Shown here piece by piece: positions 1-64,000 of a stretch of 64,000 nucleotides of DNA; the first letter of the stretch is position 1, and the number at the start of each line of letters is the position of its first letter. A model generated the notes under the pieces. It worked only from the letters and a program-made list of their open reading frames with translations. It was not told the origin of the DNA and ran no database searches. Made by a program: the position numbers and the translations under genes. Location of the stretch: positions 65,272-129,271 of the forward strand of contig JAPPGG010000043.1 of assembly GCA_028875055.1 (NCBI GenBank), written 5' to 3'. The DNA comes from Chloroflexota bacterium (lineage in GTDB: Bacteria > Chloroflexota > Dehalococcoidia > Lucifugimonadales > UBA3495).

Positions 1-370
1 CCTCGCCGGACTTGGTGACGGAGGCATAGGTGCGAACGGGGGAGAAGTTGGGCTTGACCGAGTACTGGGAGAGGGCCGGTCCGCCGGGCAGGTAAAGAAT
101 GGGCACATTGTCGCTGTAGGCCTGGGCCAACCCGCCCATGGAGTTTTCGGAACCGGGGCCGCCCTGGGTGATGGTGACGCCGAATTTCTGACGGCCGTTG
201 AGGCGGCTGTAGCCGTCGGCTGCCATGAGGGCGCCCCGCTCCTGGCGGAACATAATGGTGCGGATGCCTTCCTGGGCGACGTGCTCGATAAGCTGGTTGG
301 ATGGGAAGCAGGAGACCCACTCCACTCCTTCCAGTTTCAGGATTCGGGCCACGGCCTGCATAACATTCAT
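1..370 (-). CDS. Thiamine-diphosphate-dependent enzyme (acetolactate-synthase-like), N-terminal domain only; gene continues past the window edge
   Basis: Own translation from ATG at 370: MNVMQAVARILKLEGVEWVSCFPSNQLIEHVAQEGIRTIMFRQERGALMAADGYSRLNGRQKFGVTITQGGPGSENSMGGLAQAYSDNVPILYLPG... The E.GA.MAADGY and GPG..N motifs are those of the TPP_enzyme_N fold. GGAGG lies 8 nt upstream. Absent from the ORF track because it runs off the window. Confidence 0.75.
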   Translation of the reverse strand, partial: MNVMQAVARILKLEGVEWVSCFPSNQLIEHVAQEGIRTIMFRQERGALMAADGYSRLNGRQKFGVTITQGGPGSENSMGGLAQAYSDNVPILYLPGGPALSQYSVKPNFSPVRTYASVTKSGE

Positions 371-1307
371 GCTGGTAAGTCCTCCATAGCTACAATTTTC
401 GTTTTTCCAGTTCCGTTTTTCTGGCCGAAGGTGATTTTAACACAGGGTCGGGCTGCCGTTCCGGCGGGGGATTTTCCACGAGGGTCACTAAGGGGCCCGA
501 AGAGGGATGAGCCCCTGCCCCCGACTCTTCGGCCGGTGAGGAGAGAAAAACACTTTTTTGCGCCGTCTGATCTCATTTGCCTCATTTTGTATGGGGGACC
601 CTCGCGCCGGGGACAGACGTTCTCAAGTTGGACAAAGGGAGAAATGGGACCAATCCGGCCTCTGACGCTGTTTTTTTGGTCCTTTCCTGGTTGCCTTCAG
701 GAAGGGGCCGTCATCCCCGGCCCTCACCCGCCGGGAGCGGGAGAAAAACGGTTTATGGCGCCATTTGCGTTCAATTCCGGGCGGTCCGTATTTGGGGCCG
801 GTCGTCCTAACCATGCGGGTGAGCGGCGATGGCATTGTTTTGGGCTCCGCCTCTGAATACGGAGTGGCGGGGTGAAGCTACCCCGGGTGCGATGTTGAGC
901 GCTTTCCGGCGGGGGTAATCCCGGCGCTTCAGTGTGGGACTCGTCACCTTGTTCAGAATGGCCGGATGACGGGGGTTGACGGGTCTCATCCCTGGCTCCG
1001 GTTATTTTCTCTAGATGGTAGGGGTGGGTCATCCAGGGTGGGAAGGGCCTGGTGTCAGTGGAGCAGAGAGTTGATCCACGAAAGGAACGAAGGGCGCGAA
1101 GGCGATCAAGGGCAGATGGCCACCAGTCAACTATCTCAAGACTGGCAAGTTTCAAATCAGCGGGTTGACCCGGCAATCCCTTCAACCTCCGCCACAGCAG
1201 GTCAGCAGAATTGTAATGAAGAGCGGGCCGGTCGTATCGCCGTAGGCTGGTTCAAGGGGGAAGTACAGGGTGGATGGCTAGTGGGGAAACCGATCAGGAC
1301 CGATGTG

Positions 1308-1578
1308 TCAGTCCCGTAGCGCAGGGTCATAGGTCCCTTCCCGGAATGCCCCGGCGTCGAAGACCGGGTGGTCCGGAGGTACCCGGTCTTTCAAGGCAGC
1401 CAGGCGGGCTTCGTCTATGCGCCTGGGTCTGACGAGAAAGCCCCCCGGAGCCTCCGATATCTCCAGGTAATCGCCGGGTTTGGCACCCATGGCGTCCAGA
1501 ACGTGAGCCGGAAGAGTTTACCTGCCTTTTCGATGTAATCTTGACAAGCACAGCTTCCTCCTTAACCAACATGGTCAT
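1308..1578 (-). pseudogene. SpoVT/AbrB-type antitoxin-like gene split by a +1 frameshift
   Basis: ORF 1327..1578 begins MTMLVKEEAVLVKITSKRQV and then goes out of frame. ORF 1308..1490 continues (TLPAHVLDA)MGAKPGDYLEISEAPGGFLVRP. Joined, they give the AbrB looped-hinge motif K.TSK.QVTLP..V.D.MG.KPGD.L. Removing one A from the AAA run (TTT at 1517-1519 on the + strand) restores the frame. Confidence 0.7.
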
Positions 1579-1785
1579 CTTGGTAAGGGCAAGTTGTCAA
1601 TGGGCCCAGCACAAGACCAGGGTCTTTCGAGCATTGCGTATTGCGGGCGCCTTGTCCCGCTTTAATTGGCGGGGCGAATTCCGCATCGGGCCGAGCGGCC
1701 GCCCTGGTATATTTCACCCCAATGCTGGCTCAACCCCCACCAAGATGGCCCTCCTCCCTGGTTAGGGAGGAGGCACTGATGATTT

Positions 1786-3765
1786 TCAGGCGTGGCAGGC
1801 GCCGTTGTGGTGGGCGGAGGGAGGCACGTCGAGGACCGGATTGGTGTCGAAGAACCCCACGGGCTTGAGGCTGAAGCCGCAATAGGCCACCGGGGAGATG
1901 GGCCAGTCCTCGGGCCGGGGCACGTGGTGGTAGCCCAGGGTGTACCACAGCACCAGGTCGGTATTCTCCACATTACGGTCATTCCTGGTGTACTCGGGCA
2001 GGCCCGCGCCCCCGGGGTGCTGGTTGGGGTAGGGGCCCGTGGCGGACAGTTCGCCGGGGGCGTAGGGGGTAACCCACAGGTGCTTGCTCATGAATCCGGC
2101 CCGCTTCATGATGCTGGCGCTGGGGTGGGCAAAGGGCAGGATGTTCTCGCCGGGCATCAGCTTGTAGCCCACGGGCTGGCCCAGGGCGTTCCTGACCTGG
2201 GGGTTGGTAACCACCCAGTAACGGCCGCTCATGGGGTCCACCACCCGCCGGGCCTCCAGTTCCGACTTCAGGGGCGTTGCCTCGGCATGGAAGGCGTTGG
2301 CGTGGGGGTTATCGGGCCCCAGGGGGTCGGCCACCGTGTTGACCTCGAGGACGGTATTGGCCTGGCCGTCCACGTCCAAATCCAGCCGGAAGTTGAAGAA
2401 GTGCTGGTGGATGTGGGCGTTGAGCAGGGGGGCCACCAGGGTGCCGTGCCGGGGAGTTTCCCCCTCGGCTATGCCGGCGGTGTTGATGATGCCGGTGAGC
2501 TTTATTTCCAGCTGGATGCCGCCGTCCTGGTAGAGATACCAGAAGAAGCCATACTCGTAGTTGCCCACCGTGGCTACGCTGGAAATGACCAGCCGTCGGG
2601 AGCGGCGGACCTCCACCTGGCCGGTGCGCCAGTCGGTGTGCTTCCAGAGGATGCCGTAGTCTTCCTCGTGCATGCACACAGCGTTGGGGATGGTGAAGGC
2701 GTCGCCGCTGCCGGTGTTGAGGTGGGCGTCGAAGTAGCGGATCTCGCCCAGGCAGTCGCAGCCCAGGGTCAGGGAGTTGGTCAGGGATCCGATGCCGTAC
2801 TCCCCGGCGTCAAAGGCGTTCTTCCGGTAGTGGTCCGTGCCGGGGTCGCCGTAGGGGACTACCATGTCGGACAGGGCGGCGCGGTGCAGGATGGGGCGGA
2901 TGCGGCCCTGGTCTTCGTAGCCAACCTGGTGGAGGACCAGGCCCTCCCTGGGGGTGAACCCCACGCGCAGGTGCCACTTCTGCCAGGTTACGCCGTGGCC
3001 GTCGATGGTAAAGCTGGGGCCCTCGGGCTGGGTGATTTCCAGGGGCTTCAGGTCCTGGCGGAACCCGTCAACGAACTCGGCGGCGTAGTTGCCCGGATTG
3101 GGGGGAAGGGGAATGACGCCGTAATCGTCAATACGCATGATTTCCATCTTGTTCAGGTCCACCAGCGCGCTGAGGCCCTCGATGGGCCGGGCGTAACCGT
3201 TGTCGGTGGGACTGGAGCGGAGGAAATTGCGGGCCAGTGCCAGGCGGCGGCCCTCTTCGTCCTCGTAGCCGTAGTAACCGGCGGACCAGGGGTCAACCAT
3301 GACCAGGTCGGGGTCGGTGATGCCGCGTTTGCGGAGGGCAGCCTGGAACCGGGGGTCGGCCCGGACCGTAGCCTCGCATTCGGCAAACTCGTCGAACATG
3401 ATCCGGGGCTGCACTCCGGGGACGTGCTTCCAGGAATTTACCTTCGCTTCGTTGAGGGAGATGACAGCCTCCCAGGTGGAGGCGTCCTCATTGTCCAGGA
3501 TGACCAGGAAGGCTTCACGGAGCAGGGGGTCGCCGGAGGAAAATCCGGCCACGACGGCCTTGTCCGGCTCGTTGAGGACGATGGTCTCGAAGCGCACCCG
3601 GGGGCCAAGCTGGCGTTGCTCCCTGAGAATGCTGGCGGCGAGGACTATTTCTTCGGACGTGAGAGGGTCCAGGGGGTGGTTTACCTGCTGGTCCATGTAT
3701 GAGACGCTGCTGTGCTCGACGGGAATGGCCATGACGACCTCCTCCAGGCGACGCTGGGTGGACAT
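1786..3765 (-). CDS. Copper-containing primary amine oxidase (topaquinone enzyme)
   Basis: 659-aa ORF. TPQ precursor motif TVGNYEYGFFWY, Cu-ligand histidines (HIHQHFF, HHVPRPEDWP), full-length architecture. Alternative start at 3732 (MAIPVEH). Confidence 0.93.
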   Translation of the reverse strand: MSTQRRLEEVVMAIPVEHSSVSYMDQQVNHPLDPLTSEEIVLAASILREQRQLGPRVRFETIVLNEPDKAVVAGFSSGDPLLREAFLVILDNEDASTWEAVISLNEAKVNSWKHVPGVQPRIMFDEFAECEATVRADPRFQAALRKRGITDPDLVMVDPWSAGYYGYEDEEGRRLALARNFLRSSPTDNGYARPIEGLSALVDLNKMEIMRIDDYGVIPLPPNPGNYAAEFVDGFRQDLKPLEITQPEGPSFTIDGHGVTWQKWHLRVGFTPREGLVLHQVGYEDQGRIRPILHRAALSDMVVPYGDPGTDHYRKNAFDAGEYGIGSLTNSLTLGCDCLGEIRYFDAHLNTGSGDAFTIPNAVCMHEEDYGILWKHTDWRTGQVEVRRSRRLVISSVATVGNYEYGFFWYLYQDGGIQLEIKLTGIINTAGIAEGETPRHGTLVAPLLNAHIHQHFFNFRLDLDVDGQANTVLEVNTVADPLGPDNPHANAFHAEATPLKSELEARRVVDPMSGRYWVVTNPQVRNALGQPVGYKLMPGENILPFAHPSASIMKRAGFMSKHLWVTPYAPGELSATGPYPNQHPGGAGLPEYTRNDRNVENTDLVLWYTLGYHHVPRPEDWPISPVAYCGFSLKPVGFFDTNPVLDVPPSAHHNGACHA

Positions 3766-3801
3766 TGTGCTGCGAGGTATCCGACGATGTTATTGCAAAG
3801 G

Positions 3802-3830
3802 ACGTTAGCACCGCCACGGGCGATGGTCAA
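3802..3830 (-). promoter_or_regulatory. Predicted sigma-70-like promoter of the amine oxidase gene
   Basis: On the minus strand: TTGACC (3830..3825), 17-nt spacer, TAACGT (3807..3802), about 35-70 nt upstream of the candidate start codons. The -35 is supplied by the last unit of the 10-bp repeat array. Confidence 0.4.
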
Positions 3831-3885
3831 CAAGGGTCAACAAGGGTCAACAAGCGTCAACAAGGGTCAACAAGCGTCAACAAGG
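3826..3885. repeat. Six head-to-tail 10-bp repeats GTCAACAAG(G/C)
   Basis: Read directly: gtcaacaagg gtcaacaagg gtcaacaagc gtcaacaagg gtcaacaagc gtcaacaagg. On the gene strand each unit reads CCTTGTTGAC and so contains a TTGAC -35-like core. The period is one helical turn. Confidence 0.95.
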
Positions 3886-3896
3886 GTGGTTGGGGC

Positions 3897-4073
3897 GTAA
3901 CAATTCAGAGTTGAGGGAATTGCCTGCCCATACACCCGTCATACCCCCGACTTCTTAAGGGCGCATGGCCATGCGCCCCTACCCAACCGACGACTGGCAC
4001 AGGTTCCAGGTTCCCGCCGGCGCGGGAACGACGGGTTATCCAATCTTGTAACACACCGAGTCTGAACAGTTAC
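3897..4073. repeat. MITE-like intergenic repeat, family B (about 178 bp), inverted copy
   Basis: Terminal inverted repeats GTAACAATTCAGAGTTG (3897-3913) and GAGTCTGAACAGTTAC (4058-4073). The internal hairpin ggttcccgccggcgcgggaac and the tail match copies at 27135 and 62102 when reverse-complemented. Confidence 0.7.
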
Positions 4074-4168
4074 GTTGGGTTGGCGGCGTTCCAGACCGGA
4101 CAGTTTCGGCGTTGTAGCAGGGCAGGCGCCCGGGTCCGCGCTCGCAAGCCAGCGGGAGGGGACCAGGG

Positions 4169-5959
4169 CTAGAGGGTGGCCCAGGGACGGGAGCGGGCCA
4201 TAACCCGAACCTCCCGGGGCGTGGTTATGGGGGCGAGGCAGCGGTCGCCCATGCAGGCGTACAGGGCCGCCTCCCCGCGCGGCGGAAAGCCCAGGTCGCG
4301 AATCATATCTATGTCCCGGTTAATGTCGAGGGGCAGGACTACCCGGTGGGGGGCGTATATACGCTGGGCAGCGCGGTGGAGGCGCCGGTACTGGCCGGTG
4401 GAGGGATCGCCCACCAGGACCAGGCGGACCGGCCCGCTGGTCTGCATGTCCCTGGCCCGGCCCCAGGCGGAACCTGCGGGGAGGAAGAGGGCCTCTTCGT
4501 CCTCCTCCATGCGGCGGGAGGCGTGGCTGCCCAGGTAGCTGCGCCCGGGGATAACCGCCTCGAAGACCGCCAGGGCAGCAGCAGCCAGGCGACCGTATTC
4601 ACTGTCCCCGGTAAGCAGTTCGAGGGCCAGCAGGGCCTCGGCCCAGTGGCCGTTGTCGAGAACGGGTTGCTCGCGGGGCAGAAAGGCCGCCTCAAAGGAA
4701 CGGGGCGCTACCGTGTCGTAGCAGCCGCCCTCGGAGGAGCCAAAGAGGCGCTGGGTGGCGGCGGCGACTTCCACCGCCCTGGCCAGGCGTACCGGGTCGC
4801 CCGTGGCCTGGTAAGAGGCCAGCCAGGCGCGAAGGAAGCTGACCTGGTCTGCCAGCGCGGGCGGGGCGTTTCCGGCTTGGCCAGCGACATGGGCCAGTCC
4901 GCCGGCGGGCGTCCAGCTTTCGCGCCAGAGCTTATCCAGGATGGCGTGGCCCATATCCCGGTATCGGGCAATGCCCAGCGCGCCGGAGGCGTAGAAAAGG
5001 GTATGGGCGGTGAGGGCGTTCCAGCCGGCGTAGAAGGTATGATCAATGGGCGGAAGGTGCGAGGCTTCGCGGTCCTTCCAGGACATCCGGTAATAGGGTT
5101 CGTCGGCGTCCTGGCTGGCGAAGCAGAGCCCCTGTTCAGAAGAATGCAGGGTGTTCAGCAGGTAATTGAGGACACCGTCCGTAGCCTCGCGGCAAAACCT
5201 TTTGCCGGTAACCTGGTAAGCCTCCAGGAAGGCTATGGCCAGGCTGGCGTTGCCGACAAGCATTTTTTCGTAGTGGGGCGTCTTCCAGTCACGGCTGACC
5301 GAGTAGCGGAAGAAGCCCTGGTCCTTGCGGTCGTAGATGCCGTGCCACATGCCCTGGAGGGTGCGCTCCACCATGGCGAGGGCCGCGCGGTCGCCGGAAA
5401 GGGAGAAGCGGGCCAGCAAAAACCGAAGGGCTTCCCACGGCGGTTGCTTGGGCTCGAAGCCGAAGCCGCCGAATTCCTCGTCGTACAGTTCGGCCAGGCG
5501 GTCAAGCACGCTGCCGGTTGAGGGGTTGCCGGCGAGACGTCCCTGCGGCGGCGAGGCGGCAGGACGGGTTTCGGCGGAGGGGATTTCACCGGCGGAGACC
5601 TGCTGCAGGAGGGCGACCATTTCGTCGGGCGGCGTGTAGGGGCGGCCGGCCAGGAACCGGCCATCGCCGGCCAGGAAGGCCACCGAGGGGAACCCGCCCT
5701 GGTTGTAGCGGAGGGAGATGTCGGGACGCTGGTCCACGTCCACGCGCACGGGGATGAAACGGGAGTTGACCAGCGAAATTACCCGCTGGTCGGAGTAGGC
5801 CAGGTCGTCCATTACGTGGCACCAGTGACACCAGGTGGCGCCCAGGGTCAGGAGCACGGGCTTGCCCTCGTCCCTGGCCGCGGCAAAGGCTGATTCGTCC
5901 CAGTCCCTCCAGGCAATGGCGTCCCCGCCCGCGTGCTGGCTCATGTGCGCGTCTCCCAC
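4169..5959 (-). CDS. DUF255 thioredoxin-domain protein (YyaL/SPATA20-like, thioredoxin fold plus alpha/alpha-toroid)
   Basis: N-terminus WRDWDESAFAAARDEGKPVLLTLGATWCHWCHVMD... is typical of DUF255. Long helical-repeat C-terminal part. Alternative start at 5944 (MSQHAGG). Confidence 0.85.
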   Translation of the reverse strand: MGDAHMSQHAGGDAIAWRDWDESAFAAARDEGKPVLLTLGATWCHWCHVMDDLAYSDQRVISLVNSRFIPVRVDVDQRPDISLRYNQGGFPSVAFLAGDGRFLAGRPYTPPDEMVALLQQVSAGEIPSAETRPAASPPQGRLAGNPSTGSVLDRLAELYDEEFGGFGFEPKQPPWEALRFLLARFSLSGDRAALAMVERTLQGMWHGIYDRKDQGFFRYSVSRDWKTPHYEKMLVGNASLAIAFLEAYQVTGKRFCREATDGVLNYLLNTLHSSEQGLCFASQDADEPYYRMSWKDREASHLPPIDHTFYAGWNALTAHTLFYASGALGIARYRDMGHAILDKLWRESWTPAGGLAHVAGQAGNAPPALADQVSFLRAWLASYQATGDPVRLARAVEVAAATQRLFGSSEGGCYDTVAPRSFEAAFLPREQPVLDNGHWAEALLALELLTGDSEYGRLAAAALAVFEAVIPGRSYLGSHASRRMEEDEEALFLPAGSAWGRARDMQTSGPVRLVLVGDPSTGQYRRLHRAAQRIYAPHRVVLPLDINRDIDMIRDLGFPPRGEAALYACMGDRCLAPITTPREVRVMARSRPWATL

Positions 5960-6044
5960 ATTTTCTGCTATGGACTGGTTTGCCGTCTCTGTGTTCAGGG
6001 GCGCCAGGCGGACCAGGGAGAATCGTCAAATTGGCCCGTCATTC

Positions 6045-6136
6045 CTGCAAGAGGAGAATTCCTGGCTATAGCCGGTGAGGTTCCCGCCTTCGCGGGAACG
6101 ACGGTTAAGCCCCAACCCATCAATGCAATTCTGTCC
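6045..6136. repeat. Truncated family-B repeat copy
   Basis: Contains the ggttcccgccttcgcgggaacgacggtta hairpin and flanks similar to 3897-4073 but lacks the central part. Boundaries are approximate. Confidence 0.45.
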
Positions 6137-6141
6137 GATCA

Positions 6142-7257
6142 CTATAGGGCCTGGGCCAGGTCTTCCATGAGGTCGTCGATGTTTTCCAGGCCGACGGACA
6201 CCCGCAGCAAATTGTCCGGCGTAGCGCTGTCGGAGCCCTCGGTGGAGGCGCGGTGTTCGATGAGGCTCTGGGTGCCGCCCAGGCTGGTGGCGCGTACGAA
6301 TACGTTCACGCCCGCGGCTACACCGAAGGCCGCCTCGATTCCTCCCCTGACCTGGAAGGATAGCATTCCGCCGTAGGCCGACATCTGGGCGCTGGCAATG
6401 GCGTGGCCGGGATGGTCGGGCAGGCCGGGGTAGTGGACCGTTTCAACCCGGGGCTGGTCCTTGAGGAAGCGGGCTATCTGCAGGGCCCGTTCGCTGTGGG
6501 CGGGCATGCGAAGGGCGAGGGTGCGGATGCCCCGCATTACCAGCCAGCAGTCAAAGGGCGATGGCACCGCTCCGTACCGGCTCTGGATGGCCCGGATTCT
6601 CCGGAGAAAGTCAGAGTCCTGGCGGCCGACGACCACACCGCCGAGGACGTCCTCGTGCCCGCCCAGGTACTTGGTGGTGGAGTGGACCACTAGGTCCGCG
6701 CCCAGGGCCAGGGGCTGCTGGAGTATGGGGCTGGCCCAGGTGTTGTCGCTGACGCACAGGGCGCCGGCGTCGTGGGCGATGGCCGCAATTCCGGCCAGGT
6801 CGGTAATTTTCAGGACGGGGTTGGAGGGCGTTTCGGTCCAGATGATGCGGGTGCTGGGGAGAAGGGCGCGACTTACCTGCTCGGGGTCGGTCATATCCAC
6901 CGTCGTGGCTTTCAGTCCCCAGTCGGAAAAGACATCCCGGACGACCTGGGAGGTGCCGTGGTAGCAGTCGCTGGGGAGCAGGATATGGTCGCCCGGGGAA
7001 AGGGCCTGGAAGACGGAGGATATGGCCGCCATGCCCGATGAGAAGGCCACGGCGGAGTGTCCCCCTTCCAGGAGGGCCATGCACTCTTCCAGGGATTGGC
7101 GGTTGGGGTTGTTGGAACGGGAGTAAACGAAGCCGCGCCCGTACTGGCCGTCGGCGTCCCGCTCGTAGGTGGTTGACAGGTAGATGGGCGGGGCCACGGC
7201 GCCGGTGGCGGAATCAATCTTGTGGGCGGCCTGAGCGGCAATTGTTTCAATGTTCAT
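6142..7257 (-). CDS. Cys/Met-metabolism PLP-dependent enzyme (cystathionine gamma-synthase / gamma- or beta-lyase family)
   Basis: APPIYLSTTYE, SRSNNPNR and the PLP-lysine motif HSTTKYLGGHEDVLGG. Start set at ATG 7257 (MNIETIAAQ), preceded by GGAGAAGG. The Ser-rich 5' extension to 7374 in the ORF track looks non-coding. Confidence 0.88.
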   Translation of the reverse strand: MNIETIAAQAAHKIDSATGAVAPPIYLSTTYERDADGQYGRGFVYSRSNNPNRQSLEECMALLEGGHSAVAFSSGMAAISSVFQALSPGDHILLPSDCYHGTSQVVRDVFSDWGLKATTVDMTDPEQVSRALLPSTRIIWTETPSNPVLKITDLAGIAAIAHDAGALCVSDNTWASPILQQPLALGADLVVHSTTKYLGGHEDVLGGVVVGRQDSDFLRRIRAIQSRYGAVPSPFDCWLVMRGIRTLALRMPAHSERALQIARFLKDQPRVETVHYPGLPDHPGHAIASAQMSAYGGMLSFQVRGGIEAAFGVAAGVNVFVRATSLGGTQSLIEHRASTEGSDSATPDNLLRVSVGLENIDDLMEDLAQAL

Positions 7258-7542
7258 ACGCCTTCTCCCCGGGTCACTGGCGTGGTATGGAGGGCTGGTT
7301 GCGCTGGAACTGCTGCCGGAAATGCCGGAATAACCGGAGCTACTGGAGGAACTGCCGGTGGAATCGTACCACATTGCGGCTCAGGGGGCTGGCGGCGATG
7401 GCGCCTTGACTGTGAGCCAGGCCGAAGGTCACGGGATGACAGTCATTTAAGGTGAGATTGCCCTGCGCCAAATACGCGCATTCTTGACACTCCCCGGAGC
7501 CGGTTGTATCCTTTTGGCCGATAGTCAAAGGGAGGTTTTACC

Positions 7543-8001
7543 TTGTCCACCCCTGCCAATTTCCTTACCGAAGAGATGCGCCAGCAGGCGATTGGCGTGG
7601 AGAGTCCGCCGGTAACTTTTGAAGTGGAGAAGGGGCACATCCTCCGTTTTGCCGAAGCCATCGGCGATCCCAATCCCCAGTACACCGACGAGGCCGAAGC
7701 CCGTAGGGGCCGGAACGGGGGCCTGGTAGCGCCGCCGACTTTCCTGCGTTCCGTGCGGGGAGTTAACCTGGAGTTGCCCTTCGAGCTTTCCTTCAGCCGG
7801 AGGCTGGACGGCGGCAGCGACTGGGAATACTTCCATCCGGTGCGCCCGGGGGACCGCATCACCGCAGTGGCCCGCGTGGCCGAAATGACCGAGCGGTCCG
7901 GCCGGCTGGGCACGATGGTCTTTATGACGACCATTACTACCTACTCCAACCAGTTTGAAGAAGTGGTAGCCACCCAGACCAACACACTGATAGCATATTA
8001 G
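7543..8001 (+). CDS. MaoC/FAS1-like dehydratase, N-terminal-type hot-dog subunit
   Basis: 152 aa, TTG start after AAGGGAGG. F.EAIGDPNP.YTD motif. Paired with the following MaoC subunit as in HadAB-type or split hydratase-2 enzymes. Confidence 0.75.
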   Translation: MSTPANFLTEEMRQQAIGVESPPVTFEVEKGHILRFAEAIGDPNPQYTDEAEARRGRNGGLVAPPTFLRSVRGVNLELPFELSFSRRLDGGSDWEYFHPVRPGDRITAVARVAEMTERSGRLGTMVFMTTITTYSNQFEEVVATQTNTLIAY

Positions 8002-8087
8002 TCAGCACGGCGTTCCTGTGCGTTTCCCCCGAGGGAAGTCGCTTCACCTTAGAGGCGCAAAGGGCGCCAGATTCGCAGAGGTTCGCA

Positions 8088-8522
8088 ATGGCCGACCAGG
8101 TTTACTGGGAAGACGTAACCGAGGGCATGGAGTTGCCCTCGATAGTCAAGGAGCCCACCACTCGCCAGCTGGTGCAGTACGCCGGCGCCTCCGGTGATTT
8201 CTACGAGATCCACTACGACAAGGACTTTGCCATCGGCAACCAGCTGGATGGGCCCATACTGCACGGCGCCCTGAAGAGCGCCTTCCTGGGGCAGCTGGTA
8301 ACCGACTGGATTGGCCCGCTGGGCACGTTGAAGCGCCTGCAGTGCCAGTACCGGGGCATGGACGCCCCGGGCAACCCCATTACGGCCAGGGGCACCGTCA
8401 CCCGCAAGTACGAGGAAGACGGCCTGCGCCTGGTGGACTGCGAAATTCGCCTGGAAAACGCCGAGGGGCAAAACACTACCCCCGGGTATGCCACGGTGAT
8501 TTTACCCAGCCGGAACGGGTAG
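8088..8522 (+). CDS. MaoC-family (R)-specific enoyl-CoA hydratase hot-dog subunit
   Basis: 144 aa. YAGASGDFYEIHYDKDFA hydratase-2 motif. Confidence 0.82.
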   Translation: MADQVYWEDVTEGMELPSIVKEPTTRQLVQYAGASGDFYEIHYDKDFAIGNQLDGPILHGALKSAFLGQLVTDWIGPLGTLKRLQCQYRGMDAPGNPITARGTVTRKYEEDGLRLVDCEIRLENAEGQNTTPGYATVILPSRNG

Positions 8523-8527
8523 CGGCT

Positions 8528-9070
8528 ATGAGCGTACCAGCGATACCGGCCCCGAGACCAGGTGGGCACACCCCTGAAGGCTACCTGCAGATGAGCAACC
8601 ATTACTTGGAGCAATCCAAGGTGGAGTTGCAGGCGGGCGACTTGGTTCAAGCGTCCGAAAAGCTCTCTGGTTCCGTAGCAACCGCATTGAAAGCTATAGC
8701 CCAGCAGAGGGAGTGGCGGCATGACAGTCATGCTCTGCGGCATGCAGTAGTCTCTCAGCTAGGAACAGAACTGGGACCGTCCACTCCATCGGCTCAAGCT
8801 TTGTACCAAGGCAGGGATGCAGGAGACATCCACCATGAGAGTTTTTTTGAAAACTTTCTTTACGAGGACGATGTTCTCTATGCAATTGAAGCCACTGAAT
8901 CTTTTGTGCGAACGATAGAACAACTTATGGACCTCCCACCCAGACCTTTCACGGTAGCCAGGCCTCTGGACAGCCACCGCATCGCCCAATTAACCGGCTA
9001 CGAACCCGACTTGGGCGCCACCGATGCCCTTGGATTCGCCAACTTTGCGGGTGAAGTTCGGGAAGGTTAG
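8528..9070 (+). CDS. Hypothetical all-alpha protein, PaREP1-like (tentative); paralogue of 10078..10443
   Basis: Start taken at ATG 8528, 6 nt after the MaoC stop. Shares QASEKLSGSVATALKAIA / H.LRHAV..L..ELG / F.ENF.YED with QGSEKLWGSASHAVMALA / H.LKRAV..L..ETG / FHANYYHGF in the paralogue. The family name is from memory only. Confidence 0.6.
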   Translation: MSVPAIPAPRPGGHTPEGYLQMSNHYLEQSKVELQAGDLVQASEKLSGSVATALKAIAQQREWRHDSHALRHAVVSQLGTELGPSTPSAQALYQGRDAGDIHHESFFENFLYEDDVLYAIEATESFVRTIEQLMDLPPRPFTVARPLDSHRIAQLTGYEPDLGATDALGFANFAGEVREG

Positions 9071-9119
9071 TCCTGCCCCAACCCTTAATCGTTAATCAAA
9101 ACCGAGGTTGAGAACACTT

Positions 9120-10037
9120 ATGGCAGACATACTTAGAGACAAGGTAGCCATTGTTACCGGCTCAGGCCGGGGCGTGGGCCGGGGCGTCGCCAAGCTCATG
9201 GCCCAGGAAGGCGCGCAGGTTGTGGTGGTGGACCCGGGGGTGAACGTGGACGGCACGGGCTCCGATCAGTCCATCGCCGAGCAGGTGGTGTCGGAAATCC
9301 GGCAGGAAGGAGGGACCGCGGTCGCCTGCCTGGAGTCGGTGGCGACCATGGACGGCGGCGAGAAAATAGTCCAGACCGCCATAGACAATTTTGGCCGGCT
9401 GGACATTGTAGTAACCTGCGCCGGCATCCTCCGTGACCGCATGATTTTCAACATGACAGAGCAGGAATGGGACGACGTGATAGCAGTCCACCTGAAGGGC
9501 ACCTTCAGCGTGGTAAAGAGCGCATGCATCCTGTTCCGGCAGCAGCGGTCAGGACGGATTGTCACCTTCAGCAGCCAGTCGGGCCTGCAGGGAAACTCGG
9601 GCCAGGCCAACTACGGGGCGGCCAAATCGGGCATCGCCGGCTTCACCAAGGTGGTGGCGCGGGACATGGGCCGCTACGGCGTTACCGCCAACTCCATCGC
9701 CCCCAGGGCTACCACCCGCATGATCGGGGCCATCCCCGACAGCGCGGCGGAAATTCGAGCCCGGGGCGGCGTACAGACCCTGGACCAGGGCAATGAACCC
9801 GAGACCATGGACCCGGACGACATCGCCCCCTTCGTCTGCTACCTGGCCAGCGACTATGCGGCCAACATCAACGGCCAGACCTTCCTGGTCTATGCCAGCG
9901 AGATTTCCCTGATGTCCCAGCCCAGGCCGGAACGATCCATTTACAACGACGGGCACTGGACCATGGAGGACATCGCTCCCCAGGCCAGGAACCACCTTAC
10001 CCGGGGCATCTACAACCCGGCCCCGCCCAGGGCTTAG
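9120..10037 (+). CDS. SDR oxidoreductase, HSD17B4/MFE-2 dehydrogenase-like ((3R)-hydroxyacyl-CoA dehydrogenase type)
   Basis: VAIVTGSGRGVGRG, CAGILRDRMIFNMTEQEWDDVIAVHLKGTF, NYGAAKSGIAGFT. ATG at 9120 preferred over the TTG at 9108. Confidence 0.85.
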   Translation: MADILRDKVAIVTGSGRGVGRGVAKLMAQEGAQVVVVDPGVNVDGTGSDQSIAEQVVSEIRQEGGTAVACLESVATMDGGEKIVQTAIDNFGRLDIVVTCAGILRDRMIFNMTEQEWDDVIAVHLKGTFSVVKSACILFRQQRSGRIVTFSSQSGLQGNSGQANYGAAKSGIAGFTKVVARDMGRYGVTANSIAPRATTRMIGAIPDSAAEIRARGGVQTLDQGNEPETMDPDDIAPFVCYLASDYAANINGQTFLVYASEISLMSQPRPERSIYNDGHWTMEDIAPQARNHLTRGIYNPAPPRA

Positions 10038-10077
10038 GGGAGTTCCCCGCCAGTTAAAGGCACTAGAGGAGACCGCC

Positions 10078-10443
10078 GTGGTTAGACAAATGACAATTGA
10101 AGATCACTTGCAAACCGCCCTGGAATTTCTGGAGCGATCTCGGCAGGAGTTTGCCGAAGGAGATGAAATGCAAGGGTCTGAAAAGCTATGGGGGTCTGCT
10201 TCCCATGCGGTGATGGCGTTGGCACTGCGGCGCGGCTGGCCCATCAACAAGCACAGCGACCTTAAGAGAGCGGTTAATGACTTGTCACAGGAAACTGGCG
10301 ACCAAGCCATGAAAGCGAACTTTGCCGTTGCCGAAAAGTTCCATGCCAACTACTACCACGGCTTTATGGATGACTTTCAAATTGTGGATGACAGGCCCTT
10401 GGTAGAAGACTTCGTATCTCAACTGCTGGCTCTGGCTGCTTAA
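10078..10443 (+). CDS. Hypothetical all-alpha protein, PaREP1-like (tentative); paralogue of 8528..9070
   Basis: 121 aa, GTG start after GGAG. See the motif alignment given for 8528..9070. Confidence 0.6.
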   Translation: MVRQMTIEDHLQTALEFLERSRQEFAEGDEMQGSEKLWGSASHAVMALALRRGWPINKHSDLKRAVNDLSQETGDQAMKANFAVAEKFHANYYHGFMDDFQIVDDRPLVEDFVSQLLALAA

Positions 10444-10515
10444 GGTCAGGCTTTCTGAATCGTATTGGGAGACAGTCCGTCAAATCAAGGAAATTAAACA
10501 GTTCGGAGCGCATAA

Positions 10516-11436
10516 ATGCCCAACCTTCTTGAGAACAAAGTTGCAATCGTAACCGGCTCCGGCCGTGGCGTCGGCAAGGGCGTGGCCCTGCAGATGGCCG
10601 CCGAGGGAGCCAGGGTGGTGGTCGTTGACCCCGGGGTAAACCTGGACGGCAGCGGCTCTGACCAGTCCATCGCCGAGCAGGTGGCGGCGGAGATTCGCGA
10701 GTCCGGCGGCGAGGCTGTGGCCTGCCAGGAGTCGGTGGCCACCATGGAGGGCGGCGAGACCATCGTCCAGACCGCCATTGACGCCTACGGCAAGCTGGAC
10801 GCCGTCGTCACCTGCCACGGAATCCTGCGGGACCGGATGATCTTCAATATGAGCGAGCAGGAGTGGGACGACGTCATTGCGGTGCACCTCAAGGGCACCT
10901 TTACCGTCATCAAGCACGCCTGCATTCTCTTCCGGCAGCAGCGGTCGGGCCGGGTAATCACCTTCAGTTCCACCTCCGGCCTGTACGGCAATTCGGGCCA
11001 GGCCAACTACGGCGCGGCCAAGGACGGCATAGCCGGGTTTACGCGGGTGGTGTCCCGGGACATGGGACGCTACGGCGTTACCGCCAACTCCATCGCCCCC
11101 AGCGCCCAGACCCGGATGATCGGCAGCGTACCCGACGAGGCCCGGGACCTGAGGGCGTCGCGGGGCATGAGCGGCGGCAACGTGGGCGGACTGCGGGGAG
11201 AGCCCGAGGATGTGGCCCCCTTCGTAACGTGGCTGGCCTCCGATGAAGCGGCCCACGTCAACGGCCATGTTTTCTACGTCACCGAGGGCCTGGTGAGCAT
11301 GCTCAACGAACCGGAACCGGTCCGGACCATGCACAAGGACGGCCGCTGGACGGTAGAGGAAATTATTCGGGTATTCCCCGCCACCCTGGGCGTGGAGTTG
11401 CATAACCCCGCGCCTGCGCCGCCGCCGGCGGTGTAG
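10516..11436 (+). CDS. SDR oxidoreductase, paralogue of 9120..10037
   Basis: VAIVTGSGRGVGKG, HGILRDRMIFNMSEQEWDDVIAVHLKGTF, NYGAAKDGIAGFT. Collinear with the upstream SDR over the whole length. Confidence 0.85.
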   Translation: MPNLLENKVAIVTGSGRGVGKGVALQMAAEGARVVVVDPGVNLDGSGSDQSIAEQVAAEIRESGGEAVACQESVATMEGGETIVQTAIDAYGKLDAVVTCHGILRDRMIFNMSEQEWDDVIAVHLKGTFTVIKHACILFRQQRSGRVITFSSTSGLYGNSGQANYGAAKDGIAGFTRVVSRDMGRYGVTANSIAPSAQTRMIGSVPDEARDLRASRGMSGGNVGGLRGEPEDVAPFVTWLASDEAAHVNGHVFYVTEGLVSMLNEPEPVRTMHKDGRWTVEEIIRVFPATLGVELHNPAPAPPPAV

Positions 11437-11495
11437 GGCGGGGCGACGCTAGAAAGAGTAATCTGAAGACCAACAGTTGACCCGGAAGGTGGGTT

Positions 11496-13766
11496 TTGAG
11501 CACCACAATCTTCAAGAAAGTAGATTATGAGCTATCGGGTTTAGTCAATGACATTGGTATAGGAAGAATAGGATTACCCGACATTCAACGCCCCTTTGTA
11601 TGGAGGAATGTTAAGGTTCGGGACTTGTTCGATTCCATGTACAAGGGATTTCCGGTAGGTTATCTGCTTCTTTGGGAAAATGGCACGGGAGATGGCAACC
11701 GCCATATAGGTACAGACAGCAAACAAGTTGCCCCCCAATTGGTAATCGTTGATGGACAGCAGCGCCTTACGTCTCTTTATGCGGTCGTCAGGGATGTACC
11801 GGTGTTGCGGGAAAATTATCGCTCCGAAAACATTCGCATAGCCTTCAACCCCGTCGAGGAAAAGTTTGAGGTCACTAATGCCGCCATCCGCAGGAATAAG
11901 TCCTACATTCCAGATATTTCACAAGTTTGGAGCAATGAAACAGATATATTTCAGGTAGTTGACGATTACCTAGAAGGACTCAGAACTTTACAGGAAGTTT
12001 CTCGTGAGGAGCAGGCAAGAATCAGGAGTTCATTCATAAGGCTTCAGGGACTTAGCAGCTTCCCTTTTACTGCATTGCAGTTGGATGCCAACGTATCGGA
12101 GCAGGATGTGTCCGACGTTTTTGTCCGCATCAACAGTCAGGGTGCTACGCTTAATCAAGCGGATTTCATTCTGACCTTGATGTCCGTGTTCTGGGACGAA
12201 GGGCGGTCCGAGCTGGAGGAGTTCTGTCGCCAGGCCCGTCAACCTACGAGTTTGGGACAGAGTTCTCCTTTCAACTACTTCGTAGAACCCTCCCCTGATC
12301 AGTTGCTTCGAGTTAGTGTAGGAGTTGCCTTTAAGCGAGCCAGATTAGAGTACATTTACTCAATACTCCGAGGAAAGGACCTTGAAAGCGGTGAGTTTAG
12401 TGATGCCCGCAGAGACGCCCAGTTTGACTTGCTAAAGGCGTCCCAAGCCAAGGTCTTGAATTTAAACCACTGGAAAGGGTTCTTGGCTTGCATCCGTCAG
12501 GCTGGCTTCCGGAGCCGTCGCAACATAATGTCTCAGGTCGCACTCTTTTATTCCTACGTGTTATACCTAATAGGAAAGACTGAGTGCCGGGTTGAAGAAC
12601 AAACTTTGCGCCGCCTTATTGCTCAATGGTTCTACATGGCGTCCCTTACTGGTCGATACACCGGAAACTCAGAGACAGCTATGGAAGCCGATCTGGCTTT
12701 GCTTCGAGGGGTCACTGAACCCGAGAGATTTGTCGAACGTCTTCGGAGTGTTTGCGCCACAGTTTTGACTAACGACTTTTGGAATGTTACTTTGCCCAAT
12801 AGCTTGGCAACTCAAACGGCCCGGAGCCCTTCTCTCTTTGCTTATGAGGCTTCGTTGGTTCTTTTGGACGCCAAGGTTCTGTTTTCCGAGGCTAAAGTCT
12901 CTGAATTGCTGGACCCGGTAGCTCAGGGAACCAGGGCGGCCTTGGAACGCCATCACTTGTTTCCTAGGGCTTACCTCGAAAGACAGGGGATATCTGGAAC
13001 TCAGCATTCTAATCAGATTGCGAATTTCGCCTACCTGGAATGGGGTGATAACGTTCGAATTTCTGATCGACCGCCCGCAGAGTATGTTCCCACGGTAAGC
13101 GAGAATTTCCGTGCCGATGAGCTGAGCAGAATGTACTATTGGCATGCTCTACCCAATGGCTGGGAAACCATGGCCTACGAGTCTTTCTTGCCATTGCGTC
13201 GTGACTTAATGGCAAAAGTTACCCGGGAAGGCTACCAGCGCCTGTCCGTTTGGGATGGGGAAGAAGAGCCTGATCTGCCTGTCAATGTGGCTACTGGAAC
13301 ATACGAATTAGTAGAGAGCGGGGAAACAGACGCCGTAGAGTTCAAGTCCACACTACGCACCAACCTGCGAACCAACAGCAAAGACAGCCGAATGGAACAA
13401 ACCGTGCTGAAAACCTTAGCTGCTTTCTTGAACACAAACGGAGGAACGTTGCTAATCGGTGTGGCAGACGATGGTGCTCCAGTGGGTATTGAAGCAGACG
13501 GGTTTTCCAGTGAAGACGATATGAGCCTACACTTGGTAAATATTGTCAACAGTCGTATGAGCCCTCAGGCTATGGCACGAACACACGTTAGCTTCGACGA
13601 TTATGAGGATGTGCGGGTAATGCGAATAAATTGCCAGCGGTCGATGGCTCCCGTATATGTTAGAGAGAATAGCAACGAATCTTTCTTTATTCGGACGGGA
13701 CCTTCATCTCGTGAACTAACAATCAGTGAAGCTCAAGACTATATTGCTCACAGATTTAGTTCCTAA
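11496..13766 (+). CDS. GmrSD-like DUF262/DUF1524 nuclease fused to a C-terminal AlbA_2 (Schlafen-type) domain; putative type IV restriction or defence enzyme
   Basis: DIQRPFVW and VDGQQRLTSLYAV (DUF262). ERHHLFPRAYL...NQIANFAYLEWGDN (His-Me/DUF1524-like). C-terminus DAVEFKSTLRTN...LAAFLNTNGGTLLIGVADDGAPVGIE (AlbA_2). TTG start after GGAAGGTGGG. Clearly lower GC than the flanks. Confidence 0.8.
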   Translation: MSTTIFKKVDYELSGLVNDIGIGRIGLPDIQRPFVWRNVKVRDLFDSMYKGFPVGYLLLWENGTGDGNRHIGTDSKQVAPQLVIVDGQQRLTSLYAVVRDVPVLRENYRSENIRIAFNPVEEKFEVTNAAIRRNKSYIPDISQVWSNETDIFQVVDDYLEGLRTLQEVSREEQARIRSSFIRLQGLSSFPFTALQLDANVSEQDVSDVFVRINSQGATLNQADFILTLMSVFWDEGRSELEEFCRQARQPTSLGQSSPFNYFVEPSPDQLLRVSVGVAFKRARLEYIYSILRGKDLESGEFSDARRDAQFDLLKASQAKVLNLNHWKGFLACIRQAGFRSRRNIMSQVALFYSYVLYLIGKTECRVEEQTLRRLIAQWFYMASLTGRYTGNSETAMEADLALLRGVTEPERFVERLRSVCATVLTNDFWNVTLPNSLATQTARSPSLFAYEASLVLLDAKVLFSEAKVSELLDPVAQGTRAALERHHLFPRAYLERQGISGTQHSNQIANFAYLEWGDNVRISDRPPAEYVPTVSENFRADELSRMYYWHALPNGWETMAYESFLPLRRDLMAKVTREGYQRLSVWDGEEEPDLPVNVATGTYELVESGETDAVEFKSTLRTNLRTNSKDSRMEQTVLKTLAAFLNTNGGTLLIGVADDGAPVGIEADGFSSEDDMSLHLVNIVNSRMSPQAMARTHVSFDDYEDVRVMRINCQRSMAPVYVRENSNESFFIRTGPSSRELTISEAQDYIAHRFSS

Positions 13767-13864
13767 TCTATAGTTAGTAGATTGGCCCCACATCTGTTCG
13801 CATTGCCAAGGGCTCTACAATAGTTAGGCAAGAAAATCTATCTGGATGATTAGAGGTTTTACCC

Positions 13865-15019
13865 ATGTTTCGCAGTTTTAGCGCTTCCTATGCCGGGCAC
13901 GTGGTGGACGACAACCTGGGCTTCGAGGGCACCCCGGCCAACGACCGCAACTATCCCAACGAGAAGCTGGCCGCCGCCTTTGACTGGGCCCTGGACTTCT
14001 CGCGTCACCTGGAGAGCCTGGGCTATGATGAGTTCTGGATGGCGGAGCACCACTTCCAGCCGGAAGGGTACGAGTGCATCCCCAACCTGCTGATGCTGAG
14101 CCTCTACCTGGCATCCAACACCGACCGGCTCAAGTACGGCTGCGGCTTCAACATCACCCCCATGTGGCATCCCCTGCGGCTGGCCGAGGACTTTGCCATG
14201 GCCGACATTCTGACCAGGGGCCGGGTAATTTTCGGCGTGGGTCGCGGGTACCACACCCGCGAGGTGGAAACTTTTGCCGCTCCCATGCTGGACGGCGACG
14301 CCAACCGGGAACTGTTCGAGGAGCAGATCGAGGTACTGGTAAAGGCCTTTTCCCAGGAGTTCTTCTCCCACGAGGGCAAGCATTACAAGTTCCCCGCCGA
14401 CGTTCCCTACCGCGGCTACCAGCTGGAGAAGATCAGCCTGGTGCCCCGGCCCATAAGCCAGCCGGTGGAAATCTGGCAGCCGCTGGTCAGCGGCAATCCC
14501 AAGGGTGTGGACTTCATGGGCAAGATGGGCATCAAGGCCCTGATCGCCAATACTCCGGAGCCCGTTTTGCACGAGCGCCTGGAGATGTACCAACAGGGCG
14601 CCGCGGCCCACGGCCGGGAAATCGCCCTGGGCGAGGACGTGGCCCTGGGGTACCGGTTCTTTATCGGCGACACCAGGGAGAAGGCGATTGAAGAGGCGCG
14701 CCCCTACTTTGAAGAGGCGATGAAGTTTGCAGCGCCCCTGGGGCTGATGCGCCTGAGCCAGGAGCAGATTGACGAGGTAGCCAGGCCCGGGCGTCCCCAG
14801 GGCATCGAGCTGCCGACGCTGGAAGAGGCTGTGGAAAACAACGTGTGGCTGTGCGGCCCCGCCGAACAGATAGCGGAGCACCTGATGAGCGTTGAGGAAA
14901 AGTACCCCGGCGTGGAGAGGGTGAACCTGGGCGCGGTAATGGGCATGCCGCAGAAGGTTTTCAAGGACCAGCTTACCAAGTTCGCCGAGGGGGTGTTCCC
15001 CCTGATGCAGGGCCGGTAA
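13865..15019 (+). CDS. LLM-class (luciferase-like) flavin/F420-dependent oxidoreductase
   Basis: 384 aa. LGYDEFWMAEHHF, ADILTRGRVIFGVGRGYH motifs. Confidence 0.85.
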   Translation: MFRSFSASYAGHVVDDNLGFEGTPANDRNYPNEKLAAAFDWALDFSRHLESLGYDEFWMAEHHFQPEGYECIPNLLMLSLYLASNTDRLKYGCGFNITPMWHPLRLAEDFAMADILTRGRVIFGVGRGYHTREVETFAAPMLDGDANRELFEEQIEVLVKAFSQEFFSHEGKHYKFPADVPYRGYQLEKISLVPRPISQPVEIWQPLVSGNPKGVDFMGKMGIKALIANTPEPVLHERLEMYQQGAAAHGREIALGEDVALGYRFFIGDTREKAIEEARPYFEEAMKFAAPLGLMRLSQEQIDEVARPGRPQGIELPTLEEAVENNVWLCGPAEQIAEHLMSVEEKYPGVERVNLGAVMGMPQKVFKDQLTKFAEGVFPLMQGR

Positions 15020-15061
15020 CCGCCAGCAACCTGCCCTGGAGCATTTTCATCCCCGAAAGGC

Positions 15062-15113
15062 GCGAAGAGACACTAAGGGTCCGTACCTTCCCCTGGTGTC
15101 TCTTCGCCTTTTT
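15062..15113 (+). terminator. Candidate intrinsic terminator of the LLM gene
   Basis: 12-bp stem GCGAAGAGACAC (15062-15073) / GTGTCTCTTCGC (15096-15107) followed by CTTTTTC. The 22-nt loop is long, and the hairpin overlaps the 3' end of the convergent gene. Confidence 0.45.
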
Positions 15114-15645
15114 CGTGGAACTGAATTTCCGTTGGCCCGGTGGGGTAAAGGGGATGGGTCAGGTAGTGCCAGGTCAGCACGCCGCGCAGGCCCTGGAAGA
15201 AGAGGTAGGCGAAGACCAGGTTGAGGACCAGGGACACGGGATTGAGGTTGCCGGGCCCCAATCCTGCCAGCGCCAGTCCGAACAGGACGGACTTGCTGAT
15301 CAGTTGATACCCCAGCAGCGCCGCGGCCATCGCCCGATTTCGCCTGAGAACACCGACGGCCAGGGCCGCAACCAGTCCCGCTTCCACCAGGACGAAGATG
15401 AACTCCCCTCGGCTGGGCCGGACCACCCCCTCAACGCCCGAGTCGCCCACAAAGTAGGTGGACATTATCACGATGAAGTTGATGGTGGCTGCCGCCAGCC
15501 CCGCGCCGAACCCCCACCGAATCCGTTTACGGGCCTGCAGCAAGTCCGTGCCTATCAGCCACGGGTTGGGGCTCGAAGCCGGCGTCAAGGCATGATCGCT
15601 TTCGGTGGAGTCCGGGTCCGCTTCCTGCCTGTTTTGCTCCTCCAT
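15073..15645 (-). CDS. Hypothetical integral membrane protein (about 4 TM helices)
   Basis: Hydrophobic segments (GAGLAAATINFIVIMSTYFV, FIFVLVEAGLVAALAVGVL, AAALLGYQLISKSVLFGLALAGL, SLVLNLVFAYLFF). Start taken at MEEQN (15645), 8 nt after the trxB stop. Confidence 0.6.
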   Translation of the reverse strand: MEEQNRQEADPDSTESDHALTPASSPNPWLIGTDLLQARKRIRWGFGAGLAAATINFIVIMSTYFVGDSGVEGVVRPSRGEFIFVLVEAGLVAALAVGVLRRNRAMAAALLGYQLISKSVLFGLALAGLGPGNLNPVSLVLNLVFAYLFFQGLRGVLTWHYLTHPLYPTGPTEIQFHEKGEETPGEGTDP

Positions 15646-15652
15646 TCCTGGC

Positions 15653-16597
15653 CTAACCCCGCAGCCGCTTGAAGGCGGCGATGGCGGCGGTGGCCCCGTC
15701 TCCGGCGGCGGCAACAAGCTGGGCCGCCGAATGCTGGCGGACGTCGCCCACGGCGTAGAGCCCCGGTTCGACAGTCTCCATGGACAGGTTGACCGGAATG
15801 TGCCCCCCGTTGTCCGTCTCCACCAGGCCGCGCACCAGTCCGGAGTTAGGCTCCAGCCCCACGTAAACGAAAAGGCTGCTCAAATCTACGTGGCTCTCTT
15901 CGCCGGTGGCCGTGTTGAGGATTCGGGCGCCGGTGACCATGCTGTCACCCAGCACCTCGGTAACCGTGGTATTCCAGTGGATTGTGACCTTCGGGTGTTC
16001 CTGGAGTCGCTGCTGCAGGACGTGCTGGGCCCGCAACTGGTCCCGCCGGTGGAAGAGCAAAACCTTGTCGGCGTACTCGGTAAGGGTCAGCGCCTCATCG
16101 GCGGCCGAATCGCCGCCCCCGACCACGCCCACCGTCTGGCCCATGCTCATGGGGCCGTCGCAGGTGGCGCAGTGGGAAACGCCCCGGTCGCGATACTCCT
16201 CCTCGCCCGGTATTCCTGCCGAACGAAGACTGGAACCGGTGGCAATTATCACGGCCCGGGCCCGATAGCTGCCGCTGTAGCCGGTAACCTGCTTGAAGTC
16301 GCCATCGCGGGAGACCTCGGTAGCCTCGTCCATGATGAACCGCATACCCGCGTTCATGGCCTGCTCCTGCAGCAGGGGACCGAGTTCGGCGCCCGAAACG
16401 CCTTCAGGGAAGCCGGGGAAGTTCTCGATACGCTCTACGTTGATTATCTGGGCGCCGCCTATCATCTGCTCGATGAGGGCGGTGGACAGGCCGTAGCGGG
16501 CGGCGTACATGCCCGCCGTCAGGCCGGCCAGGCCGCCGCCAACTATCAGAAGGTCATAGGTGTCAGTACCGGCCACGTCGGTACCTCCGGTAGGCAA
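15653..16597 (-). CDS. trxB: Thioredoxin-disulfide reductase
   Basis: YDLLIVGGGLAGLTAG FAD motif, redox-active CATCDG, GGGDSA NADPH motif, 314 aa. Confidence 0.92.
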   Translation of the reverse strand: MPTGGTDVAGTDTYDLLIVGGGLAGLTAGMYAARYGLSTALIEQMIGGAQIINVERIENFPGFPEGVSGAELGPLLQEQAMNAGMRFIMDEATEVSRDGDFKQVTGYSGSYRARAVIIATGSSLRSAGIPGEEEYRDRGVSHCATCDGPMSMGQTVGVVGGGDSAADEALTLTEYADKVLLFHRRDQLRAQHVLQQRLQEHPKVTIHWNTTVTEVLGDSMVTGARILNTATGEESHVDLSSLFVYVGLEPNSGLVRGLVETDNGGHIPVNLSMETVEPGLYAVGDVRQHSAAQLVAAAGDGATAAIAAFKRLRG

Positions 16598-16656
16598 AGG
16601 TGCCAGCTACTATAGCTGTGGCCCGAAATTGGTGTCAACGCGGGAGAGGGGGAGGA

Positions 16657-16853
16657 CAGGGCAGTCGCGCTTTAATTGAATGTCATGCTGAGCGAAGCCG
16701 AAGCATCTAAAATCTATCCCTGGAACCAACTTCACTACCCGCAACCGCCCTGAAGAGAAGGACTATAGGCCCTTCGGCAGGCTCAGGGCGACATGACTCT
16801 TGCCTACCGAATTTGTGCCCCCTATAGCCAGAATCTATAACGCCTTTGCCCTG
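16657..16853. repeat. MITE-like repeat, family A (197 bp), copy 1
   Basis: Termini CAGGGCAGTCGCG ... CGCCTTTGCCCTG. Internal gtcatgctgagcgaagccgaagcatc pairs with cttcggcaggctcagggcgacatgac. Near-identical to 46457-46653. Confidence 0.85.
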
Positions 16854-17009
16854 AGAGGGAGGGGCTTTCGATTGTTGGGAGGCGTTGCCCTGCTCCAATC
16901 AGTGAGACGAATTCCGTATTGGGTCGCAGGATTCCTGCAAGGATTTCACCCCCCATCCTAACCTTCCCCTTGAAGGGGGAAGGGACTCTTGGGATAGTTT
17001 CTTGATCCC

Positions 17010-18407
<1,398 letters not shown>

Positions 18408-18511
18408 GGTAGTCCCTCCTGCCGTACCAATTGCCCCGATTCTAGCATTGCGGGGCAGCAGGGGCAAAGGGCGGAGGCCCCACCGTGGGACCCGCCCCGC
18501 CGGGGCCTGGC

Positions 18512-19780
18512 CTATTGCGCCTGGCGCCGGTTACGGAGGCGTTCCTCTTCCTCCGGGGGGCGGACGTTGCGGAACATAAAGAAAAGGGACAGGTCGTAGC
18601 CGATCTTGAGGAGGGCGGAGCCCACCAGGGGCACCCAGGCGGCGGTGATGTTCCAGATGGCCGTGGTCACCGAAGGGCCCATTGCCCCCGCGGCGCTCCG
18701 CGTCACCATGTTGATGCTGGCCATGGCGACCCGTTCCTCGGAATTGATGACCGACATATTGTAGGAATCCCTGGTGGGAACATCCATCTGGCTCAGGAAG
18801 GCGCGGCACTGCCAGAACACAATCGCCAGCGGGGCCGTGGGCGCGAAGGCGGCGGCCAGCAGAAAGAAGCTGGATGGAATATGGGTGAATACCATCGTAT
18901 TCAGAAGGCCGATCCGGTTTGCTATCTTGGCTGATATCCACAGGGATGATGCGGTCAGGAGGTGGGACAAGGAGAAGACCAGGGCCAGGGATTCAACCGG
19001 CAGGCCGAATTTCGTGTAAAACCAGTAGGCGACCAGGCTCTGCATTACCATGGAGGTAGTGAAGGTGTCCACGCTGTAAAGGGTAATCAGGGTGAATATT
19101 CTGCGCCGGGACGGCAGGCTGAACGGGTTTTGCCACTGCTGGCGGGCGGCGGCCCCTTCCACGCTCGACGAGACGAAAAGATACAGGGCCGCCCCGGCAA
19201 GCTGGCACAAGGCAAAACCAAGGAACATCGCCTTGTAGGAGGAAAGGAGGGACAGGCCCAGGACATCCTGAAGCAGGACGGGCATCCCGGCCGCCAGGGC
19301 TCCCAGGAAAGTACCGGTGCGGGCCACAATGCTGTAGATGGCAAAGATGTCGGTGCGCCTTTCGGGAGGGCCGGTATCGGGGAGGATGGCAACTTCCAGG
19401 GGCTGCGCCGGGCTTTCGCCACCGCCGCCGCCCGTGGACAGGCTTCCCAGGAAGGCGATGATCAGCAGGGGGACGAAGGCCTCGGCGAAGTACATGCCTA
19501 CTCCGGCCGCCGCCGCCAACAGGGAGAAGAGCACCAGCAGACGCCGGCGCCCCACCCTTTCACTGATCAGACCCACCACCAGGGCAAAGAAGGATACGCC
19601 GGCAACGCCCACGGTAAGGACCGCGCCAATCTGCACCAGGCTGAAGCCCAGCTCGGCGAGATAGATTGCCATGATTACGGCAATGAAGCTCTGAGAAAAG
19701 GTGCGGACACCCCGGGCCAGGGTTATCAGCCTGGCGTCGCGGTTCATCCAGGACAGGGAGGTACGGAGCCGGGCGATCAT
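18512..19780 (-). CDS. MFS transporter
   Basis: 422 aa, about 12 hydrophobic helices, [10 protein letters not shown] loop motif between TM2 and TM3. Confidence 0.8.
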
Positions 19781-20014
19781 GGTTGGGACCCTTGGGGAGT
19801 GTTGTGTCGGAGACTGGCCTATGGAACCGCGGGAACTATCTTTTCTTGCCTGGCGTGCGTAGGTCGCTATTCATCGAGAGGCCATTCTAATTCAAGAGTT
19901 GCAAGTCCGAATCGGAATGCCCAAACGAAATTGAAAGCTTCCAAAATGGGCTGCCACGAAGGGCCGACACAGCTAATCAATGGCTGCCCCTAATCTCTCA
20001 TCTTGGAATCGCCG

Positions 20015-20226
20015 TTATCTACTGAAAGACTTCCTGGGCAGTCCTGATTGACGAATCATGCTACTGAGTGTCCCCGCTTTAATATCCTGGTTCCGTCGAG
20101 AGTAGCTTACAGTGACTGACTTTCGCTGCCCGTTAACGTAACCTTCGTATATGTGATGAGATCCTCTCTGCTATCAAGGTGAAAACCGTTAACTACCAAT
20201 ATATCCACGAACCTGCCATAACTCAC
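20015..20226 (-). pseudogene. hicA: HicA-like mRNA-interferase toxin gene with a 1-nt deletion frameshift
   Basis: Own translation. GTG at 20226 overlaps the upstream stop (GTGA) and gives VSYGRFVDILVVNGFHLDSRE, then goes out of frame. The adjacent frame reads RGSHHIYEGYVNGQRKSVTVSYSRRNQDIKAGTLSSMIRQSGLPRKSF*. Together they form the HicA pattern (GF.l.rq.GSHH.y ... GTL..I.kq.GL). The 212-nt length is not a multiple of 3. The shift lies near 20166-20175. Confidence 0.65.
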
Positions 20227-20624
20227 GTCGTAGCATATTCAAAAGTTTCCTGGACAGTGCCTTTCGGCCCATTGTTGGAAACAGGTCTGAGGAGGCCAGT
20301 TATCCTGGACAACAGCACCAACTTAATGCGAATGGCAAGGGGAGAGCGACGAGTCAAGAACTTCAAACGCTCATGTTGTGGAAGGGAGTGAACGTATTCC
20401 ACATAAGTTTCAATGGCGCCTTTTAGCTGCTCAAAGGCCTCCTCATAGGTTTCGCCTTGGGCGGCTATATCAAAGTCCACGCAAAGAGCTTCCCATTCGT
20501 CATCGCTTCGCCAAAGGTAACACTTGAGAACAGTGCTTACCACAGCAAAAACCTCCGGTCGCGTATCTGTGGGGGGATCTCCCGCCGCAAGAGTTATCTT
20601 GCCAACTTCACGCGTTGATTCCAC
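20223..20624 (-). CDS. hicB: HicB-like antitoxin-fold protein (UPF0150/HicB N-terminal domain)
   Basis: KCYLWRSDDEWEALCVDFDIAAQGETYEEAFEQLKGAIETYVEYV matches the HicB beta-alpha fold pattern (..GeT.eEA..n..eAie). GTG start after AAGGAAAGG. Lower-GC neighbourhood. No obvious RHH/HTH tail. Confidence 0.6.
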   Translation of the reverse strand: MESTREVGKITLAAGDPPTDTRPEVFAVVSTVLKCYLWRSDDEWEALCVDFDIAAQGETYEEAFEQLKGAIETYVEYVHSLPQHERLKFLTRRSPLAIRIKLVLLSRITGLLRPVSNNGPKGTVQETFEYATT

Positions 20625-20755
20625 CTTTCCTTACCCTTCCTGCCTGCCTCGTGGTGGGAGCGTTTGCGAGTTGGTTGCTCACCCTAAACCACGATGTGCC
20701 CTTTGGACATGGGGGCCTAGAAAGGATTGATCCTTCAAAGCCAAAACAATAGAGG

Positions 20756-21112
20756 CTACACCAGAAGGGCGTCGGTGGGGATTAAGCGCTGGCCCGCGGG
20801 GTCAACCGCCAGGAGGGCGCGCTCCAAGGTGTAGACGCCCAGCAGCGCATCGGCGTTGTCATCTCCGAAGACAACCACGGTGTTAACGATTTGACCCTCG
20901 AGGCGAACCTGGGTTTCACCGATGGCCCGCTGTATTGTGGATCCGTTTGCCAGGCGGAACCTGACGTTTTCGGTGGGTTGGACGCCCAGATTGCGAAGCA
21001 AAGTTGCGGGTACCTGCGTGAAGGTAGCTCCGGTGTCAACCAGGGCCATTACTTCCTGGAACTCGCTGGCGTTGGGGCCAGTGATTTCCAACGGGTAATG
21101 GAAGATGCTCAT
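20756..21112 (-). CDS. Single-domain retropepsin-like (clan AA) aspartyl protease
   Basis: ALVDTGATFTQVP contains the D-T-G-A active-site motif. About 118 aa, consistent with a homodimeric half-pepsin. An upstream ATG at 21136 is also possible. Confidence 0.7.
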   Translation of the reverse strand: MSIFHYPLEITGPNASEFQEVMALVDTGATFTQVPATLLRNLGVQPTENVRFRLANGSTIQRAIGETQVRLEGQIVNTVVVFGDDNADALLGVYTLERALLAVDPAGQRLIPTDALLV

Positions 21113-21155
21113 CTCAAACCTCCGCAGGGTATCCACATTATAGCATTGCGGCAGC

Positions 21156-22613
21156 CTAAAGCCCCGGCCGGGCCTTGTGCCAGTCGGTGGCCTGCTCGTA
21201 GGCGCAGGCCACGTTCAGCAGCGTGCTTTCGGACAGGTGGGGGCCGATGAGCTGCATCCCCACCGGCAGGCCGTCGGAGAAGCCGCAGGGCACGGACATT
21301 GCCGGCAGACCGGCGATGTTGATGGGCAGGGTGCAGACGTCAATCAGGTACATCTGCACCGGGTCGGCGGTCTTTTCGCCAATGGGGAAGGCCACCACCG
21401 GTGAGGTGGGGGTGACCAGGGCGTCCACCTGCTTGAAGACACGGGCAAAGTCCTGTCGGATGAGCGTGCGAACCTGCTGGGCCTTGAGATAGTAGGCATC
21501 GTAGTAGCCGGCGGACAGGGCGTAGGCGCCCAGCATTATCCGTCGCTTGACCTCGGGGCCAAACCCCTGCTGGCGGGTGGTTTCCATGGCCTGCCACATA
21601 TCCGTCGTGTCCTGGTAGGAGTAGCCGAACTTTACGCCGTCGTAGCGGGCCAGGTTTGCCGAGCACTCGGAGGGTGCGATGATGTAATAACAGGCCAGGG
21701 CGTATTCGGTAGTGGGCAGGGAAACGGGTTCCACCGAGGCCCCCAATCCCTCCAGCTCGCTGATTGCCGCCTCCACCGCCGCCCTCACTCCCGGCTCCAT
21801 CCCGTCCACGAAATACTCCCCGGGAATGCCCAGGCGCAGGCCCTTTATGTCTCCGGTCAGGCCGGCGGTAAAGTCGGTGGCTGGCAGGTCCAGGGAAGTA
21901 GAATCCCTGGAGTCGTAGCCGGCGATGGCGTTCAGGGTGATGGCGCAGTCCATTGCGCTCTTGCCCACGGGACCGATCTGGTCCAGGGACGAAGCGAAGG
22001 CAACCAGGCCGTAGCGGCTGACGCGACCATAGGTGGGCTTGAGGCCCACCACGCCGCAAAGGGAGGCTGGCTGGCGGATGCTGCCGCCGGTATCGGAACC
22101 CAGGGCCACGATGGCCTCGTCGGCGGCCACCGAGGCCGCGGCTCCACCGCTGCTGCCGCCCGGAACCCGGTCCAGGTCCCAGGGATTGTGGGTGGGAAAG
22201 AAGGCCGAGTTTTCGCAGGAGGACCCCATGGCGAACTCGTCCATGTTGCCCTTGCCCAGCAGCACGGCGTCCTGCCGCGACAGTTTCTCCCAGACGGTGG
22301 CGTCATACACCGGCACGTAGTTTTCCAGCATGCGCGAGGAGCAGGTGGTGGGTATGCCCCGGGTGCTGATAAGGTCCTTTACCTGCACCGGAATGCCGGT
22401 CATGGGTCCGCCCCGGCCCTGGGCCAGGGTCTTGTCGGCTTCCCCGGCCTGCCGCAGGGCGTGGGATTCGGTGAGGGTGACGTAGGCCTTGACCCGTTCC
22501 TCCACCTGCCCGATGCGTTCGAAGCAGGAACGGGCCAGGTCCACGGCGCTGAAAGACCCGGAATCCAGTCCGGCCCGGGCCTCGTGTAAAGTCAACTGCC
22601 AAAGTTCAGGCAA
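21156..22613 (-). CDS. gatA: Glu-tRNA(Gln)/Asp-tRNA(Asn) amidotransferase subunit A
   Basis: 485 aa, amidase signature [13 protein letters not shown], follows gatC. Confidence 0.92.
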
Positions 22614-22619
22614 GGGGAC

Positions 22620-22910
22620 TTACTCCTCCAAAACGGCCTTTACGCGGAACAGGTCGCCCTCGCGACGGGGTGCGTTCAGCAGGGTGTCCTCGGGGTCCAG
22701 GGGTTCGTCGGGCACGTCTTCACGCATGACAGAGCTTACTTCCACGGCGTGGCCGGTGGGTTCCACCGCGCTGGTGTCCAACTGCTTCAGCAACTCAAAC
22801 TGTTCCAGGATGTTGGACAACTGCTCCTGGAAGGTGGTTATTTCCTCGTCGGACAGGCCGATGCGGGCCAGGGCAGCTATGTGTTCAACGTCGGCGCGGT
22901 CAAGGGGCAT
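22620..22910 (-). CDS. gatC: Glu-tRNA(Gln)/Asp-tRNA(Asn) amidotransferase subunit C
   Basis: 96 aa. VEHIAALARIGLSDEE...L.QLD is typical of GatC. 6 nt upstream of gatA. Confidence 0.88.
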   Translation of the reverse strand: MPLDRADVEHIAALARIGLSDEEITTFQEQLSNILEQFELLKQLDTSAVEPTGHAVEVSSVMREDVPDEPLDPEDTLLNAPRREGDLFRVKAVLEE

Positions 22911-22924
22911 ATATTTCCCTTTCT

Positions 22925-23001
22925 ATCCACGAATGGGCACGAATAGACACTAATGGAATTTAGCAAATAACATTCTTGCCTATTCGGGTGTATTCGTGGA
23001 T
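22925..23001. repeat. Family-D hairpin repeat (ATCCACGAATGGGCACGAAT type)
   Basis: atccacgaatgggcacgaata ... tattcgggtgtattcgtggat is an imperfect long inverted repeat between the SDR stop and the gatC start. Same core as 47938-48002. Confidence 0.7.
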
Positions 23002-23007
23002 GAGTTT

Positions 23008-23859
23008 CTAGTTCATCTCCGAGCCGCCGGAGACGCTGATGGAGAGACCGGTCATATAGTCGGACTCGGCGGAGGACAGGAAGGCGGCCATATTGGCGAT
23101 GTCGCCGCCCTGGGCAATACGGCCCATGGGCACCCGGGTGGAGCGTTCCTGCACCATCAGGGCCCGGTGTTCTTCGGCCGACTCGCCCTCGGCGGCCAGG
23201 GCGGCGGCGATGAAGTCCACGCGCTCGGTATCCACCAGGCCGGGGCAGATGGCGTTGACATTGACCCTGTGGGACGCCATCTCCTGGGCCAGGGCCTGGG
23301 TGAAGCCCACCAGGGCAAACTTGGAAGCACAGTAAACGGCGTAACGGGCGATGCCCCGCTTGCCGGCGCCCGAGGAGATGATGATTATCTTGCCGCCGCC
23401 GCCCCGGGCCACCATGTGGCGGGACACGGCGCGGGAACACAGGTAGGTGCCGCGGACGTTGACCCGCATCACCTCGTCGAAGGCGTCCTCCTCCAGGTCC
23501 ACCACCAGGACCCGGTCCCTGCCGGGGCGGGAACCGGCGTTGTTGACCAGGATGTCTATCTTGCCGAAGCGGTCCAGCACCTGCCTGACCATGTCGTCCA
23601 CCTGGCCGCTGTCGGAAACGTCGGAAAAGATGCCCAGGGCCTGACGACCTTCGGCCTCGATTTCCTGGACCACGCTGGGCAAGCCTTCCCAGCCTTCGGC
23701 CCGGTCCTCGGCGCGGATGGCTGTTACGGATTCAGGGATGTCGGTTACCACCACGTCGGCGCCCTCGCGGGCGAGGCGGGTGGCGATGGCGCGGCCAATT
23801 CCGTGACGGCCGCCGGCGCCGGTTACCAAGGCTACTTTGCCGCTGAGGTCATACATCAC
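23008..23859 (-). CDS. SDR oxidoreductase (FabG-like 3-oxoacyl reductase family)
   Basis: KVALVTGAGGRHGIGRAIA, NNAG, YCASKFALVGFT catalytic Y..K. Confidence 0.85.
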   Translation of the reverse strand: MMYDLSGKVALVTGAGGRHGIGRAIATRLAREGADVVVTDIPESVTAIRAEDRAEGWEGLPSVVQEIEAEGRQALGIFSDVSDSGQVDDMVRQVLDRFGKIDILVNNAGSRPGRDRVLVVDLEEDAFDEVMRVNVRGTYLCSRAVSRHMVARGGGGKIIIISSGAGKRGIARYAVYCASKFALVGFTQALAQEMASHRVNVNAICPGLVDTERVDFIAAALAAEGESAEEHRALMVQERSTRVPMGRIAQGGDIANMAAFLSSAESDYMTGLSISVSGGSEMN

Positions 23860-23971
23860 TTACCTCTCAATCTGCCACGAAGGAACGCGAAGAATAACGA
23901 AGGGGGAGTCGGCCACGAAGGCTTCTCTGGGGGCCTTTTCCAAAGATTAGCGCTTATTCGTGGACTCTGGA

Positions 23972-24412
23972 CTATTCGCTGTTGCTGGGCAGGGCAATTA
24001 TGGCCGTTCCGCCTACGTACCGCTCGCCTGCTTCGCCCATCATCAGCACGTCGCACTCAATCAGGTTTTCCCCATCTTCTTCCCTGGTGTCGGTAATGGT
24101 GGCGGACACGAGCAGGGGTTTGTTATGGGGGACGGGCTGGCGGAACACCAGGTCCAGGTCCTTCAGGGCTTCGGGGCCCGCCCAGTCGGTGAGGGCCTGG
24201 CTCATAATGGCCATGCTCATAACGCCGGGGACTATGGGGCCGGGGAGGCCGGACTTTTCGGCTATTTCCTGGCTGGTGAAGCGGTTGGGCATGGGGTTGC
24301 CCCACAGTGCGCAGAAGTTGGCGACATTATCGTCAGTGGCCACCAACTCTATCGGGCCGATTTCATCGCCCAGGTCAATGTCTTCAAAGAAGGGTCCATT
24401 GTGGTCAGGCAT
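23972..24412 (-). CDS. MaoC-family hot-dog dehydratase subunit
   Basis: 146 aa, single hot-dog. Adjacent to and co-oriented with the N-terminal-type subunit. Confidence 0.72.
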   Translation of the reverse strand: MPDHNGPFFEDIDLGDEIGPIELVATDDNVANFCALWGNPMPNRFTSQEIAEKSGLPGPIVPGVMSMAIMSQALTDWAGPEALKDLDLVFRQPVPHNKPLLVSATITDTREEDGENLIECDVLMMGEAGERYVGGTAIIALPSNSE

Positions 24413-24420
24413 GGGTGGTC

Positions 24421-24897
24421 TTACTCCCGGGACGCGTAGGATTCCTGGACGTCGGCCACGACCAGGCCGTCCTGGTTGGTGAAGGTGGTCTCCCAGACGG
24501 TGAAAACCATGGTGCCGCTGCGGCCGGTTTTGGGGTACACCTCCTTCAAATGAGAGGAGGCCATCAGGCTGTCGCCAGCCACGATGGGAGCGCGGGACTG
24601 GACCCGCTGCCCGGCGTGGAAGCGCACGACACCGAAATTCAGTTCAATGTCAGGAAGCTCCACGTTCCGCACCAGCATGGTGACCAGGGTGGGGGGCGCC
24701 AGAACGCCGGAGTACCCTGCCGCCTGGGCCGTGGCGTGGTCGGTGAACATGGCGTTGGTCTCGCCGATGCTGCGGTTGAAAGTCTGGATCAGTTCGGGGG
24801 TAATTTCAAAGGGACCGGCCTCGTGTTCGACGCCGTACAGGTCCCGGTTGTATTCCAGTTCCATCGTCATTGAGGGAAGCTCCTCTGTCTTATCCAC
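24421..24897 (-). CDS. MaoC/FAS1-like dehydratase, N-terminal-type hot-dog subunit
   Basis: 158 aa. F.RSIGETNAMFTD resembles F.EAIGDPNPQYTD of 7543..8001. Confidence 0.72.
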   Translation of the reverse strand: MDKTEELPSMTMELEYNRDLYGVEHEAGPFEITPELIQTFNRSIGETNAMFTDHATAQAAGYSGVLAPPTLVTMLVRNVELPDIELNFGVVRFHAGQRVQSRAPIVAGDSLMASSHLKEVYPKTGRSGTMVFTVWETTFTNQDGLVVADVQESYASRE

Positions 24898-24970
24898 GAA
24901 TCGTCAGGAATTATCATTAATGATCGTTGCCATTGGCAGGTACTTGTGGTGATCAGTATGGATTCGCGGA

Positions 24971-25627
24971 TCAGTTATTCTGCTGGATGTCCTTCAGCCA
25001 CACGGGGGTAAAGTCGCCGGCCAGCAGGGCATCCACCAGCTGGCGCTCGTTCTTGATGTCGGTTGGGAAGGAGGTCATACAGGTTCCCAGGTGGCTGGCC
25101 AGGTGAGCGTCGCTGCCGCCGGTGCCCAGGTAGCTGTGATCCCGGCACAGGGTGTCGGCGCGTTCATTCTCTCCGGCCCGGCTGCCGCCGTTTATCCGCT
25201 CCACTATGTCGAGGCCGGGAAAGGTTTCCCCCTGCTCCATATATTCCACCAGGCCAATGCCAAAGCGTCCCGGGTGGGCGGGAACGGCGATGGCCCCGTG
25301 GTGGCGGGCGGCCTTTATCAGCTCCCGCGCGTCCATTTTCACGTCGCCCAGGTCAATGTCCTTCGCCAGTCCTTCGTTAACGCCGTACACCAGGACGTGG
25401 CCGCAGCGGGTATCGAGTTCCGACGCTTTCATTATGAGGACGTTGTATTCGGCCGCCAACTGGGAATAGTCCTTGTCAAAGTCGAACTTGCGGTGCTCGG
25501 TGAGCACGAAGCCGTCAATGGTGCAGCCCCGCTTGTCCCGGAGAACCTGGACCCATTTTACGTACTGCTCAACAGTGGCGCGGGAATCGTCGGACGAAAC
25601 GGAATGGCTGTGCAGGTCAATATACAT
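24971..25627 (-). CDS. PHP-domain metal-dependent phosphoesterase
   Basis: MYIDLHSHSVSSDD N-terminal His motif, later AHP and GGSDAH motifs. Confidence 0.8.
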   Translation of the reverse strand: MYIDLHSHSVSSDDSRATVEQYVKWVQVLRDKRGCTIDGFVLTEHRKFDFDKDYSQLAAEYNVLIMKASELDTRCGHVLVYGVNEGLAKDIDLGDVKMDARELIKAARHHGAIAVPAHPGRFGIGLVEYMEQGETFPGLDIVERINGGSRAGENERADTLCRDHSYLGTGGSDAHLASHLGTCMTSFPTDIKNERQLVDALLAGDFTPVWLKDIQQNN

Positions 25628-25836
25628 CGGTTGCGAACTATGCTCCAGGCAGCGGTTTCCGGCAGTGCTCCAGCCGGATTGCGCCGCCCCCTTGGGCCGC
25701 CCGTACCCGCGCTGAAGTTGCTCTTAGCTACGGCAACAATAATAGCGTTTGGGCCGTTATTCGGCAACCAAACGCAGGAACGAAGGGGGGCGTACGGCCC
25801 TGGCATACCAAGGCGACGGGGCGGGCAGTCCGTTTA

Positions 25837-25865
25837 TTGACTACCTATGGGCCCCTTAATATAAT
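25837..25865 (+). promoter_or_regulatory. Near-consensus sigma-70-type promoter for the TPP decarboxylase genes
   Basis: TTGACT (25837-25842), 17-nt spacer, TATAAT (25860-25865). GAGGAG RBS and ATG at 25908 lie downstream. Confidence 0.6.
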
Positions 25866-25907
25866 GGGGCAGATTTGAAGCCAAATTCGGTCCCGTGAGG
25901 AGAGTTA

Positions 25908-26414
25908 ATGACAACCTACGATTCAGTGTTGCACCCACCGGCAATCATTGCCGAGTTGAAGAAGAACAACATTACCCACGTGGTCTGGCTGCCGGACAGC
26001 GAGACCAATTTCATGTACCAGCTCTTGAACGACGAGGACTCGCTGGACCTGGTGCCCGTGTGCCGCGAAGGCGAGACAATGGCCATCGCCGCCGGTCTGT
26101 GGGTGGGCGGCAAGAAGCCCGTAGTCCTGATCCAGAACACGGGCATTTTCGAGTCCGGCGACTCCATTCGGGGGCTGGGCCTGGACATTAACCAGCCGCT
26201 GGTGATGCTCATCGGCTACCGGGGCTGGACGCGCCGGGGCCCCACGCCCGATTCGGCGGCCCGCTATATTGAGCCCATACTGCACACCTGGGGCATCAAC
26301 TGCTACCTGATTGAAACCGATGACGACGCCGACCGCATCAGCATTGCCTGCGAAGAGGCGGAGCGCACCCAGAAGCCCGTCGGTGTCCTGGTCGGCACCG
26401 AATTCGGCGTCTAG
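25908..26414 (+). CDS. Sulfopyruvate/phosphonopyruvate decarboxylase-like TPP enzyme, alpha (pyrimidine-binding) subunit
   Basis: 168 aa. VVWLPDSE...VCREGETMAIAAGLW.GGKKPVVLIQNTG resembles ComD-type alpha subunits. Confidence 0.72.
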   Translation: MTTYDSVLHPPAIIAELKKNNITHVVWLPDSETNFMYQLLNDEDSLDLVPVCREGETMAIAAGLWVGGKKPVVLIQNTGIFESGDSIRGLGLDINQPLVMLIGYRGWTRRGPTPDSAARYIEPILHTWGINCYLIETDDDADRISIACEEAERTQKPVGVLVGTEFGV

Positions 26415-26438
26415 CCCGTTACTGAGGAGATAGAGAGC

Positions 26439-27035
26439 ATGATTAACAACACCGACGCCGTAAAGCTTATCGACAGCAAGCGGACCGATTCGGTTATTGT
26501 ACCTACAATGAACGCCAACAACGTGGGCTTCGGACTGCCCAGCGTTACCAGCAACCAGGACCTGGACCTGCCCCTTTCCGGCGCCATGGGCAAGGCCTCC
26601 AACCTGGGCCTGGGAATCGCCCTGGCCCAGCCCGACCGCAAGGTTATGGTGCTGGACGGGGACGGCAGCCTTCTGATGAACCTGGGCGCCATGGTAACCT
26701 CGGCCAACAAGGCCCCCACCAATTTCTACCACTTCCTGTTCAACAACAAGGTCTATGCCGTTACCGGCGGGCAGCCCATTCCGGGCTCCGAGTGCCAGGA
26801 CTGGGAAGGAATGGCCAAGGCAGCGGGATATGCCGCCGTCTTTTCCTACGACAACCTGGAAGACTTCACCACCGGCATTGACGAAGCGCTGGCCGCCACC
26901 GGCCCGGTGTTCATTCACCTGTCCATTGAGCCGCAGATTGAGAACACGCCGGTGCAGTTCCGCCAGCGTTCTCCCCGCACGGTCAAGATGGCCTTTGACG
27001 AAGTACCGGCGGCCCTGGGTGTCGGCTCCGACTAA
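26439..27035 (+). CDS. Sulfopyruvate/phosphonopyruvate decarboxylase-like TPP enzyme, beta (diphosphate-binding) subunit
   Basis: 198 aa. Canonical TPP motif VLDGDGSLLMNLGAM...FLFNNKVY (GDG-x24-NN). Confidence 0.75.
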   Translation: MINNTDAVKLIDSKRTDSVIVPTMNANNVGFGLPSVTSNQDLDLPLSGAMGKASNLGLGIALAQPDRKVMVLDGDGSLLMNLGAMVTSANKAPTNFYHFLFNNKVYAVTGGQPIPGSECQDWEGMAKAAGYAAVFSYDNLEDFTTGIDEALAATGPVFIHLSIEPQIENTPVQFRQRSPRTVKMAFDEVPAALGVGSD

Positions 27036-27134
27036 GGTCGGGCAGCGCCTTTTTTCCGGAAGCAACATTTGGCGGGGCGGCCCCTTGCTGGCCGCCCCGC
27101 TTTGTTTGTATATTGAACCCGTAAGGCCGGGGCA

Positions 27135-27312
27135 GTAACAGTTCAGGGTTGCTGAGTTGCAGTGGCCTGGCAAGCGTCATCGCGGCGCAGGCCGGAATCC
27201 AGCAAGGCTGACGGCGCATAAGGCAAGCATAGCAAGGATTCCCGGATTCCGGGCGAAGGCCGGTATGACGGCGCTGGCTGGCAGGGAAATTTCACCCATT
27301 CTGAACTCTTGC
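27135..27312. repeat. MITE-like repeat, family B (178 bp)
   Basis: Left end GTAACAGTTCAGGGTTG, right end CATTCTGAACTCTTGC (12 of 17 complementary). The internal cgtcatcgcggcgcaggccggaatcc hairpin and ggtatgacggcgctggctggcagggaaat tail match 62102-62281. Confidence 0.75.
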
Positions 27313-27357
27313 GCGGGGCAAGGGACGGTCGCCAGGGTTTGGAAACGGTTGTAGCAA

Positions 27358-27630
27358 TTGATTAAGGACTTGAGCAGGAGCCTGCTGGGGCGGCTGATCA
27401 GCCTGGGCGTTTTTGCCCTGGGGTTCTGGGTGCTGTACCAGGGACTGCTGCGGGACGACAACCTGCTGCTGCTGGCCCTGGGCGTGGTATCGGGCAGCGC
27501 GCTCATCCTGGGGGGCCTGTACCTAATGGCCACCACGAGACGCCTGGCTGCCCGGGCGGCAGCGCAGCGGGAAAAGGAACTGGAGGAGACGACCGGTGAT
27601 TCCCTCGAAGGAAGCGGCAAGGGCGATTAG
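27358..27630 (+). CDS. Hypothetical small membrane protein (2 TM)
   Basis: 90 aa, TTG start. Two hydrophobic helices (LISLGVFALGFWVLY, LLLLALGVVSGSALILGGLYLMA). Overlaps the next ORF by 35 nt. Support is only ORF length and hydrophobicity. Confidence 0.4.
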   Translation: MIKDLSRSLLGRLISLGVFALGFWVLYQGLLRDDNLLLLALGVVSGSALILGGLYLMATTRRLAARAAAQREKELEETTGDSLEGSGKGD

Positions 27631-28165
27631 TTTCCACCGGCAGGACGCGCTGGTGGTATCGACCTCGGCGGCGCTGCGGGACTGGAACCAGGTTTCGGAA
27701 CGGCGGGAACTGGATATTGACCTGACGGACTGCATGGACCGGGCCCCGGCGGTGGGCCTGGGCCTGTCGCTGGCCCAGCCGGAACGCAAGGTGCTGGTGC
27801 TGGACTGCGACGCCACCCTGCGCACGGACCTGGGGTCCCTGGCGACCATTGGCGAGTCGCGGCCGGAAAACCTGGTCCACTTCGTATTTGACGATGCCAC
27901 CCACCTTTCCACCGACGGAATTCCGGTGGAGGGCCTGGACAACGTGAACTTCGCTTCCATGGCCGAGGGGGCCGGCTACACCCGCACCTACCGGTTCGAA
28001 AACCCGGAGGAACTGTTCATCGGGCTGGAAGAGGTGATGAAAGAAACCGGCCCGGTGTTCGTGGTGGTGAAGGTGCTGCGGGATGAGGCATTGGCTCCCT
28101 TCCCGGAGCGGCGAATGGCCGAAGGCTGGGCGGAAGTAAGGGAGACGCTGCTTTCAGGAGGGTAA
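27596..28165 (+). CDS. TPP-enzyme beta-subunit paralogue with a degenerate cofactor motif
   Basis: Aligns with 26439..27035 (AVGLGLSLAQPERKVLVLD vs NLGLGIALAQPDRKVMVLD). GDGS is replaced by CDAT (27803-27814) and NN by DD. GTG start. Confidence 0.65.
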   Translation: MIPSKEAARAISFHRQDALVVSTSAALRDWNQVSERRELDIDLTDCMDRAPAVGLGLSLAQPERKVLVLDCDATLRTDLGSLATIGESRPENLVHFVFDDATHLSTDGIPVEGLDNVNFASMAEGAGYTRTYRFENPEELFIGLEEVMKETGPVFVVVKVLRDEALAPFPERRMAEGWAEVRETLLSGG

Positions 28166-28280
28166 CGGTCTTCGGACAGCTGGAGAAAGCATTTCAGGGA
28201 GGCCTGGAGACATTTGGTCCCGGCGAAAGTCAATCCGAGCGGCATAACCGGCTAATCTGCGCGTCATTGGGGAGTGAGTT

Positions 28281-28649
28281 ATGGCAGCAGCAACCGACTA
28301 CCTGCGAATCCTCGGAGACCTGGGAATCGACACAGACCAATCGGGACCAAGGCAGGACAACTCGAGCCGGATACTGCGGGGCAAGGACGGCCGGCGGTAC
28401 TCCGGCCTGCACTTGAACCGGCAGGCGGGCATCACCTACTTCGTGGTAAGTCCTGGCGCAGCGGCGGCGGAAATTGACTGGAACCTGTGGCAGGAGGCGC
28501 CGCCTTCGGTATCCATACCCCGCTTTGACCTGGACAAGCAAAACATTGTCCCCAAACCGGGGCAGGAGCGGCGGGCGCTGCAGAGCTTGCTGGGGGTGTC
28601 CTCGAGCGGGGGCCTGTTGAATTTCCTCAAGGGCCTGTTCGGCCGCTAA
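28281..28649 (+). CDS. Hypothetical protein
   Basis: 122-aa ORF with GC3-rich codon usage like the neighbours. No recognisable motif. Confidence 0.4.
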   Translation: MAAATDYLRILGDLGIDTDQSGPRQDNSSRILRGKDGRRYSGLHLNRQAGITYFVVSPGAAAAEIDWNLWQEAPPSVSIPRFDLDKQNIVPKPGQERRALQSLLGVSSSGGLLNFLKGLFGR

Positions 28650-28679
28650 AGCCCGGGCGGGCCAGCCAGCTGCCGGACG

Positions 28680-29450
28680 TCAGGCCTGCTCGACCTCCGC
28701 ATCGGCGGGCCGCACCAGAATCTGTCCCGCCACGTTGAAGCCCATGGACACCTGGTCCGTGGGCGTGGCCACCGTCATTACCCCCAGGAAGGGCGTGGCC
28801 TCCGCCACACTCACCCTGCTCTCCGGCACAATCTGCGCGCTGTCCAGAAACCGCAACAGGTTGGGGTCGTCTTCGGGAATGCGTTCCACCACGTATTCGG
28901 TGTTCTGCGAGGCGGCGTCCAGGGTGATACAGTTGGGCGGAAGGGCCGGGGCCCCGGCGCCGGGAATAGGACGGCCAAAGGGCGACTTTTCGGGGTGGCC
29001 CAGCCTTTCCCTTAGCCTGGCCTCCAGTTCCCCGGAAATGCCGTGCTCCAGGCGGTGTGCCTCAATATGGGCGGACGCCAGGCTCATGCCCAGCAGGCGT
29101 ACCACCAGCCATTCGGCCAGCCGGTGACGGCGGGCAATATCCTCGCCGCCCTCGAAGCCCTTCCCGGTCAGGCGGATACGCTTGTCCGACCCGATGTCCA
29201 CCAGCCCCTGCTTCTGCATCCGGCGAGTCATACCGGCCACGGAAGGTACCGAGGAGCCCAGGCCTTCGGTAGGAGGAAGCTGCTTGATGGCGTCGGTAAG
29301 CTGGGTCACCGTTGGCGTTACGGCGTCTTCCCACAGCCGGTAAAGGCAGAGCAGGTAGTTTTCCGTAACCGCGGAAAAGCGTTCCAGCCCATCTTCTCCG
29401 TCTTCGAGCACTGCTTCGGCGCGTTCCCGCGGCTTCCTGGCCCTGGGCAT
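28680..29450 (-). CDS. DtxR/MntR-family metal-dependent transcriptional regulator with C-terminal FeoA/SH3-like domain
   Basis: ENYLLCLYRL, winged HTH, metal/dimerisation region ARRHRLAEWLVVRLLGM...AHIEAHRLEHGIS, then a beta-rich tail. Confidence 0.85.
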   Translation of the reverse strand: MPRARKPRERAEAVLEDGEDGLERFSAVTENYLLCLYRLWEDAVTPTVTQLTDAIKQLPPTEGLGSSVPSVAGMTRRMQKQGLVDIGSDKRIRLTGKGFEGGEDIARRHRLAEWLVVRLLGMSLASAHIEAHRLEHGISGELEARLRERLGHPEKSPFGRPIPGAGAPALPPNCITLDAASQNTEYVVERIPEDDPNLLRFLDSAQIVPESRVSVAEATPFLGVMTVATPTDQVSMGFNVAGQILVRPADAEVEQA

Positions 29451-29878
29451 GGCGATACCTCGCTAAAGGGGGTGGCGGCTCAATTCCCGCAGGCTATAAC
29501 GTCACTTAATCCGGCGGATAGCTTGGAATGTATGGATTATACAACGGGTCAGCGGCAATGGTAAAAGAGCAGCCCACGGGCGAAGTCGGGCAAGGGCGGA
29601 CGAGGCTGGCCCTGCGGAGCCGTCTTTCGCCGGCATCAAGGTTTCAGAAAGAAAAACTCCAAAGTGTATGCAGCTGCCCACACGGCTTCACGCAGCCTGG
29701 CTCTTGCCGGGATTGCACAGAGGCCATCGGGTACACAGCTGCCGGTCTTCCGCTGACCGCAGGAATGGCAGGTGGGCAAGAACCCGGTCGAGGGGCCGGT
29801 TGATATCTGTCCCGGAAGCGGCGGAAGCGGAGACTACGCAGGGCTGGACGGCCCAGGGCGGCTGAGACTGCCCGCCTG

Positions 29879-30646
29879 TCAGCCAAAGCCGAAGCTGGCG
29901 CCATTGCCGGGGACAGATACCGGCCCAGGCCGGGACAGGTCGAGGTGGTAGGTGCGGGTTGTCACACCGTCCCGGGCTTGAACGGTAACGGAAAACCGGG
30001 TGACGGCGCCTTCCGCCACGGAAACGTCGGCGGAAAGCCGGTTGCCGGGCGGGTCCTGGGCAGTGGTTTCATCGCCGATGGTGGTGGCAACAATGCGTGC
30101 GCCGACTACCGTAGTCTCGGCGACCACGTTGACGGCGGCAGCATTGACCGTAAGTCCGTAGTGGGTTACATCCGGGTGGAACCCCGGCGCCAACACGGAC
30201 CCGGTCCCGTCCTCGACGACGACCAATGACATCAGGGAGGCATCCTCCAGGGCGGGAACCGGCGGCGTCACCGGCGTGGAGGGAGCGGGCCGGTCCGTTA
30301 CGGTGGGCAAGGCTGGGACCAGGCCATTGAAGCGCGGTTCCGACGAGGCCAGTCCCTCCAGCGAGAAGGAAATTACCCGGAGGTCTGCGGGCAGGCTGCT
30401 GTCGGTACTGTCATATTCCGGCGCCACCACCGCCGGGGGGAACAGAGAGGAACTAACCGAGTCCTGATGAGTCTCGGCTTGCCCGGTTCCGGTTGCCTGT
30501 GGACCAGGCGGGGCAATGCCGGCTACCGGGGACGGTGAGGCGCAAAGGGTTGATATGGTGAATACGACGACAAGCAGGAAAAGGCTCAGGCCCGCCACCA
30601 GGGTGGTGACATCAGGTCCCCGTGAATTTGAGGTTCCCGCTTCCAT
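29879..30646 (-). CDS. Membrane-anchored protein with cadherin-like beta-sandwich domain
   Basis: N-terminal TM helix (LVAGLSLFLLVVVFTISTL), Pro/Ser-rich linker. C-terminal LMSLVV..G...L.PGF.PDVT.Y.LTV......V.........V.......G..T.FSVTVQARDGVTTRTYHLDLSR fits the Cadherin-like (PF12733-type) pattern. Confidence 0.65.
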   Translation of the reverse strand: MEAGTSNSRGPDVTTLVAGLSLFLLVVVFTISTLCASPSPVAGIAPPGPQATGTGQAETHQDSVSSSLFPPAVVAPEYDSTDSSLPADLRVISFSLEGLASSEPRFNGLVPALPTVTDRPAPSTPVTPPVPALEDASLMSLVVVEDGTGSVLAPGFHPDVTHYGLTVNAAAVNVVAETTVVGARIVATTIGDETTAQDPPGNRLSADVSVAEGAVTRFSVTVQARDGVTTRTYHLDLSRPGPVSVPGNGASFGFG

Positions 30647-30931
30647 CGTTTGAGTCTCCCTTCGCTGGCTGGCAGATCGCCGGATTTGCCGCCAGCATCG
30701 TAGTTGAGCGTCATATCCGGGGCCGTCAGGGTCTCTGAGCCCGAAGGCGAGGGCTTCGATTACCGTGGATGCCTTGCCTCGTTTCAGTCAGTGGGACTAA
30801 TTTCGCGTTGGGCCGCGGGCTTCCGGCGAGAATTTCACCCCCACCCTGAGCCTCATCCCTCAAAGGGGAACGGGATAATCGAAAGACCCGGGCCCGAAGG
30901 GGGACAGGGAATCAAGACCCTGATTAGCTCC

Positions 30932-30988
30932 AAATAATTATGAATAATGTTAGATTACTATAGTATTTATTATACTATATTATAATAA
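30932..30988. other. 57-bp almost pure A+T tract
   Basis: aaataattatgaataatgttagattactatagtatttattatactatattataataa has only a handful of G/C in a high-GC genome. Several TATAAT-like hexamers occur on both strands. Lies about 290 bp upstream of the 30646 start. Confidence 0.9.
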
Positions 30989-31278
30989 GCCGGGCAACGG
31001 TGGCAGCCCGGGCTGTTACCCAGCCAAGAGTCAGCTGAAATGAGGGAGTGAGCGGGAACCGCCAACCCTGGCGATCTCCAGGGCGGGCGGACTGTGGCAA
31101 GTTCAACGGAATCGGGGGGTAAATGGAAGGGAAGGGGAATCAGGGTCCGGCGGCCTGTCCTGGAAGCCGTCTCCAGGGCTGGTGAGGGCTGGCGCCTGTT
31201 TCCTGTGGCAACGCACGCAAGGGCGTCAACGCCAGCCCGGCCCTCCCCAAGCGAGGGAAAGGGTTGGGGAAATGGGTC

Positions 31279-32430
31279 CTAGTCCTCGATGGCGACCCCG
31301 TCAACAAAGGGACGAAGGGAGTGGCCGCAGCGAACCTGGGCGCTTACCCGGACGCCGACTTCATACTCGTCGGTATGGGAGAGCAGGCTGCGAACCGTCA
31401 CGCCGCAGTCCAGGGCAACCCAGTACAGGTAGAAGGCGCCCCGGAACTCCCGCTCCACGATGACACCGTTGCCTTCCGCCGAAGGGTAGCAGTCGATACA
31501 GTCGGGGCGGACCATGGCCTCCAGGACACCCTCCCGACGCAGGCCGGACCGCCACCGGGTGGAGCCTATGGAGGTTGAGAAGGTTTCGCCATCCCGCTGG
31601 CCGGGTACGAAGTCCACCATTCCGATGAATTCGGCGACGAACTTGCTGCGGGGGCGGTGGAAAATCTCCTCGGGGGTCCCCTGCTGCTCGATGCGGCCCC
31701 GGTTCATAACAGCGATGGTGTCGCCCACGTACATTGCCTCTTCCTGGTCGTGGGTTACGAAGACGGCGGTGATGCCGCTGGAACGCAGGATGGCAACGAC
31801 GTCGCGGCGCACCTGCTCGCGGAGACCGGGGTCCAGGTTGGAGAAAGGCTCGTCCAGGAGAAGCAGCTCGGGACGGGGAGCCAGGGCCCGGGCCAGGGCC
31901 ACCCGCTGCTGTTGGCCACCGGAAAGTTCGTAGGGCATGCGCTGGGTCAGGCCTTCCAGGCCGGTCAGCTGCACAACTTCGGCCACCCGCTGGGAGCGGT
32001 CCTCACCCTTGGGAAGCCCGTAGGCAATGTTCTGCTCCACGGTCAGGTGGGGAAAGAGCGCGCCTTCCTGGAACACCATGCCAACCCGGCGCTTTTCGGG
32101 GGGAGTGCAGACGCCCTGATCATAAACGGTCTCGGAGGCCACCTTGATGGCGCCCGCGTCGGGGTTGGAGAATCCGGCCATCAGGCGAAGGGCCGTGGTC
32201 TTGCCGCAGCCGCTGGGACCCAGAAGGGCCAGAATGCGACCCCTGGCAACCTGGACGCTGAAACCGTCAAGGGCGACTACGCCGTTGAACCGCTTTACCA
32301 GGTCGAGGCATTCCACCATAGGTTCGTCTTCGCCCCCACCCAACTCCCAATCTGCGGCGCCGCTGCTGGAATCCGCTTCTTGAATCGGCTCCTGCGGGGA
32401 AGTGGCGGCAAGTAGTTCCCTGATTACCAA
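31279..32430 (-). CDS. ABC transporter ATP-binding protein (FbpC/PotA type, with C-terminal TOBE-like domain)
   Basis: Walker A GPSGCGKTT, signature LSGGQQQRVALARAL, Walker B LLLLDEPFSNLD. TTG at 32430 has GGAGG 6 nt upstream. Alternative ATG at 32319 (MVECLD). Confidence 0.88.
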   Translation of the reverse strand: MVIRELLAATSPQEPIQEADSSSGAADWELGGGEDEPMVECLDLVKRFNGVVALDGFSVQVARGRILALLGPSGCGKTTALRLMAGFSNPDAGAIKVASETVYDQGVCTPPEKRRVGMVFQEGALFPHLTVEQNIAYGLPKGEDRSQRVAEVVQLTGLEGLTQRMPYELSGGQQQRVALARALAPRPELLLLDEPFSNLDPGLREQVRRDVVAILRSSGITAVFVTHDQEEAMYVGDTIAVMNRGRIEQQGTPEEIFHRPRSKFVAEFIGMVDFVPGQRDGETFSTSIGSTRWRSGLRREGVLEAMVRPDCIDCYPSAEGNGVIVEREFRGAFYLYWVALDCGVTVRSLLSHTDEYEVGVRVSAQVRCGHSLRPFVDGVAIED

Positions 32431-32941
32431 AGACAGCCTCCGTACACTACAGGGCTTCGATAGACCACTGATATCACCGCATCAGCAATCCTGCCCTGTA
32501 AGCGCATTATATCTTCATCGTCTATTCATCGCCATCTTTTAAGCCGACACAATAATATCGGTTATGACAGACGAATGCAATAGTTTTCGCATATTGATTG
32601 GCCGGAACATACCGCAGTTTGTTTCAAGTGAATTACGCCAACTATCCTCTTATGGTTGGCTATCCGGCGCTGTGTTTCTAAACTGCAATTGTTCGCAATT
32701 TCACTAATTCGGCAACTGGCAGGGATGGCGTAAGCAGACCAACCCTTGGGCTTTTAACCCCGCTCTCCAGAGCCCCCGACGGGGTGTAAAGTAAGAGGTC
32801 TCAAGCCCCGATTCCAGGCCAGACCTCCCTTACCAGCAGTGATTGAGGGCCGCGCAGGGCACAGGTCCCTTTCTGCAATATTGAAACCGGTTTGCGCTCA
32901 GGCTCACTGCCGGCAACACAGGCCAATACCGGTCAAGTATG

Positions 32942-32970
32942 TTGACACTAATAACTAACAGTGTTATAGT
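32942..32970 (+). promoter_or_regulatory. Consensus-like sigma-70 promoter with an embedded palindrome, upstream of the Fe(III)-type ABC binding-protein gene
   Basis: TTGACA (32942-32947), 17-nt spacer, TATAGT (32965-32970). Perfect 5-1-5 palindrome TAACA-G-TGTTA (32956-32966) overlaps the -10. About 200 nt before the ATG at 33171. Confidence 0.55.
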
Positions 32971-33170
32971 CAGCAATCAGTTCAATAGATATAGTAACTA
33001 AAAAACAATGTATATACTTATACCCAGTATTCAGGCAGACCGTTTCATCTCCTTTGGCAGCATTCCTCCCTGGCAGTGGGGATGGTCTTCCTCCAGGTAT
33101 TTTGAGCAAGGCGGCGACTGGTAGCGGGAGGAGATTCTGCAGATCTATTGAGGCGAAAAGGAGGGTATGA

Positions 33171-34238
33171 ATGACTGGAGTTTTGCTTAATGGCCGTTTG
33201 GCCTTGTTGATGATGATAACCGCCGGCTGTCTGGCTCTGCTTGTGAGCGGGTGCACCCGCGAGGTTATCAAGGAAGTGCCCGTAGAGGTTGTGGTAGAAA
33301 AGGAAGTGGACCCCGGGAAGCTGGTGGTTTACTCCGGCCGCAGTGAGTCGCTGGTGGACAATATCATCCAGCAGTTCGCCGAGGCTACCGGCATCGACGT
33401 GGAGGTGAGATACGCCAACACGGGCCAGCTGGCGGCCACGCTGCTGGAAGAGGGGGATAACTCGCCCGCGGACCTCTTCTTCGCCCAGGACCCCGGCGGC
33501 CTGGGGGCCGTGGACTCCATGCTGGAAACCCTGCCGGCGGACCTGCTGCAACAGGTGCCGGAGTGGGCAAGGTCGCCCCAGGGCAACTGGGTAGGCATAT
33601 CCGGACGTGCCCGGACGGTGGTTTACAATACCGACAACCTGGATGAGGCGGACCTGCCCGACGACATGTCCGGCTTTACGGACCCGGCATGGCGGGACCG
33701 CATTGGCTGGGCCCCCACCAACGCCTCATTCCAGACCATGGTGACGGCCATGCGCAGCCAGTGGGGAGAAGAGCGGACGCGGGAATGGCTGGAGGGGGTT
33801 CAGGCCAACAACCCCAAGGTTTACCCCAAGAACACGCCCCAGGTGGCGGCGGCGGCCTCGGGCGAAATTGACGTGGGTTTCGTTAACCATTACTACCTGT
33901 TCCGGTTCCTGGCCGAGGAGGGCGACGACTTTTCGGCGCGCAATTACCACCCCAGGGCCGGCGGGCCGGGCGCCATGGTAATGGTGGCCGGGGCCGGCAT
34001 TCTCACCGGCGCCGAAAACGAGGAAAACGCCGAGAGGTTCCTGGAGTTCATGCTGTCGCCGGTGGCCCAGCAGTACTTCGCCGGTCAAACTTTCGAATAC
34101 CCGCTGGTGGAAGGGGTCAAGACCCAGCGAATCCTGATAGAGCTGGACGACATTGTGAAGCCCGACCTGACCGCGGGAGACCTGACGGACCTGGCCGGTA
34201 CCCAGGCCATGTTGCAGGAGACGGGAGTTCTGCCATAA
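33171..34238 (+). CDS. ABC transporter substrate-binding lipoprotein, Fe(III)/FbpA-AfuA-like (family 1)
   Basis: Signal peptide and lipobox LLVSGC. LVVYSGRSESLVD.II..F...TGI.V.V.Y is typical of iron(III)/thiamine-type SBPs. The exact ligand was not determined. Confidence 0.75.
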   Translation: MTGVLLNGRLALLMMITAGCLALLVSGCTREVIKEVPVEVVVEKEVDPGKLVVYSGRSESLVDNIIQQFAEATGIDVEVRYANTGQLAATLLEEGDNSPADLFFAQDPGGLGAVDSMLETLPADLLQQVPEWARSPQGNWVGISGRARTVVYNTDNLDEADLPDDMSGFTDPAWRDRIGWAPTNASFQTMVTAMRSQWGEERTREWLEGVQANNPKVYPKNTPQVAAAASGEIDVGFVNHYYLFRFLAEEGDDFSARNYHPRAGGPGAMVMVAGAGILTGAENEENAERFLEFMLSPVAQQYFAGQTFEYPLVEGVKTQRILIELDDIVKPDLTAGDLTDLAGTQAMLQETGVLP

Positions 34239-35894
34239 TTGGCACAATTCCCGCCTATGCAAGGACGCGTTCATCCCTTGGCTGCACTGGTACTGAAAAT
34301 TCTCGCCCCGACCCTGCGCCGGGTCGGGGTCATTGACGGCCCCTCTCCTTTCCTGTGGCTTCCGGCCCTGGCCATCGGGCTGTTGCTCTTGATGTCTCCG
34401 GCTTACCTGGTAGTTCGTTCCCTGGGAGCGGGCCAGGAATTCATGGAAGCCTTGCTGCGATGGAGAGTGCTGGAGCTGCTCCTCCGTACCTTGCTGCTGG
34501 TGGGCGTGGTGACCTTCGCATCCCTGTTGATAGCCCTGCCCCTGGCCTGGCTGACGGTACGTTCCGACCTGCCCATGGCAAGGATCTGGGGAGTGCTGGT
34601 AACTCTGCCCCTGGTTATTCCCAGCTACGTTGCCGGCTTCGCCGTTGTTGTTGCGCTGGGGCCCCGGGGTATGCTGCAGGGGTTCCTGGAAGGACTGGTG
34701 GGGCTGGAACGCTTGCCAGACATCAACGGCTTCCCCGGGGCGGCACTGACCCTGACCCTCCTGAGCTATCCCTACGTGTTCCTGACGGTTCGCGCCGCCA
34801 TGCTGAGGCTGGACCCCAGCCTGGAAGAATCCTCCCGGGGGCTTGGCTACAGCTGGCGGGCCACCTTCTGGCGAGTCTCGGTACCCCTGCTGCGGCCGGC
34901 TATGGCCGCCGGAAGCCTGCTGGTGGGTCTTTACACCCTGAGCGATTTCGGAGCCGTTTCCCTGCTGCGATACGAGACCTTCACCTGGGCAATTTTCATT
35001 CAGTACGAATCGGCCCTGGACCGTACCCTGGGCGCCGCCTTTTCCCTTTTCCTGGTGGCGCTGGCCCTGGCGTTCCTGCTGCTCGAGTACTTCACCCGGG
35101 GAAGGACGCGCTACTACCGGGTGGACCAGGGAGTCGCCCGTCCGGCGCAGACGGTGCCCCTGGGCCGGTGGAAGTGGCCTTCCTTTGCGTTCTGTGGCCT
35201 GGTCGCGCTGGTATCCCTGGTTCTCCCCATGGCGGTCCTGGCCTACTGGGTAGTGAGGGGCGTAGCGGCGGGGGAGCCCCTGCTGCTGCTGTGGGAAGCG
35301 GCAGGCAACTCCCTGCTGGTGTCCGCGCTGGCCGCGGGATTCGCGGTGCTGGCGGCCTTTCCCATAGCCACCCTGGCGGTACGCCATTCGGGACTTTTGA
35401 GTTCCTTGCTGGAGCGCATTACCTACGTGGGGTTTGCCCTGCCCGGCATAGCGGTGGCGCTGGGGCTGGTGTTTTTCGGGGCCAACTTTGCCCGGTTGCT
35501 TTACCAGAACCTGGCCCTGTTGATTTTCGCCTACGTGGTGCTGTTTCTGCCCGCCGCCGTGGGGTCTGTCAGGTCGTCGGTCCTGCAGGTGAACCCCCGG
35601 GTGGAGGACGCGGCCCGCAGCCTGGGCCGGACACCGCCCCAGGTTTTTGCGTCCATCACCCTGCCGCTGGTGCGTCCGGGGCTGCTTTCCGGGGCGGCGC
35701 TGGTGTTCCTGCTGACGATGAAGGAACTGCCGGCCACGCTTATCCTGCGGCCCACCGGGTTCCCCACGCTGGCCACATCCATATGGAGCGCAGCCTCCGA
35801 GGCCTTCTTCGCCCAGGCGGCGGCCCCGGCCCTGCTGCTGATCCTGGCCTCTTCAGTGCCGCTGGCATTCCTGATGCTGCGGGGACGCCAGTAA
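34239..35894 (+). CDS. ABC transporter permease, two-domain FbpB-like
   Basis: About 550 aa with two MalFG-type halves (EESSRGLG... and EDAARSLG... EAA loops). Start TTG 34239 or ATG 34257. Confidence 0.85.
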   Translation: MAQFPPMQGRVHPLAALVLKILAPTLRRVGVIDGPSPFLWLPALAIGLLLLMSPAYLVVRSLGAGQEFMEALLRWRVLELLLRTLLLVGVVTFASLLIALPLAWLTVRSDLPMARIWGVLVTLPLVIPSYVAGFAVVVALGPRGMLQGFLEGLVGLERLPDINGFPGAALTLTLLSYPYVFLTVRAAMLRLDPSLEESSRGLGYSWRATFWRVSVPLLRPAMAAGSLLVGLYTLSDFGAVSLLRYETFTWAIFIQYESALDRTLGAAFSLFLVALALAFLLLEYFTRGRTRYYRVDQGVARPAQTVPLGRWKWPSFAFCGLVALVSLVLPMAVLAYWVVRGVAAGEPLLLLWEAAGNSLLVSALAAGFAVLAAFPIATLAVRHSGLLSSLLERITYVGFALPGIAVALGLVFFGANFARLLYQNLALLIFAYVVLFLPAAVGSVRSSVLQVNPRVEDAARSLGRTPPQVFASITLPLVRPGLLSGAALVFLLTMKELPATLILRPTGFPTLATSIWSAASEAFFAQAAAPALLLILASSVPLAFLMLRGRQ

Positions 35895-35914
35895 GCCAAA
35901 CTTTCCAAAAGCTT

Positions 35915-35968
35915 GCGCCCCGCCGTGTTTGCCTTCGGCAGCACGGCGGGGCGCCTTTTCATTTTTTC
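35915..35968. terminator. Strong intrinsic terminator between convergent genes
   Basis: Perfect 13-bp stem GCGCCCCGCCGTG / CACGGCGGGGCGC, 14-nt loop, then CTTTTCATTTTTTC. Confidence 0.8.
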
Positions 35969-36010
35969 ATGGACCATTGAGGCGGCGCATCAGGGTTGAT
36001 GCGGGTGGAC

Positions 36011-37225
36011 TTAGATGGTCAATTCCAGGATGTAGAGGCCACCCTTGAGGCGGTCCACCACGTACATAATGCCGTTTTCGTCCACGTACACGTCGTTAAT
36101 GCCGTTGGAGGGGGCGCCGTCGGGGATCTCCGGCACGAAGTAGGCAACCTCCTCGGGGCGGAAGGGGTCGCTGGTGTCGTAAACGCGTACGCCGGCGTTG
36201 AACAGGGTAGCGAAAATCAGGTTGTCGGAGAAAAAGCAGGTGGACCCGGGCTGATTCTCGTAAACGTTATGGGCGCCGAAGCGGCCGGGGCGGTTGAAGA
36301 AGTCGTCCGTATCCGGCATGGGCAGGGTGCTGATGATGATAGGGTTGGTCTCGTCGCGAATGTCCATCATCCACATCAGCTTGGGGTAGTCCTCGCCGCC
36401 CAGCCGCACCGCTTCCTGGGTCACCAGCATCAGGTCGCGGTTGAACAGGGGCAGAACCGTGTGGGTGAAGCCCGGGAAGGGCGGGGCGTAGTTAATGTGG
36501 CTGACCATCCTGGGGTTGGCCTTGTCCTCGATATCCAGGATGACCACGCCGGAATCCATGTAGGCGCAGTAGGCCCGGTCGGGCCGCTCGGGATAGACGT
36601 TGCCGTTGTGCAGGCGGTGGCCGGCATCGAACTGGGGGTGGCGGGCCGGCATGGGATCGGAGTCCCCTTCGCGGGTTCCGGGGAACCACCAGCGGCCCGC
36701 TTCCTGCGGCGAAGTCGGGTCGGAGACGTCCACGATCATGTAAAACTGATCGTCCTTCTGGTTGCGGGGCTGGAAGTCGGCGGCGCCGGTGGAAAGGTGG
36801 GCATAGTTGCCTTCGACCCACCAGAGGCAGTGGCAGCCGCGGGAGTACTCGCCGCCCAGGTCCATGAAGCCTATCTGGCGGGGTTCCTCGGGGTTGCTGA
36901 TGTTGTACACGCCCATGCCCGTGCCGGGCTGCCCGGGTTCCAGGGACTGGTAGGCCACCAGCATGGTGTCGTCCACGATGGACAGGGAGTTGGAACGCAG
37001 GTGACCATAAGCCAGTTCCGTCTGGGACAGCAGCCTGGGGTTGGCAATGTCGGTGACGTCCACGCTGGTGATGTCCTTGGGCGCGCTCTCGTGGGCCATA
37101 TACAGCACGCGGCGGCCGTCGGAAGTCTCGTGCAGGTGGACGCCTTCGCCGATGTTCCCGTAGCCATTGAGGTCGTGATGGGAGATTAGCCGCATGTTCC
37201 TGATTTCCTGCGTTTGTGTCGCCAT
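36011..37225 (-). CDS. LVIVD-repeat beta-propeller protein
   Basis: Repeated motifs FYMIVDVSDPTSPQ, GVVILDIEDKANPRMV, GVRVYDTSDPFRPEEV, GIMYVVDRLKGGLYILE. Start at ATG 37225 (MATQTQE) after GGAGGA. Confidence 0.75.
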   Translation of the reverse strand: MATQTQEIRNMRLISHHDLNGYGNIGEGVHLHETSDGRRVLYMAHESAPKDITSVDVTDIANPRLLSQTELAYGHLRSNSLSIVDDTMLVAYQSLEPGQPGTGMGVYNISNPEEPRQIGFMDLGGEYSRGCHCLWWVEGNYAHLSTGAADFQPRNQKDDQFYMIVDVSDPTSPQEAGRWWFPGTREGDSDPMPARHPQFDAGHRLHNGNVYPERPDRAYCAYMDSGVVILDIEDKANPRMVSHINYAPPFPGFTHTVLPLFNRDLMLVTQEAVRLGGEDYPKLMWMMDIRDETNPIIISTLPMPDTDDFFNRPGRFGAHNVYENQPGSTCFFSDNLIFATLFNAGVRVYDTSDPFRPEEVAYFVPEIPDGAPSNGINDVYVDENGIMYVVDRLKGGLYILELTI

Positions 37226-37917
37226 TATTCCTCCATTACCTTCATTACTTTTTGCCAAGGATGGGATACGCGAGGTCCTTTCTCCGGTCAGGGTTAGTCT
37301 ATCCACGAAAAATGGATTCAATGAGGATCCTGCTCGAGGGCTATACCTCTAGGCGCCGCCATGGCCATTGCCACGCGGTTCCGATCCCGGTGGGGGTTCG
37401 TTGAAGGGCAAACCGTCGCGGAGGGCCTGCTGCTGACGCTGATACCAGGCTTGCCAGGCCTGGCGTTCTTTTTCCTGCCCTTCTTTTCGGCCAATTTCGT
37501 AGCGATGTTCTTTATATTTTTCTACCAGAAGTTCAAAAACCAAGACCGACACTCCTCAAGCGAGGTTTATGAGCTTTTCCGCCAGATAAACTATGCCGCC
37601 GGCTACTCCCAAGCCACCGAGCGAGATGGCCAGGATGGTCAAGCCTCGCTGCCTGGATTCCAGGGGAGCCACAACGACGCTCAGCCAGGCAATTCCGGCG
37701 GCTAACGCGATTCCGAAGCAAATGCTATGGCATAAACAGAAATCCTGAGCGCTCTAATTGTAACAGCCTCCCCGGGATTTTTCCGGCCTACCTGAATTGC
37801 GGGTTGCAAGCATCACACAGTATTTCATAGCAATCAAGAAGCCTCCCGAGGTACTCTCGGGAGGCCACCAGTGTCTTGCTATGGCCCTGAGTACCAGGGC
37901 GCCCAATGAGCAGCGGT

Positions 37918-39798
37918 TTACTGGGCTGCGCGAAGCAGGTTCCAGTGGCTGGTCTTTGAACCGGCGGTGCCGGGGAAGGTCCAGCTCTCAACCACGTCGG
38001 GGTTGAACATGACCGTCAGGCTGAACCAGAAGAAGGGGATGTCGGCAAAGTTGTAGAACTTGTCGTCGCCCACTTCCAGGAGCAGCTCGTTGATCCGGTC
38101 GTAGTCCGCGGTATCCAGGGCCTGGTAAGCGGCATAATTGCGCTCAATGATGTCGGAGTAGTATCCGGCGCCGCCCACGCCCTGCGCGGAGGACCAGCTG
38201 CGCAGCCGGTTGGTCAGGGACCGCATGGTGATTACGTTGCCCCAACCGCCCTTCTTGATGAAGTCGGTGCGCTCACGGTAGTTCTTGCGGACGGTACCCC
38301 ACTCGCTGTCCAGCAGGGTGACGTCGATGCCGATGGGCTCCCAGTAGTTGATGAGAGCTTCCAGCATTACCGCGGTTTCCGGCTCATCAGCGGAGAAGTA
38401 GTTGTAGGAAGTGAAGGGCATGGGGTTGTCCGGGCTGAAGCCAGCCTGGGCCATAAGCTGCTTTGCCGCTTCCTGGTCGTAGCCATAATACTCTTCCCAG
38501 TCCGCTTCCCACTGTTCGTTCCAGGTACCGAGGACGGGGTGATACTGGGTCAGCAGCATCAGTTCGCCGTCGCCCTTAAGGACGTGGTCCAGCATTTCCT
38601 GCCGGTTGATGGCCTTGTTCATGGCCTGGCGTACCATCTTGCCGGTTTCGGGGCTTGCCCAGGGTACGCTGGGGTCATAGTCATCCTGGTAGGCGCCGTA
38701 GTACTGGCCGCCCAGGAACATGGTCAGGTAGTTGGTGGGCACGCCGGCCGCGGCGGGCTGCATGCCGCGCCTTCCGGCTTCCAGCTGCAGTTCGCGAGAC
38801 AGGGCCGCGACGTGAATCTCGCCGGTGAGCAGGGCCGCCAGGCGAGTCAGGTCCTCGCGGACCCAGCGCAGTTCCACTTCATCGAAGTCGGGATTCTCGC
38901 CGCGCCAGTGGGGCTGGGCGGCCTTCTCGAACCAGATGCTCTGGCCCAGGGTCTTGCCGCCGTACTGGTAGGAACCGGTGCCGGCCGGCTGTTCGTCGAA
39001 GCCCTCGACGCCAACGTCGTCAAACTGCTTCTTGCTGAGCATCATAATTTCGCCGCCGCCAAAGCCGCGGGAAACGATGGAGGGCGTGTCCAGGGCGATG
39101 GACGGGAAGGTCAGTTCCACGGTGTAGTCGTCCAGCGCCTGGTAGGTGGCCCCATTGAAGAATGAGACCGCGGATACCTGCGAATCTTCACCGAGAATCC
39201 GGTCAAAGGACGATACAACGTCCGCAGAGGTGAATTCCCCGTAATCGAAGTGGAAGGGAACTCCCTCTTCCAGGTGGAAGGTCCAGACCCGGCCGTCGGG
39301 AGAGGACTCCCAGGACTTGGCCAGGCGGGGGATGCGCTCGTTGGTCTGGGCGTCCAGGCCAATCAGGGTTTCCGAGTAGGGGTCAAACTGATAGTAGGAA
39401 GGTCGGCCGACGGTCCAGTGCCGGTTGGTTTCCTGCACTTCGCCCAGGGCGTAGATTACGCGTTCGACCTTTGCCTCAACCTCTTCCATCATTGCGGGGA
39501 TGGGGGTCGGGGTGGCGATGACTGTCTTTTCGACGACGGTTTCCTTGGGTACTTCCTTCAGCACCTCAACTTCCTTGACAACCTCGACTTCCCTGACTAC
39601 CTCTCTCTCTACCTCTACGGGTACCTCGACTTCCTTGACAACCTCGACTTCCTTGGGGACCTCTACGGTTACCTCTCTGACAACCTCCTTTTCGATAACC
39701 TCGGGGGCAGCGGAACCGCAGGCCACCACGAAGGCGAGCACACTAATCAAGACACCAGCTAATAGTGCGCGGGGTCCCTTTTTCGACCAAAAACCCAT
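37918..39798 (-). CDS. ABC transporter substrate-binding lipoprotein, family 5 (peptide/nickel type), with Val/Glu-repeat tether
   Basis: Start at ATG 39798 after GGGGAGG. Lipobox LAFVVACGS. (EV.KEV.V)n linker. Family-5 core similar to 40082..41965. Confidence 0.85.
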   Translation of the reverse strand: MGFWSKKGPRALLAGVLISVLAFVVACGSAAPEVIEKEVVREVTVEVPKEVEVVKEVEVPVEVEREVVREVEVVKEVEVLKEVPKETVVEKTVIATPTPIPAMMEEVEAKVERVIYALGEVQETNRHWTVGRPSYYQFDPYSETLIGLDAQTNERIPRLAKSWESSPDGRVWTFHLEEGVPFHFDYGEFTSADVVSSFDRILGEDSQVSAVSFFNGATYQALDDYTVELTFPSIALDTPSIVSRGFGGGEIMMLSKKQFDDVGVEGFDEQPAGTGSYQYGGKTLGQSIWFEKAAQPHWRGENPDFDEVELRWVREDLTRLAALLTGEIHVAALSRELQLEAGRRGMQPAAAGVPTNYLTMFLGGQYYGAYQDDYDPSVPWASPETGKMVRQAMNKAINRQEMLDHVLKGDGELMLLTQYHPVLGTWNEQWEADWEEYYGYDQEAAKQLMAQAGFSPDNPMPFTSYNYFSADEPETAVMLEALINYWEPIGIDVTLLDSEWGTVRKNYRERTDFIKKGGWGNVITMRSLTNRLRSWSSAQGVGGAGYYSDIIERNYAAYQALDTADYDRINELLLEVGDDKFYNFADIPFFWFSLTVMFNPDVVESWTFPGTAGSKTSHWNLLRAAQ

Positions 39799-39988
39799 TA
39801 TAAAGTTACCTCCCCAATTCTTAACTTGGGATACAAGCTTCCGGAAGGCGAAGACGCCTTGTCCTCCCGGAAATCTGCCCGAGTATAGACCCTCGTTTTT
39901 TGGGGTGTCAATTGCACATATTCCGTTATATTTGCGGGTTCTTAAATGCATTGGTGTACAGTTTCACGACATATTGCGATAAATCACA

Positions 39989-40029
39989 CAATAAAAGACG
40001 GCTTACGTGAACAATTCAGTAAGCCGTCT
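39989..40029 (-). terminator. Intrinsic terminator after the upstream binding-protein gene
   Basis: On the minus strand: AGACGGCTTAC, 12-nt loop, GTAAGCCGTCT (11-bp perfect stem), followed by TTTTATT. Confidence 0.75.
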
Positions 40030-40081
40030 GATATCTAAAGCGGTACGGCGATCTGGCAGACCGCCGTTGGCGAGAATATCG

Positions 40082-41965
40082 CTACTGGGTTGCCTTCAAC
40101 AGGTCCCAGTGGCTGGTCTTGGATGAAGCGGTGCCAGGGAAAGTCCAGCTCTCCACCACTTCAGGATTGAACATCACCGTCAGCCGGAACCAGAAGAAGG
40201 GAATATCGGCAAAATTGTAGAACCGGTCGTCGCCGATCTCCCGGATCAACAGGTCTATGGCCTCCCGGTCAACCGTCTCCAGGCCGATGTATTTCAGGTA
40301 GTTCTGGTCCTGGAGGTCGGTCTCGTAACCGCCGCCGTTGCCGGTGGCGGCAAAGCTCCACACCCGCAGACGGGTGGTCAGGGACCGCATGGTGATAACG
40401 TTGCCCCAGCCGCCCTTCTTGATGAAGTCGCCCTTGGCCCGGTACTCCTTGCGCACCGTTCCCCATTCGCTGTCCAGCAGGGTAACGTCAATGCCTACCG
40501 GCTCCCAGTAATTGATCAGGGCTTCCAGCATTACCGCGGTTTCCGGTTCGTCCGCCGAGAAGTAGTTGTAAGACGTGAAGGGCATGGGGTTGTCCTGGCT
40601 GTACCCGGCCTGGGCCATCAGGCTTGTGGCCGCTTCCACGTCGTACCCGTAGAGTTCTTCCCAGTCATCTTCCCACTGGGGATTGTAGCCGTTGCCCAGG
40701 ACGGGGTGGTAGGCGGTGTTGTACATCAACTCACCGTCGCCCTTGAGGACGTGATTCAGCATCTCTTCCCGGTTGATGGCCTTGTTCATGGCCTGCCGGA
40801 TGAGAATGCCCGTGGTGGGGTTGGCCCACGGCACGTTGGCGTCGTAAGCCGGGTCCCCGTCCGAGAAGTACATGCCGCCCAGGAACAGGCTAAGATAGTT
40901 GGTTGGCACGCCGGCGGCCGCTGGCAGCATGCCGCGCCGGCCGGCCTCCAGTTGCAGTTCGCGGGAGAGGGCTGCCACGTGAATTTCACCGGTCAGCAGG
41001 GCGGCCAGGCGGGTAAGGTCCTCGCGAACCCACCGCAGCTCAACCTCCTGGAAGTCGGGATTTTCGCCGCGCCAGTGGGGCCCGGGCGCCTTCTCGAACC
41101 AGATGCCCTGTCCTGCCTCGCGGCCCAGGTACTGGTAAGACCCGGTACCGGCGGGTTTGGCGTCAAAGCCTTCCAGCCCCTCGGTGTCGAACTGGTTCTT
41201 GCTGAGCATCAGCACTTCCCCGCCGCCGAAACCGCGGGATAGAATGGCCGGCGTGTCCAGCGACAACCCGGGGAAAGTATATTTGACGGTGTAGTCGTCG
41301 ATAGCCTCGGCGGTGGCGTCGCCAAAGAAGGAGGCGGCGCTGGACTGGGAGTCCTCGCCTATAGTGCGGTGGTGAGCCGCCACCGCGTCGTGGGCGGTGA
41401 ATTCACCGTATCCAAAGTGGAAGGGCACGCCCTCCACCAGATTGAAGGTCCACTCACGGCCGTCTTCGCTCCACTCCCAGCTCTTGGCCAGTCGCGGAAT
41501 ACGCTCGTTGGTGTTGGCGTCCAGACCTACCAGGGTTTCCCCGTAGGGGTCGAACTGGTAGTAGGAGGGGCGGCTGACGGTCCAGTGCCGGTTGGTTTCC
41601 TGCACCTCGCCCAGGGCGTAGATGACGCGGTCAACCTTGGCTTGCACCGTCTCCATCGCCACCGGTATGGGTGTGGGAGTGGCGATAACGGTCTTTTCAA
41701 CCACCGTTTCCTTGGGGATTTCCTTCAGTACCTCGACCTCCTTGACCACCTCCACTTCCTTCAGAACTTCCCTCTCCACCTCCACGGGGACTTCAACTTG
41801 CCTGACTACTTCAACCTCTTTGGGAACCTCAACCTGAACTTCCTTGATAACCTCCCTCTCCACCACCTCAGGAGCGGCAGTGCCGCAGGCCACCAGGAAA
41901 GTCAGTGCCAGAATCAGGGAACCTATAAGTGCCGACCTGGGTATGTTCCACCAATGGTGCGCCAT
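40082..41965 (-). CDS. ABC transporter substrate-binding lipoprotein, family 5, tandem paralogue
   Basis: Lipobox LTFLVACGT, same VE-repeat tether. Long identical blocks with the downstream paralogue (RWVREDLTRLAALLTGEIHVAALSRELQLEAGRRGM). ATG 41965 after GGGAGG preferred over GTG 41974. Confidence 0.85.
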   Translation of the reverse strand: MAHHWWNIPRSALIGSLILALTFLVACGTAAPEVVEREVIKEVQVEVPKEVEVVRQVEVPVEVEREVLKEVEVVKEVEVLKEIPKETVVEKTVIATPTPIPVAMETVQAKVDRVIYALGEVQETNRHWTVSRPSYYQFDPYGETLVGLDANTNERIPRLAKSWEWSEDGREWTFNLVEGVPFHFGYGEFTAHDAVAAHHRTIGEDSQSSAASFFGDATAEAIDDYTVKYTFPGLSLDTPAILSRGFGGGEVLMLSKNQFDTEGLEGFDAKPAGTGSYQYLGREAGQGIWFEKAPGPHWRGENPDFQEVELRWVREDLTRLAALLTGEIHVAALSRELQLEAGRRGMLPAAAGVPTNYLSLFLGGMYFSDGDPAYDANVPWANPTTGILIRQAMNKAINREEMLNHVLKGDGELMYNTAYHPVLGNGYNPQWEDDWEELYGYDVEAATSLMAQAGYSQDNPMPFTSYNYFSADEPETAVMLEALINYWEPVGIDVTLLDSEWGTVRKEYRAKGDFIKKGGWGNVITMRSLTTRLRVWSFAATGNGGGYETDLQDQNYLKYIGLETVDREAIDLLIREIGDDRFYNFADIPFFWFRLTVMFNPEVVESWTFPGTASSKTSHWDLLKATQ

Positions 41966-42387
41966 GGATGTCACCTCCCAATTTCAGGGCTTCGAGTTCA
42001 GGGTTCCGCCGCTGTGGTCAGGTATGAATCCGCGTTGGGTAGAACGACCCTTTACGAATTTCGGGCAGTATATTTTATGCCTTTGTTAATTGTCAACACG
42101 CCATAGTTTTTTAATTAGTGGCTTGTTTCATTATATTTTAGGCTATTAGTCACGATTTCCTCATATTATTAACTGAATAAAAGCGGATTTTACGTCACCA
42201 TTATATACTCGATTCCCGGTGATATATAGTTGTTACCCTATGCTTATCGTAACTATTTCTGGAGTAATGAGCTTTATCAGTTCAACAGCAATGCATTGCT
42301 GCGACCAGGCAGGTTACGGCGGCCTTTTGGGGAAAAATCGCGTCGAAAGGGCCCTGCCAGCCCTTCGGTGGAGAGGCGTTACGGTGG

Positions 42388-42583
42388 CAGGGCAATTGCA
42401 CTATGGAAACAGGCTACAGGGGGCACAATTCGGTGGGCAGATGTCATGTCGCCCTGAGCGTGCCGAAGGGCCTGAAGTCCTCATCCTCAGCCCGGCTGCG
42501 GGTAGTGAAGGTGGTTCCAGGGATAGATCTTAGATGCTTCGGCTTCGCTCAGCATGACATTCAATTAAAACGCTATTGCCCTG
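42388..42583. repeat. MITE-like repeat, family A, copy 2 (inverted orientation)
   Basis: CAGGGCAATTGCA ... CGCTATTGCCCTG. The interior is the reverse complement of copies 1 and 3. Confidence 0.85.
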
Positions 42584-42760
42584 GTTACGGTCGGCAGTGC
42601 CGAGTATTGACATACCCATATCGGTAGAATATATTGCCTAAACGCCAAGGCCAGGCGGAATTGACAACTCTTGGCCCTGTTGTTGTGCCTTCTTTCGGAT
42701 AGCCAGGCGGGCGTGTCCAGGTAGCAGCCGACCCGTCCTGGGGCCTTCAGGAAAAGCGAT

Positions 42761-43684
42761 ATGCAACGCTTCATATTGGTCCGTATCTTCCACTCGATCA
42801 TCGCCCTGGTGGCGGTGAGCATTATTGTGTTCGGCCTGGGACGCATGTCCGGAGACCCGCTGGACACCCTGCTGGACGTGGATGCCACTGCTGAAGACTA
42901 CGCCAGGGTTCGGGCCTACTGGGGACTGGACAAGCCCCTTCACATCCAGTACCTCACCTACATCGGCAACTTTGCCACCGGCAAGTTCGGCGAATCCATC
43001 CGGTTCGCCGGTCAGGACGCGCGTGAACTGCTGTGGCAGCGGCTTCCCGCAACCCTGGAACTGGCGGCCATCGCCCTGGTGGTCAGCGCGATAATTGCCG
43101 TCCCGCTTGGCGTGATAGTGGCCGTAAAGAAGGATACGGGCATAGATTTTGCCGGCAAAATTGTTGCCCTTTTGGGCCAGTCCCTTCCCAACTTCTGGAT
43201 TGCGCTGATGCTGATGTGGGTGTTTGCCGTCCAGCTTGAGTGGCTGCCCACCTCGGGCCGGGGCACCTGGAAGCACCTGCTGATGCCCGGCATTGCGCTG
43301 GGTTATTTCCAGGTGGCGGCCCTGATGCGGCTGACCCGCTCCTCCATGCTGGAGGTGCTGGACACCGAATACGTAAAACTGGCGCGCATCAAGGGCCTGC
43401 GCGAGAGCACCGTTATCTGGAAGCACTCCCTCCGCAACGCCCTGATCGCCCCCATTACCTATTTTGGCCTGATTCTCGGCGGCGCCATGACCGGCTCGGT
43501 GGTAATCGAGTCCATTTTCTCCTGGCCCGGTGTGGGGCTGCTGGCTATCGACGCGTTGAGAGCCAAGGATTTCTCGGTGGTTCAGTCGGTAGTGATTTTC
43601 TTCGCTGCCATTTACATTGGCGCCAACCTGCTGGTGGATATTGCCTACGCATACCTGGACCCGCGCATACGCTACACCCACTAG
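42761..43684 (+). CDS. ABC transporter permease (DppB/OppB type)
   Basis: 307 aa. N-terminal RF...R........V....F and the typical 6-TM organisation. Confidence 0.85.
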   Translation: MQRFILVRIFHSIIALVAVSIIVFGLGRMSGDPLDTLLDVDATAEDYARVRAYWGLDKPLHIQYLTYIGNFATGKFGESIRFAGQDARELLWQRLPATLELAAIALVVSAIIAVPLGVIVAVKKDTGIDFAGKIVALLGQSLPNFWIALMLMWVFAVQLEWLPTSGRGTWKHLLMPGIALGYFQVAALMRLTRSSMLEVLDTEYVKLARIKGLRESTVIWKHSLRNALIAPITYFGLILGGAMTGSVVIESIFSWPGVGLLAIDALRAKDFSVVQSVVIFFAAIYIGANLLVDIAYAYLDPRIRYTH

Positions 43685-43717
43685 GTGGTCGGCGAAGGCG
43701 GAGGAGAGTTAGATCCT

Positions 43718-44650
43718 ATGGCAAATTTGGCAGTTCGGGGCACCGTTCCCGGCGCAAGGACCGCGGGCAACGTCTGGCGCGCGCTGGGCACGGCCCGGCG
43801 ATACCCGGTTTTCCCGGTGGCCATCCTGCTTTTTGTCCTGGTCCTGCCAGCCATCTTCGCAGGCTGGGTCGCTCCCCACGATCCGGTGGTGGGCAGCCTC
43901 AGCGACCGGCTGGCTCCGCCCTTCTGGGTTGAAGCTGAAGGGGAAGGCATTTATGCCACGCCTGGCGGGTCCACCAAGCATCTCCTGGGTACCGACAAGC
44001 AGGGCCGGGACATTCTCAGCCGCATCGTTTACGGGGCCCGGGTATCGCTGACGGTAGCGGCCATATCCATATTCCTGGCTGGCACCATTGGCACCATCCT
44101 GGGAATGATCGCCGGTTATTTCGGCGGCAACATAGACCACATTGTTATGCGGGCGGTGGACATCTGCCTCTCCATGCCGGCTATTCTCTTCGCCCTGGTC
44201 CTGGCGGTGGTGCTGGGGCCAAGCTTCCAAACGGTTATCATCGTAATTGTGACTATTTTCTGGTCGCGTTACGCCCGCCTGGTGCGGGGCGAAACCCTGA
44301 GCATCAAGGCCCAGGACTTTGTGGCCCGCGCCAAGGTTGCGGGGGCGTCCAACGTGCGGATAATCTTCCGCCACGTCTTCCCCAACATCGTGAACACCAT
44401 CATCGTGCTGGCCACCCTGGAAGTGGGCCAGGTTATATTGCTGGAATCTACCCTCAGCTTCCTGGGCGCCGGTCTGCCCCGGCCCACGCCGGCCTGGGGC
44501 CTGATGGTGGCCGACGGCAGGGAACTGCTGGTGACGTCGTGGTGGCTGACGGTGTGGCCCGGGACCGCAATACTGCTGTCCGTCCTGTCCATGAACCTGC
44601 TGGGCGACTGGCTGCGCGACCGCCTTGACCCCAAGCTGCGCAACGTCTAG
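43718..44650 (+). CDS. ABC transporter permease (DppC/OppC type)
   Basis: HLLGTDKQGRDILSRIVYGARVSL motif. Start at ATG 43718. Confidence 0.85.
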   Translation: MANLAVRGTVPGARTAGNVWRALGTARRYPVFPVAILLFVLVLPAIFAGWVAPHDPVVGSLSDRLAPPFWVEAEGEGIYATPGGSTKHLLGTDKQGRDILSRIVYGARVSLTVAAISIFLAGTIGTILGMIAGYFGGNIDHIVMRAVDICLSMPAILFALVLAVVLGPSFQTVIIVIVTIFWSRYARLVRGETLSIKAQDFVARAKVAGASNVRIIFRHVFPNIVNTIIVLATLEVGQVILLESTLSFLGAGLPRPTPAWGLMVADGRELLVTSWWLTVWPGTAILLSVLSMNLLGDWLRDRLDPKLRNV

Positions 44651-44833
44651 ATCCACAAGGTTCCCGAAAAACCGCCTGCCCCCGCCGCCCGTTGACGGAT
44701 TGCGGGGGCAAGCTTTATTGCCGGGAAAAGGGCGACCACGGATTCTTTCCATCGGCGGCCTCTGATGGGGCAAATCCTGGAGGCTCTTCCCGCCGTACAA
44801 ATGGTAAACCTCTCTTAAGTGGCGGAAATTCAT

Positions 44834-46336
44834 ATGAGCACTGTTACTCGTAAAGTCCACTCCATCTTCACCGCCGCCGCCCTTCTGGCTCTGTTGTGGC
44901 TGGGCGGCGCCGCATGCTTCCCCGGGGCGCCCACGGCCACGCCTGAGGTCGCCGCGCCCGCGGAGCAGGTACGGGAAGCGGCCGCCGTCCCGACAACGCC
45001 ACCCACAGTCGCGCCGCCGCCAAGTCCTCCCACTGCGGTCCCCGCGCCGACACAGGCAGCCCCGGTAGTACCGACCGAAAACCCCCAGCAAATGGCTGAA
45101 GCCACGGCGCCGGTTACGGAACCCGTTACGGAGCCTGCTGAGGCAGAGCCGTCCGCGGCCAGCAAGGCGATATTTGACAACATTGGCGAGCTGGAGGACC
45201 GGGCATTCGGCTACCTCAGCGAGCTGGCGGAGGAACTGGGGCCCCGGACCAGCGGCACGGACCTGGAGCTGGAAGCGGCGGAATTCCTGGAGCATCGACT
45301 TGAGGAACTGGGTTATGAACCCGTGGCGCAGGACTTCTCCTGGGACTCGCCCACGGCCAGCATCAACACCGACGCGCCGGACCATGAGGCGCCGGACACC
45401 AACATACTGAGCGGAACCGCCAGCGGCCAGGCCTCCGCGCCGCTGGTGTTTGTGAGCCTGGCCAAGCCGGAAGACATGCCTCCGGAAGGGCTGCAGGGCA
45501 AAATCGCCCTGATCGAGCGGGGGGAGATTACCTTCGGCAGCAAAGTAGCCCAGGTAGCGGGCGAGGGAGCCGTGGCCGCCGTAATTTTCAACAACGTCTC
45601 AGGACCCTTCCGGGGCACGCTGGGTGGACGCAGCCAGATTCCGGCCATGTCCCTTTCCCGGGCCGACGGGCTGGCGCTGAAGGCTCTGCTGGACCAGGGC
45701 GAGACGGTCGAGGCGACGGTGGCGGTTGAGGACAACGCAGTTCCCTCCCGCAACCTGATAGCGGAAATCCCCGGCAGCGGCGAGGGAGTCATAGTGGTCG
45801 GGGCGCACTACGATACCGTGCCCAACTCCGTGGGGGCGTCGGACAATGCATCCGGCATGGGCGCGCTGCTGGCTGTTGCCGAAGCCGTCGCCGGGCGTTC
45901 CTTCCCCTTCACCCTGCGGTTCATCGCCTTTGGCTCCGAGGAAACCGGCCTGCACGGCAGCGAATACTACGTGGAAAGCCTGCCTGCGTCCGACCTGGAC
46001 GACATTTACCTGATGATTAACCTGGACTCGGTGGGGTCCGGCGCCTACCTGCGTGTTTCCGGAGACCGCTGGGCCGCCAGCCACGTGCTGGAGACGGGCC
46101 AGCGGGAAGACCTATCCATCGCGGGAAGGACGGGCAGCGCGCGGGGGTCCAGCGACCATCTTCCCTTCCGGGAAGCCTGGGTGCCCATCATTTACTTCCA
46201 GGCCGACGACCTTCAACGCATCAACTCGCCGCAGGACACGATGGAGCACATCAACCCCCAACTGCTGGGCGACGTAACGGCCCTGGTGCTGGACCTGCTG
46301 GAGAACGCCGACCAGCTGCCAGGATACGGCGAATAG
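44834..46336 (+). CDS. Secreted M28-family aminopeptidase with PA domain
   Basis: Signal/lipobox-like N-terminus. PA insert GKIALIERGEITFGSKV. Zn ligands GAHYDTV, ASDNASG, FGSEETGLHGS, INLDSVG. Confidence 0.85.
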   Translation: MSTVTRKVHSIFTAAALLALLWLGGAACFPGAPTATPEVAAPAEQVREAAAVPTTPPTVAPPPSPPTAVPAPTQAAPVVPTENPQQMAEATAPVTEPVTEPAEAEPSAASKAIFDNIGELEDRAFGYLSELAEELGPRTSGTDLELEAAEFLEHRLEELGYEPVAQDFSWDSPTASINTDAPDHEAPDTNILSGTASGQASAPLVFVSLAKPEDMPPEGLQGKIALIERGEITFGSKVAQVAGEGAVAAVIFNNVSGPFRGTLGGRSQIPAMSLSRADGLALKALLDQGETVEATVAVEDNAVPSRNLIAEIPGSGEGVIVVGAHYDTVPNSVGASDNASGMGALLAVAEAVAGRSFPFTLRFIAFGSEETGLHGSEYYVESLPASDLDDIYLMINLDSVGSGAYLRVSGDRWAASHVLETGQREDLSIAGRTGSARGSSDHLPFREAWVPIIYFQADDLQRINSPQDTMEHINPQLLGDVTALVLDLLENADQLPGYGE

Positions 46337-46456
46337 ATTCTGATTCCGTCAAGACACGGATGGCATTGGGACCGGAGCAGGTCGGAAACCGGGCCCTGCT
46401 CCTCTGTTTTCCAGCAGCGTAAGCCACCCGCAGCAGTAGAGCGCCTGATCGAGACG

Positions 46457-46653
46457 CAGGGCAATCGCGTTTTAATTGAATGTCATGCTGAGCGAAGCCG
46501 AAGCATCTAAAATCTATCCCTGGAACCACCTTCACTACCCGCAGCCGGGCTGAGGATGAGGACTTCAGGCCCTTCGGCAAGCTCAGGGCGGCATGACTTC
46601 TGCCTACCGAACTGGCGCCCCCTGTAGCCTGAATGCATAACGCGATTGCCCTG
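46457..46653. repeat. MITE-like repeat, family A, copy 3 (197 bp)
   Basis: Perfect 13-bp terminal inverted repeat CAGGGCAATCGCG ... CGCGATTGCCCTG. Confidence 0.88.
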
Positions 46654-46751
46654 GATCGAGACAGGCCGGGAGTCCCGCAACGGGCGGGTTGTGATAGACT
46701 CAACACCGAGCGACGGCACAGCCGACGACCCCAATGTTGAGGAGAGAAACC

Positions 46752-47930
46752 ATGGCCCGCACTCCCGCCACTCGCATCCAGCGAGTGCAGCCGCCGGCCA
46801 CCCTTACCGCCGGAGAAAAAGCCCGTCAACTGGCAGGACAGGGCTACGACGTAATTGACCTGGGCCAGTCCAGCCCCCACCACGTTACCCCGCAGCACAT
46901 CATAGATGCTGGCATCCAGGCCCTGAACCAGGGTCTGACCAACATCAGCTCCTCCCGGGGCCTGCCCGAGTGGCGGCAGGCCATGGCCGAAAAGCTGCGG
47001 ACCCGCAACGGCCGCACGGTGGACCCTGACACGGACATCCTGGTGACCCCCGGCAGCAAGATGGGCCTCTACGACGCCATCAACGCCTACATTGAGCGGG
47101 GCGACGAGGTTCTGGTGCTGGAGCCCACCTGGGTCAGCTTCCGCCAGCAGGTGGAGATGGCGGAAGGGACGCCCGTAGCAGTACCCCTGAGCGAGGAGGA
47201 GGAGTACTACATCAGCTACGAGCAGCTGAAGGAGTACGTCACTCCCCAGACCAGGATGATCATCATCAACAACCCCAACAACCCCACGGGGCGGGTTTAT
47301 ACGCTGGAAGAGCTGGAGGCAGTGGCCCGGGTAGCCCAGGAGCACGACCTGCTGGTGGTCTGCGACGAGACCTACGAGTACTTCACCTACGATTCCAGCA
47401 GCCACCTGACCATCGCCACCCTGGACGGCATGGCTGAGCGGACCCTGACCAGCTACACCTTCACCAAGGCCTACTCCATGGCCGGCTGGCGGCTGGGGTG
47501 CATTGTGGCCCAGTCCGACCTGCTGGAACCGCTGCTGAAAGTCCAGGAACAGACGGCGAGTTTCGTTTCTCCCTTTGTGCAGATGGCCGGGGTGGCAGCG
47601 TTGCAGGGGCCGCAGGGCCACGTGGCCCGGTGGCGCGAGGACTGCAACGAACTGCGCATCAGGAGCGCCGACCGCCTTTACCAGGTCCCTGGCGTTCATT
47701 GCCCCTTGCCCGAAGGGGCCACCTTCCTGTTCCCCCGTTACTCGGCGGACCTGACCTCAGCCGAGCTGGCGGACCTGCTGGTGGAGCGGGAGGGCGTGGT
47801 CGTAACCCCCGGAGCGGGCTTCGGGGAGAGCGGCGAGGGCCATTTCCGCATTGCCCTGATGCGCTCCCCGGCGGAACGGGTGCTGGAAGGCGTTGAACGC
47901 ATCGCCCGCGTCCTCGAAACCCTACAATAA
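46752..47930 (+). CDS. Class I/II pyridoxal-phosphate aminotransferase (aspartate aminotransferase-like)
   Basis: NNPNNPTG, CDETYEYF, FTKAYSMAGWRLG (PLP lysine). Start ATG 46752 after GAGGAGAG. Confidence 0.88.
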   Translation: MARTPATRIQRVQPPATLTAGEKARQLAGQGYDVIDLGQSSPHHVTPQHIIDAGIQALNQGLTNISSSRGLPEWRQAMAEKLRTRNGRTVDPDTDILVTPGSKMGLYDAINAYIERGDEVLVLEPTWVSFRQQVEMAEGTPVAVPLSEEEEYYISYEQLKEYVTPQTRMIIINNPNNPTGRVYTLEELEAVARVAQEHDLLVVCDETYEYFTYDSSSHLTIATLDGMAERTLTSYTFTKAYSMAGWRLGCIVAQSDLLEPLLKVQEQTASFVSPFVQMAGVAALQGPQGHVARWREDCNELRIRSADRLYQVPGVHCPLPEGATFLFPRYSADLTSAELADLLVEREGVVVTPGAGFGESGEGHFRIALMRSPAERVLEGVERIARVLETLQ

Positions 47931-47937
47931 GCTAATC

Positions 47938-48002
47938 CACGAATGGGCACGAATGCTCACTAATGAATATCCAATATTAGTGGGTATTCGTGCCCATTCG
48001 TG
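47938..48002. repeat. Family-D hairpin repeat
   Basis: Perfect 17-bp stem CACGAATGGGCACGAAT / ATTCGTGCCCATTCGTG plus inner CACTAAT / ATTAGTG. Lies directly after the aminotransferase stop. Confidence 0.85.
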
Positions 48003-48020
48003 TATAGAAATAGGAAAAAG

Positions 48021-48902
48021 ATGAAAGTTCACCTGGTTGACGGCACTTATGAGCTGTTTCGGGCCTACTTCGCCATGCCCTCCATTTCGGCGCCGGACGG
48101 CCGCGAGGTGGGGGCGGTTCGGGGCCTGGTGCAGACCCTCATCAGCCTGCTGCGGCAGGACGACGTTTCCCACGTTGCCGTGGCGTTCGACAGCGAAATC
48201 CTGTCCTTCCGCAACCAATTGTTTGACGGTTACAAAACGGGCGAGGGCACGCCGCCGGAGCTGCTGGCCCAGTTTCCCCTGGCCGAACGGGCGGCGGCAG
48301 CCCTGGGCCTGGTGGTTTGGCCGATGACGGAGTTCGAGGCGGACGATGCCCTGGGCGCGGCGGCGGTGCGTTGGCAGGACGAGCCCGGCGTGGAGCAGAT
48401 AGTCCTGTGTTCGCCGGACAAGGACCTGTCGCAGGTCATTTGGGGCGACCGCGTGGTGGCCCTGGACCGGCGCCGGGACATTGTGACCAACGAGGATGGC
48501 GTGCGGGAAAAGTTCGGGGTAGGCCCTGCGTCCATCCCCGATTACCTGGGGCTGGTGGGCGATAGTGCCGACGGAATCCCCGGCATTCCCCGCTGGGGAG
48601 CCAAGGGCACTGCCCAGGTGCTGGCCCACTACGGCCACATCGAGCAAATCCCTCCCGATGCCGCCGACTGGGCTATCAACGTGCGCGGAGCCAAGTCCCT
48701 GACCGCCAGCCTGGCCGACAACATGGAGGCCGCCCTCCTCTACCGCCAGCTGGCCACCCTCCGGCTGGATGTCCCCATTGCCGAAAGCGTCCCCGACCTC
48801 CAATGGCAAGGCGCCCACCAGGAACCTTACCAGCAGCTATGCGATGAACTGGGGTTTGGGCGGCTGCGGGAAGGGGTGGGGCGGTGGAGTGGGGGTAGAT
48901 AG
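48021..48902 (+). CDS. 5'-3' exonuclease / flap endonuclease (Pol I N-terminal-domain family)
   Basis: MKVHLVDGTYELFRAYFA, EADDALG, DKDLSQ, LVGDSADGIPGIP motifs. Confidence 0.85.
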   Translation: MKVHLVDGTYELFRAYFAMPSISAPDGREVGAVRGLVQTLISLLRQDDVSHVAVAFDSEILSFRNQLFDGYKTGEGTPPELLAQFPLAERAAAALGLVVWPMTEFEADDALGAAAVRWQDEPGVEQIVLCSPDKDLSQVIWGDRVVALDRRRDIVTNEDGVREKFGVGPASIPDYLGLVGDSADGIPGIPRWGAKGTAQVLAHYGHIEQIPPDAADWAINVRGAKSLTASLADNMEAALLYRQLATLRLDVPIAESVPDLQWQGAHQEPYQQLCDELGFGRLREGVGRWSGGR

Positions 48903-48967
48903 TTTCCAACTGTGTATAATCTTTGTAGGTCTCCAATTGGGGTATCGCCCTTCCACCAGGCTCAGTT

Positions 48968-50170
48968 ATGTTGCTAAATTCGATAAAGATTAATGGAATG
49001 CTTTCCTTCCGAGATGTGGAACTTGAAATGCGTCCATTGAACGTCCTGGTAGGCCCCAATGCTTCGGGGAAGTCAAACTTCATCGAGATTATGGCACTCC
49101 TGCAGGCCTTGCCCAGGGACATGGCGTCCTTCTTCCGGCAATCTGGAGGAATTAATGACTGGTTTTGGAAGGGACAAGGAAAGTTCTCACCCCATTACTC
49201 CACATGTTCCGTGGAAACAGTTCTGCAGCACCAACTCGACCCTTTGCAACTCCGCTACCGGTTATTTCTGGAGCAATCTGGTCAGCAATGGTGCGTTTTA
49301 CGGGAAGAATTGGACGAGGAAGTGCGGTTAGGCCAGGGCCAAGTAGAGTCGTCCAGTCTGTTTAAGCTTATAGACGGAACCGGCAACCTGGCGGTGAGAC
49401 AATCGCCTGAGTCCACCCGGGATCAAGAGTTCAGTTTCATCCGTCAGGGGGATTTGACTGCCGGTCAGTCAATTCTGCGGGAGAGAAGAGACCCTGGCCT
49501 TTATCCCGAAATGCACTTCTTGAGCCAGCAGTTTGACTCAATCCGGCTGTACCGGGACTGGAACATGGGGCGTAACAGTTTCATTCGCCGCCCCCAACCT
49601 ACAGATGCGCCCACCGCCCACCTATACGAGGATTTTTCAAATTTGGCCCTGGTACTGAATCGGTTGCAGCGGGAACCGGTTATGCCAACAATTGAGAAAC
49701 AGCTTGGCCAATTCTACGAAACCTACGAAAGCTTGGGAGTGGATATTTTTGCTAACACCGCCCAATTGTGGATTCGGGAAAAGGGCCTGGCCAACCCGGT
49801 GCCCGCAACCCGACTCTCCGACGGCACCCTCCGCTTCCTGGCCCTGCTTTCCATTCTTTGTCATCCCTATCCTCCGCCTTTGGTCTGCATAGAAGAACCG
49901 GAACTGGGCCTGCACCCCGACGTAATTCACCAGGTCGCCAAGTTACTGATTGAGGCCTCCCAACGCACCCAAATAATAGTCACAACCCACTCGGCGGAGT
50001 TGATTGACCATCTTTGGGAAGATACGGAGAGTGTTGTTGTCTGTGAACGCTACCCGGATAGCGGGACCGAGTTCAATAGGTTAAAGAAGGAAGAGCTCGA
50101 GTCTTACCTGGAGCGGTACAAGTTAGGGGAACTGTGGTTGCACGGGCATATTGGGGGAACCAGGTTCTGA
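48968..50170 (+). CDS. ABC-type (AAA_21/AAA_15-like) ATPase, defence-associated type
   Basis: Walker A GPNASGKSN, signature-like LSDGTLRFLAL, Walker B LVCIEEPELGLHP, H-loop TTHS. GC lower than the flanks. Confidence 0.75.
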   Translation: MLLNSIKINGMLSFRDVELEMRPLNVLVGPNASGKSNFIEIMALLQALPRDMASFFRQSGGINDWFWKGQGKFSPHYSTCSVETVLQHQLDPLQLRYRLFLEQSGQQWCVLREELDEEVRLGQGQVESSSLFKLIDGTGNLAVRQSPESTRDQEFSFIRQGDLTAGQSILRERRDPGLYPEMHFLSQQFDSIRLYRDWNMGRNSFIRRPQPTDAPTAHLYEDFSNLALVLNRLQREPVMPTIEKQLGQFYETYESLGVDIFANTAQLWIREKGLANPVPATRLSDGTLRFLALLSILCHPYPPPLVCIEEPELGLHPDVIHQVAKLLIEASQRTQIIVTTHSAELIDHLWEDTESVVVCERYPDSGTEFNRLKKEELESYLERYKLGELWLHGHIGGTRF

Positions 50171-50761
50171 ATGGCGATAGCTGTCAGGGTATATTTCGAG
50201 GGAGACCGGAGCCTGCGAATAGGGTTCAGTAAGTTCTTTGAAGGGTTGAGACTGCCCGGCATCAGAATTGCCCCGGTGCCTTGCAAGGCCAACGCCATAG
50301 CCGATTTTATGTCCGGCCTGAAGAGCTATCCCGAGGCGGTTAATGTCCTATTGATCGACGCCGAGAAACCGTATGCCGCCAATCTCTTTCAGGAAGTTCG
50401 TCAACATGACCACTGGGACTACGCCACAGGTTCAAATATATCTGACGACCGTATCCACTTCATGGTGCAGGTTATGGAATCCTGGTTTCTGGCTGACAAG
50501 CAAGCCCTCAGCGCTTATTATGGTCGAGCTTTCTCGGCTAACCGCCTCCCTGCCAATTCGGCCATCGAGGAAATTCCCAAAGATGACGTGCTGAGCGGGT
50601 TGGCCGAAGCCACAAGGGCCACCACTAAAGGCCGGTATCACAAAACTAACCATGGTCCCCGCTTGTTGGAAGCCATAGACCCTGCCAAGGTCTGCGCAGC
50701 CGCGCCCAACTGTTCACGCCTGTTTGATTTCCTGAATTCTCTCGTCTCACAATCCCCGTAA
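50171..50761 (+). CDS. DUF4276-like protein (possible Toprim-like nuclease partner)
   Basis: 196 aa. ATG directly abuts the ATPase stop (TGAATG). VYFEGD, LLIDAE and ESWFLAD acidic motifs. DUF4276 assignment is from memory. Confidence 0.55.
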   Translation: MAIAVRVYFEGDRSLRIGFSKFFEGLRLPGIRIAPVPCKANAIADFMSGLKSYPEAVNVLLIDAEKPYAANLFQEVRQHDHWDYATGSNISDDRIHFMVQVMESWFLADKQALSAYYGRAFSANRLPANSAIEEIPKDDVLSGLAEATRATTKGRYHKTNHGPRLLEAIDPAKVCAAAPNCSRLFDFLNSLVSQSP

Positions 50762-50780
50762 GTCGAAAAGGAGGCCCCCT

Positions 50781-52211
50781 ATGACCACCAACCGCAGCGA
50801 CCGGCACGTGGATACCATTGTCGTCGGAGGTCGGATTGTTACCTCCTCCCAGGTTTATGAGGCCTCCATTGCCATTGACGGAGGGGAAATCGCCGCCATT
50901 GGGCCGGAAAATCTGCTGCCCCCGGCCGACAAGTACATTGACGCCTCGGGAATGTACGTGCTGCCCGGGCTGATTGACTGCCACGTCCACCTGGACGGCC
51001 ACGACAACTATGCCCTGGGGTCGCTGGCGGCCGCCCACGCCGGCCTGACCACCCTGGTCCCCTTCGGTACCTACAACCTGGAGGGCGACGAGACCCTGCC
51101 AGAGGCCATCAACCGCTGCCGCGAGGAAGTGGAGCGTACGGCGGTTACCGACTTCGCCTTCCATTTCATCCTGCAGAACCGCCCCAGCATCCTGAACAGC
51201 CTGCCCGAGGCGCTGGAAATGGGCGTCAAGTCGTACAAAATGTTCATGACTTACAAGAAGCGCCCCTACCGCATGTGCGACGACGACTATATCTGCGAGT
51301 CAATGGAAATGGTGGCGAAGGGCGGCGGGGTGCTGCAGCTTCACTGCGAGAGCGGCAACATCATCGAGTACCTGGAGAACAAGCTGCTGTCGGAGGGGCA
51401 CACCCACCCCACCGACTTCCCGTCGGCCTGCCCCGACTGGGCCGAGGAGGAGGCCATCAACCGGGCCATAAAGATGGCCGGGGCAACCAACTGCCCCACC
51501 TACGTGGTGCACCTCAGCACCCAGCTGGGCCTGGAACGAATCAAGCAGGCTCAGGCCCTGGGACAGCGCATCTGGACCGAGTCCTGCCCCCAGTACCTGC
51601 TGCTTTCCGACGAGGAAATGGCCAAGTACGGCCCCTTGGCCAAGATCGGCCCGCCCCTGCGTCCGGCCGACGGCCCGGACCAGGACGCACTGTGGCGCGG
51701 CCTGGAACAGGGACACATCTCCATCACCGCCAGCGACCATGCTCCCTACCCCCAGGAGCTGAAACAGGTGGGGTGGGACAACATTTTCGTGGACGTCAAC
51801 GGCGCCTCGGTTCCCTTCGGGTCCCCGGGCGTGGAGACCCTGGTGCCCCTGATGTACAGCGAGGGCGTGGTGAAGCGGGGACTGCCCATCTGGTGGCTGG
51901 CGCGGGTAATGTCGGAGAACCCGGCTCGCATCTTCGGCCTCTACCCCCGCAAGGGAGTTATCCAGGTGGGCTCCGACGCCGACCTGTTGATACTGGACCC
52001 GGGGAGCGACCGGATCATTACCTCCAGGGACCACCGCAGCAACGCCGGCTACACCCTCTTTGAGGGCTGGCAGGTGCAGGGACGCCCCCACATGACCCTG
52101 TTGCGGGGAGAGGTTCTGCTCAACCAGGGAGAACTGGAACAGCAGCCCGGCTACGGCAGCTTCCTGGAAAGCGGTTCACCCCGTTCACCCCTGGGCGGTC
52201 CGGTGAGGTAG
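50781..52211 (+). CDS. Cyclic amidohydrolase (dihydropyrimidinase/hydantoinase/dihydroorotase superfamily)
   Basis: GLIDCHVHL metal motif, VKSYKMFMTYKK (carbamylated-Lys region), HCES, ASDHAP. GC about 70% on a sampled line. Confidence 0.85.
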   Translation: MTTNRSDRHVDTIVVGGRIVTSSQVYEASIAIDGGEIAAIGPENLLPPADKYIDASGMYVLPGLIDCHVHLDGHDNYALGSLAAAHAGLTTLVPFGTYNLEGDETLPEAINRCREEVERTAVTDFAFHFILQNRPSILNSLPEALEMGVKSYKMFMTYKKRPYRMCDDDYICESMEMVAKGGGVLQLHCESGNIIEYLENKLLSEGHTHPTDFPSACPDWAEEEAINRAIKMAGATNCPTYVVHLSTQLGLERIKQAQALGQRIWTESCPQYLLLSDEEMAKYGPLAKIGPPLRPADGPDQDALWRGLEQGHISITASDHAPYPQELKQVGWDNIFVDVNGASVPFGSPGVETLVPLMYSEGVVKRGLPIWWLARVMSENPARIFGLYPRKGVIQVGSDADLLILDPGSDRIITSRDHRSNAGYTLFEGWQVQGRPHMTLLRGEVLLNQGELEQQPGYGSFLESGSPRSPLGGPVR

Positions 52212-52215
52212 GGGC

Positions 52216-53781
52216 CTACGCTCCCCTTTGTCTCCAAGAAGTAATTTGCTCTTGGAGTAAAGTAAGGAACGTAAGCCCCTCCCCATGGGTACGTTCCGCT
52301 TCTCGTTTACCCACTAAGCGGGCAATATCGGAGGGAGTTCTGCCAATTTCTCGGGAAAGTTCTTCTACCGCGACTTTAGCCGGGTCCTGTTGCTGGACCA
52401 TTCCAGACGCCAACTGTTGAATATTGCGCATTCTTTCGTCTAAGTCGGATACTCCGATTCCTAGATCCAAGGCATATTCTGATTTCCATTCTTCCAGAAC
52501 ATCCCAAATCCAACCCTCGGGCGGCCCATCTCCCGGCAAGAACAAGGGCTGTAAGGTTGCGTGATATTCAGAGGCAGCCGTCAAGAGGTCAGTTTCTTTT
52601 GACTTGGAATCACCATCGAGGACAACCAGGAAATCGTCAAGTTTGCCAAATTTCCCAAGCGTGCGGATATGTGCGGGGAATTCATCCCTTCCTGTGTCTC
52701 TTCCGATGACTACATCATCGTGTCGGAGTTCAAGCCTTAAGTTCAAGACATCAAGAAATCCTCTGATAATGCCTTCCGCAATTTGATCTTCACAAAGGAT
52801 AGAGAGTTGTTCTCGAGATTGTCCGTATAGAGCCTTTTGCAAAATATCTCGATACGGTGGTACGAGTCTGACTTCTGCAGAATCCTCGTCCCTATCCAAG
52901 AAGAGCCGAGCCTCTTCAGGTACACTCTCAAGTACAACAGGGCTGTGAGAGGCCACTATTATTTGTAGACGGTTCCTCAATGCTATGCGCTGAAACTCCA
53001 GCATAGCCTGTTGTTGAGTATATGGATGAAGGCCTGCTTCTACCTCGTCGATAAGTATAAGTGCATCCGTCAGACTAGAAATGTCCTTCGATATCCGGAG
53101 TATGGCTCTTTCGCCTGAAGACATGTGGAACTCAGAGTATTTCGCCGCACTTGTTCCCTCTAATTCTGCAAAGAGCAAGTCCCGTGTTTGCGTCGTTATT
53201 CTGGAAAGAGCTCGGTATCTCCTCGGCAAAATACGATGAGCGAATATTAGCAAGTCTTCAGTAATTTGCTCAGTGGAGAGTTCCTTTCTTGCTAGTTGAA
53301 GAATACTTCGTACTTCAGATGGATTAGTCAGGTTCGCTAGGGTTCGCATATAAAGCTGTCGTTCAGGTTGCTCACCACCTTTTCTTCCCATGAAGCTTCG
53401 ATTCCACGATTTACCTCGCCTCCACATCATGGATATACGCTCATTTTCATGTAGGTAATGGAACTCTATCTCTGTCTGACCTGCAACGTCCTCAAATTCA
53501 GTGCCCCCTCCTTTGAAATTCGGGAATAGACTGGATGGCACATAATCCCTTGGGCCGCGGTCAGGAACCACATAAGCACATGCACATCCAAATAGCACTG
53601 TGGACTTGCCGCATCCGTTAGGACCTGCGAGAACAGAAACAGGATAATTGAATGGAATTCTAAGATCTTTTATCCCTCTCAGATTCCTAATTCTGATCTC
53701 AGCTAGTGACTTGGTACGCTGGTTACCCTGCGCTCGCAAAGCATCCCACACTTCGTGAAGTTGTCTATCCAATAGTGGCAT
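52216..53781 (-). CDS. OLD-family-like fused ABC ATPase-Toprim protein
   Basis: Walker A GPNGCGKST, signature MSSGERAILRI, Walker B LILIDEVEAGLHP, ASHSP. C-terminal Toprim-like LCEDQIAEG ... VVLDGDS. About 38% GC on a sampled line. ATG 53781 preferred over GTG 53790. Confidence 0.7.
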   Translation of the reverse strand: MPLLDRQLHEVWDALRAQGNQRTKSLAEIRIRNLRGIKDLRIPFNYPVSVLAGPNGCGKSTVLFGCACAYVVPDRGPRDYVPSSLFPNFKGGGTEFEDVAGQTEIEFHYLHENERISMMWRRGKSWNRSFMGRKGGEQPERQLYMRTLANLTNPSEVRSILQLARKELSTEQITEDLLIFAHRILPRRYRALSRITTQTRDLLFAELEGTSAAKYSEFHMSSGERAILRISKDISSLTDALILIDEVEAGLHPYTQQQAMLEFQRIALRNRLQIIVASHSPVVLESVPEEARLFLDRDEDSAEVRLVPPYRDILQKALYGQSREQLSILCEDQIAEGIIRGFLDVLNLRLELRHDDVVIGRDTGRDEFPAHIRTLGKFGKLDDFLVVLDGDSKSKETDLLTAASEYHATLQPLFLPGDGPPEGWIWDVLEEWKSEYALDLGIGVSDLDERMRNIQQLASGMVQQQDPAKVAVEELSREIGRTPSDIARLVGKREAERTHGEGLTFLTLLQEQITSWRQRGA

Positions 53782-53964
53782 ACCTTTCACCTTCTCTTGA
53801 ACTGACCTGGGGACGTAGCCGAGAACTAAATGTCGTCGGAGTTAAGGGCCCTCAAAAGTCAAGCCGACATCCATTGATCATCTCTATTATAACGAAAACG
53901 CCCCCGGACCAAATGGTCCGGGGGCGTTTTGCTTGACCGGTTAAACGGTAAAGGGGTCGGCTGC

Positions 53965-55863
53965 TTACTGCGTCCAGGTCATGGTGTTGATCAGGATGCG
54001 GCGGCCGCCGGGCATGTTGACGAACTCCAGGTCCTTGTTGACGCCCCAGACAGAAACGATCTCCATCATGGGAAGCTGCAGCAGGTTCTCGGAGAACAGG
54101 TTGTAGGCTTCGGTCATCAGCTCGCGCCGATCATCGCCGGTGGATGCCAGGGCCTGCTGACCGAGGGCGTGCCACTCGGCGTTGCAGTTCTTGGAACGGT
54201 TGGAGGCGCAGCTCATGTAGAAGTTGATCTGGCGACCGAAGTCGAAGTACTCGCCACCCGGGGCGAAGAAGACCAGTCCGGGGGAAGCGCCGGTGCGCGG
54301 CGGGTCGTTCTGCGGCACCGCGGCGGCAGCCTCTTCGGAGGAAGAGCCGGCGTCAATCTGCGCGTCGTAGGTGACGGCGGGGCCGGTAAGGTGACGGTCA
54401 CGCCACACGCTGCCCTCCACGATCTGGGCTTCCACGTTCAGGCCCACGTCCTGCCAGAAGGTAATCAGGGACTCGGTGATTTCCACGTCCTTGGCATAGC
54501 GGCCGGCGCGGGTCCAGAACTGGATGGTGTTTTCGGGGTTGTAGTTGGCCTGGACCAGGAGTTCCCGGGCCCGCTCGGGGTCATAGCCGTAGATGGGCTG
54601 CCAGTTGTCCTCGTTCACGCCCAGGGTGCCGGGGATGCCGTTGGGACCGCTGGAGCAGCGGGACTCGGGGCCGAAGAAGGCCAGGGCCAGTTCTTCGCAG
54701 TTGATGGCGTGGGTCAGGGCCTGGCGCACTTCCAGCTTCTGCAGTTCGGGGTGCCAGATGGTGTCCACGTTGATGGTGTAAACCTCGCCGGACACTACCT
54801 TGACCGTCTTGCCGTGGTCGCTGTTGTTGATCGGCTCGGCCTGGTCAATGGATACGGCCCAGGACAGGTCGGCTTCGCCGGTCTGAATCATGGCGGAGCG
54901 GACGGTTTCCTCTTCGCGCCAGATGTAAGTGGCGTCCTTGATGGAGGGCGCCTGGGTGATGAAGTCGATGGGCTGAGGCTCAACATAGTTCTCGTTGGCG
55001 GTCAGCGTAATGGACTCGCCGCGAACGTACTCATCCCAGACATAGGGACCCCAGCCGATCACCTGGCCGGAGGCATCCCGCTCTTCCTGGGAGACGTTCT
55101 GGTGGTAGCCGGGGGCTACGAATATGTGGAACTGCCCGAAGCGGGGCAATACCGGGCAGCCGGCGGCGCTGGTGCAGACAAAGTCCACGGTCATGTCGTC
55201 AATAATTTCGGCGTGGGCTTCGCGTACCTGCGAGTAGGGCTGGTATTCAACGTTGCCGCCCAGCTGGTTGATGGTATAGGCGGCGGCTTCGGCGTTCCAC
55301 GCCTCGCCATTGTGGAACTGAACGCCCTCGCGAAGGGACAGGCGCCACTTGTTGGGCTCTATCTGTTCAAAACCGGTGAAGCCGGCAGTGGCGGTGTCGG
55401 TGAAGTCCGGCCCGAAAAAGGAAATGGGCTGGGCAATGTTGTGGATTATCTGGTTGGGGTACAGGGTAGTGCTGATCCAGGGGTCGGGAATCGAAGGCTC
55501 TTCGTTGATTACGATGACTACGTCATCCCGGGCGGCCACCACCATGGCCTCGGTAGGACGGGGCGTAGGCTGGACCGTAGGTACCGGAGTGTTGGTCGGA
55601 GCCGGCTGGCTTTCCATGGACTCGGAAGAGGAGCTGGAATCGGTCATGGCCTCGCCGCTGGAATCGGTCATGGAACCGGAATCCATGCTTTCGGCGGGAG
55701 CGGCAGGCTCTGCGGCTGCGGCCGGCGCCTCAGCAGGGGGGGCGGCGGGAGCGGTGGTCGGCGATTCGGCTCCGCCACAGGCAATCAGTAAAATGGATGT
55801 TATAGCTGTCAAAGTGACCAGCCAGCGCCCTATGCGCCGCCGGCCATCGGTTCTCGGAGTCAC
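53965..55863 (-). CDS. ABC transporter substrate-binding lipoprotein, family 5
   Basis: Lipobox LLIACGG, Ala/Pro- then Ser/Asp/Met-rich tether, family-5 SBP core. Confidence 0.82.
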   Translation of the reverse strand: MTPRTDGRRRIGRWLVTLTAITSILLIACGGAESPTTAPAAPPAEAPAAAAEPAAPAESMDSGSMTDSSGEAMTDSSSSSESMESQPAPTNTPVPTVQPTPRPTEAMVVAARDDVVIVINEEPSIPDPWISTTLYPNQIIHNIAQPISFFGPDFTDTATAGFTGFEQIEPNKWRLSLREGVQFHNGEAWNAEAAAYTINQLGGNVEYQPYSQVREAHAEIIDDMTVDFVCTSAAGCPVLPRFGQFHIFVAPGYHQNVSQEERDASGQVIGWGPYVWDEYVRGESITLTANENYVEPQPIDFITQAPSIKDATYIWREEETVRSAMIQTGEADLSWAVSIDQAEPINNSDHGKTVKVVSGEVYTINVDTIWHPELQKLEVRQALTHAINCEELALAFFGPESRCSSGPNGIPGTLGVNEDNWQPIYGYDPERARELLVQANYNPENTIQFWTRAGRYAKDVEITESLITFWQDVGLNVEAQIVEGSVWRDRHLTGPAVTYDAQIDAGSSSEEAAAAVPQNDPPRTGASPGLVFFAPGGEYFDFGRQINFYMSCASNRSKNCNAEWHALGQQALASTGDDRRELMTEAYNLFSENLLQLPMMEIVSVWGVNKDLEFVNMPGGRRILINTMTWTQ

Positions 55864-56197
55864 TGAGTATATTCCTCCCTAATTCTTAAAAGTTGAGCTT
55901 TCCGTTAACCCCTTTCGGATAATCCGCAAATACGATATAGCCAAATACCGATTAAGTCAATGGAATGACGTAATTCGTTAAATTATTCACTTTCATAGCC
56001 GAGCGTCCTTCACGTTTGGCCCCACAGTTACCTTATGCAGGGAACCGGCGGCAATTCACGAAGGCGATCGGAAGAAAGACCGGGGTCAGACAAGCCTCAA
56101 GAAAGAGCGTCAGGCTGGCGAAAGGGCTGCAATGCCTGGCCAGTCTGGAGCCGCGAAGGGAAAACGGGGACCAGGGGCGGCCCGCCCGCAGCCGGCG

Positions 56198-56725
56198 CTA
56201 TGCTCGCTCCCTCGCCAGGGGAAGCCGTTCCTGCTCCAGCTGCAGCAGTCGGGCCTTTACCGACAGGCCGCCGGCGCCGTAGCCGTGCAGGTCACCGTTG
56301 CTGCCGATGACCCGGTGGCAGGGTATTACCAGGGCCAGGGGATTTTTTGCCATGGCCTGGCCGGCGGCACGCGCCGCGTTGGGCCGCCCCGCCTCGGCGG
56401 CCAGCCAGGCGTAACTGCGGGTTTCGCCGGCGGGAATTCCCCGGCAGGCTTCCCAGGCAGCGGCAAAGAAGGGGGGCGCGCCGCTCAGGTCCAGGACTAT
56501 CTCGGAAAGGGCGCCGGTATCGCCCTGAAAGTACCGTTCCAGGCACTGGCGGGCCTGGGGGAAGGCCGAGTCGTCCTGCTCGGAACCCCGTATATCGTTC
56601 TCCAGGTCCTCCAGCAGTTCTTCCGGCGTGGGTTTCATGGAAAGGCGTGACAACCCGTCGTCGCTGCCGGCCATGCCAATCCAGCCCTGGGGTCCCGGGA
56701 AAATGCAATGCTTTCTGGCGTTCAT
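56198..56725 (-). CDS. ogt: Methylated-DNA--protein-cysteine S-methyltransferase
   Basis: Active-site IPCHRVI. Start ATG 56725 overlaps the upstream stop (ATGA). 175 aa. Confidence 0.9.
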   Translation of the reverse strand: MNARKHCIFPGPQGWIGMAGSDDGLSRLSMKPTPEELLEDLENDIRGSEQDDSAFPQARQCLERYFQGDTGALSEIVLDLSGAPPFFAAAWEACRGIPAGETRSYAWLAAEAGRPNAARAAGQAMAKNPLALVIPCHRVIGSNGDLHGYGAGGLSVKARLLQLEQERLPLARERA

Positions 56726-59301
56726 GCCTGGGCTCCCTCGGTGGTTTGCCTGCGACTCCGCAGCAGGTGGAACAGCAGCGGCATCCGGATTTCCAGCCAG
56801 GCCTGCACCAGGCGCTCCCCGTCCTCTTCCGAAGGCTCCCGCCGTCCGTACAGGTGGCCCACGTAGGTGCGGCCAATGACCGACAGCTGCTGGCGGTGGT
56901 CCGGCAATTCCCCGTAGAGGCGTTCCATATACTGGAAGGGAGTCTGGTAGCTGGCGGGGCCCACGGCGTTCAGCCGGCCCAGGTTGGCCAGGCGGCGGAA
57001 GGCAACCTCGGGGTCGGGCGATGGCGACAGGAACCTGCGCCACAGGAACCATACTACAAGCCCCGCGGCCGCCAGGAATGCGAGGACGCCGGCGATCCAG
57101 GGCAGGTATTGTTCCAGCAATTGAATAATCTGCCCCGTCTCCTGCAGGCCGGCCGGGCTCTCGGGAATGAACTCTTCCTCGCAGTCTTCCTCGTCTTCAA
57201 ATTCGCACAGGGGTATTTCCAGCGCCGTCGAGGTCAGGCCGGAAAGATCCGGGCCCTCCACCGGGGCCGGCCGCGTCGCCACGGGAATGGTGGCGCCAGG
57301 GGTTGGCTCGAAGCTGATCCACCCGTAACGGGGGAAGAACACCTCCACCCAACCGTGGCTGTGGCTGTCGGTAACCACGTATATGTCATGGTCCGGTACC
57401 GGGTTGCCCACGGTATAACCCGTAACCATCCGGGCGGGTATGCCCTGGGTACGGAGCAGAACGGTCATGGCCGAGGCGAAGTACTCGCTGTAACCCATCT
57501 TCTGCTCGAACAGGAAATAGTCCACGCCGTCGGCATCGTAGGGCGGCGGATTGATGGACAGCGAATAAGGCAGGGTCTTCAGGTACGCCTCGACGGCCTT
57601 GGCCTTCTCATAGGGTGTGTCGGCCTCCGCCGCCAACTCCCGACCCAGGTCGCGGACACGCTGGGGAAGATCCGGCGGCAGCGCCGTGTACTTGTCCAGC
57701 GCCCAGGTGGGATAGTCCAGGCCGGCCAGGCGCAAATCCTCTGCAGTGGCCAGCGATACGGACGAGGTAACCTCGTAGGTCTCGCCCTGCTTGAACTCCT
57801 TGTCTGCGGAGCGGAGGGACAGGGTGTCGGGCTGTTCGGGCAGTATCTCCGCCAGGGCCACCCCCTGCACGTGATCCCCCTCCCTGGCGACGTCCACCAG
57901 GTGGAAGCCGTCGGGCACCGACTGGGCCAGCTGGGACCGCCCCGCCATCGGACCGGCCTCGCGCAGTACCCGGTCCAAGTTGACGGAAGCAATGTCCAGC
58001 TTGGGGTATGTCTGGCCCAGCTGCAGGGGTCCGCTCAGGTCAATGTTATAGACGGGTGAGTCGTAGGTTTCGATCCGCACATCCCTGTCGGAAGAAATAA
58101 TCTGCCCTCCGGCAAAGAGGTTGCGGGTGCGGTAGTTGGGCGTCAGGGTATGGGTGACCTCGAACCGTTTCTCGTAGGGTTGGGGGGCGGAATGGGTGGG
58201 CGTCCAGTTCGTGGGCTGCAGCTCCGTGTTCTCGGAAATCCAGCCCTTGGGAGTATAGGTGCCGTAGCTGCGCGCCTTCCAGTACATGGCCACCGGCGAG
58301 TCCACCTGGAGCACCGGCGTGGTGGTGGGGTTGATGGTGCCCTGGAAGGCCATCACATCGCTCCAGATGCGGTAGGGCAGGGGTTTGCGCGCGGGCAGAC
58401 CTGCGAAAAGGCGGTTAAAGTCCTCCTCAAACTGTACGTAGGGAGACCGGGTGTACTCGTAAACGTTGTGGGCCTCCTGCCAGAACCGGTCGCCGGGCAC
58501 AATCCTGGGAACTATCAGGAACGCGACCAGCAGCACCATGAAGGTCACAATCACGCTGTCCGAAACCGACAGTATCCCCAGGTGGCTGTCGGCCTGGAAG
58601 CCGCGTTCCCGCCACTCGTTCAGGCGTCGAACCGCCTGTACGCGGGCCACCAGCAGCAGGCCGGTGAACAGGTAGAACACGAGATAGGTGATTCCCTCTG
58701 AGGGCAGGAAGGTGAGGTTGCTTAGCAGCGCAGCGCCGCCCAGCACGAAGACGCCCCAGAAGCTGCGGTAGCGGGAGAACACCCAGGCAGCCAGATAGCC
58801 GGCCAGCCAGGTGAGGCACATCAGGGCAAAGGCGAAGGGCACCCGGTCTATGTTGATGCCGCCCGTTTCCGCCGCCGCCCACCACAGGCTCAGCCGGTCG
58901 TAGAGTTCGGCGGCGCTGGCCAGCTCGATGCCTTCACCCTCAAAGCCGACGAGCTGCGCCGTAATGACCCAGAGGCCGATGACCAGGCCCAGCGGCAGCA
59001 GCAATGCTCCCCAGACAGGTATCCGGGACAGCGCCACCCCCGTCGCCATTGCTATCAGTATCAGGGCCTCCAGGCTGGGCGTGGGCACCCAGTCGCCTCC
59101 CCGGTCCACCGACCAGGCCACCACCAGCAGGTTGAGGGCCAGCAGGAACACCGCGGCCCAGCCGTCGGCGGGACGGCCATGGCGCCACAGCCAGAGGGCC
59201 CCCTGTACTACGGGGGCAACGGACAGCTTCCTCCCCTCCGTTGACGGGACGGCAGGGCTGGCGGCGGGCTGGCGGGCCGCTGTCTGGGTGGCGCTGGTCA
59301 C
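56722..59301 (-). CDS. Transglutaminase-like multi-pass membrane protein (TgpA-like: DUF3488 - TGase core - DUF4129-like tail)
   Basis: N-terminal polytopic region. Core GYSEYFASAMTVLLRTQGIPARMVTGY ... SHSHGWVEVFF..YGWISFEPTP. GTG start overlaps the DUF58 stop (GTGA). Confidence 0.82.
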   Translation of the reverse strand: MTSATQTAARQPAASPAVPSTEGRKLSVAPVVQGALWLWRHGRPADGWAAVFLLALNLLVVAWSVDRGGDWVPTPSLEALILIAMATGVALSRIPVWGALLLPLGLVIGLWVITAQLVGFEGEGIELASAAELYDRLSLWWAAAETGGINIDRVPFAFALMCLTWLAGYLAAWVFSRYRSFWGVFVLGGAALLSNLTFLPSEGITYLVFYLFTGLLLVARVQAVRRLNEWRERGFQADSHLGILSVSDSVIVTFMVLLVAFLIVPRIVPGDRFWQEAHNVYEYTRSPYVQFEEDFNRLFAGLPARKPLPYRIWSDVMAFQGTINPTTTPVLQVDSPVAMYWKARSYGTYTPKGWISENTELQPTNWTPTHSAPQPYEKRFEVTHTLTPNYRTRNLFAGGQIISSDRDVRIETYDSPVYNIDLSGPLQLGQTYPKLDIASVNLDRVLREAGPMAGRSQLAQSVPDGFHLVDVAREGDHVQGVALAEILPEQPDTLSLRSADKEFKQGETYEVTSSVSLATAEDLRLAGLDYPTWALDKYTALPPDLPQRVRDLGRELAAEADTPYEKAKAVEAYLKTLPYSLSINPPPYDADGVDYFLFEQKMGYSEYFASAMTVLLRTQGIPARMVTGYTVGNPVPDHDIYVVTDSHSHGWVEVFFPRYGWISFEPTPGATIPVATRPAPVEGPDLSGLTSTALEIPLCEFEDEEDCEEEFIPESPAGLQETGQIIQLLEQYLPWIAGVLAFLAAAGLVVWFLWRRFLSPSPDPEVAFRRLANLGRLNAVGPASYQTPFQYMERLYGELPDHRQQLSVIGRTYVGHLYGRREPSEEDGERLVQAWLEIRMPLLFHLLRSRRQTTEGAQA

Positions 59302-60665
59302 GGCGAACTCCCGGAGTCGTCAGGCTCGCTGGCGCCCTGGTACGAGTACTGTGGCTGCGCAGGAGACGTTGGGGACATTGAGGACATGGAATCGGGCGCC
59401 TGCCCGCTGCCGTTCTCCTCTCTTCCACCCATCTCCTGGCGGGGAGCGAAGAAGGCATAGGGCTGGTCAAACACAGGTACCTGCAATGCTTCATTCAGGG
59501 GACGGCCCCGCCGCACCAGGTACACGGGGATGTCGTTGGAATGCAGAAAGTCCATCGGCGACTGGACTTCCTCGGGGGCGCCGAAGTCCGTGGGTTCCAC
59601 GTAAATCACCGCGACGTTCACCCCGTCCCGTCGCAGGCTGGCCAGGGCGGGTATCCACTCGGAACGGCGGGAGGGGGTTATTACCGTCAGGGCATTAAAA
59701 CGGCTCAGGTGGGGCTGCAGGTCATAGATGAATCGCTCCAGGGTCAGGTTGCCCCGCGCCCTTACGCCGGCCAGCGCCTCCATCAGGTTGCCCACGTGGC
59801 TGGGCCCGGATCCAGGGCGCATCAGCCAGGTCTGGTCGCCGTTGGTGGCCATGCCCACCGGCATGGAAAGCTGGTCGAACCGCTCGATGAGGGAGGCCGC
59901 AACGGTTACGGCCAGCTCCTCGCTGTTGTCCACCGGGTCGTCGCCCACGTGGGAACTGCGCTGCATATCCACCAGCACCCAGCTTTCGGCGGAAATGCCC
60001 ATGTCAAATTCCTTGACCATCAGGCTGTTCATGCGGGCGGTGTAGGGCCAGTGGATCTGGCGGAAGCTGTCGCCGTAAACGTACTCCCGCACCCCCGAGG
60101 ACTCGGGAGTAATGTGGTCCGAGCGACGGGTTACGCGGTGGTCGCTGGGCAGAAAAGCGAAGCGGGGGTCCAGGTCAGGCAGCGGCTCCGTGGACGGAAA
60201 CACCACGTACTGCTCCGACTCCAGGAACCGCCGGCTGAGCCGGAACAGCCCGAAGGGATCCTGGCTGGTAACCTCAACTACTCCGGTATTGAAGACGCCC
60301 CTGCGGGCCAGGTAGGTCTCAATGCGCCAGCTGCGGGACTGGTCCCGCACCATGGCGATGCCCCGACCGGTGGTGTAGCCGGGTACGTCGGTAACCTCCC
60401 GCACTTCCAGCCAGGACTTGGGAAACCGGAAGCGGTTGGTTACCTGCAGCTGGCCCTCCAGGTAGCCGCCCACCTGACCCCGGTGGGAAAGGCGGGTCAG
60501 CCGAACCTGGAGACCCTGCAGGTTAATCCAGGCCCAGAAAAGTCCGAAAGCCAGGACCAGGGCAATTACGTACAGGAAACGGTAGAAGAAGGAAAAGCCC
60601 GTGCCCAGGGTGTAGAAGGTGACTACCCCCAGCAGGATCAGAATGCCGATAGTCCGCTTGCTCAC
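59298..60665 (-). CDS. DUF58 (vWA-like) protein
   Basis: VREYVYGDSFRQIHWPYTARMNSLMVKEF is the DUF58 signature. Two N-terminal TM helices. Confidence 0.85.
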   Translation of the reverse strand: MSKRTIGILILLGVVTFYTLGTGFSFFYRFLYVIALVLAFGLFWAWINLQGLQVRLTRLSHRGQVGGYLEGQLQVTNRFRFPKSWLEVREVTDVPGYTTGRGIAMVRDQSRSWRIETYLARRGVFNTGVVEVTSQDPFGLFRLSRRFLESEQYVVFPSTEPLPDLDPRFAFLPSDHRVTRRSDHITPESSGVREYVYGDSFRQIHWPYTARMNSLMVKEFDMGISAESWVLVDMQRSSHVGDDPVDNSEELAVTVAASLIERFDQLSMPVGMATNGDQTWLMRPGSGPSHVGNLMEALAGVRARGNLTLERFIYDLQPHLSRFNALTVITPSRRSEWIPALASLRRDGVNVAVIYVEPTDFGAPEEVQSPMDFLHSNDIPVYLVRRGRPLNEALQVPVFDQPYAFFAPRQEMGGREENGSGQAPDSMSSMSPTSPAQPQYSYQGASEPDDSGSSP

Positions 60666-60827
60666 AGTCCGGTTACCTGAAGGTTTACGTTCGGCTGGAA
60701 ATTAGCTGGCAAAGAATACCATATATTGTGGCGAACCAGAAGCACGGCCCGTCGTATCAAAGGTCACCGCGCCAGGGGAGCGGTTCCGGCAGGCCAGGCC
60801 GGACAATACCGGTTCAGCCGCCGCTCC

Positions 60828-61784
60828 CTAGACCTGGGCCATGCCGGGAACGGTAATCTGGTTGAGCAGGTCGTTGATAAGCTCGTCGGCGCGGATGCCC
60901 CGCATCCTGGCCGAAGGGGACAGGACCAGGCGGTGGGCCAGCACCGAGGTAGCCAGCGACTTGACGTCGTCGGGAATCACGTAGTCCCGGTCTTGCACCA
61001 GGGCCATGGCCCGGGCGATGCGGAACAGGCCCAGCGTGGCCCGGGGCGAAGCCCCCAGGGCCACGTCCCGGTGGTTTCGCGTCGATTCGGTCAGGGATAC
61101 GATGTACTGGCGGACCAGCCGGTCCACGTACACCTCCTTGGCGGCTTCCTGCAGGGCCGTCACCTCTTCCGGAGTGGCCACCGGCTCCAGGGAGTCGATG
61201 GGATGGGTAAGCTCCTGCCGCTCGATGATGGCCATTTCTTCGTTGAAGTCGGGATACCCCAGGCTGAGGCGCATCAGGAACCGGTCCAGCTCCGCCTCGG
61301 GCAGGGGAAAGGTGCCTTCGTACTCGATGGGATTCTGGGTGGCCACCACCATGAAGGGCGGCGCCAGGGTGTGGGAAACGCCGTCCACCGTTACCTGCAG
61401 TTCCTCCATGGCTTCCAGCAGGGCCGCCTGGGTTTTAGGGGTGGCGCGGTTGATTTCGTCGGCCAGCACCACCTGGGACATTATGGGACCGGGGCGGAAG
61501 GCAAAGTCCCCGCTCTGCTGGTTATAAACGGAAATGCCGGTCACGTCGCTGGGCAACAGGTCCGGGGTGAACTGGATGCGCTGGAAGGAACAGCCCACGG
61601 AGATGGCCAGCGCCTTGGACAGGGTGGTCTTGCCCACCCCCGGCACGTCTTCCACCAGGATGTGGCCCTGGGCTATGAGGGTGGCGAGGGCCTGCTGCAC
61701 CGCCGAGGTTTTGCCGACAATAACCTTGCCCACATTCTCCACGATGCGATGGCCCACAGCGGCCAGAGAAGCGGTATCCTGCAA
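60828..61784 (-). CDS. MoxR-family AAA+ ATPase
   Basis: GHILVEDVPGVGKTTL Walker A, VLADEINRATPKTQAALLEAMEE Walker B/sensor region, 318 aa. Confidence 0.9.
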   Translation of the reverse strand: MQDTASLAAVGHRIVENVGKVIVGKTSAVQQALATLIAQGHILVEDVPGVGKTTLSKALAISVGCSFQRIQFTPDLLPSDVTGISVYNQQSGDFAFRPGPIMSQVVLADEINRATPKTQAALLEAMEELQVTVDGVSHTLAPPFMVVATQNPIEYEGTFPLPEAELDRFLMRLSLGYPDFNEEMAIIERQELTHPIDSLEPVATPEEVTALQEAAKEVYVDRLVRQYIVSLTESTRNHRDVALGASPRATLGLFRIARAMALVQDRDYVIPDDVKSLATSVLAHRLVLSPSARMRGIRADELINDLLNQITVPGMAQV

Positions 61785-61887
61785 GTTGGCCTCCGATATA
61801 CGTTCATATGCGGGCTGAGGAGGTTCTCATCCTGCCCAAATGCCCAAGGATTTTAACACAAGCAGCAAGGCAACACACCTAACTCTC

Positions 61888-62083
61888 GGTGCTATCGCAT
61901 GAGTGAGTAAATTGTCATTCTGAGCTTGCCGAAGAATCTAAACTCCTCCCCACCAACTGGCTTTCGGACCCGTAGCGAGGCCGTGGGGAAGGATTTCAGG
62001 CCCTTCGGCAAGCTCAGGGCGACATAGCTTTGCCTTGCGGATATTAGCCGACTGCAGGACGAATCTTTCATGCGATTGCCCTG
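61888..62083. repeat. MITE-like repeat, family A, copy 4 (divergent)
   Basis: gtcattctgagcttgccgaagaatc ... ggcccttcggcaagctcagggcgacat ... tgcgattgccctg. Same layout and length as the other copies. The left boundary is approximate. Confidence 0.65.
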
Positions 62084-62101
62084 ACCTAACTCTCAAGCTG
62101 G

Positions 62102-62281
62102 GCAACAGTTCGGGGTTGATATTCACGGAGGCCTGTAACTCGTCATTCCGGCCTGCGCCGGAATCCGGCAAGGCTGACAGTGAATCCAGGTCAAGCGGGG
62201 CAAGAAGTCCTGGATACCGGCGAAAGCAGGTATGATGGGGCAGGCGGGCAGGGGAATCCCATACCAACTCTTAACTCTTGC
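62102..62281. repeat. MITE-like repeat, family B (180 bp)
   Basis: GCAACAGTTCGGGGTTG ... CCAACTCTTAACTCTTGC termini. Internal cgtcattccggcctgcgccggaatcc hairpin. Lies directly beside the family-A copy. Confidence 0.72.
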
Positions 62282-62433
62282 CTCCGGCGCGCCGAATCAG
62301 CCGGGCCTCACCATCTCTGGTATCATTTCGAGGCGGGCGGCAACCGCCTTGCGCCGACATCCACCAGGTTTTCTGCTGCGTATAATAAATACGATCAGCC
62401 ATCGCAAACTATTCGCAGCCCAAGGAGCATCAA

Positions 62434-63933
62434 GTGAACCACTCCTGTCGTACCCGAAAGCGCGGGGGCCCCTGGCGCCAGGGCCGGAGAGTTGCCGCCG
62501 CCTTGCTGTCGCTTATGCTGATCCCGGCCCTGGCCTGCGGCTCCAGCGCCGCGCCGGAAGCCCCTGCGCCAGCGGCAGAGACGGCTCCCTTGCCCACGGC
62601 CGCCAGCGTTCAGGCTGTCTCCGAGGCCGTCGCGGCAACCCCGGCCGAACCCGCCGAGGTCCTTCCCGTCACCACCCAATCAATGGAGGAATCGAGCCCG
62701 GCCGAAGCAGTATCAGAACCGGCAGCCGGGTCCGAGCCGGAACCCACGGCAGCCGCCGAGGTCAAGCCCGAGCCGGCTCCGTCGCCCACCGTTTCCGTCG
62801 GCGACCTGGCCGCCATCGTGGAGGCCAGTCCCGTGGCAGACGCGGTGGTGGAACCGGAGCCGGAACCCACCGCCGAGGTCCAGAGGGAACGGGCCGAGGG
62901 ACCCCTGGCCGCCGAACCGGTGGGCATCAACGCCTGGATTAACAGCGACCCCCTGACCCTGGAACAGCTACGGGGGAAGGTCGTCCTGGTGGACTTCTGG
63001 ACCTATACCTGCGTCAACTGTATCCGGACCTTCCCCTTCCTGAAGCTCTGGCACTCCCGCTATGCCGACGACGGGCTGGTCATCCTGGGGGTGCACACTC
63101 CCGAGTTCGAGTTCGAAAAGGACTACGCCAACGTCCTGCAGGCTACCGAGGAAAACGGCATCGAGTGGCCCGTGGCCCAGGACAATGATTTTGCTACCTG
63201 GCTGGCCTACGAAAACCGCTACTGGCCGGCCAAGTACCTTATTGACCAGGACGGGGTTATCCGTTACACCCACTTCGGCGAGGGACAGTACGCCGAAACC
63301 GAGGAGGAAATCCGCAAGCTGCTGGAGGAATCGGGCGCCGACCTGTCCGACGACGTGGTCCTGCCCGAAGACCAGATGCTTGACCCGCTCTTCCTCCAGA
63401 GCACGTCGGCCGACGTTACTCCCGAGCTTTACGCCGGCTACCAGCGCAACTACAACACCATAACCAGCGGCTTCCTGCCCTACGTTATCCAGTATGACTA
63501 CTATGATGCCGTGGACACGGTGGTGAACCTGGTGGCGCCTCTCGAACTGGAACGCCACCACCTGTATTTTCACGGCACGTGGCAGGTGGGCCGGGAATAC
63601 GTCAAGCACGGCCGCACCACCCGGAATTTCGAGGACTACATTGCCCTGGAGTATTCCGCCAGGAGCGTCAACGCGGTCCTTACCTCCGACTCCGGCGAGC
63701 CTTACCAGGTGCGCATTACCCTGGACGGCGAATACCTGACCGAGGACAATGCGGGGGCCGACATTCACTTTGATGAAGAGGGCCGTAGCTTCCTGATGGT
63801 GGACCAGCCGCGCCTGTACGCGATTATCGACAGCCCCACCTACACCCAGGGACAGACGCTGCTGATGAGTTCCAATTCCGACAACTTTGGCGTGTTTGCC
63901 TTTACCTTCGGCATTTACACGGAGGGTCCGTAA
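62434..63933 (+). CDS. Secreted thioredoxin-fold thiol-disulfide oxidoreductase, DipZ C-terminal-like
   Basis: Lipobox IPALACGS, Ala/Glu/Pro-rich tether. VVLVDFWTYTCVNCIRTFP (CxxC) and the DipZ-like C-terminal beta domain. GTG start after AAGGAG. Confidence 0.8.
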   Translation: MNHSCRTRKRGGPWRQGRRVAAALLSLMLIPALACGSSAAPEAPAPAAETAPLPTAASVQAVSEAVAATPAEPAEVLPVTTQSMEESSPAEAVSEPAAGSEPEPTAAAEVKPEPAPSPTVSVGDLAAIVEASPVADAVVEPEPEPTAEVQRERAEGPLAAEPVGINAWINSDPLTLEQLRGKVVLVDFWTYTCVNCIRTFPFLKLWHSRYADDGLVILGVHTPEFEFEKDYANVLQATEENGIEWPVAQDNDFATWLAYENRYWPAKYLIDQDGVIRYTHFGEGQYAETEEEIRKLLEESGADLSDDVVLPEDQMLDPLFLQSTSADVTPELYAGYQRNYNTITSGFLPYVIQYDYYDAVDTVVNLVAPLELERHHLYFHGTWQVGREYVKHGRTTRNFEDYIALEYSARSVNAVLTSDSGEPYQVRITLDGEYLTEDNAGADIHFDEEGRSFLMVDQPRLYAIIDSPTYTQGQTLLMSSNSDNFGVFAFTFGIYTEGP

Positions 63934-64000
63934 TGTTGCGCCTGCCGGACAGGCTTGACTTTCGAGGGCGCCGCTGGAGGCCGTGGCCGGCCCTGGGAGC
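63933..64000 (+). CDS. Start of an unidentified ORF (truncated by the window end)
   Basis: ATG overlaps the preceding TAA (TAATG). Only about 22 codons are visible (MLRLPDRLDFRGRRWRPWPALG). Confidence 0.25.
   Translation, partial: MLRLPDRLDFRGRRWRPWPALG

Follow-up and report, generated by a model that had tools for sequence, protein, structure and literature searches.

A probable stand-alone anti-phage gene of the DUF262-Schlafen class in a metabolic operon of an uncultured marine bacterium

We report that a 64-kb stretch of DNA from an uncultured marine bacterium (the window) encodes a protein joining a BrxU-like core to a C-terminal Schlafen/AlbA_2 domain (Table 1). We read it, with a probability of roughly 0.7, as a horizontally acquired, stand-alone anti-phage gene of the DUF262-Schlafen class on a BrxU-like chassis, acting by the mechanism proposed below. 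That it is a defence gene of this class is very probable; that both of its predicted nuclease centres are active, a proposal drawn from residue conservation, we put at somewhat better than even odds.

The initial annotation had taken the three-domain fusion to lie outside the characterised systems, a view that does not hold. DUF262-Schlafen fusions account for 1.8% of 5,930 prokaryotic Schlafen proteins catalogued in 2026, and one of them, the DUF262-Slfn fusion EcoSlfn7, protected E. coli, with T7 plating down about 540-fold (PMC13056530); the family is, moreover, very common. The gene is a further member of this catalogued, widespread class and reveals no new kind of system. Its value is modest but real: a common protein usually annotated merely as "DUF262 domain-containing protein" can here be read, from its sequence, as a BrxU-like chassis bearing what appears to be a catalytically intact Schlafen RNase domain.

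Table 1. Features of the gene and its surroundings, in window coordinates
Feature	Position	Strand	Basis
Host flank, SDR paralogue 2 (SDR2)	10516..11436	+	Pfam; LLM gene directly next in empty-site relatives L089, L095, L101, L105 and others
Upstream junction: L004 similarity stops at the SDR2 stop codon	11437..11495	.	DNA alignment
Complete gene: BrxU-like GmrSD core plus C-terminal Schlafen/AlbA_2	11496..13766	+	ORF list; full-length homologues; PADLOC HEC-05 E 6e-31; dN/dS 0.074
DUF262/GmrSD_N (ParB-like NTPase), residues 14-226	11535..12173	+	Pfam PF03235 E 4.9e-31; BrxU 7-268 aligned, E 1.5e-21
DIQRPFVW, residues 29-36	11580..11603	+	Q31 47/49, R32 48/49; aligns with BrxU PAIQREFVW
RDLFDS, residues 42-47, BrxU-type RLFDS nucleotide-binding/dimer-switch motif	11619..11636	+	S47 49/49, D46 46/49, R42 44/49
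DGQQR, residues 86-90, NTP gamma-phosphate/hydrolysis motif	11751..11765	+	D86 and R90 49/49; G87, Q88 and Q89 at least 47/49
All-helical linker/central domain, residues 227-482	12174..12941	+	AF2 model m34cbc4bd8bcb, mostly pLDDT >90; collinear with BrxU 333-390 and HEC-05 profile 354-588
Putative HNH/His-Me finger region, residues 483-530	12942..13085	+	Conservation; beta-beta-alpha in confident model; aligns to BrxU 481-579 (holds N519, E528)
Flexible linker between the domains, residues about 586-600, where the variable C-terminal slot is fused on	13251..13295	+	pLDDT <50 at 589-599
Schlafen/AlbA_2 domain, residues 610-741	13323..13718	+	Pfam PF04326 (SLFN_AlbA_2) E 2.8e-18; pLDDT 90-97
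Ex4ExK catalytic motif of Schlafen RNases, E610-SDAV-E615-F-K617	13323..13346	+	Invariant in 35/35 species; aligns with SLFN13 SESASIEFK (E205, E210)
D658, predicted third acidic active-site residue, equivalent of SLFN13 D248	13467..13469	+	Invariant 35/35; aligned to second D of GVDD in SLFN13, SLFN11 and SLFN14
Downstream junction: L004 similarity restarts about 15 nt upstream of the LLM start codon (ATG); no terminator	13767..13864	.	DNA alignment
Host flank, luciferase-like monooxygenase (LLM)	13865..15019	+	Pfam Bac_luciferase E 3.6e-48; orthologues in 80 metagenome loci

A BrxU-like core with a conserved HNH region

The ORF list confirmed an intact 756-aa frame, stop codon included, containing all the DUF262 and HNH-type motifs quoted in the initial annotation; more than 120 full-length homologues bear out its TTG start, and no NCBIfam family matched the protein. 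By sequence and structural model, residues 1-585 are a BrxU-like chassis (GmrSD family, PADLOC HEC-05-type), which supports the earlier assignment to GmrSD-family defence-type nucleases and makes it more precise. Three collinear stretches of a profile alignment, one of them pairing 488-581 with BrxU 481-579, place residues 12-581 on BrxU at E 7.4e-25, and residues 334-575 match HEC-05 profile positions 354-588 at E 8e-6. The final AF2 model, built from a diverse 49-sequence alignment (pLDDT 89.4), matches BrxU in Foldseek at E 3.6e-13 with a probability of 1.0 over 654 aligned columns; it replaced an earlier AlphaFold model from 24 close homologues (pLDDT 63.5), with which Foldseek matched the AlbA_2 domain only.

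BrxU, encoded in the pEFER BREX island (PDB 7P9K/7P9M; equal to PADLOC HEC-05), is a GmrSD-family Type IV restriction enzyme, and the chassis follows it end to end, with a DUF262 domain carrying an RLFDS-type motif and DGQQR, a helical linker, and an HNH region holding equivalents of BrxU H475, N519 and E528. Conservation in the core was counted over 49 diverse relatives. The definition of the RLFDS motif and the role of S42 come from BrxU, and the function given to DGQQR is taken from the BrxU mutants Q101A and R102A (PMC8565348). RDLFDS aligns to the RLFDS of BrxU; SspE and EcoCTGmrSD also combine an N-terminal DUF262 domain bearing DGQQR with a C-terminal HNH-type nuclease, but they, like HEC-06, are without the RLFDS-type motif (Payne et al., bioRxiv 10.1101/2024.01.29.577857). 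Similarity to SspE is confined to the N-terminus (PADLOC SspE E 1.5e-4 to 0.03; PDB SspE E 0.073, residues 2-95), and membership of SspE, Dnd or BREX systems was rejected on this weak, N-terminal-only similarity and the lack of partner genes. The differences from BrxU are also clear: identity in the structural alignment is about 16%, the D-H dyad of BrxU has H in its first position here (HHLFP vs DHIYP), and a 150-aa Schlafen domain is added.

The centre of the protein contains the ERHHLFP...NQIANFAYLEWGDN block. In the AF2 model it is built from a strand LERHH (483-487), a strand AYLEW (511-515) and a helix (516-522), with E484, H486, H487, P490, N506, N510, E515 and N519 as its notable residues. 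H486 (47/49), H487 (45/49), N510 (48/49), N519 (44/49) and N506 (43/49) are 88-98% conserved, and position 484 is E or D. Pfam PF07510 (GmrSD_C/DUF1524) gave no match at E<=1 over the whole protein, nothing at E<=10 on isolated residues 230-600 or 470-600, and none among 66 relatives. Because Pfam DUF1524 misses the centre, the HNH assignment rests on collinearity with BrxU and HEC-05 and on the fold, the HNH stretch taken alone aligning to BrxU at a weak independent E of 1.3. Of the His-Me/DUF1524-like centre first proposed, then, the conserved block stands, through BrxU collinearity and fold, but the hmm check returned no Pfam DUF1524 match.

These residues bear on whether the core would cut DNA at all. 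Were it instead to leave DNA uncut and only to sense phage DNA or proteins under NTP control, the Schlafen tRNase would be the sole effector of an abortive infection system, in keeping with the general model of the prokaryotic Schlafen (pSlfn) survey, where sensing falls to the fused domains and the effector role to the Schlafen domain (PMC13056530), and with both the replaced D of the BrxU dyad and the missing Pfam match. Core-only relatives, however, keep the HNH-type residues without a Schlafen domain, which implies that they need an effector of their own. The conservation of E/D484, H486, H487, N506, N510 and N519 and the E-x-H-H start, a classical HNH signature, also argue against a purely sensory core. 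We consider this reading unlikely, and catalysis by the Schlafen domain alone equally so.

A C-terminal Schlafen domain in an exchangeable slot

Core-only relatives stop at about residues 585-590, and alternative C-terminal domains begin at about 609-631. Here the slot is filled by an AlbA_2 domain whose Foldseek matches are DIP2311, SAMD9 and SLFN5/11/12/13/14 and whose profile finds SLFN13 at E 5.8e-6 and SLFN11 at E 9e-6. Its site aligns residue by residue to SLFN13, SLFN11, SLFN14 and SLFN12, and Ex4(E/D)xK is the motif of prokaryotic Schlafens (PMC13056530). Since every residue of the Schlafen catalytic site is invariant in 35/35 species, the module is probably an RNase and not merely a binding module. 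The C-terminus had been annotated as an AlbA_2/Schlafen-type nucleic-acid-binding module; the domain call is upheld by Pfam and by its intact form in the model, but a catalytic RNase is likelier than binding alone.

Across the family this slot is modular, accepting Schlafen, HEPN, DUF4268 or RAMA domains, and in some relatives the same chassis carries an N-terminal Mrr_N or MrcB_N. HEPN and DUF4268 are effector-type nuclease/RNase domains. RAMA, Mrr_N and MrcB_N are reader-type modules; their presence on the chassis counts against our preferred reading and is compatible with AlbA_2 as a targeting domain.

In a plain Type IV enzyme, the BrxU-like core would do all the DNA cutting and AlbA_2 would be a non-catalytic binding or reader module. 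[quoted passage not shown] Yet a pure binder would not need the invariant Ex4ExK...D set, which matches the SLFN13 triad, and one relative (P0122) carries AlbA_2 and RAMA together, so that the two are not simple functional substitutes. The effector-type domains found in the same slot argue in the same direction. Prokaryotic Schlafens characterised so far are, besides, tRNase effectors in defence, namely RorSlfn5 (PMC13056530), Cash (PMC13462974) and SLFN-pAgo. A plain Type IV enzyme is for these reasons improbable, and an HNH module that is the only catalytic centre is no more probable.

The protein is reminiscent of the characterised Schlafen tRNases (mammalian SLFN11 and SLFN13, RorSlfn5, CRISPR-associated Cash and SLFN-pAgo), with which it shares the AlbA_2 fold, an identical acidic triad plus lysine, and the joining of an effector domain to a sensor or regulator controlling oligomerisation. 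Its partner, however, is a putative DNase/NTPase in place of an Ig-like, Csx15, Argonaute or helicase sensor, and it has a single AlbA_2 lobe, so its active site would need dimerisation.

A widespread family often found in Type I R-M operons

The family occurs in at least 417 bacterial and archaeal species, spread over more than 15 phyla, and all 120 top homologues carry the DUF262 and Schlafen pair. Type I restriction-modification (R-M) genes lie within 6 kb in about one third of the loci (26/80). In 13 loci the family member directly adjoins co-oriented hsd genes, hsdS on its upstream side and/or hsdR on its downstream side; stop and start codons overlap with those of the Type I R-M neighbours in L005 and L006, and L007 is likewise embedded. 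Methylases and nucleases are further neighbours across homologous loci, and about two thirds of loci are without a recognised R-M neighbour. The description of the gene as solitary is thus true of the window's lineage but not of the family.

GmrSD-like genes embedded in Type I R-M operons have been noted before (Payne et al. 2024, bioRxiv 10.1101/2024.01.29.577857). Members of the present family sit between hsdS and hsdR elsewhere, whereas the window and its clade have no R-M system and the slot lies in a metabolic operon. Like BrxU, members of the family are often part of a larger, co-oriented defence operon, but that operon is Type I R-M and not BREX, and here the gene stands by itself. Within the 64-kb window, seed-based searches for HsdM/S/R, N6_N4, Eco57I-type methylase and related R-M seeds matched no ORF, and the gene's immediate neighbours are metabolic by Pfam. 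The earlier statement that no dnd, ssp, BREX or methyltransferase partner is visible is in line with this, the searches being seed-based and not a complete methyltransferase census.

The likeness to EcoSlfn7 and other DUF262-Slfn proteins, drawn by description only, lies in the domains named for them, a DUF262 and a Schlafen nuclease. With prokaryotic Schlafens in general the protein shares Ex4(E/D)xK, a single-gene organisation and defence-type genomic behaviour; its host differs in being a marine, high-GC, uncultured bacterium. A gammaproteobacterial family member 61% identical to it showed no similarity by blastn to 5,426 complete E. coli genomes, and no E. coli name came out of cluster look-ups. 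Carriage by phages was rejected, the matches numbering just seven, all weak and core-only or fragmentary.

Proposed mechanism

BrxU cleaves modified DNA in an NTP-dependent manner and undergoes an NTP-driven dimer-to-monomer switch, behaviour known for BrxU only (PMC8565348). Here, the DUF262 domain would drive a similar cycle by binding and hydrolysing NTP, licensing the HNH module to cut invading, probably modified, DNA, with the modification dependence extrapolated from BrxU. The Schlafen domain would add a second effector activity as a metal-dependent RNase, most likely one that cuts tRNA, a target extrapolated from other Schlafens, and may shut down translation once the core engages foreign DNA, adding an abortive or growth-arrest layer. 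Because characterised Schlafen nucleases need paired domains for activity, a BrxU-type dimer/monomer switch could plausibly gate the Schlafen domain. For the DUF262-Schlafen class a defence phenotype has been published, in a paper that did not dissect the mechanism of the architecture (PMC13056530), and the BrxU cycle offers a testable gate for its Schlafen domain.

Where the gene is co-transcribed in Type I R-M operons, the protein would deal with modified phages that escape Type I restriction; in the marine lineage it would work alone, from its slot between two operon genes. Tentatively, and with the odds rather against it, a single polypeptide might couple HNH restriction of modified DNA to switch-controlled pairing of Schlafen tRNase domains, with the C-terminus acting as an exchangeable "effector bay" and the solitary alleles representing a long-lived polymorphism.

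Insertion and cassette turnover in the SDR/LLM operon

SDR1, SDR2 and LLM are contiguous, with nothing between them, in at least 18 metagenomic loci. Because these related loci have an empty site, insertion of the gene into the SDR/LLM operon is proven. The gene averages 48.7% G+C with a GC3 of 0.505, against 66.3% and 0.857 in SDR2 and 62.6% and 0.849 in LLM. The empty sites and this difference in GC3 (0.50 vs 0.85) bear out the view of the initial annotation that a low-GC gene interrupts a metabolic block, and mark it as foreign DNA. The 38% G+C line it had cited (11521-11580) does exist, and GC3 is below that of both flanks, but the line is atypical, with only 3/37 lines of the gene at or below 40%.

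Five genomes of the clade, counting that of the window, have the slot filled. Compared between genomes, the flanks share 92-98% identity but the alleles 62-64% (L004, L088), and near-identical genomes, with flanks at 97-98%, hold alleles only 62% identical. Divergent alleles are exchanged at this operon-internal slot, a cassette turnover typical of defence loci. Simple vertical inheritance, suggested by the syntenic loci L001, L003 and L004, was rejected on the gap between allele and flank identities in L004 and L088. There is no tRNA in the window, no direct or inverted repeat flanking the gene and no integrase or transposase adjoining it; an integrative element was rejected on these grounds, and cassette replacement via flanking homology is preferred. 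A promoter and terminator scan at the locus gave background frequency. The gene is under strong purifying selection, with a dN/dS of 0.074 against L001.

A role outside defence, whether as a gene domesticated by the SDR/LLM operon for housekeeping or regulation (e.g., in DNA repair or RNA processing) or as a functionless Type I R-M orphan, is very unlikely: it would fit the shared orientation inside a terminator-free metabolic operon, the five filled slots and the 30% of prokaryotic Schlafen genes that are without defence neighbours (PMC13056530), but the empty sites indicate that the operon works without the gene, the foreign GC3 persists, the turnover of alleles is unlike that of a housekeeping gene, the low dN/dS excludes a decaying remnant, and the family is embedded in R-M systems elsewhere.

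The locus offers a clean natural case of a defence cassette turning over inside a metabolic operon, in an uncultured marine bacterium: some relatives have an empty site, near-identical genomes hold two allele groups that share about 62% identity, and the foreign codon composition has lasted. The host lineage is marine (TARA and other ocean metagenomes) and high-GC, and some homologues are labelled Dehalococcoidia or Chloroflexi.

A BrxU-like core joined to a Schlafen domain

We report that the 756-aa ORF carrying the motifs quoted in the initial annotation is present in the window, and that more than 120 full-length homologues have N-termini consistent with its TTG start. Pfam recovers two of the three domains proposed for it, DUF262 and AlbA_2, whereas the third, DUF1524 (PF07510), has no match in the whole protein, in residues 230-600 or 470-600 (E ≤ 10), or in 66 relatives; an NCBIfam search of the protein returned no family.

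Though missed by the Pfam DUF1524 model, the core (residues 1-585) is firmly predicted, from sequence profiles and a structural model, to be a BrxU-like GmrSD enzyme. The top PADLOC model for the protein is HEC-05 (E 6e-31), which corresponds to BrxU at 99.2% identity (Payne et al., bioRxiv 10.1101/2024.01.29.577857). The HEC-05 match covers the N-terminus and also, in collinear order, pairs residues 334-575 with positions 354-588 of the 600-position profile (E 8e-6). A profile of 49 diverse relatives aligns collinearly with BrxU (PDB 7P9K; E 7.4e-25) over three stretches (residues 12-241, 331-385 and 488-581 with BrxU 7-268, 333-390 and 481-579), unlike SspE, whose similarity in the profile search is marginal (E 0.07). 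The AlphaFold model built from the 49-sequence alignment is confident (pLDDT 89.4, pTM 0.71), and its best PDB match in Foldseek is again BrxU (E 3.6e-13, probability 1.0, 654 aligned columns, 580-residue chain), with a modest TM-score that is consistent with the known domain flexibility of BrxU (PMC8565348). Among the 49 sequences, the BrxU-type RDLFDS (42-47) and DGQQR (86-90) motifs are near-invariant, as is an HNH block comprising E/D484, H486, H487, P490, N506, N510, E/D515 and N519; in the predicted model, LERHH and AYLEW form two strands followed by a helix. The protein differs from BrxU in its dyad, HH instead of DH, and its HNH stretch by itself aligns weakly (i-E 1.3).

The AlbA_2 fold proposed for the C-terminus is borne out by Foldseek of the predicted structure, which returns DIP2311, the SAMD9 tRNase/DNA-binding domain and SLFN5/11/12/13/14. 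When the domain is aligned across 35 species-level sequences, E610, E615, K617, R621, N623, D630, D658 and R733 are invariant, and the resulting profile matches SLFN13 (5.8e-6), SLFN11 (9e-6), and SLFN14 and SLFN12 (2e-5). Here E610 and E615 align to "SESxxIEFK", and D658 to the second D of "GVDD", the equivalents of the SLFN13 catalytic residues E205, E210 and D248 (PMC5862951). The defining motif of prokaryotic Schlafen nucleases, Ex4(E/D)xK (PMC13056530), is present as well, and the active site is, as read from the alignments, complete. Because these residues are kept and the characterized prokaryotic Schlafen domains considered here are tRNase effectors (RorSlfn5, PMC13056530; Cash, PMC13462974; SLFN-pAgo), the domain is probably an RNase rather than a mere binding module.

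Features of the window discussed in the text
Feature	Position	Strand	Remarks
BrxU-like DUF262-Schlafen gene	11496..13766	+	TTG start, 756 aa
GmrSD_N/DUF262 domain	residues 14-226	+	Pfam E 4.9e-31
SLFN_AlbA_2 domain	residues 610-741	+	Pfam E 2.8e-18
PaREP1/HEPN-family ORF	8342-9070 (C-terminal part)	+	Pfam E 4.5e-10
PaREP1/HEPN-family ORF	10078-10443	+	Pfam E 2.1e-13
Complete HEC-01 two-gene defense system	48929-50758	+	low-GC islet
AAA_15/21/23 ATPase	52219-53841	-	541 aa; in the window's islet of lowest G+C (0.46-0.47)
ORF with weak DUF7387 match	20226-20630	-	135 aa; in islet 19801-20800
ORF without Pfam match	7443-7934	-	163 aa
ORF without Pfam match	15073-15717	-	214 aa
Low-GC islets	19801-20800, 32201-33400, 39401-40400, 41601-42800		

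A widespread chassis with exchangeable domains

The three-domain fusion, which the initial annotation did not know as a characterized system, belongs to a class that is already known and phenotypically validated: DUF262-Schlafen fusions make up 1.8% of 5,930 catalogued prokaryotic Schlafens, and one member, EcoSlfn7, lowers T7 plating ~540-fold, with the mechanism of the class not dissected in that study (PMC13056530). The window protein shares its named domain composition, DUF262 plus Schlafen, with EcoSlfn7. To the published picture our analysis adds an assignment of the core to BrxU along its whole length, a Schlafen site with its catalytic residues intact, a C-terminal slot that is modular and, in a marine genome, a slot with allele turnover.

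The three-domain protein is common. The same Pfam pair at ~750 aa occurs in more than 120 clusters (identity ≥60%) from Bacteria and Archaea; a representative library holds 12,751 matches at E ≤ 1e-3 and 783 at E ≤ 1e-30, and relatives span more than 15 phyla, with at least 417 species genomes encoding them. The ~585-aa core is a chassis for exchangeable domains: it is found alone (~590 aa), with an N-terminal Mrr_N or MrcB_N, or with a C-terminal AlbA_2, RAMA, DUF4268, HEPN or unannotated domain past a flexible linker (~residue 600), and one 1194-aa protein (P0122) carries AlbA_2, RAMA and DUF4268 in tandem. P0132, P0136, P0137, P0142 and P0143 are among further relatives with unusual architectures. 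Several proteins have N-terminal extensions of 200-460 aa, with Mrr_N in 5/17 and MrcB_N in 1/17; that of P0132 spans 418 aa without a Pfam match. Plasmid-borne relatives are mostly core-only and phage carriage is rare. Core-only relatives are also encoded on two human-gut metagenomic contigs labeled "Bacteriophage sp." (MT836124.1, 5537-7306, 36% identity; MT836158.1, 2861-4669, 30%; both over residues 1-583), so a few mobile or viral elements have the chassis but lack the Schlafen domain.

In other lineages the gene is often found with Type I restriction-modification (R-M) genes, which lie within 6 kb in 26/80 species-level loci and in 19/52 with adequate flanks. Where they are present, HsdR lies a median of 12 nt downstream on the same strand and HsdS directly upstream; in Desulfonatronospira thiodismutans and a Methanolobus strain the gene sits in the arrangement hsdM-hsdS-gene-hsdR, and neighboring reading frames overlap at their stop and start codons. 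Further recurrent neighbors are EcoEI-type HsdR, N6_N4 and Eco57I/MmeI-type methylases, an HNH_2 endonuclease, a YhcG-type nuclease and HATPase_c_4 proteins. That GmrSD-like genes frequently lie inside Type I R-M and Hma systems had been noted before (Payne et al., bioRxiv 10.1101/2024.01.29.577857). The window gene has no such partner nearby: Type I R-M and other methylase seeds gave zero matches among the ORFs of the 64-kb window, and the initial annotation had likewise seen no dnd, ssp, BREX or methyltransferase partner.

Allele turnover at an insertion slot

The gene's closest neighbors are metabolic or small ORFs: PaREP1, SDR, PaREP1/HEPN and SDR upstream, and a luciferase-like monooxygenase (LLM), the 214-aa ORF and a thioredoxin-reductase-like gene downstream. 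Its G+C content is 48.7% (GC3 0.505), against 66.3% (0.857) for the flanking SDR, 62.6% (0.849) for the LLM and 60.9% for the entire window. The 38% G+C line noticed earlier is real (11521-11580), with only 3/37 lines of the gene at or below 40%.

The gene is an insertion between the second SDR paralogue (SDR2) and LLM, since SDR1, SDR2 and LLM adjoin one another in at least 18 more distant relatives, where the SDR2-LLM gap measures 20-170 nt; these empty sites confirm that it interrupts the SDR/LLM block. The slot directly past MaoC-MaoC-SDR-SDR holds the gene in three related loci, L001 (87% identical), L003 (76%) and L004 (64%), and in a fourth, L088 (62%), it lies between SDR2 and LLM. Gene identity does not follow that of the flanks, which are 91-95% identical to the window in L001, 92-95% in L004 and 97-98% in L088. 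With L004 and L088 sharing 75% gene identity, the values define two allele groups, A (window, L001, L003) and B (L004, L088). At the DNA level, window-L004 similarity ends at the SDR2 stop codon and restarts ~15 nt upstream of the LLM ATG. Low GC3 (~0.5) is kept in all alleles but L003 (0.69), and dN/dS between window and L001 is 0.074, indicating a functional gene. No tRNAs, repeats or recombinase genes were found at the gene borders.

In L003, the gene is directly followed (12381-12683) by a stretch of 103 aa with 68% identity to the 3' part of SDR2, where the annotation has a 104-aa gene lacking a Pfam match; this may be a trace left by the recombination event that put the cassette in place. 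The two PaREP1/HEPN ORFs of the window, neither matched by PADLOC, each lie just upstream of an SDR paralogue and have lower G+C than their flanks. Of the two, that between SDR1 and SDR2 shows 57% identity in the near-conspecific L088; the SDR1-SDR2 gap, ~500-600 nt in other loci, is only ~60-80 nt in L089, L095, L101 and L105, too short for this ORF. The gap looks like a second small insertion slot of the same operon.

Proposed mechanism

Taking domain order, motifs, folds, conservation and genomic behavior as observed, we infer how the protein may work. As in BrxU, the source for this cycle (PMC8565348), NTP binding and hydrolysis by DUF262 would drive a dimer/monomer cycle licensing HNH cleavage of DNA, probably modified DNA. 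Schlafen work suggests that the C-terminal domain would be a metal-dependent tRNase whose activity needs oligomeric pairing, for which a BrxU-type switch is a plausible gate. When part of a Type I R-M operon, the protein would act against modified phages escaping Type I restriction, as BrxU does for phages that escape BREX (Payne et al., bioRxiv 10.1101/2024.01.29.577857); in the window, it would act alone.

Other loci in the window

The HEC-01 system comprises an AAA_21/AAA_15 ATPase (PADLOC HEC-01A, E 2.4e-139, full length) and, after it, a DUF4276 protein (HEC-01B, E 4.9e-54). The 541-aa ATPase is probably another defense gene; its top PADLOC match is HEC-04 (E 3.4e-39), ranked ahead of ATPase-Toprim, PtuA and AriA models. 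Among the other low-GC islets (below 0.53 over 600 nt; window mean 0.609), that at 19801-20800 encodes what looks like a HicB-type antitoxin, the 135-aa ORF, and the remaining three hold no convincing ORF or annotation. By eye, the 214-aa ORF looks like a membrane protein, and L001 and L004 carry a similar-sized unannotated ORF at its position.

Follow-up and report, generated by a model that had tools for sequence, protein, structure and literature searches.

A stand-alone HEC-01 ATPase–DUF4276 cassette at a variable chromosomal site of a Chloroflexota bacterium, with allelic exchange in the ATPase gene

What is the small, GC-poor two-gene cassette that interrupts a run of housekeeping genes in an uncultured Chloroflexota bacterium, and does it defend its host? 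We analyzed a 64,000-nucleotide stretch of DNA (the window) containing this locus, for which the original prediction named an ABC-type ATPase and a DUF4276, possibly Toprim-like, protein with no experimentally defined function. Judged by profile matches, the cassette is a genuine two-gene member of HEC-01, a candidate anti-phage system catalogued in PADLOC, and its existence and identity are unsurprising in themselves. The family was already known; what the analysis adds is a chromosomal hotspot, a second slot with a HEC-04-like gene, and exchange of the center of the ATPase gene. HEC-01 was found embedded in Hma systems, and a representative gave no defense against any phage tried (Payne et al., 10.1101/2024.01.29.577857). 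One HEC-01, cloned alone, is reported to have made E. coli B resistant to one or more of T4, T5 and T7 in a study that also places it among the most abundant candidate defense systems in some environments (10.1101/2024.09.26.614923). The family is thus reported as abundant yet lacks biochemical characterization, and its two phenotype tests conflict. The claim of an undefined function holds at the level of mechanism, because no biochemical mechanism for HEC-01 was found in the literature searched; it does not hold more broadly, given the existing catalogue entry and the one positive phage assay. A preprint on MANTIS (10.64898/2026.09.23.753747), considered as an ABC ATPase/TOPRIM module, proved unrelated.

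The ATPase gene (ORF1, 48968..50170, + strand) encodes 400 amino acids and the DUF4276 gene (ORF2, 50171..50761, + strand) encodes 196. As predicted, the stop codon of one abuts the start codon of the other (TGAATG, 50168-50173). The reduced GC content, anticipated at about 50%, was measured at 52-54% over 48.8-50.8 kb versus ~60-68% in the flanks (surrounding DNA ~64%). The low-GC tract begins immediately 3' of the stop codon of a FEN-like 5'-3' exonuclease gene, and an amidohydrolase gene lies on the other side of the cassette (Pfam and ORF calls). Within the upstream intergenic region (48903..48967, + strand), which is alignable with that of the close relative L001, a perfect TATAAT at 48915-48920 gives weak evidence of a possible −10 element; it is missing from the promoter-scan list because it has no −35 match. 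The sigma-70 promoter and terminator scan returned nothing beyond shuffled expectation, and Rfam found no family over the whole window. Around the cassette we found no integration marks of the kinds sought (flanking direct or inverted repeats, tRNA genes), no helicase or methylase lies nearby, and the 44-56 kb region has no methyltransferase or other mad genes. Two intergenic repeat copies stand in inverted orientation to each other.

ORF1 matches the PADLOC HEC-01A model PDLC04177 almost end to end (E=3.1e-139; residues 1-400 cover positions 3-393 of the 393-position model), and its match to Pfam AAA_21 (9.8e-37) exceeds the gathering threshold. The AlphaFold2 (AF2) model (pLDDT 89) has an ABC head fold of SMC/Rad50/OLD type, and Foldseek matches it to PtuA, OLD (6P74), SMC and Rad50 heads at E~1e-13, bearing out the predicted AAA_21/AAA_15 affiliation. 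All the nucleotide-binding motifs originally read from the sequence are present, with key residues invariant in an alignment of 46 sequences: Walker A GPNASGKSN (residues 29-37, 49052..49078; G29, N31, G34, K35, S36, N37), the ABC signature LSDGTLRF (residues 283-290, 49814..49837; S284, D285, G286), Walker B and D-loop LVCIEEPELGLHP (residues 305-317, 49880..49918; E309, E310, P311, E312, H316) and the H-loop TTHS (residues 339-342, 49982..49993; T340, S342), all on the + strand. The protein has no coiled-coil. Between Walker A and the signature lies a hypervariable insert (residues 69-192, 49172..49543, + strand), predicted in the AF2 model to be largely an all-beta module with strands between residues 79 and 158. 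Its amino acid identity is 31-37% to relatives that share 78-90% identity in the ATPase core, and core and insert identities are decoupled among homologues (91/86, 92/65 and 91/28). We propose that the ATPase is the sensor or regulator of the pair and that the insert is its trigger-recognition surface.

Residues 5-191 of ORF2 align to positions 4-199 of the 202-position PADLOC HEC-01B model PDLC04201 (E=4.9e-54). ORF2 is also the DUF4276 protein it was taken to be (PF14103, 1.4e-18; 68.3 bits against a gathering threshold of 30.2), and all 42 of its aligned homologues match the same Pfam family. The best 150 DUF4276 relatives are all stand-alone proteins of 162-236 amino acids. The three acidic motifs proposed as conserved, VYFEGD (residues 7-12), LLIDAE (60-65) and ESWFLAD (103-109), contain the invariant E10, G11, D63, E103 and D109, and K158 is likewise invariant across the 42 homologues. 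Position 65 is D or E in every homologue listed, giving a family pattern of Dx(D/E) (DAE in ORF2; DSD, DSE or DAE in homologues). The AF2 model (pLDDT 95.5) has a beta-alpha-beta-alpha-beta-alpha-beta core, a four-stranded parallel sheet flanked by helices (E3-10, H15-24, E31-38, H42-52, E57-64, H71-77, E95-99, H102-108), followed by a helical region. In alignment and model, E10 (50198..50200, + strand) sits at the C-terminal end of beta1, the Toprim glutamate position, and D63-A-E65 (50357..50365, + strand) at the end of beta3, the Toprim DxD position. E103 through D109 (50477..50497, + strand) lie where the helix following beta4 begins, and K158 (50642..50644, + strand) lies in the helical region. 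The column after beta2, where classical Toprim domains have a glycine, is G in most homologues and K39 in ORF2 and its closest relatives.

The expectation of a Toprim-like structure held when the model was compared with known folds. Against the PDB, the only high-probability Foldseek matches are the OLD C-terminal regions 6NJX and 6NK8 (probability 0.99); the alignment spans the whole length, at TM 0.46-0.48. In a viral library the top match is a phage RloB-like protein (probability 1.0, TM 0.50), and the TM scores to OLD and RloB, 0.46-0.50, are borderline. GajA appears among the weaker structural matches, at rank 18. Sequence and profile methods detect no such relationship. Pfam at E<=10 on the 42 homologues returned no Toprim, Toprim_Old, DUF4435 or RloB match; a PDB sequence-profile search with the DUF4276 alignment gave only noise (E>=0.27); and hhalign against the C-terminal Toprim of the neighboring HEC-04-like family gave an unsupported 0.1-1.3% probability. 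The Toprim link is therefore a structural one, drawn from the predicted model, in keeping with an earlier placement of DUF4276 in the Toprim superfamily (PMC12065111). The catalytic set of Burkholderia pseudomallei OLD (BpOLD) is E400, D455xD457, E508 and K562, and E10, D63/(D/E)65, E103 and K158 follow the same order, with spacings of 53/40/55 versus 55/53/54 (PMC6755086). From this order and the secondary structure we infer residue equivalences: by analogy with E508, E103 and D109 are proposed second-metal ligands, and K158 is the proposed counterpart of the catalytic K562. HEC-01B is proposed to be a metal-dependent nuclease effector.

Is the pairing itself a conserved unit? In all 79 testable loci, from a sample of 80 in at least 10 phyla (one left no room upstream), the DUF4276 gene directly follows the ATPase gene on the same strand, and start and stop codons of the A and B genes abut or overlap. 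Conservation as neighbors, put forward as a check on the pair, is thus strict. The window locus matches both the A and B models, with the genes adjacent and in the same orientation; it is not embedded in an Hma system, which was the context of discovery and forms no part of the HMM definition. Enrichment in defense islands was also suggested as a check. PADLOC families beside HEC-01 pairs number 131 versus 6 in the control, a figure that overstates the enrichment because it stems from a few proteins, and the Pfam tally of neighbors at 32 loci is mostly housekeeping genes, with N6_Mtase in 2 of 128 neighbor ORFs. A few HEC-01 loci adjoin Type I RM genes. Neighborhoods in other phyla are unrelated to that of the window, and tblastn of ORF2 against phage and plasmid collections gave no match.

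Among close relatives, the site between the FEN-like and amidohydrolase genes is a variable hotspot that holds HEC-01, other cargo or nothing, and the window locus therefore offers a clean natural context for the system. L085 has nothing at this site, and L081, whose flanks are 91-97% identical to the window, has a different low-GC cargo there. The cassette was acquired horizontally, and it is stably syntenic in L001, L004 and L005, where the flanking DNA is ~77-90% identical.

A second slot lies 1.4 kb downstream of the cassette. In the window it holds a HEC-04-like gene (52216..53790, − strand; PADLOC HEC-04, 3e-39), a separate single-gene system that joins an ABC ATPase and an OLD-type Toprim in one protein and forms a GC islet of its own (46-47%). 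The ORF spans 524 amino acids, or 521 from a probable ATG start at 53781, and its invariant residues are K59, D245/E246, H279, E331 and D389xD391. In HEC-04, a sister architecture to HEC-01, defense requires Walker A and E/DxD residues (10.1101/2024.01.29.577857). The slot holds the HEC-04-like gene in L005 and L082 as well, is empty in L004 and L081, and in L001 carries a GmrSD_N/NsnA-like and HEPN pair in its place. Its conserved right edge is a perfect 17-bp hairpin (53895..53930, no strand assigned), a probable terminator for the SBP gene. From 53897 onward the sequence is again homologous to L001 and L004, and L004 keeps the same hairpin.

Within the cassette, the variation is concentrated in one part of one gene. 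In a sliding-window comparison with L001, DNA identity is 92-97% except over ~49100 to ~49890 (+ strand), where it drops to 33-81%. This part corresponds to ~codons 45-307 and reaches from the Walker A helix as far as Walker B. Synonymous divergence (dS) from L001 is saturated or 2.2 over these codons, versus 0.32-0.34 at the ends of the ATPase gene, 0.16 in the nuclease gene and 0.15-0.29 in the flanks. Saturation against this close relative is confined to the ATPase center and does not extend to the ends of the gene, to the nuclease gene or to the flanks. The central tract is much older in ancestry than the rest of the locus and has been exchanged between alleles. Replacement of the whole ATPase gene, as a partition into codons 1-68, 69-192 and 193-400 had suggested, is ruled out by the sliding-identity scan, which limits the swap to ~49100-49890. 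The pattern separates a variable segment, the putative sensor, from the conserved ATPase core and nuclease. Saturated dS in the center, together with the decoupling of insert and core, is an arms-race signature.

So, what might the cassette do? We think it probable that it is a stand-alone HEC-01, a "split OLD-like" two-gene candidate anti-phage system in which an ATPase sensor or regulator is combined with a DUF4276 nuclease effector. The exchangeable center of the ATPase, including the hypervariable all-beta insert, would recognize an infection cue. The DUF4276 protein, in which a Toprim core and a helical region together resemble a free-standing catalytic region of OLD nuclease, would cut nucleic acid in a metal-dependent manner via E10, D63/E65, E103 and K158. 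The ATPase may form a physical complex with the nuclease. On the model of PARIS (AriA/AriB), it would either license the nuclease or keep it inactive, and a trigger would unleash cleavage of phage or host nucleic acid (DNA or tRNA). More tentatively, at somewhat less than even odds in our estimation, the central ~260 codons of the ATPase gene, with the all-beta insert, could be an exchangeable specificity cassette that homologous recombination swaps at a fixed hotspot of the chromosome, leaving the nucleotide-binding gene ends and the nuclease partner in place. If this is true, the window and L001 alleles are natural domain-swap experiments that locate phage-trigger recognition in a split-OLD system, and the conserved ends of the ATPase gene are the likely docking surface for the nuclease.

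The same fold similarities could point to logic closer to that of Gabija and OLD, in which the ATPase senses nucleotide levels or DNA ends and the assembled nuclease is restrained by ATP until phage-driven nucleotide depletion frees it. In Foldseek no structure is closer to the ATPase than PtuA and the class 1 OLD nuclease 6P74, every ATP-binding and hydrolysis motif of ORF1 is invariant, and GajA is among the ORF2 structural matches, weak as its rank is. We nevertheless regard this as unlikely, as the two parts are separate polypeptides, unlike GajA and OLD, and a hypervariable, recombinationally exchanged central module is unexpected in a nucleotide sensor; a variable phage-encoded ligand suits the module better. 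Foldseek matches to SMC and Rad50 heads equal those to defense ATPases, and the gene adjoins a FEN-like exonuclease gene, both of which would suit a housekeeping pair for DNA repair or recombination comparable to SbcCD/Rad50-Mre11 or RecF/RecN. The chance of this is very slight, since the pair has atypical GC, a patchy distribution (absent at the site in L085 and L081) and unrelated neighborhoods in other phyla, and the ATPase lacks a coiled-coil but has a hypervariable insert and allelic exchange.

The surroundings of the cassette bear on whether the pair acts alone and for the benefit of the host. It could work only inside a larger methylation-based system (MADS Mad3-Mad4, Hma or Type I RM), as an embedded or accessory part that is inactive by itself. 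The discovery of HEC-01 inside Hma systems, the Mad4 homology of DUF4276, the Type I RM neighbors at a few loci and weak matches of ORF1 to mad3 models (PADLOC 1.6e-22; NCBIfam 84 bits) might suggest this. However, the NCBIfam MAD3 score is far under the cut-off of 420, the window pair sits between its exonuclease and amidohydrolase neighbors with methylase, helicase and mad genes absent nearby, the 32 surveyed loci have mostly housekeeping neighbors, and one HEC-01 is reported active as a lone clone (10.1101/2024.09.26.614923), which makes dependence on such a system quite improbable. We see a similarly small likelihood that the cassette is a selfish, toxin-antitoxin-like addiction module, a nuclease toxin checked by the ATPase and kept by post-segregational killing instead of host protection. 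It is a small, horizontally acquired islet of tightly coupled genes, and Pfam labels AAA_21 a "putative AbiEii toxin, Type IV TA system". Yet synteny in L001, L004 and L005 is stable despite ~77-90% flank identity, the plasmid and phage collections held no copy, and toxin-like behavior and abortive-infection defense can coexist.

The closest comparison is with HEC-01 itself, with which the cassette shares an ABC ATPase, a small TOPRIM protein, and the same gene order and coupling. It differs in being free of Hma, alone between housekeeping genes, and in its uncultured Chloroflexota host. Of the published representatives, one has a negative and one a positive phage assay. HEC-04 has the same component logic, and a HEC-04-like gene with conserved catalytic residues occupies the same hotspot, but it is a fused single gene whose Toprim has no detectable profile-level relation to DUF4276. 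AbiL (the AAA_21 ATPase AbiLi with the RloB protein AbiLii) is likewise a two-gene pairing of an ATPase and a small Toprim-superfamily protein; ORF1 matches AbiLi at 2.1e-25, and the top viral structural match of ORF2 is RloB-like. However, ORF2 has no Pfam RloB match, and ORF1 matches HEC-01A far more strongly than AbiLi. MADS combines an AAA-type ATPase, Mad3, with a DUF4276 protein, Mad4, and the two are listed among ABC ATPase and TOPRIM pairs (PMC12065111, PMC11464382). By contrast, ORF1 scores 84.3 bits against the NCBIfam MAD3 cut-off of 420, ORF2 matches HEC-01B alone among PADLOC models at E<=0.01, and mad genes and a methyltransferase are absent nearby.

At the level of the nuclease, the parallels are with OLD and PARIS. 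The ORF2 model aligns over its full length to the catalytic C-terminal region of class 2 OLD (6NJX, 6NK8); its size is comparable (196 versus ~205 amino acids), and its invariant E, DxD/E, E and K come in the order seen in OLD. In OLD (classes 1-3) and GajA, the ATPase and Toprim are in one polypeptide, unlike the two ORFs of the cassette, and no sequence-profile similarity to them is detectable; the UvrD-like helicase partner (GajB) also has no counterpart at the locus. PARIS (AriA and AriB, class 4 OLD), like the cassette, is a split system: its tandem genes specify an ABC ATPase of AAA_15/21 type and, as a protein of its own, a small Toprim nuclease. It differs in that ORF2 is DUF4276 and not the DUF4435 of AriB, with no sequence-level match and no AriB model among the PADLOC matches, and ORF1 is linked to AriA solely by PDB matches at motif level and by AAA_21, a generic model. 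In PARIS too, conservation is poor at the ATPase surfaces that recognize the trigger, and the effector is conserved (PMC11464382). The recombination pattern within the window ATPase gene leads to testable predictions about how specificity diversifies in ATPase-plus-Toprim systems, including PARIS, OLD, Gabija, AbiL and MADS3-4.

ORF1 (48968-50170, + strand, 400 aa) and ORF2 (50171-50761, + strand, 196 aa) start and stop as in the original prediction and abut directly, with a stop-start junction of TGAATG. Every motif quoted there is present: in ORF1, the Walker A GPNASGKSN (residues 29-37), ABC signature LSDGTLRF (283-290), Walker B LVCIEEPELGLHP (305-317) and H-loop motif TTHS (339-342), and in ORF2, VYFEGD, LLIDAE and ESWFLAD. 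The reduced GC content also holds (52-54% across the cassette versus about 60-68% in surrounding DNA). Pfam searches recovered AAA_21 for ORF1 (9.8e-37, full length) and the anticipated DUF4276 for ORF2 (1.4e-18; 68 bits against a threshold of 30), so neither ORF is due to chance. In PADLOC-DB, the full-length matches are HEC-01A for ORF1 (3.1e-139) and HEC-01B for ORF2 (4.9e-54). By sequence, the cassette is both components of one already catalogued candidate system, HEC-01.

HEC-01 was defined as an ABC ATPase plus a TOPRIM protein, embedded in Hma systems, and the representative studied protected against none of the phages tested (Payne et al., bioRxiv 10.1101/2024.01.29.577857). A later study, of cold-seep microbes, reports protection of E. 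coli B by one HEC-01 representative against at least one of T4, T5 and T7 (10.1101/2024.09.26.614923; PMC12881386). DUF4276 has been placed in the Toprim superfamily and recognised as the homologue of Mad4 of MADS (PMC12065111). Given the HEC-01 definition and this assignment, the ATPase plus Toprim-like structural reading was right. The assertion that the pair has no experimentally defined function survives in part: our literature search found no publication on a biochemical mechanism for HEC-01, but the system is already catalogued and phenotype-tested. The cassette is therefore real and correctly interpreted, but it adds a member to a known candidate family and is not a new kind of system. 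Its remaining value lies in the uncharacterised mechanism of HEC-01, and in the hotspot and mosaic-sensor observations.

Adjacency of the two genes is obligate, as anticipated. One genome per species was scanned using two peptide patterns, and at least 395 loci encode a relative, a lower bound because just two patterns were used. The best 80 of the 395 are from Chloroflexota/Dehalococcoidia, Acidobacteriota, Planctomycetota, Longimicrobiales, Myxococcota, Cyanobacteria, Nitrospirota, Actinomycetota, Gammaproteobacteria and other groups. In 79 of these 80, an ATPase homologue is directly upstream on the same strand, its alignment ending -6 to +57 nt relative to the DUF4276 match; the 80th has just 29 nt of contig upstream of the match. 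A DUF4276 profile search returned 2,563 clusters at 50% identity (873 at E ≤ 1e-30), and the best 150 relatives are all stand-alone proteins of 162-236 aa. A tblastn search with ORF2 found no relative in the phage and plasmid collections.

Among 42 HEC-01B homologues (36-78% identity), E10, G11, D63, E103, D109 and K158 are invariant, and all sequences shown have D or E at position 65. In the very confident AlphaFold2 model (pLDDT 95.5), a helical region follows a beta1-alpha-beta2-alpha-beta3-alpha-beta4-alpha core. Strand beta1 ends at E10 and beta3 at D63/E65, and E103 opens the helix that follows beta4, in agreement with the predicted Toprim-like E...DxD site. The sole high-probability Foldseek matches in the PDB are the class 2 OLD catalytic C-terminal regions 6NJX and 6NK8 (probability 0.99, TM 0.46-0.48, whole length aligned), with GajA further down the list; the best match in a viral structure library is an RloB-like protein (probability 1.0, TM 0.50). 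The proposed Toprim similarity is thus apparent in the fold, at TM scores of this size, but the sequence-level link is undetectable: hhalign against the OLD-type Toprim of a neighbouring HEC-04-like protein gave a probability of 1.3%, and neither Pfam Toprim families nor PDB sequences matched. The classical Toprim glycine after beta2 is replaced by lysine in the window's HEC-01B. In OLD, the catalytic residues are E400, D455xD457, E508 (on the helical domain's first helix) and K562, and the C-terminal region that contains them has about 205 residues (PMC6755086). HEC-01B has 196 residues, and its invariants keep that order and are similarly spaced (53/40/55 versus 55/53/54 in OLD). Because of the fold matches and this order and spacing, HEC-01B is read as a putative free-standing OLD-type catalytic region. 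Its equivalents of the OLD residues are inferred from order and secondary structure rather than superposition.

All ABC motifs of HEC-01A are invariant across 46 homologues. An all-beta insert lies between residues ~79 and 158 of its model (pLDDT 89), and Foldseek matches to PtuA (Septu, retron Ec78/Eco7), class 1 OLD 6P74, and SMC and Rad50 heads score similarly (all about E = 1e-13, TM 0.45-0.57). The predicted structure is therefore a generic SMC/Rad50/OLD-type ABC head without a specific solved relative. Sequence-level matches to OLD, retron-Eco8 OLD, GajA and AriA are motif-sized only.

The closest genomes to the window locus are uncultured Chloroflexota/Dehalococcoidia MAGs, and the cassette was acquired horizontally, in a variable hotspot. 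In related loci L001, L004 and L005 and on metagenome contigs L082 and L083 it is found at this same position, flanked by a 5'-3' exonuclease (FEN-like) gene and an amidohydrolase gene. In locus L085 this first slot is empty, with about 45 nt and a ribosome-binding site between the two flanking genes. Locus L081, with flanks at 91-97% protein identity to the window, carries two minus-strand, low-GC genes instead of HEC-01: an Exo_endo_phos family gene (7908-8783, 291 aa, Pfam 2e-7) and a gene of no known family (8860-9303, 147 aa). Neither protein is in PADLOC, and together they may form a defence or toxin pair that is not yet catalogued. We also observed a short dip in identity to L001 (62-77%) at 50654-50833, spanning the last ~35 DUF4276 codons and the 19-nt spacer that precedes the amidohydrolase gene; family-wide, HEC-01B varies in its C-terminal tail.

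The amidohydrolase and SBP_bac_5 genes bound a second slot, whose right-hand edge is a conserved perfect 17-bp hairpin (53895-53930). In the window this slot holds an HEC-04-like gene (52216-53790, - strand; PADLOC HEC-04 3e-39). The original prediction did not mention this second ATPase-Toprim defence gene, which lies in an islet of 46-47% GC. It encodes the invariant Walker A lysine (K59), Walker B, H-loop, E331 and D389xD391; HEC-04 is a mutagenesis-validated fused ABC ATPase-TOPRIM system (10.1101/2024.01.29.577857). L005 and L082 have a homologue here, L004 and L081 are empty, and L001 has two overlapping minus-strand genes (10060-10626 and 10559-11638), one for a GmrSD_N/DUF262 protein (NsnA 1e-66, PD-T4-2_A 2e-42) and the other for HEPN_RiboL-PSP. 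Flanking repeats and tRNA genes that could mark insertion are absent at both slots.

Elsewhere in the window, a third defence-like insertion lies at 12-14 kb in an islet of ~50% GC and encodes a 756 aa GmrSD-like protein (11496-13766, + strand; PADLOC HEC-05 (BrxU-like), E = 6e-31) with DUF262 'DGQQRL' and HNH-like 'ERHHLFP' motifs and an extra C-terminal domain. Two small minus-strand ORFs in a ~52% GC islet (20223-20624, 133 aa; 20756-21136, 126 aa) have no PADLOC match. A MITE-like repeat of ~197 nt (42388-42583, + strand) with terminal inverted repeats CAGGGCAAT...ATTGCCCTG recurs on the minus strand at 46457-46653, 16657-16853 and, partially, 61913-62025 (74-92% identity to the first copy). 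It has no Rfam family and is missing at orthologous positions of L001 and L081, and two inverted copies bracket permease and M28 peptidase genes.

The ATPase gene itself is mosaic. Relative to L001, dS is 0.15-0.29 in five flanking genes, 0.16 in the DUF4276 gene and 0.32-0.34 in ATPase codons 1-44 and 308-400 (97-98% protein identity). In codons 45-192 dS is saturated and protein identity is 67%, then 33%, and in codons 193-307 dS is about 2.2 (84% identity, dN/dS about 0.05). By sliding DNA identity, the divergent tract runs from the Walker A helix to Walker B, with breakpoints near 49100 and 49890. Across 118 ATPase homologues, identities of the core and the hypervariable insert (residues 69-192) are decoupled (e.g., 91/86, 92/65 and 91/28). 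The simplest reading of these sequences is that a long-diverged allele replaced the gene's centre by homologous exchange, leaving the nucleotide-binding ends, nuclease gene and flanks in place. Published work proposes that inserts of such ATPases set trigger specificity (10.1101/2024.01.29.577857; PMC11464382), which the exchange fits. We found no earlier description of it in HEC-01, and it is the sole such feature of the locus.

So, is this HEC-01 copy a defence system? In 32 loci, the 128 ORFs next to HEC-01 matched 131 PADLOC families at E ≤ 1e-10, including Type I, II and IIG RM, SIR2, NsnA and PD-T4-2, versus 6 for 119 control ORFs. The predicted enrichment near defence genes is seen in these counts, but the matches stem from few proteins and most neighbours are housekeeping genes by Pfam tally, so the association in other phyla is modest. 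We infer a defence role, and by analogy propose a PARIS-like sensor-effector pair. HEC-01A and HEC-01B would form a complex in which the ATPase detects an infection cue via its exchangeable central module, the insert acting as sensor. ATP binding or hydrolysis would license the DUF4276 nuclease, which would use OLD-type two-metal catalysis to cut DNA or RNA. Less well supported are a nucleotide-sensing logic like that of Gabija/OLD, a pair that depends on a larger methylation system, an addiction module that is purely selfish, and a housekeeping repair pair. The PARIS paper counts MADS3-4 and AbiL among ABC ATPase plus TOPRIM pairs (PMC11464382).
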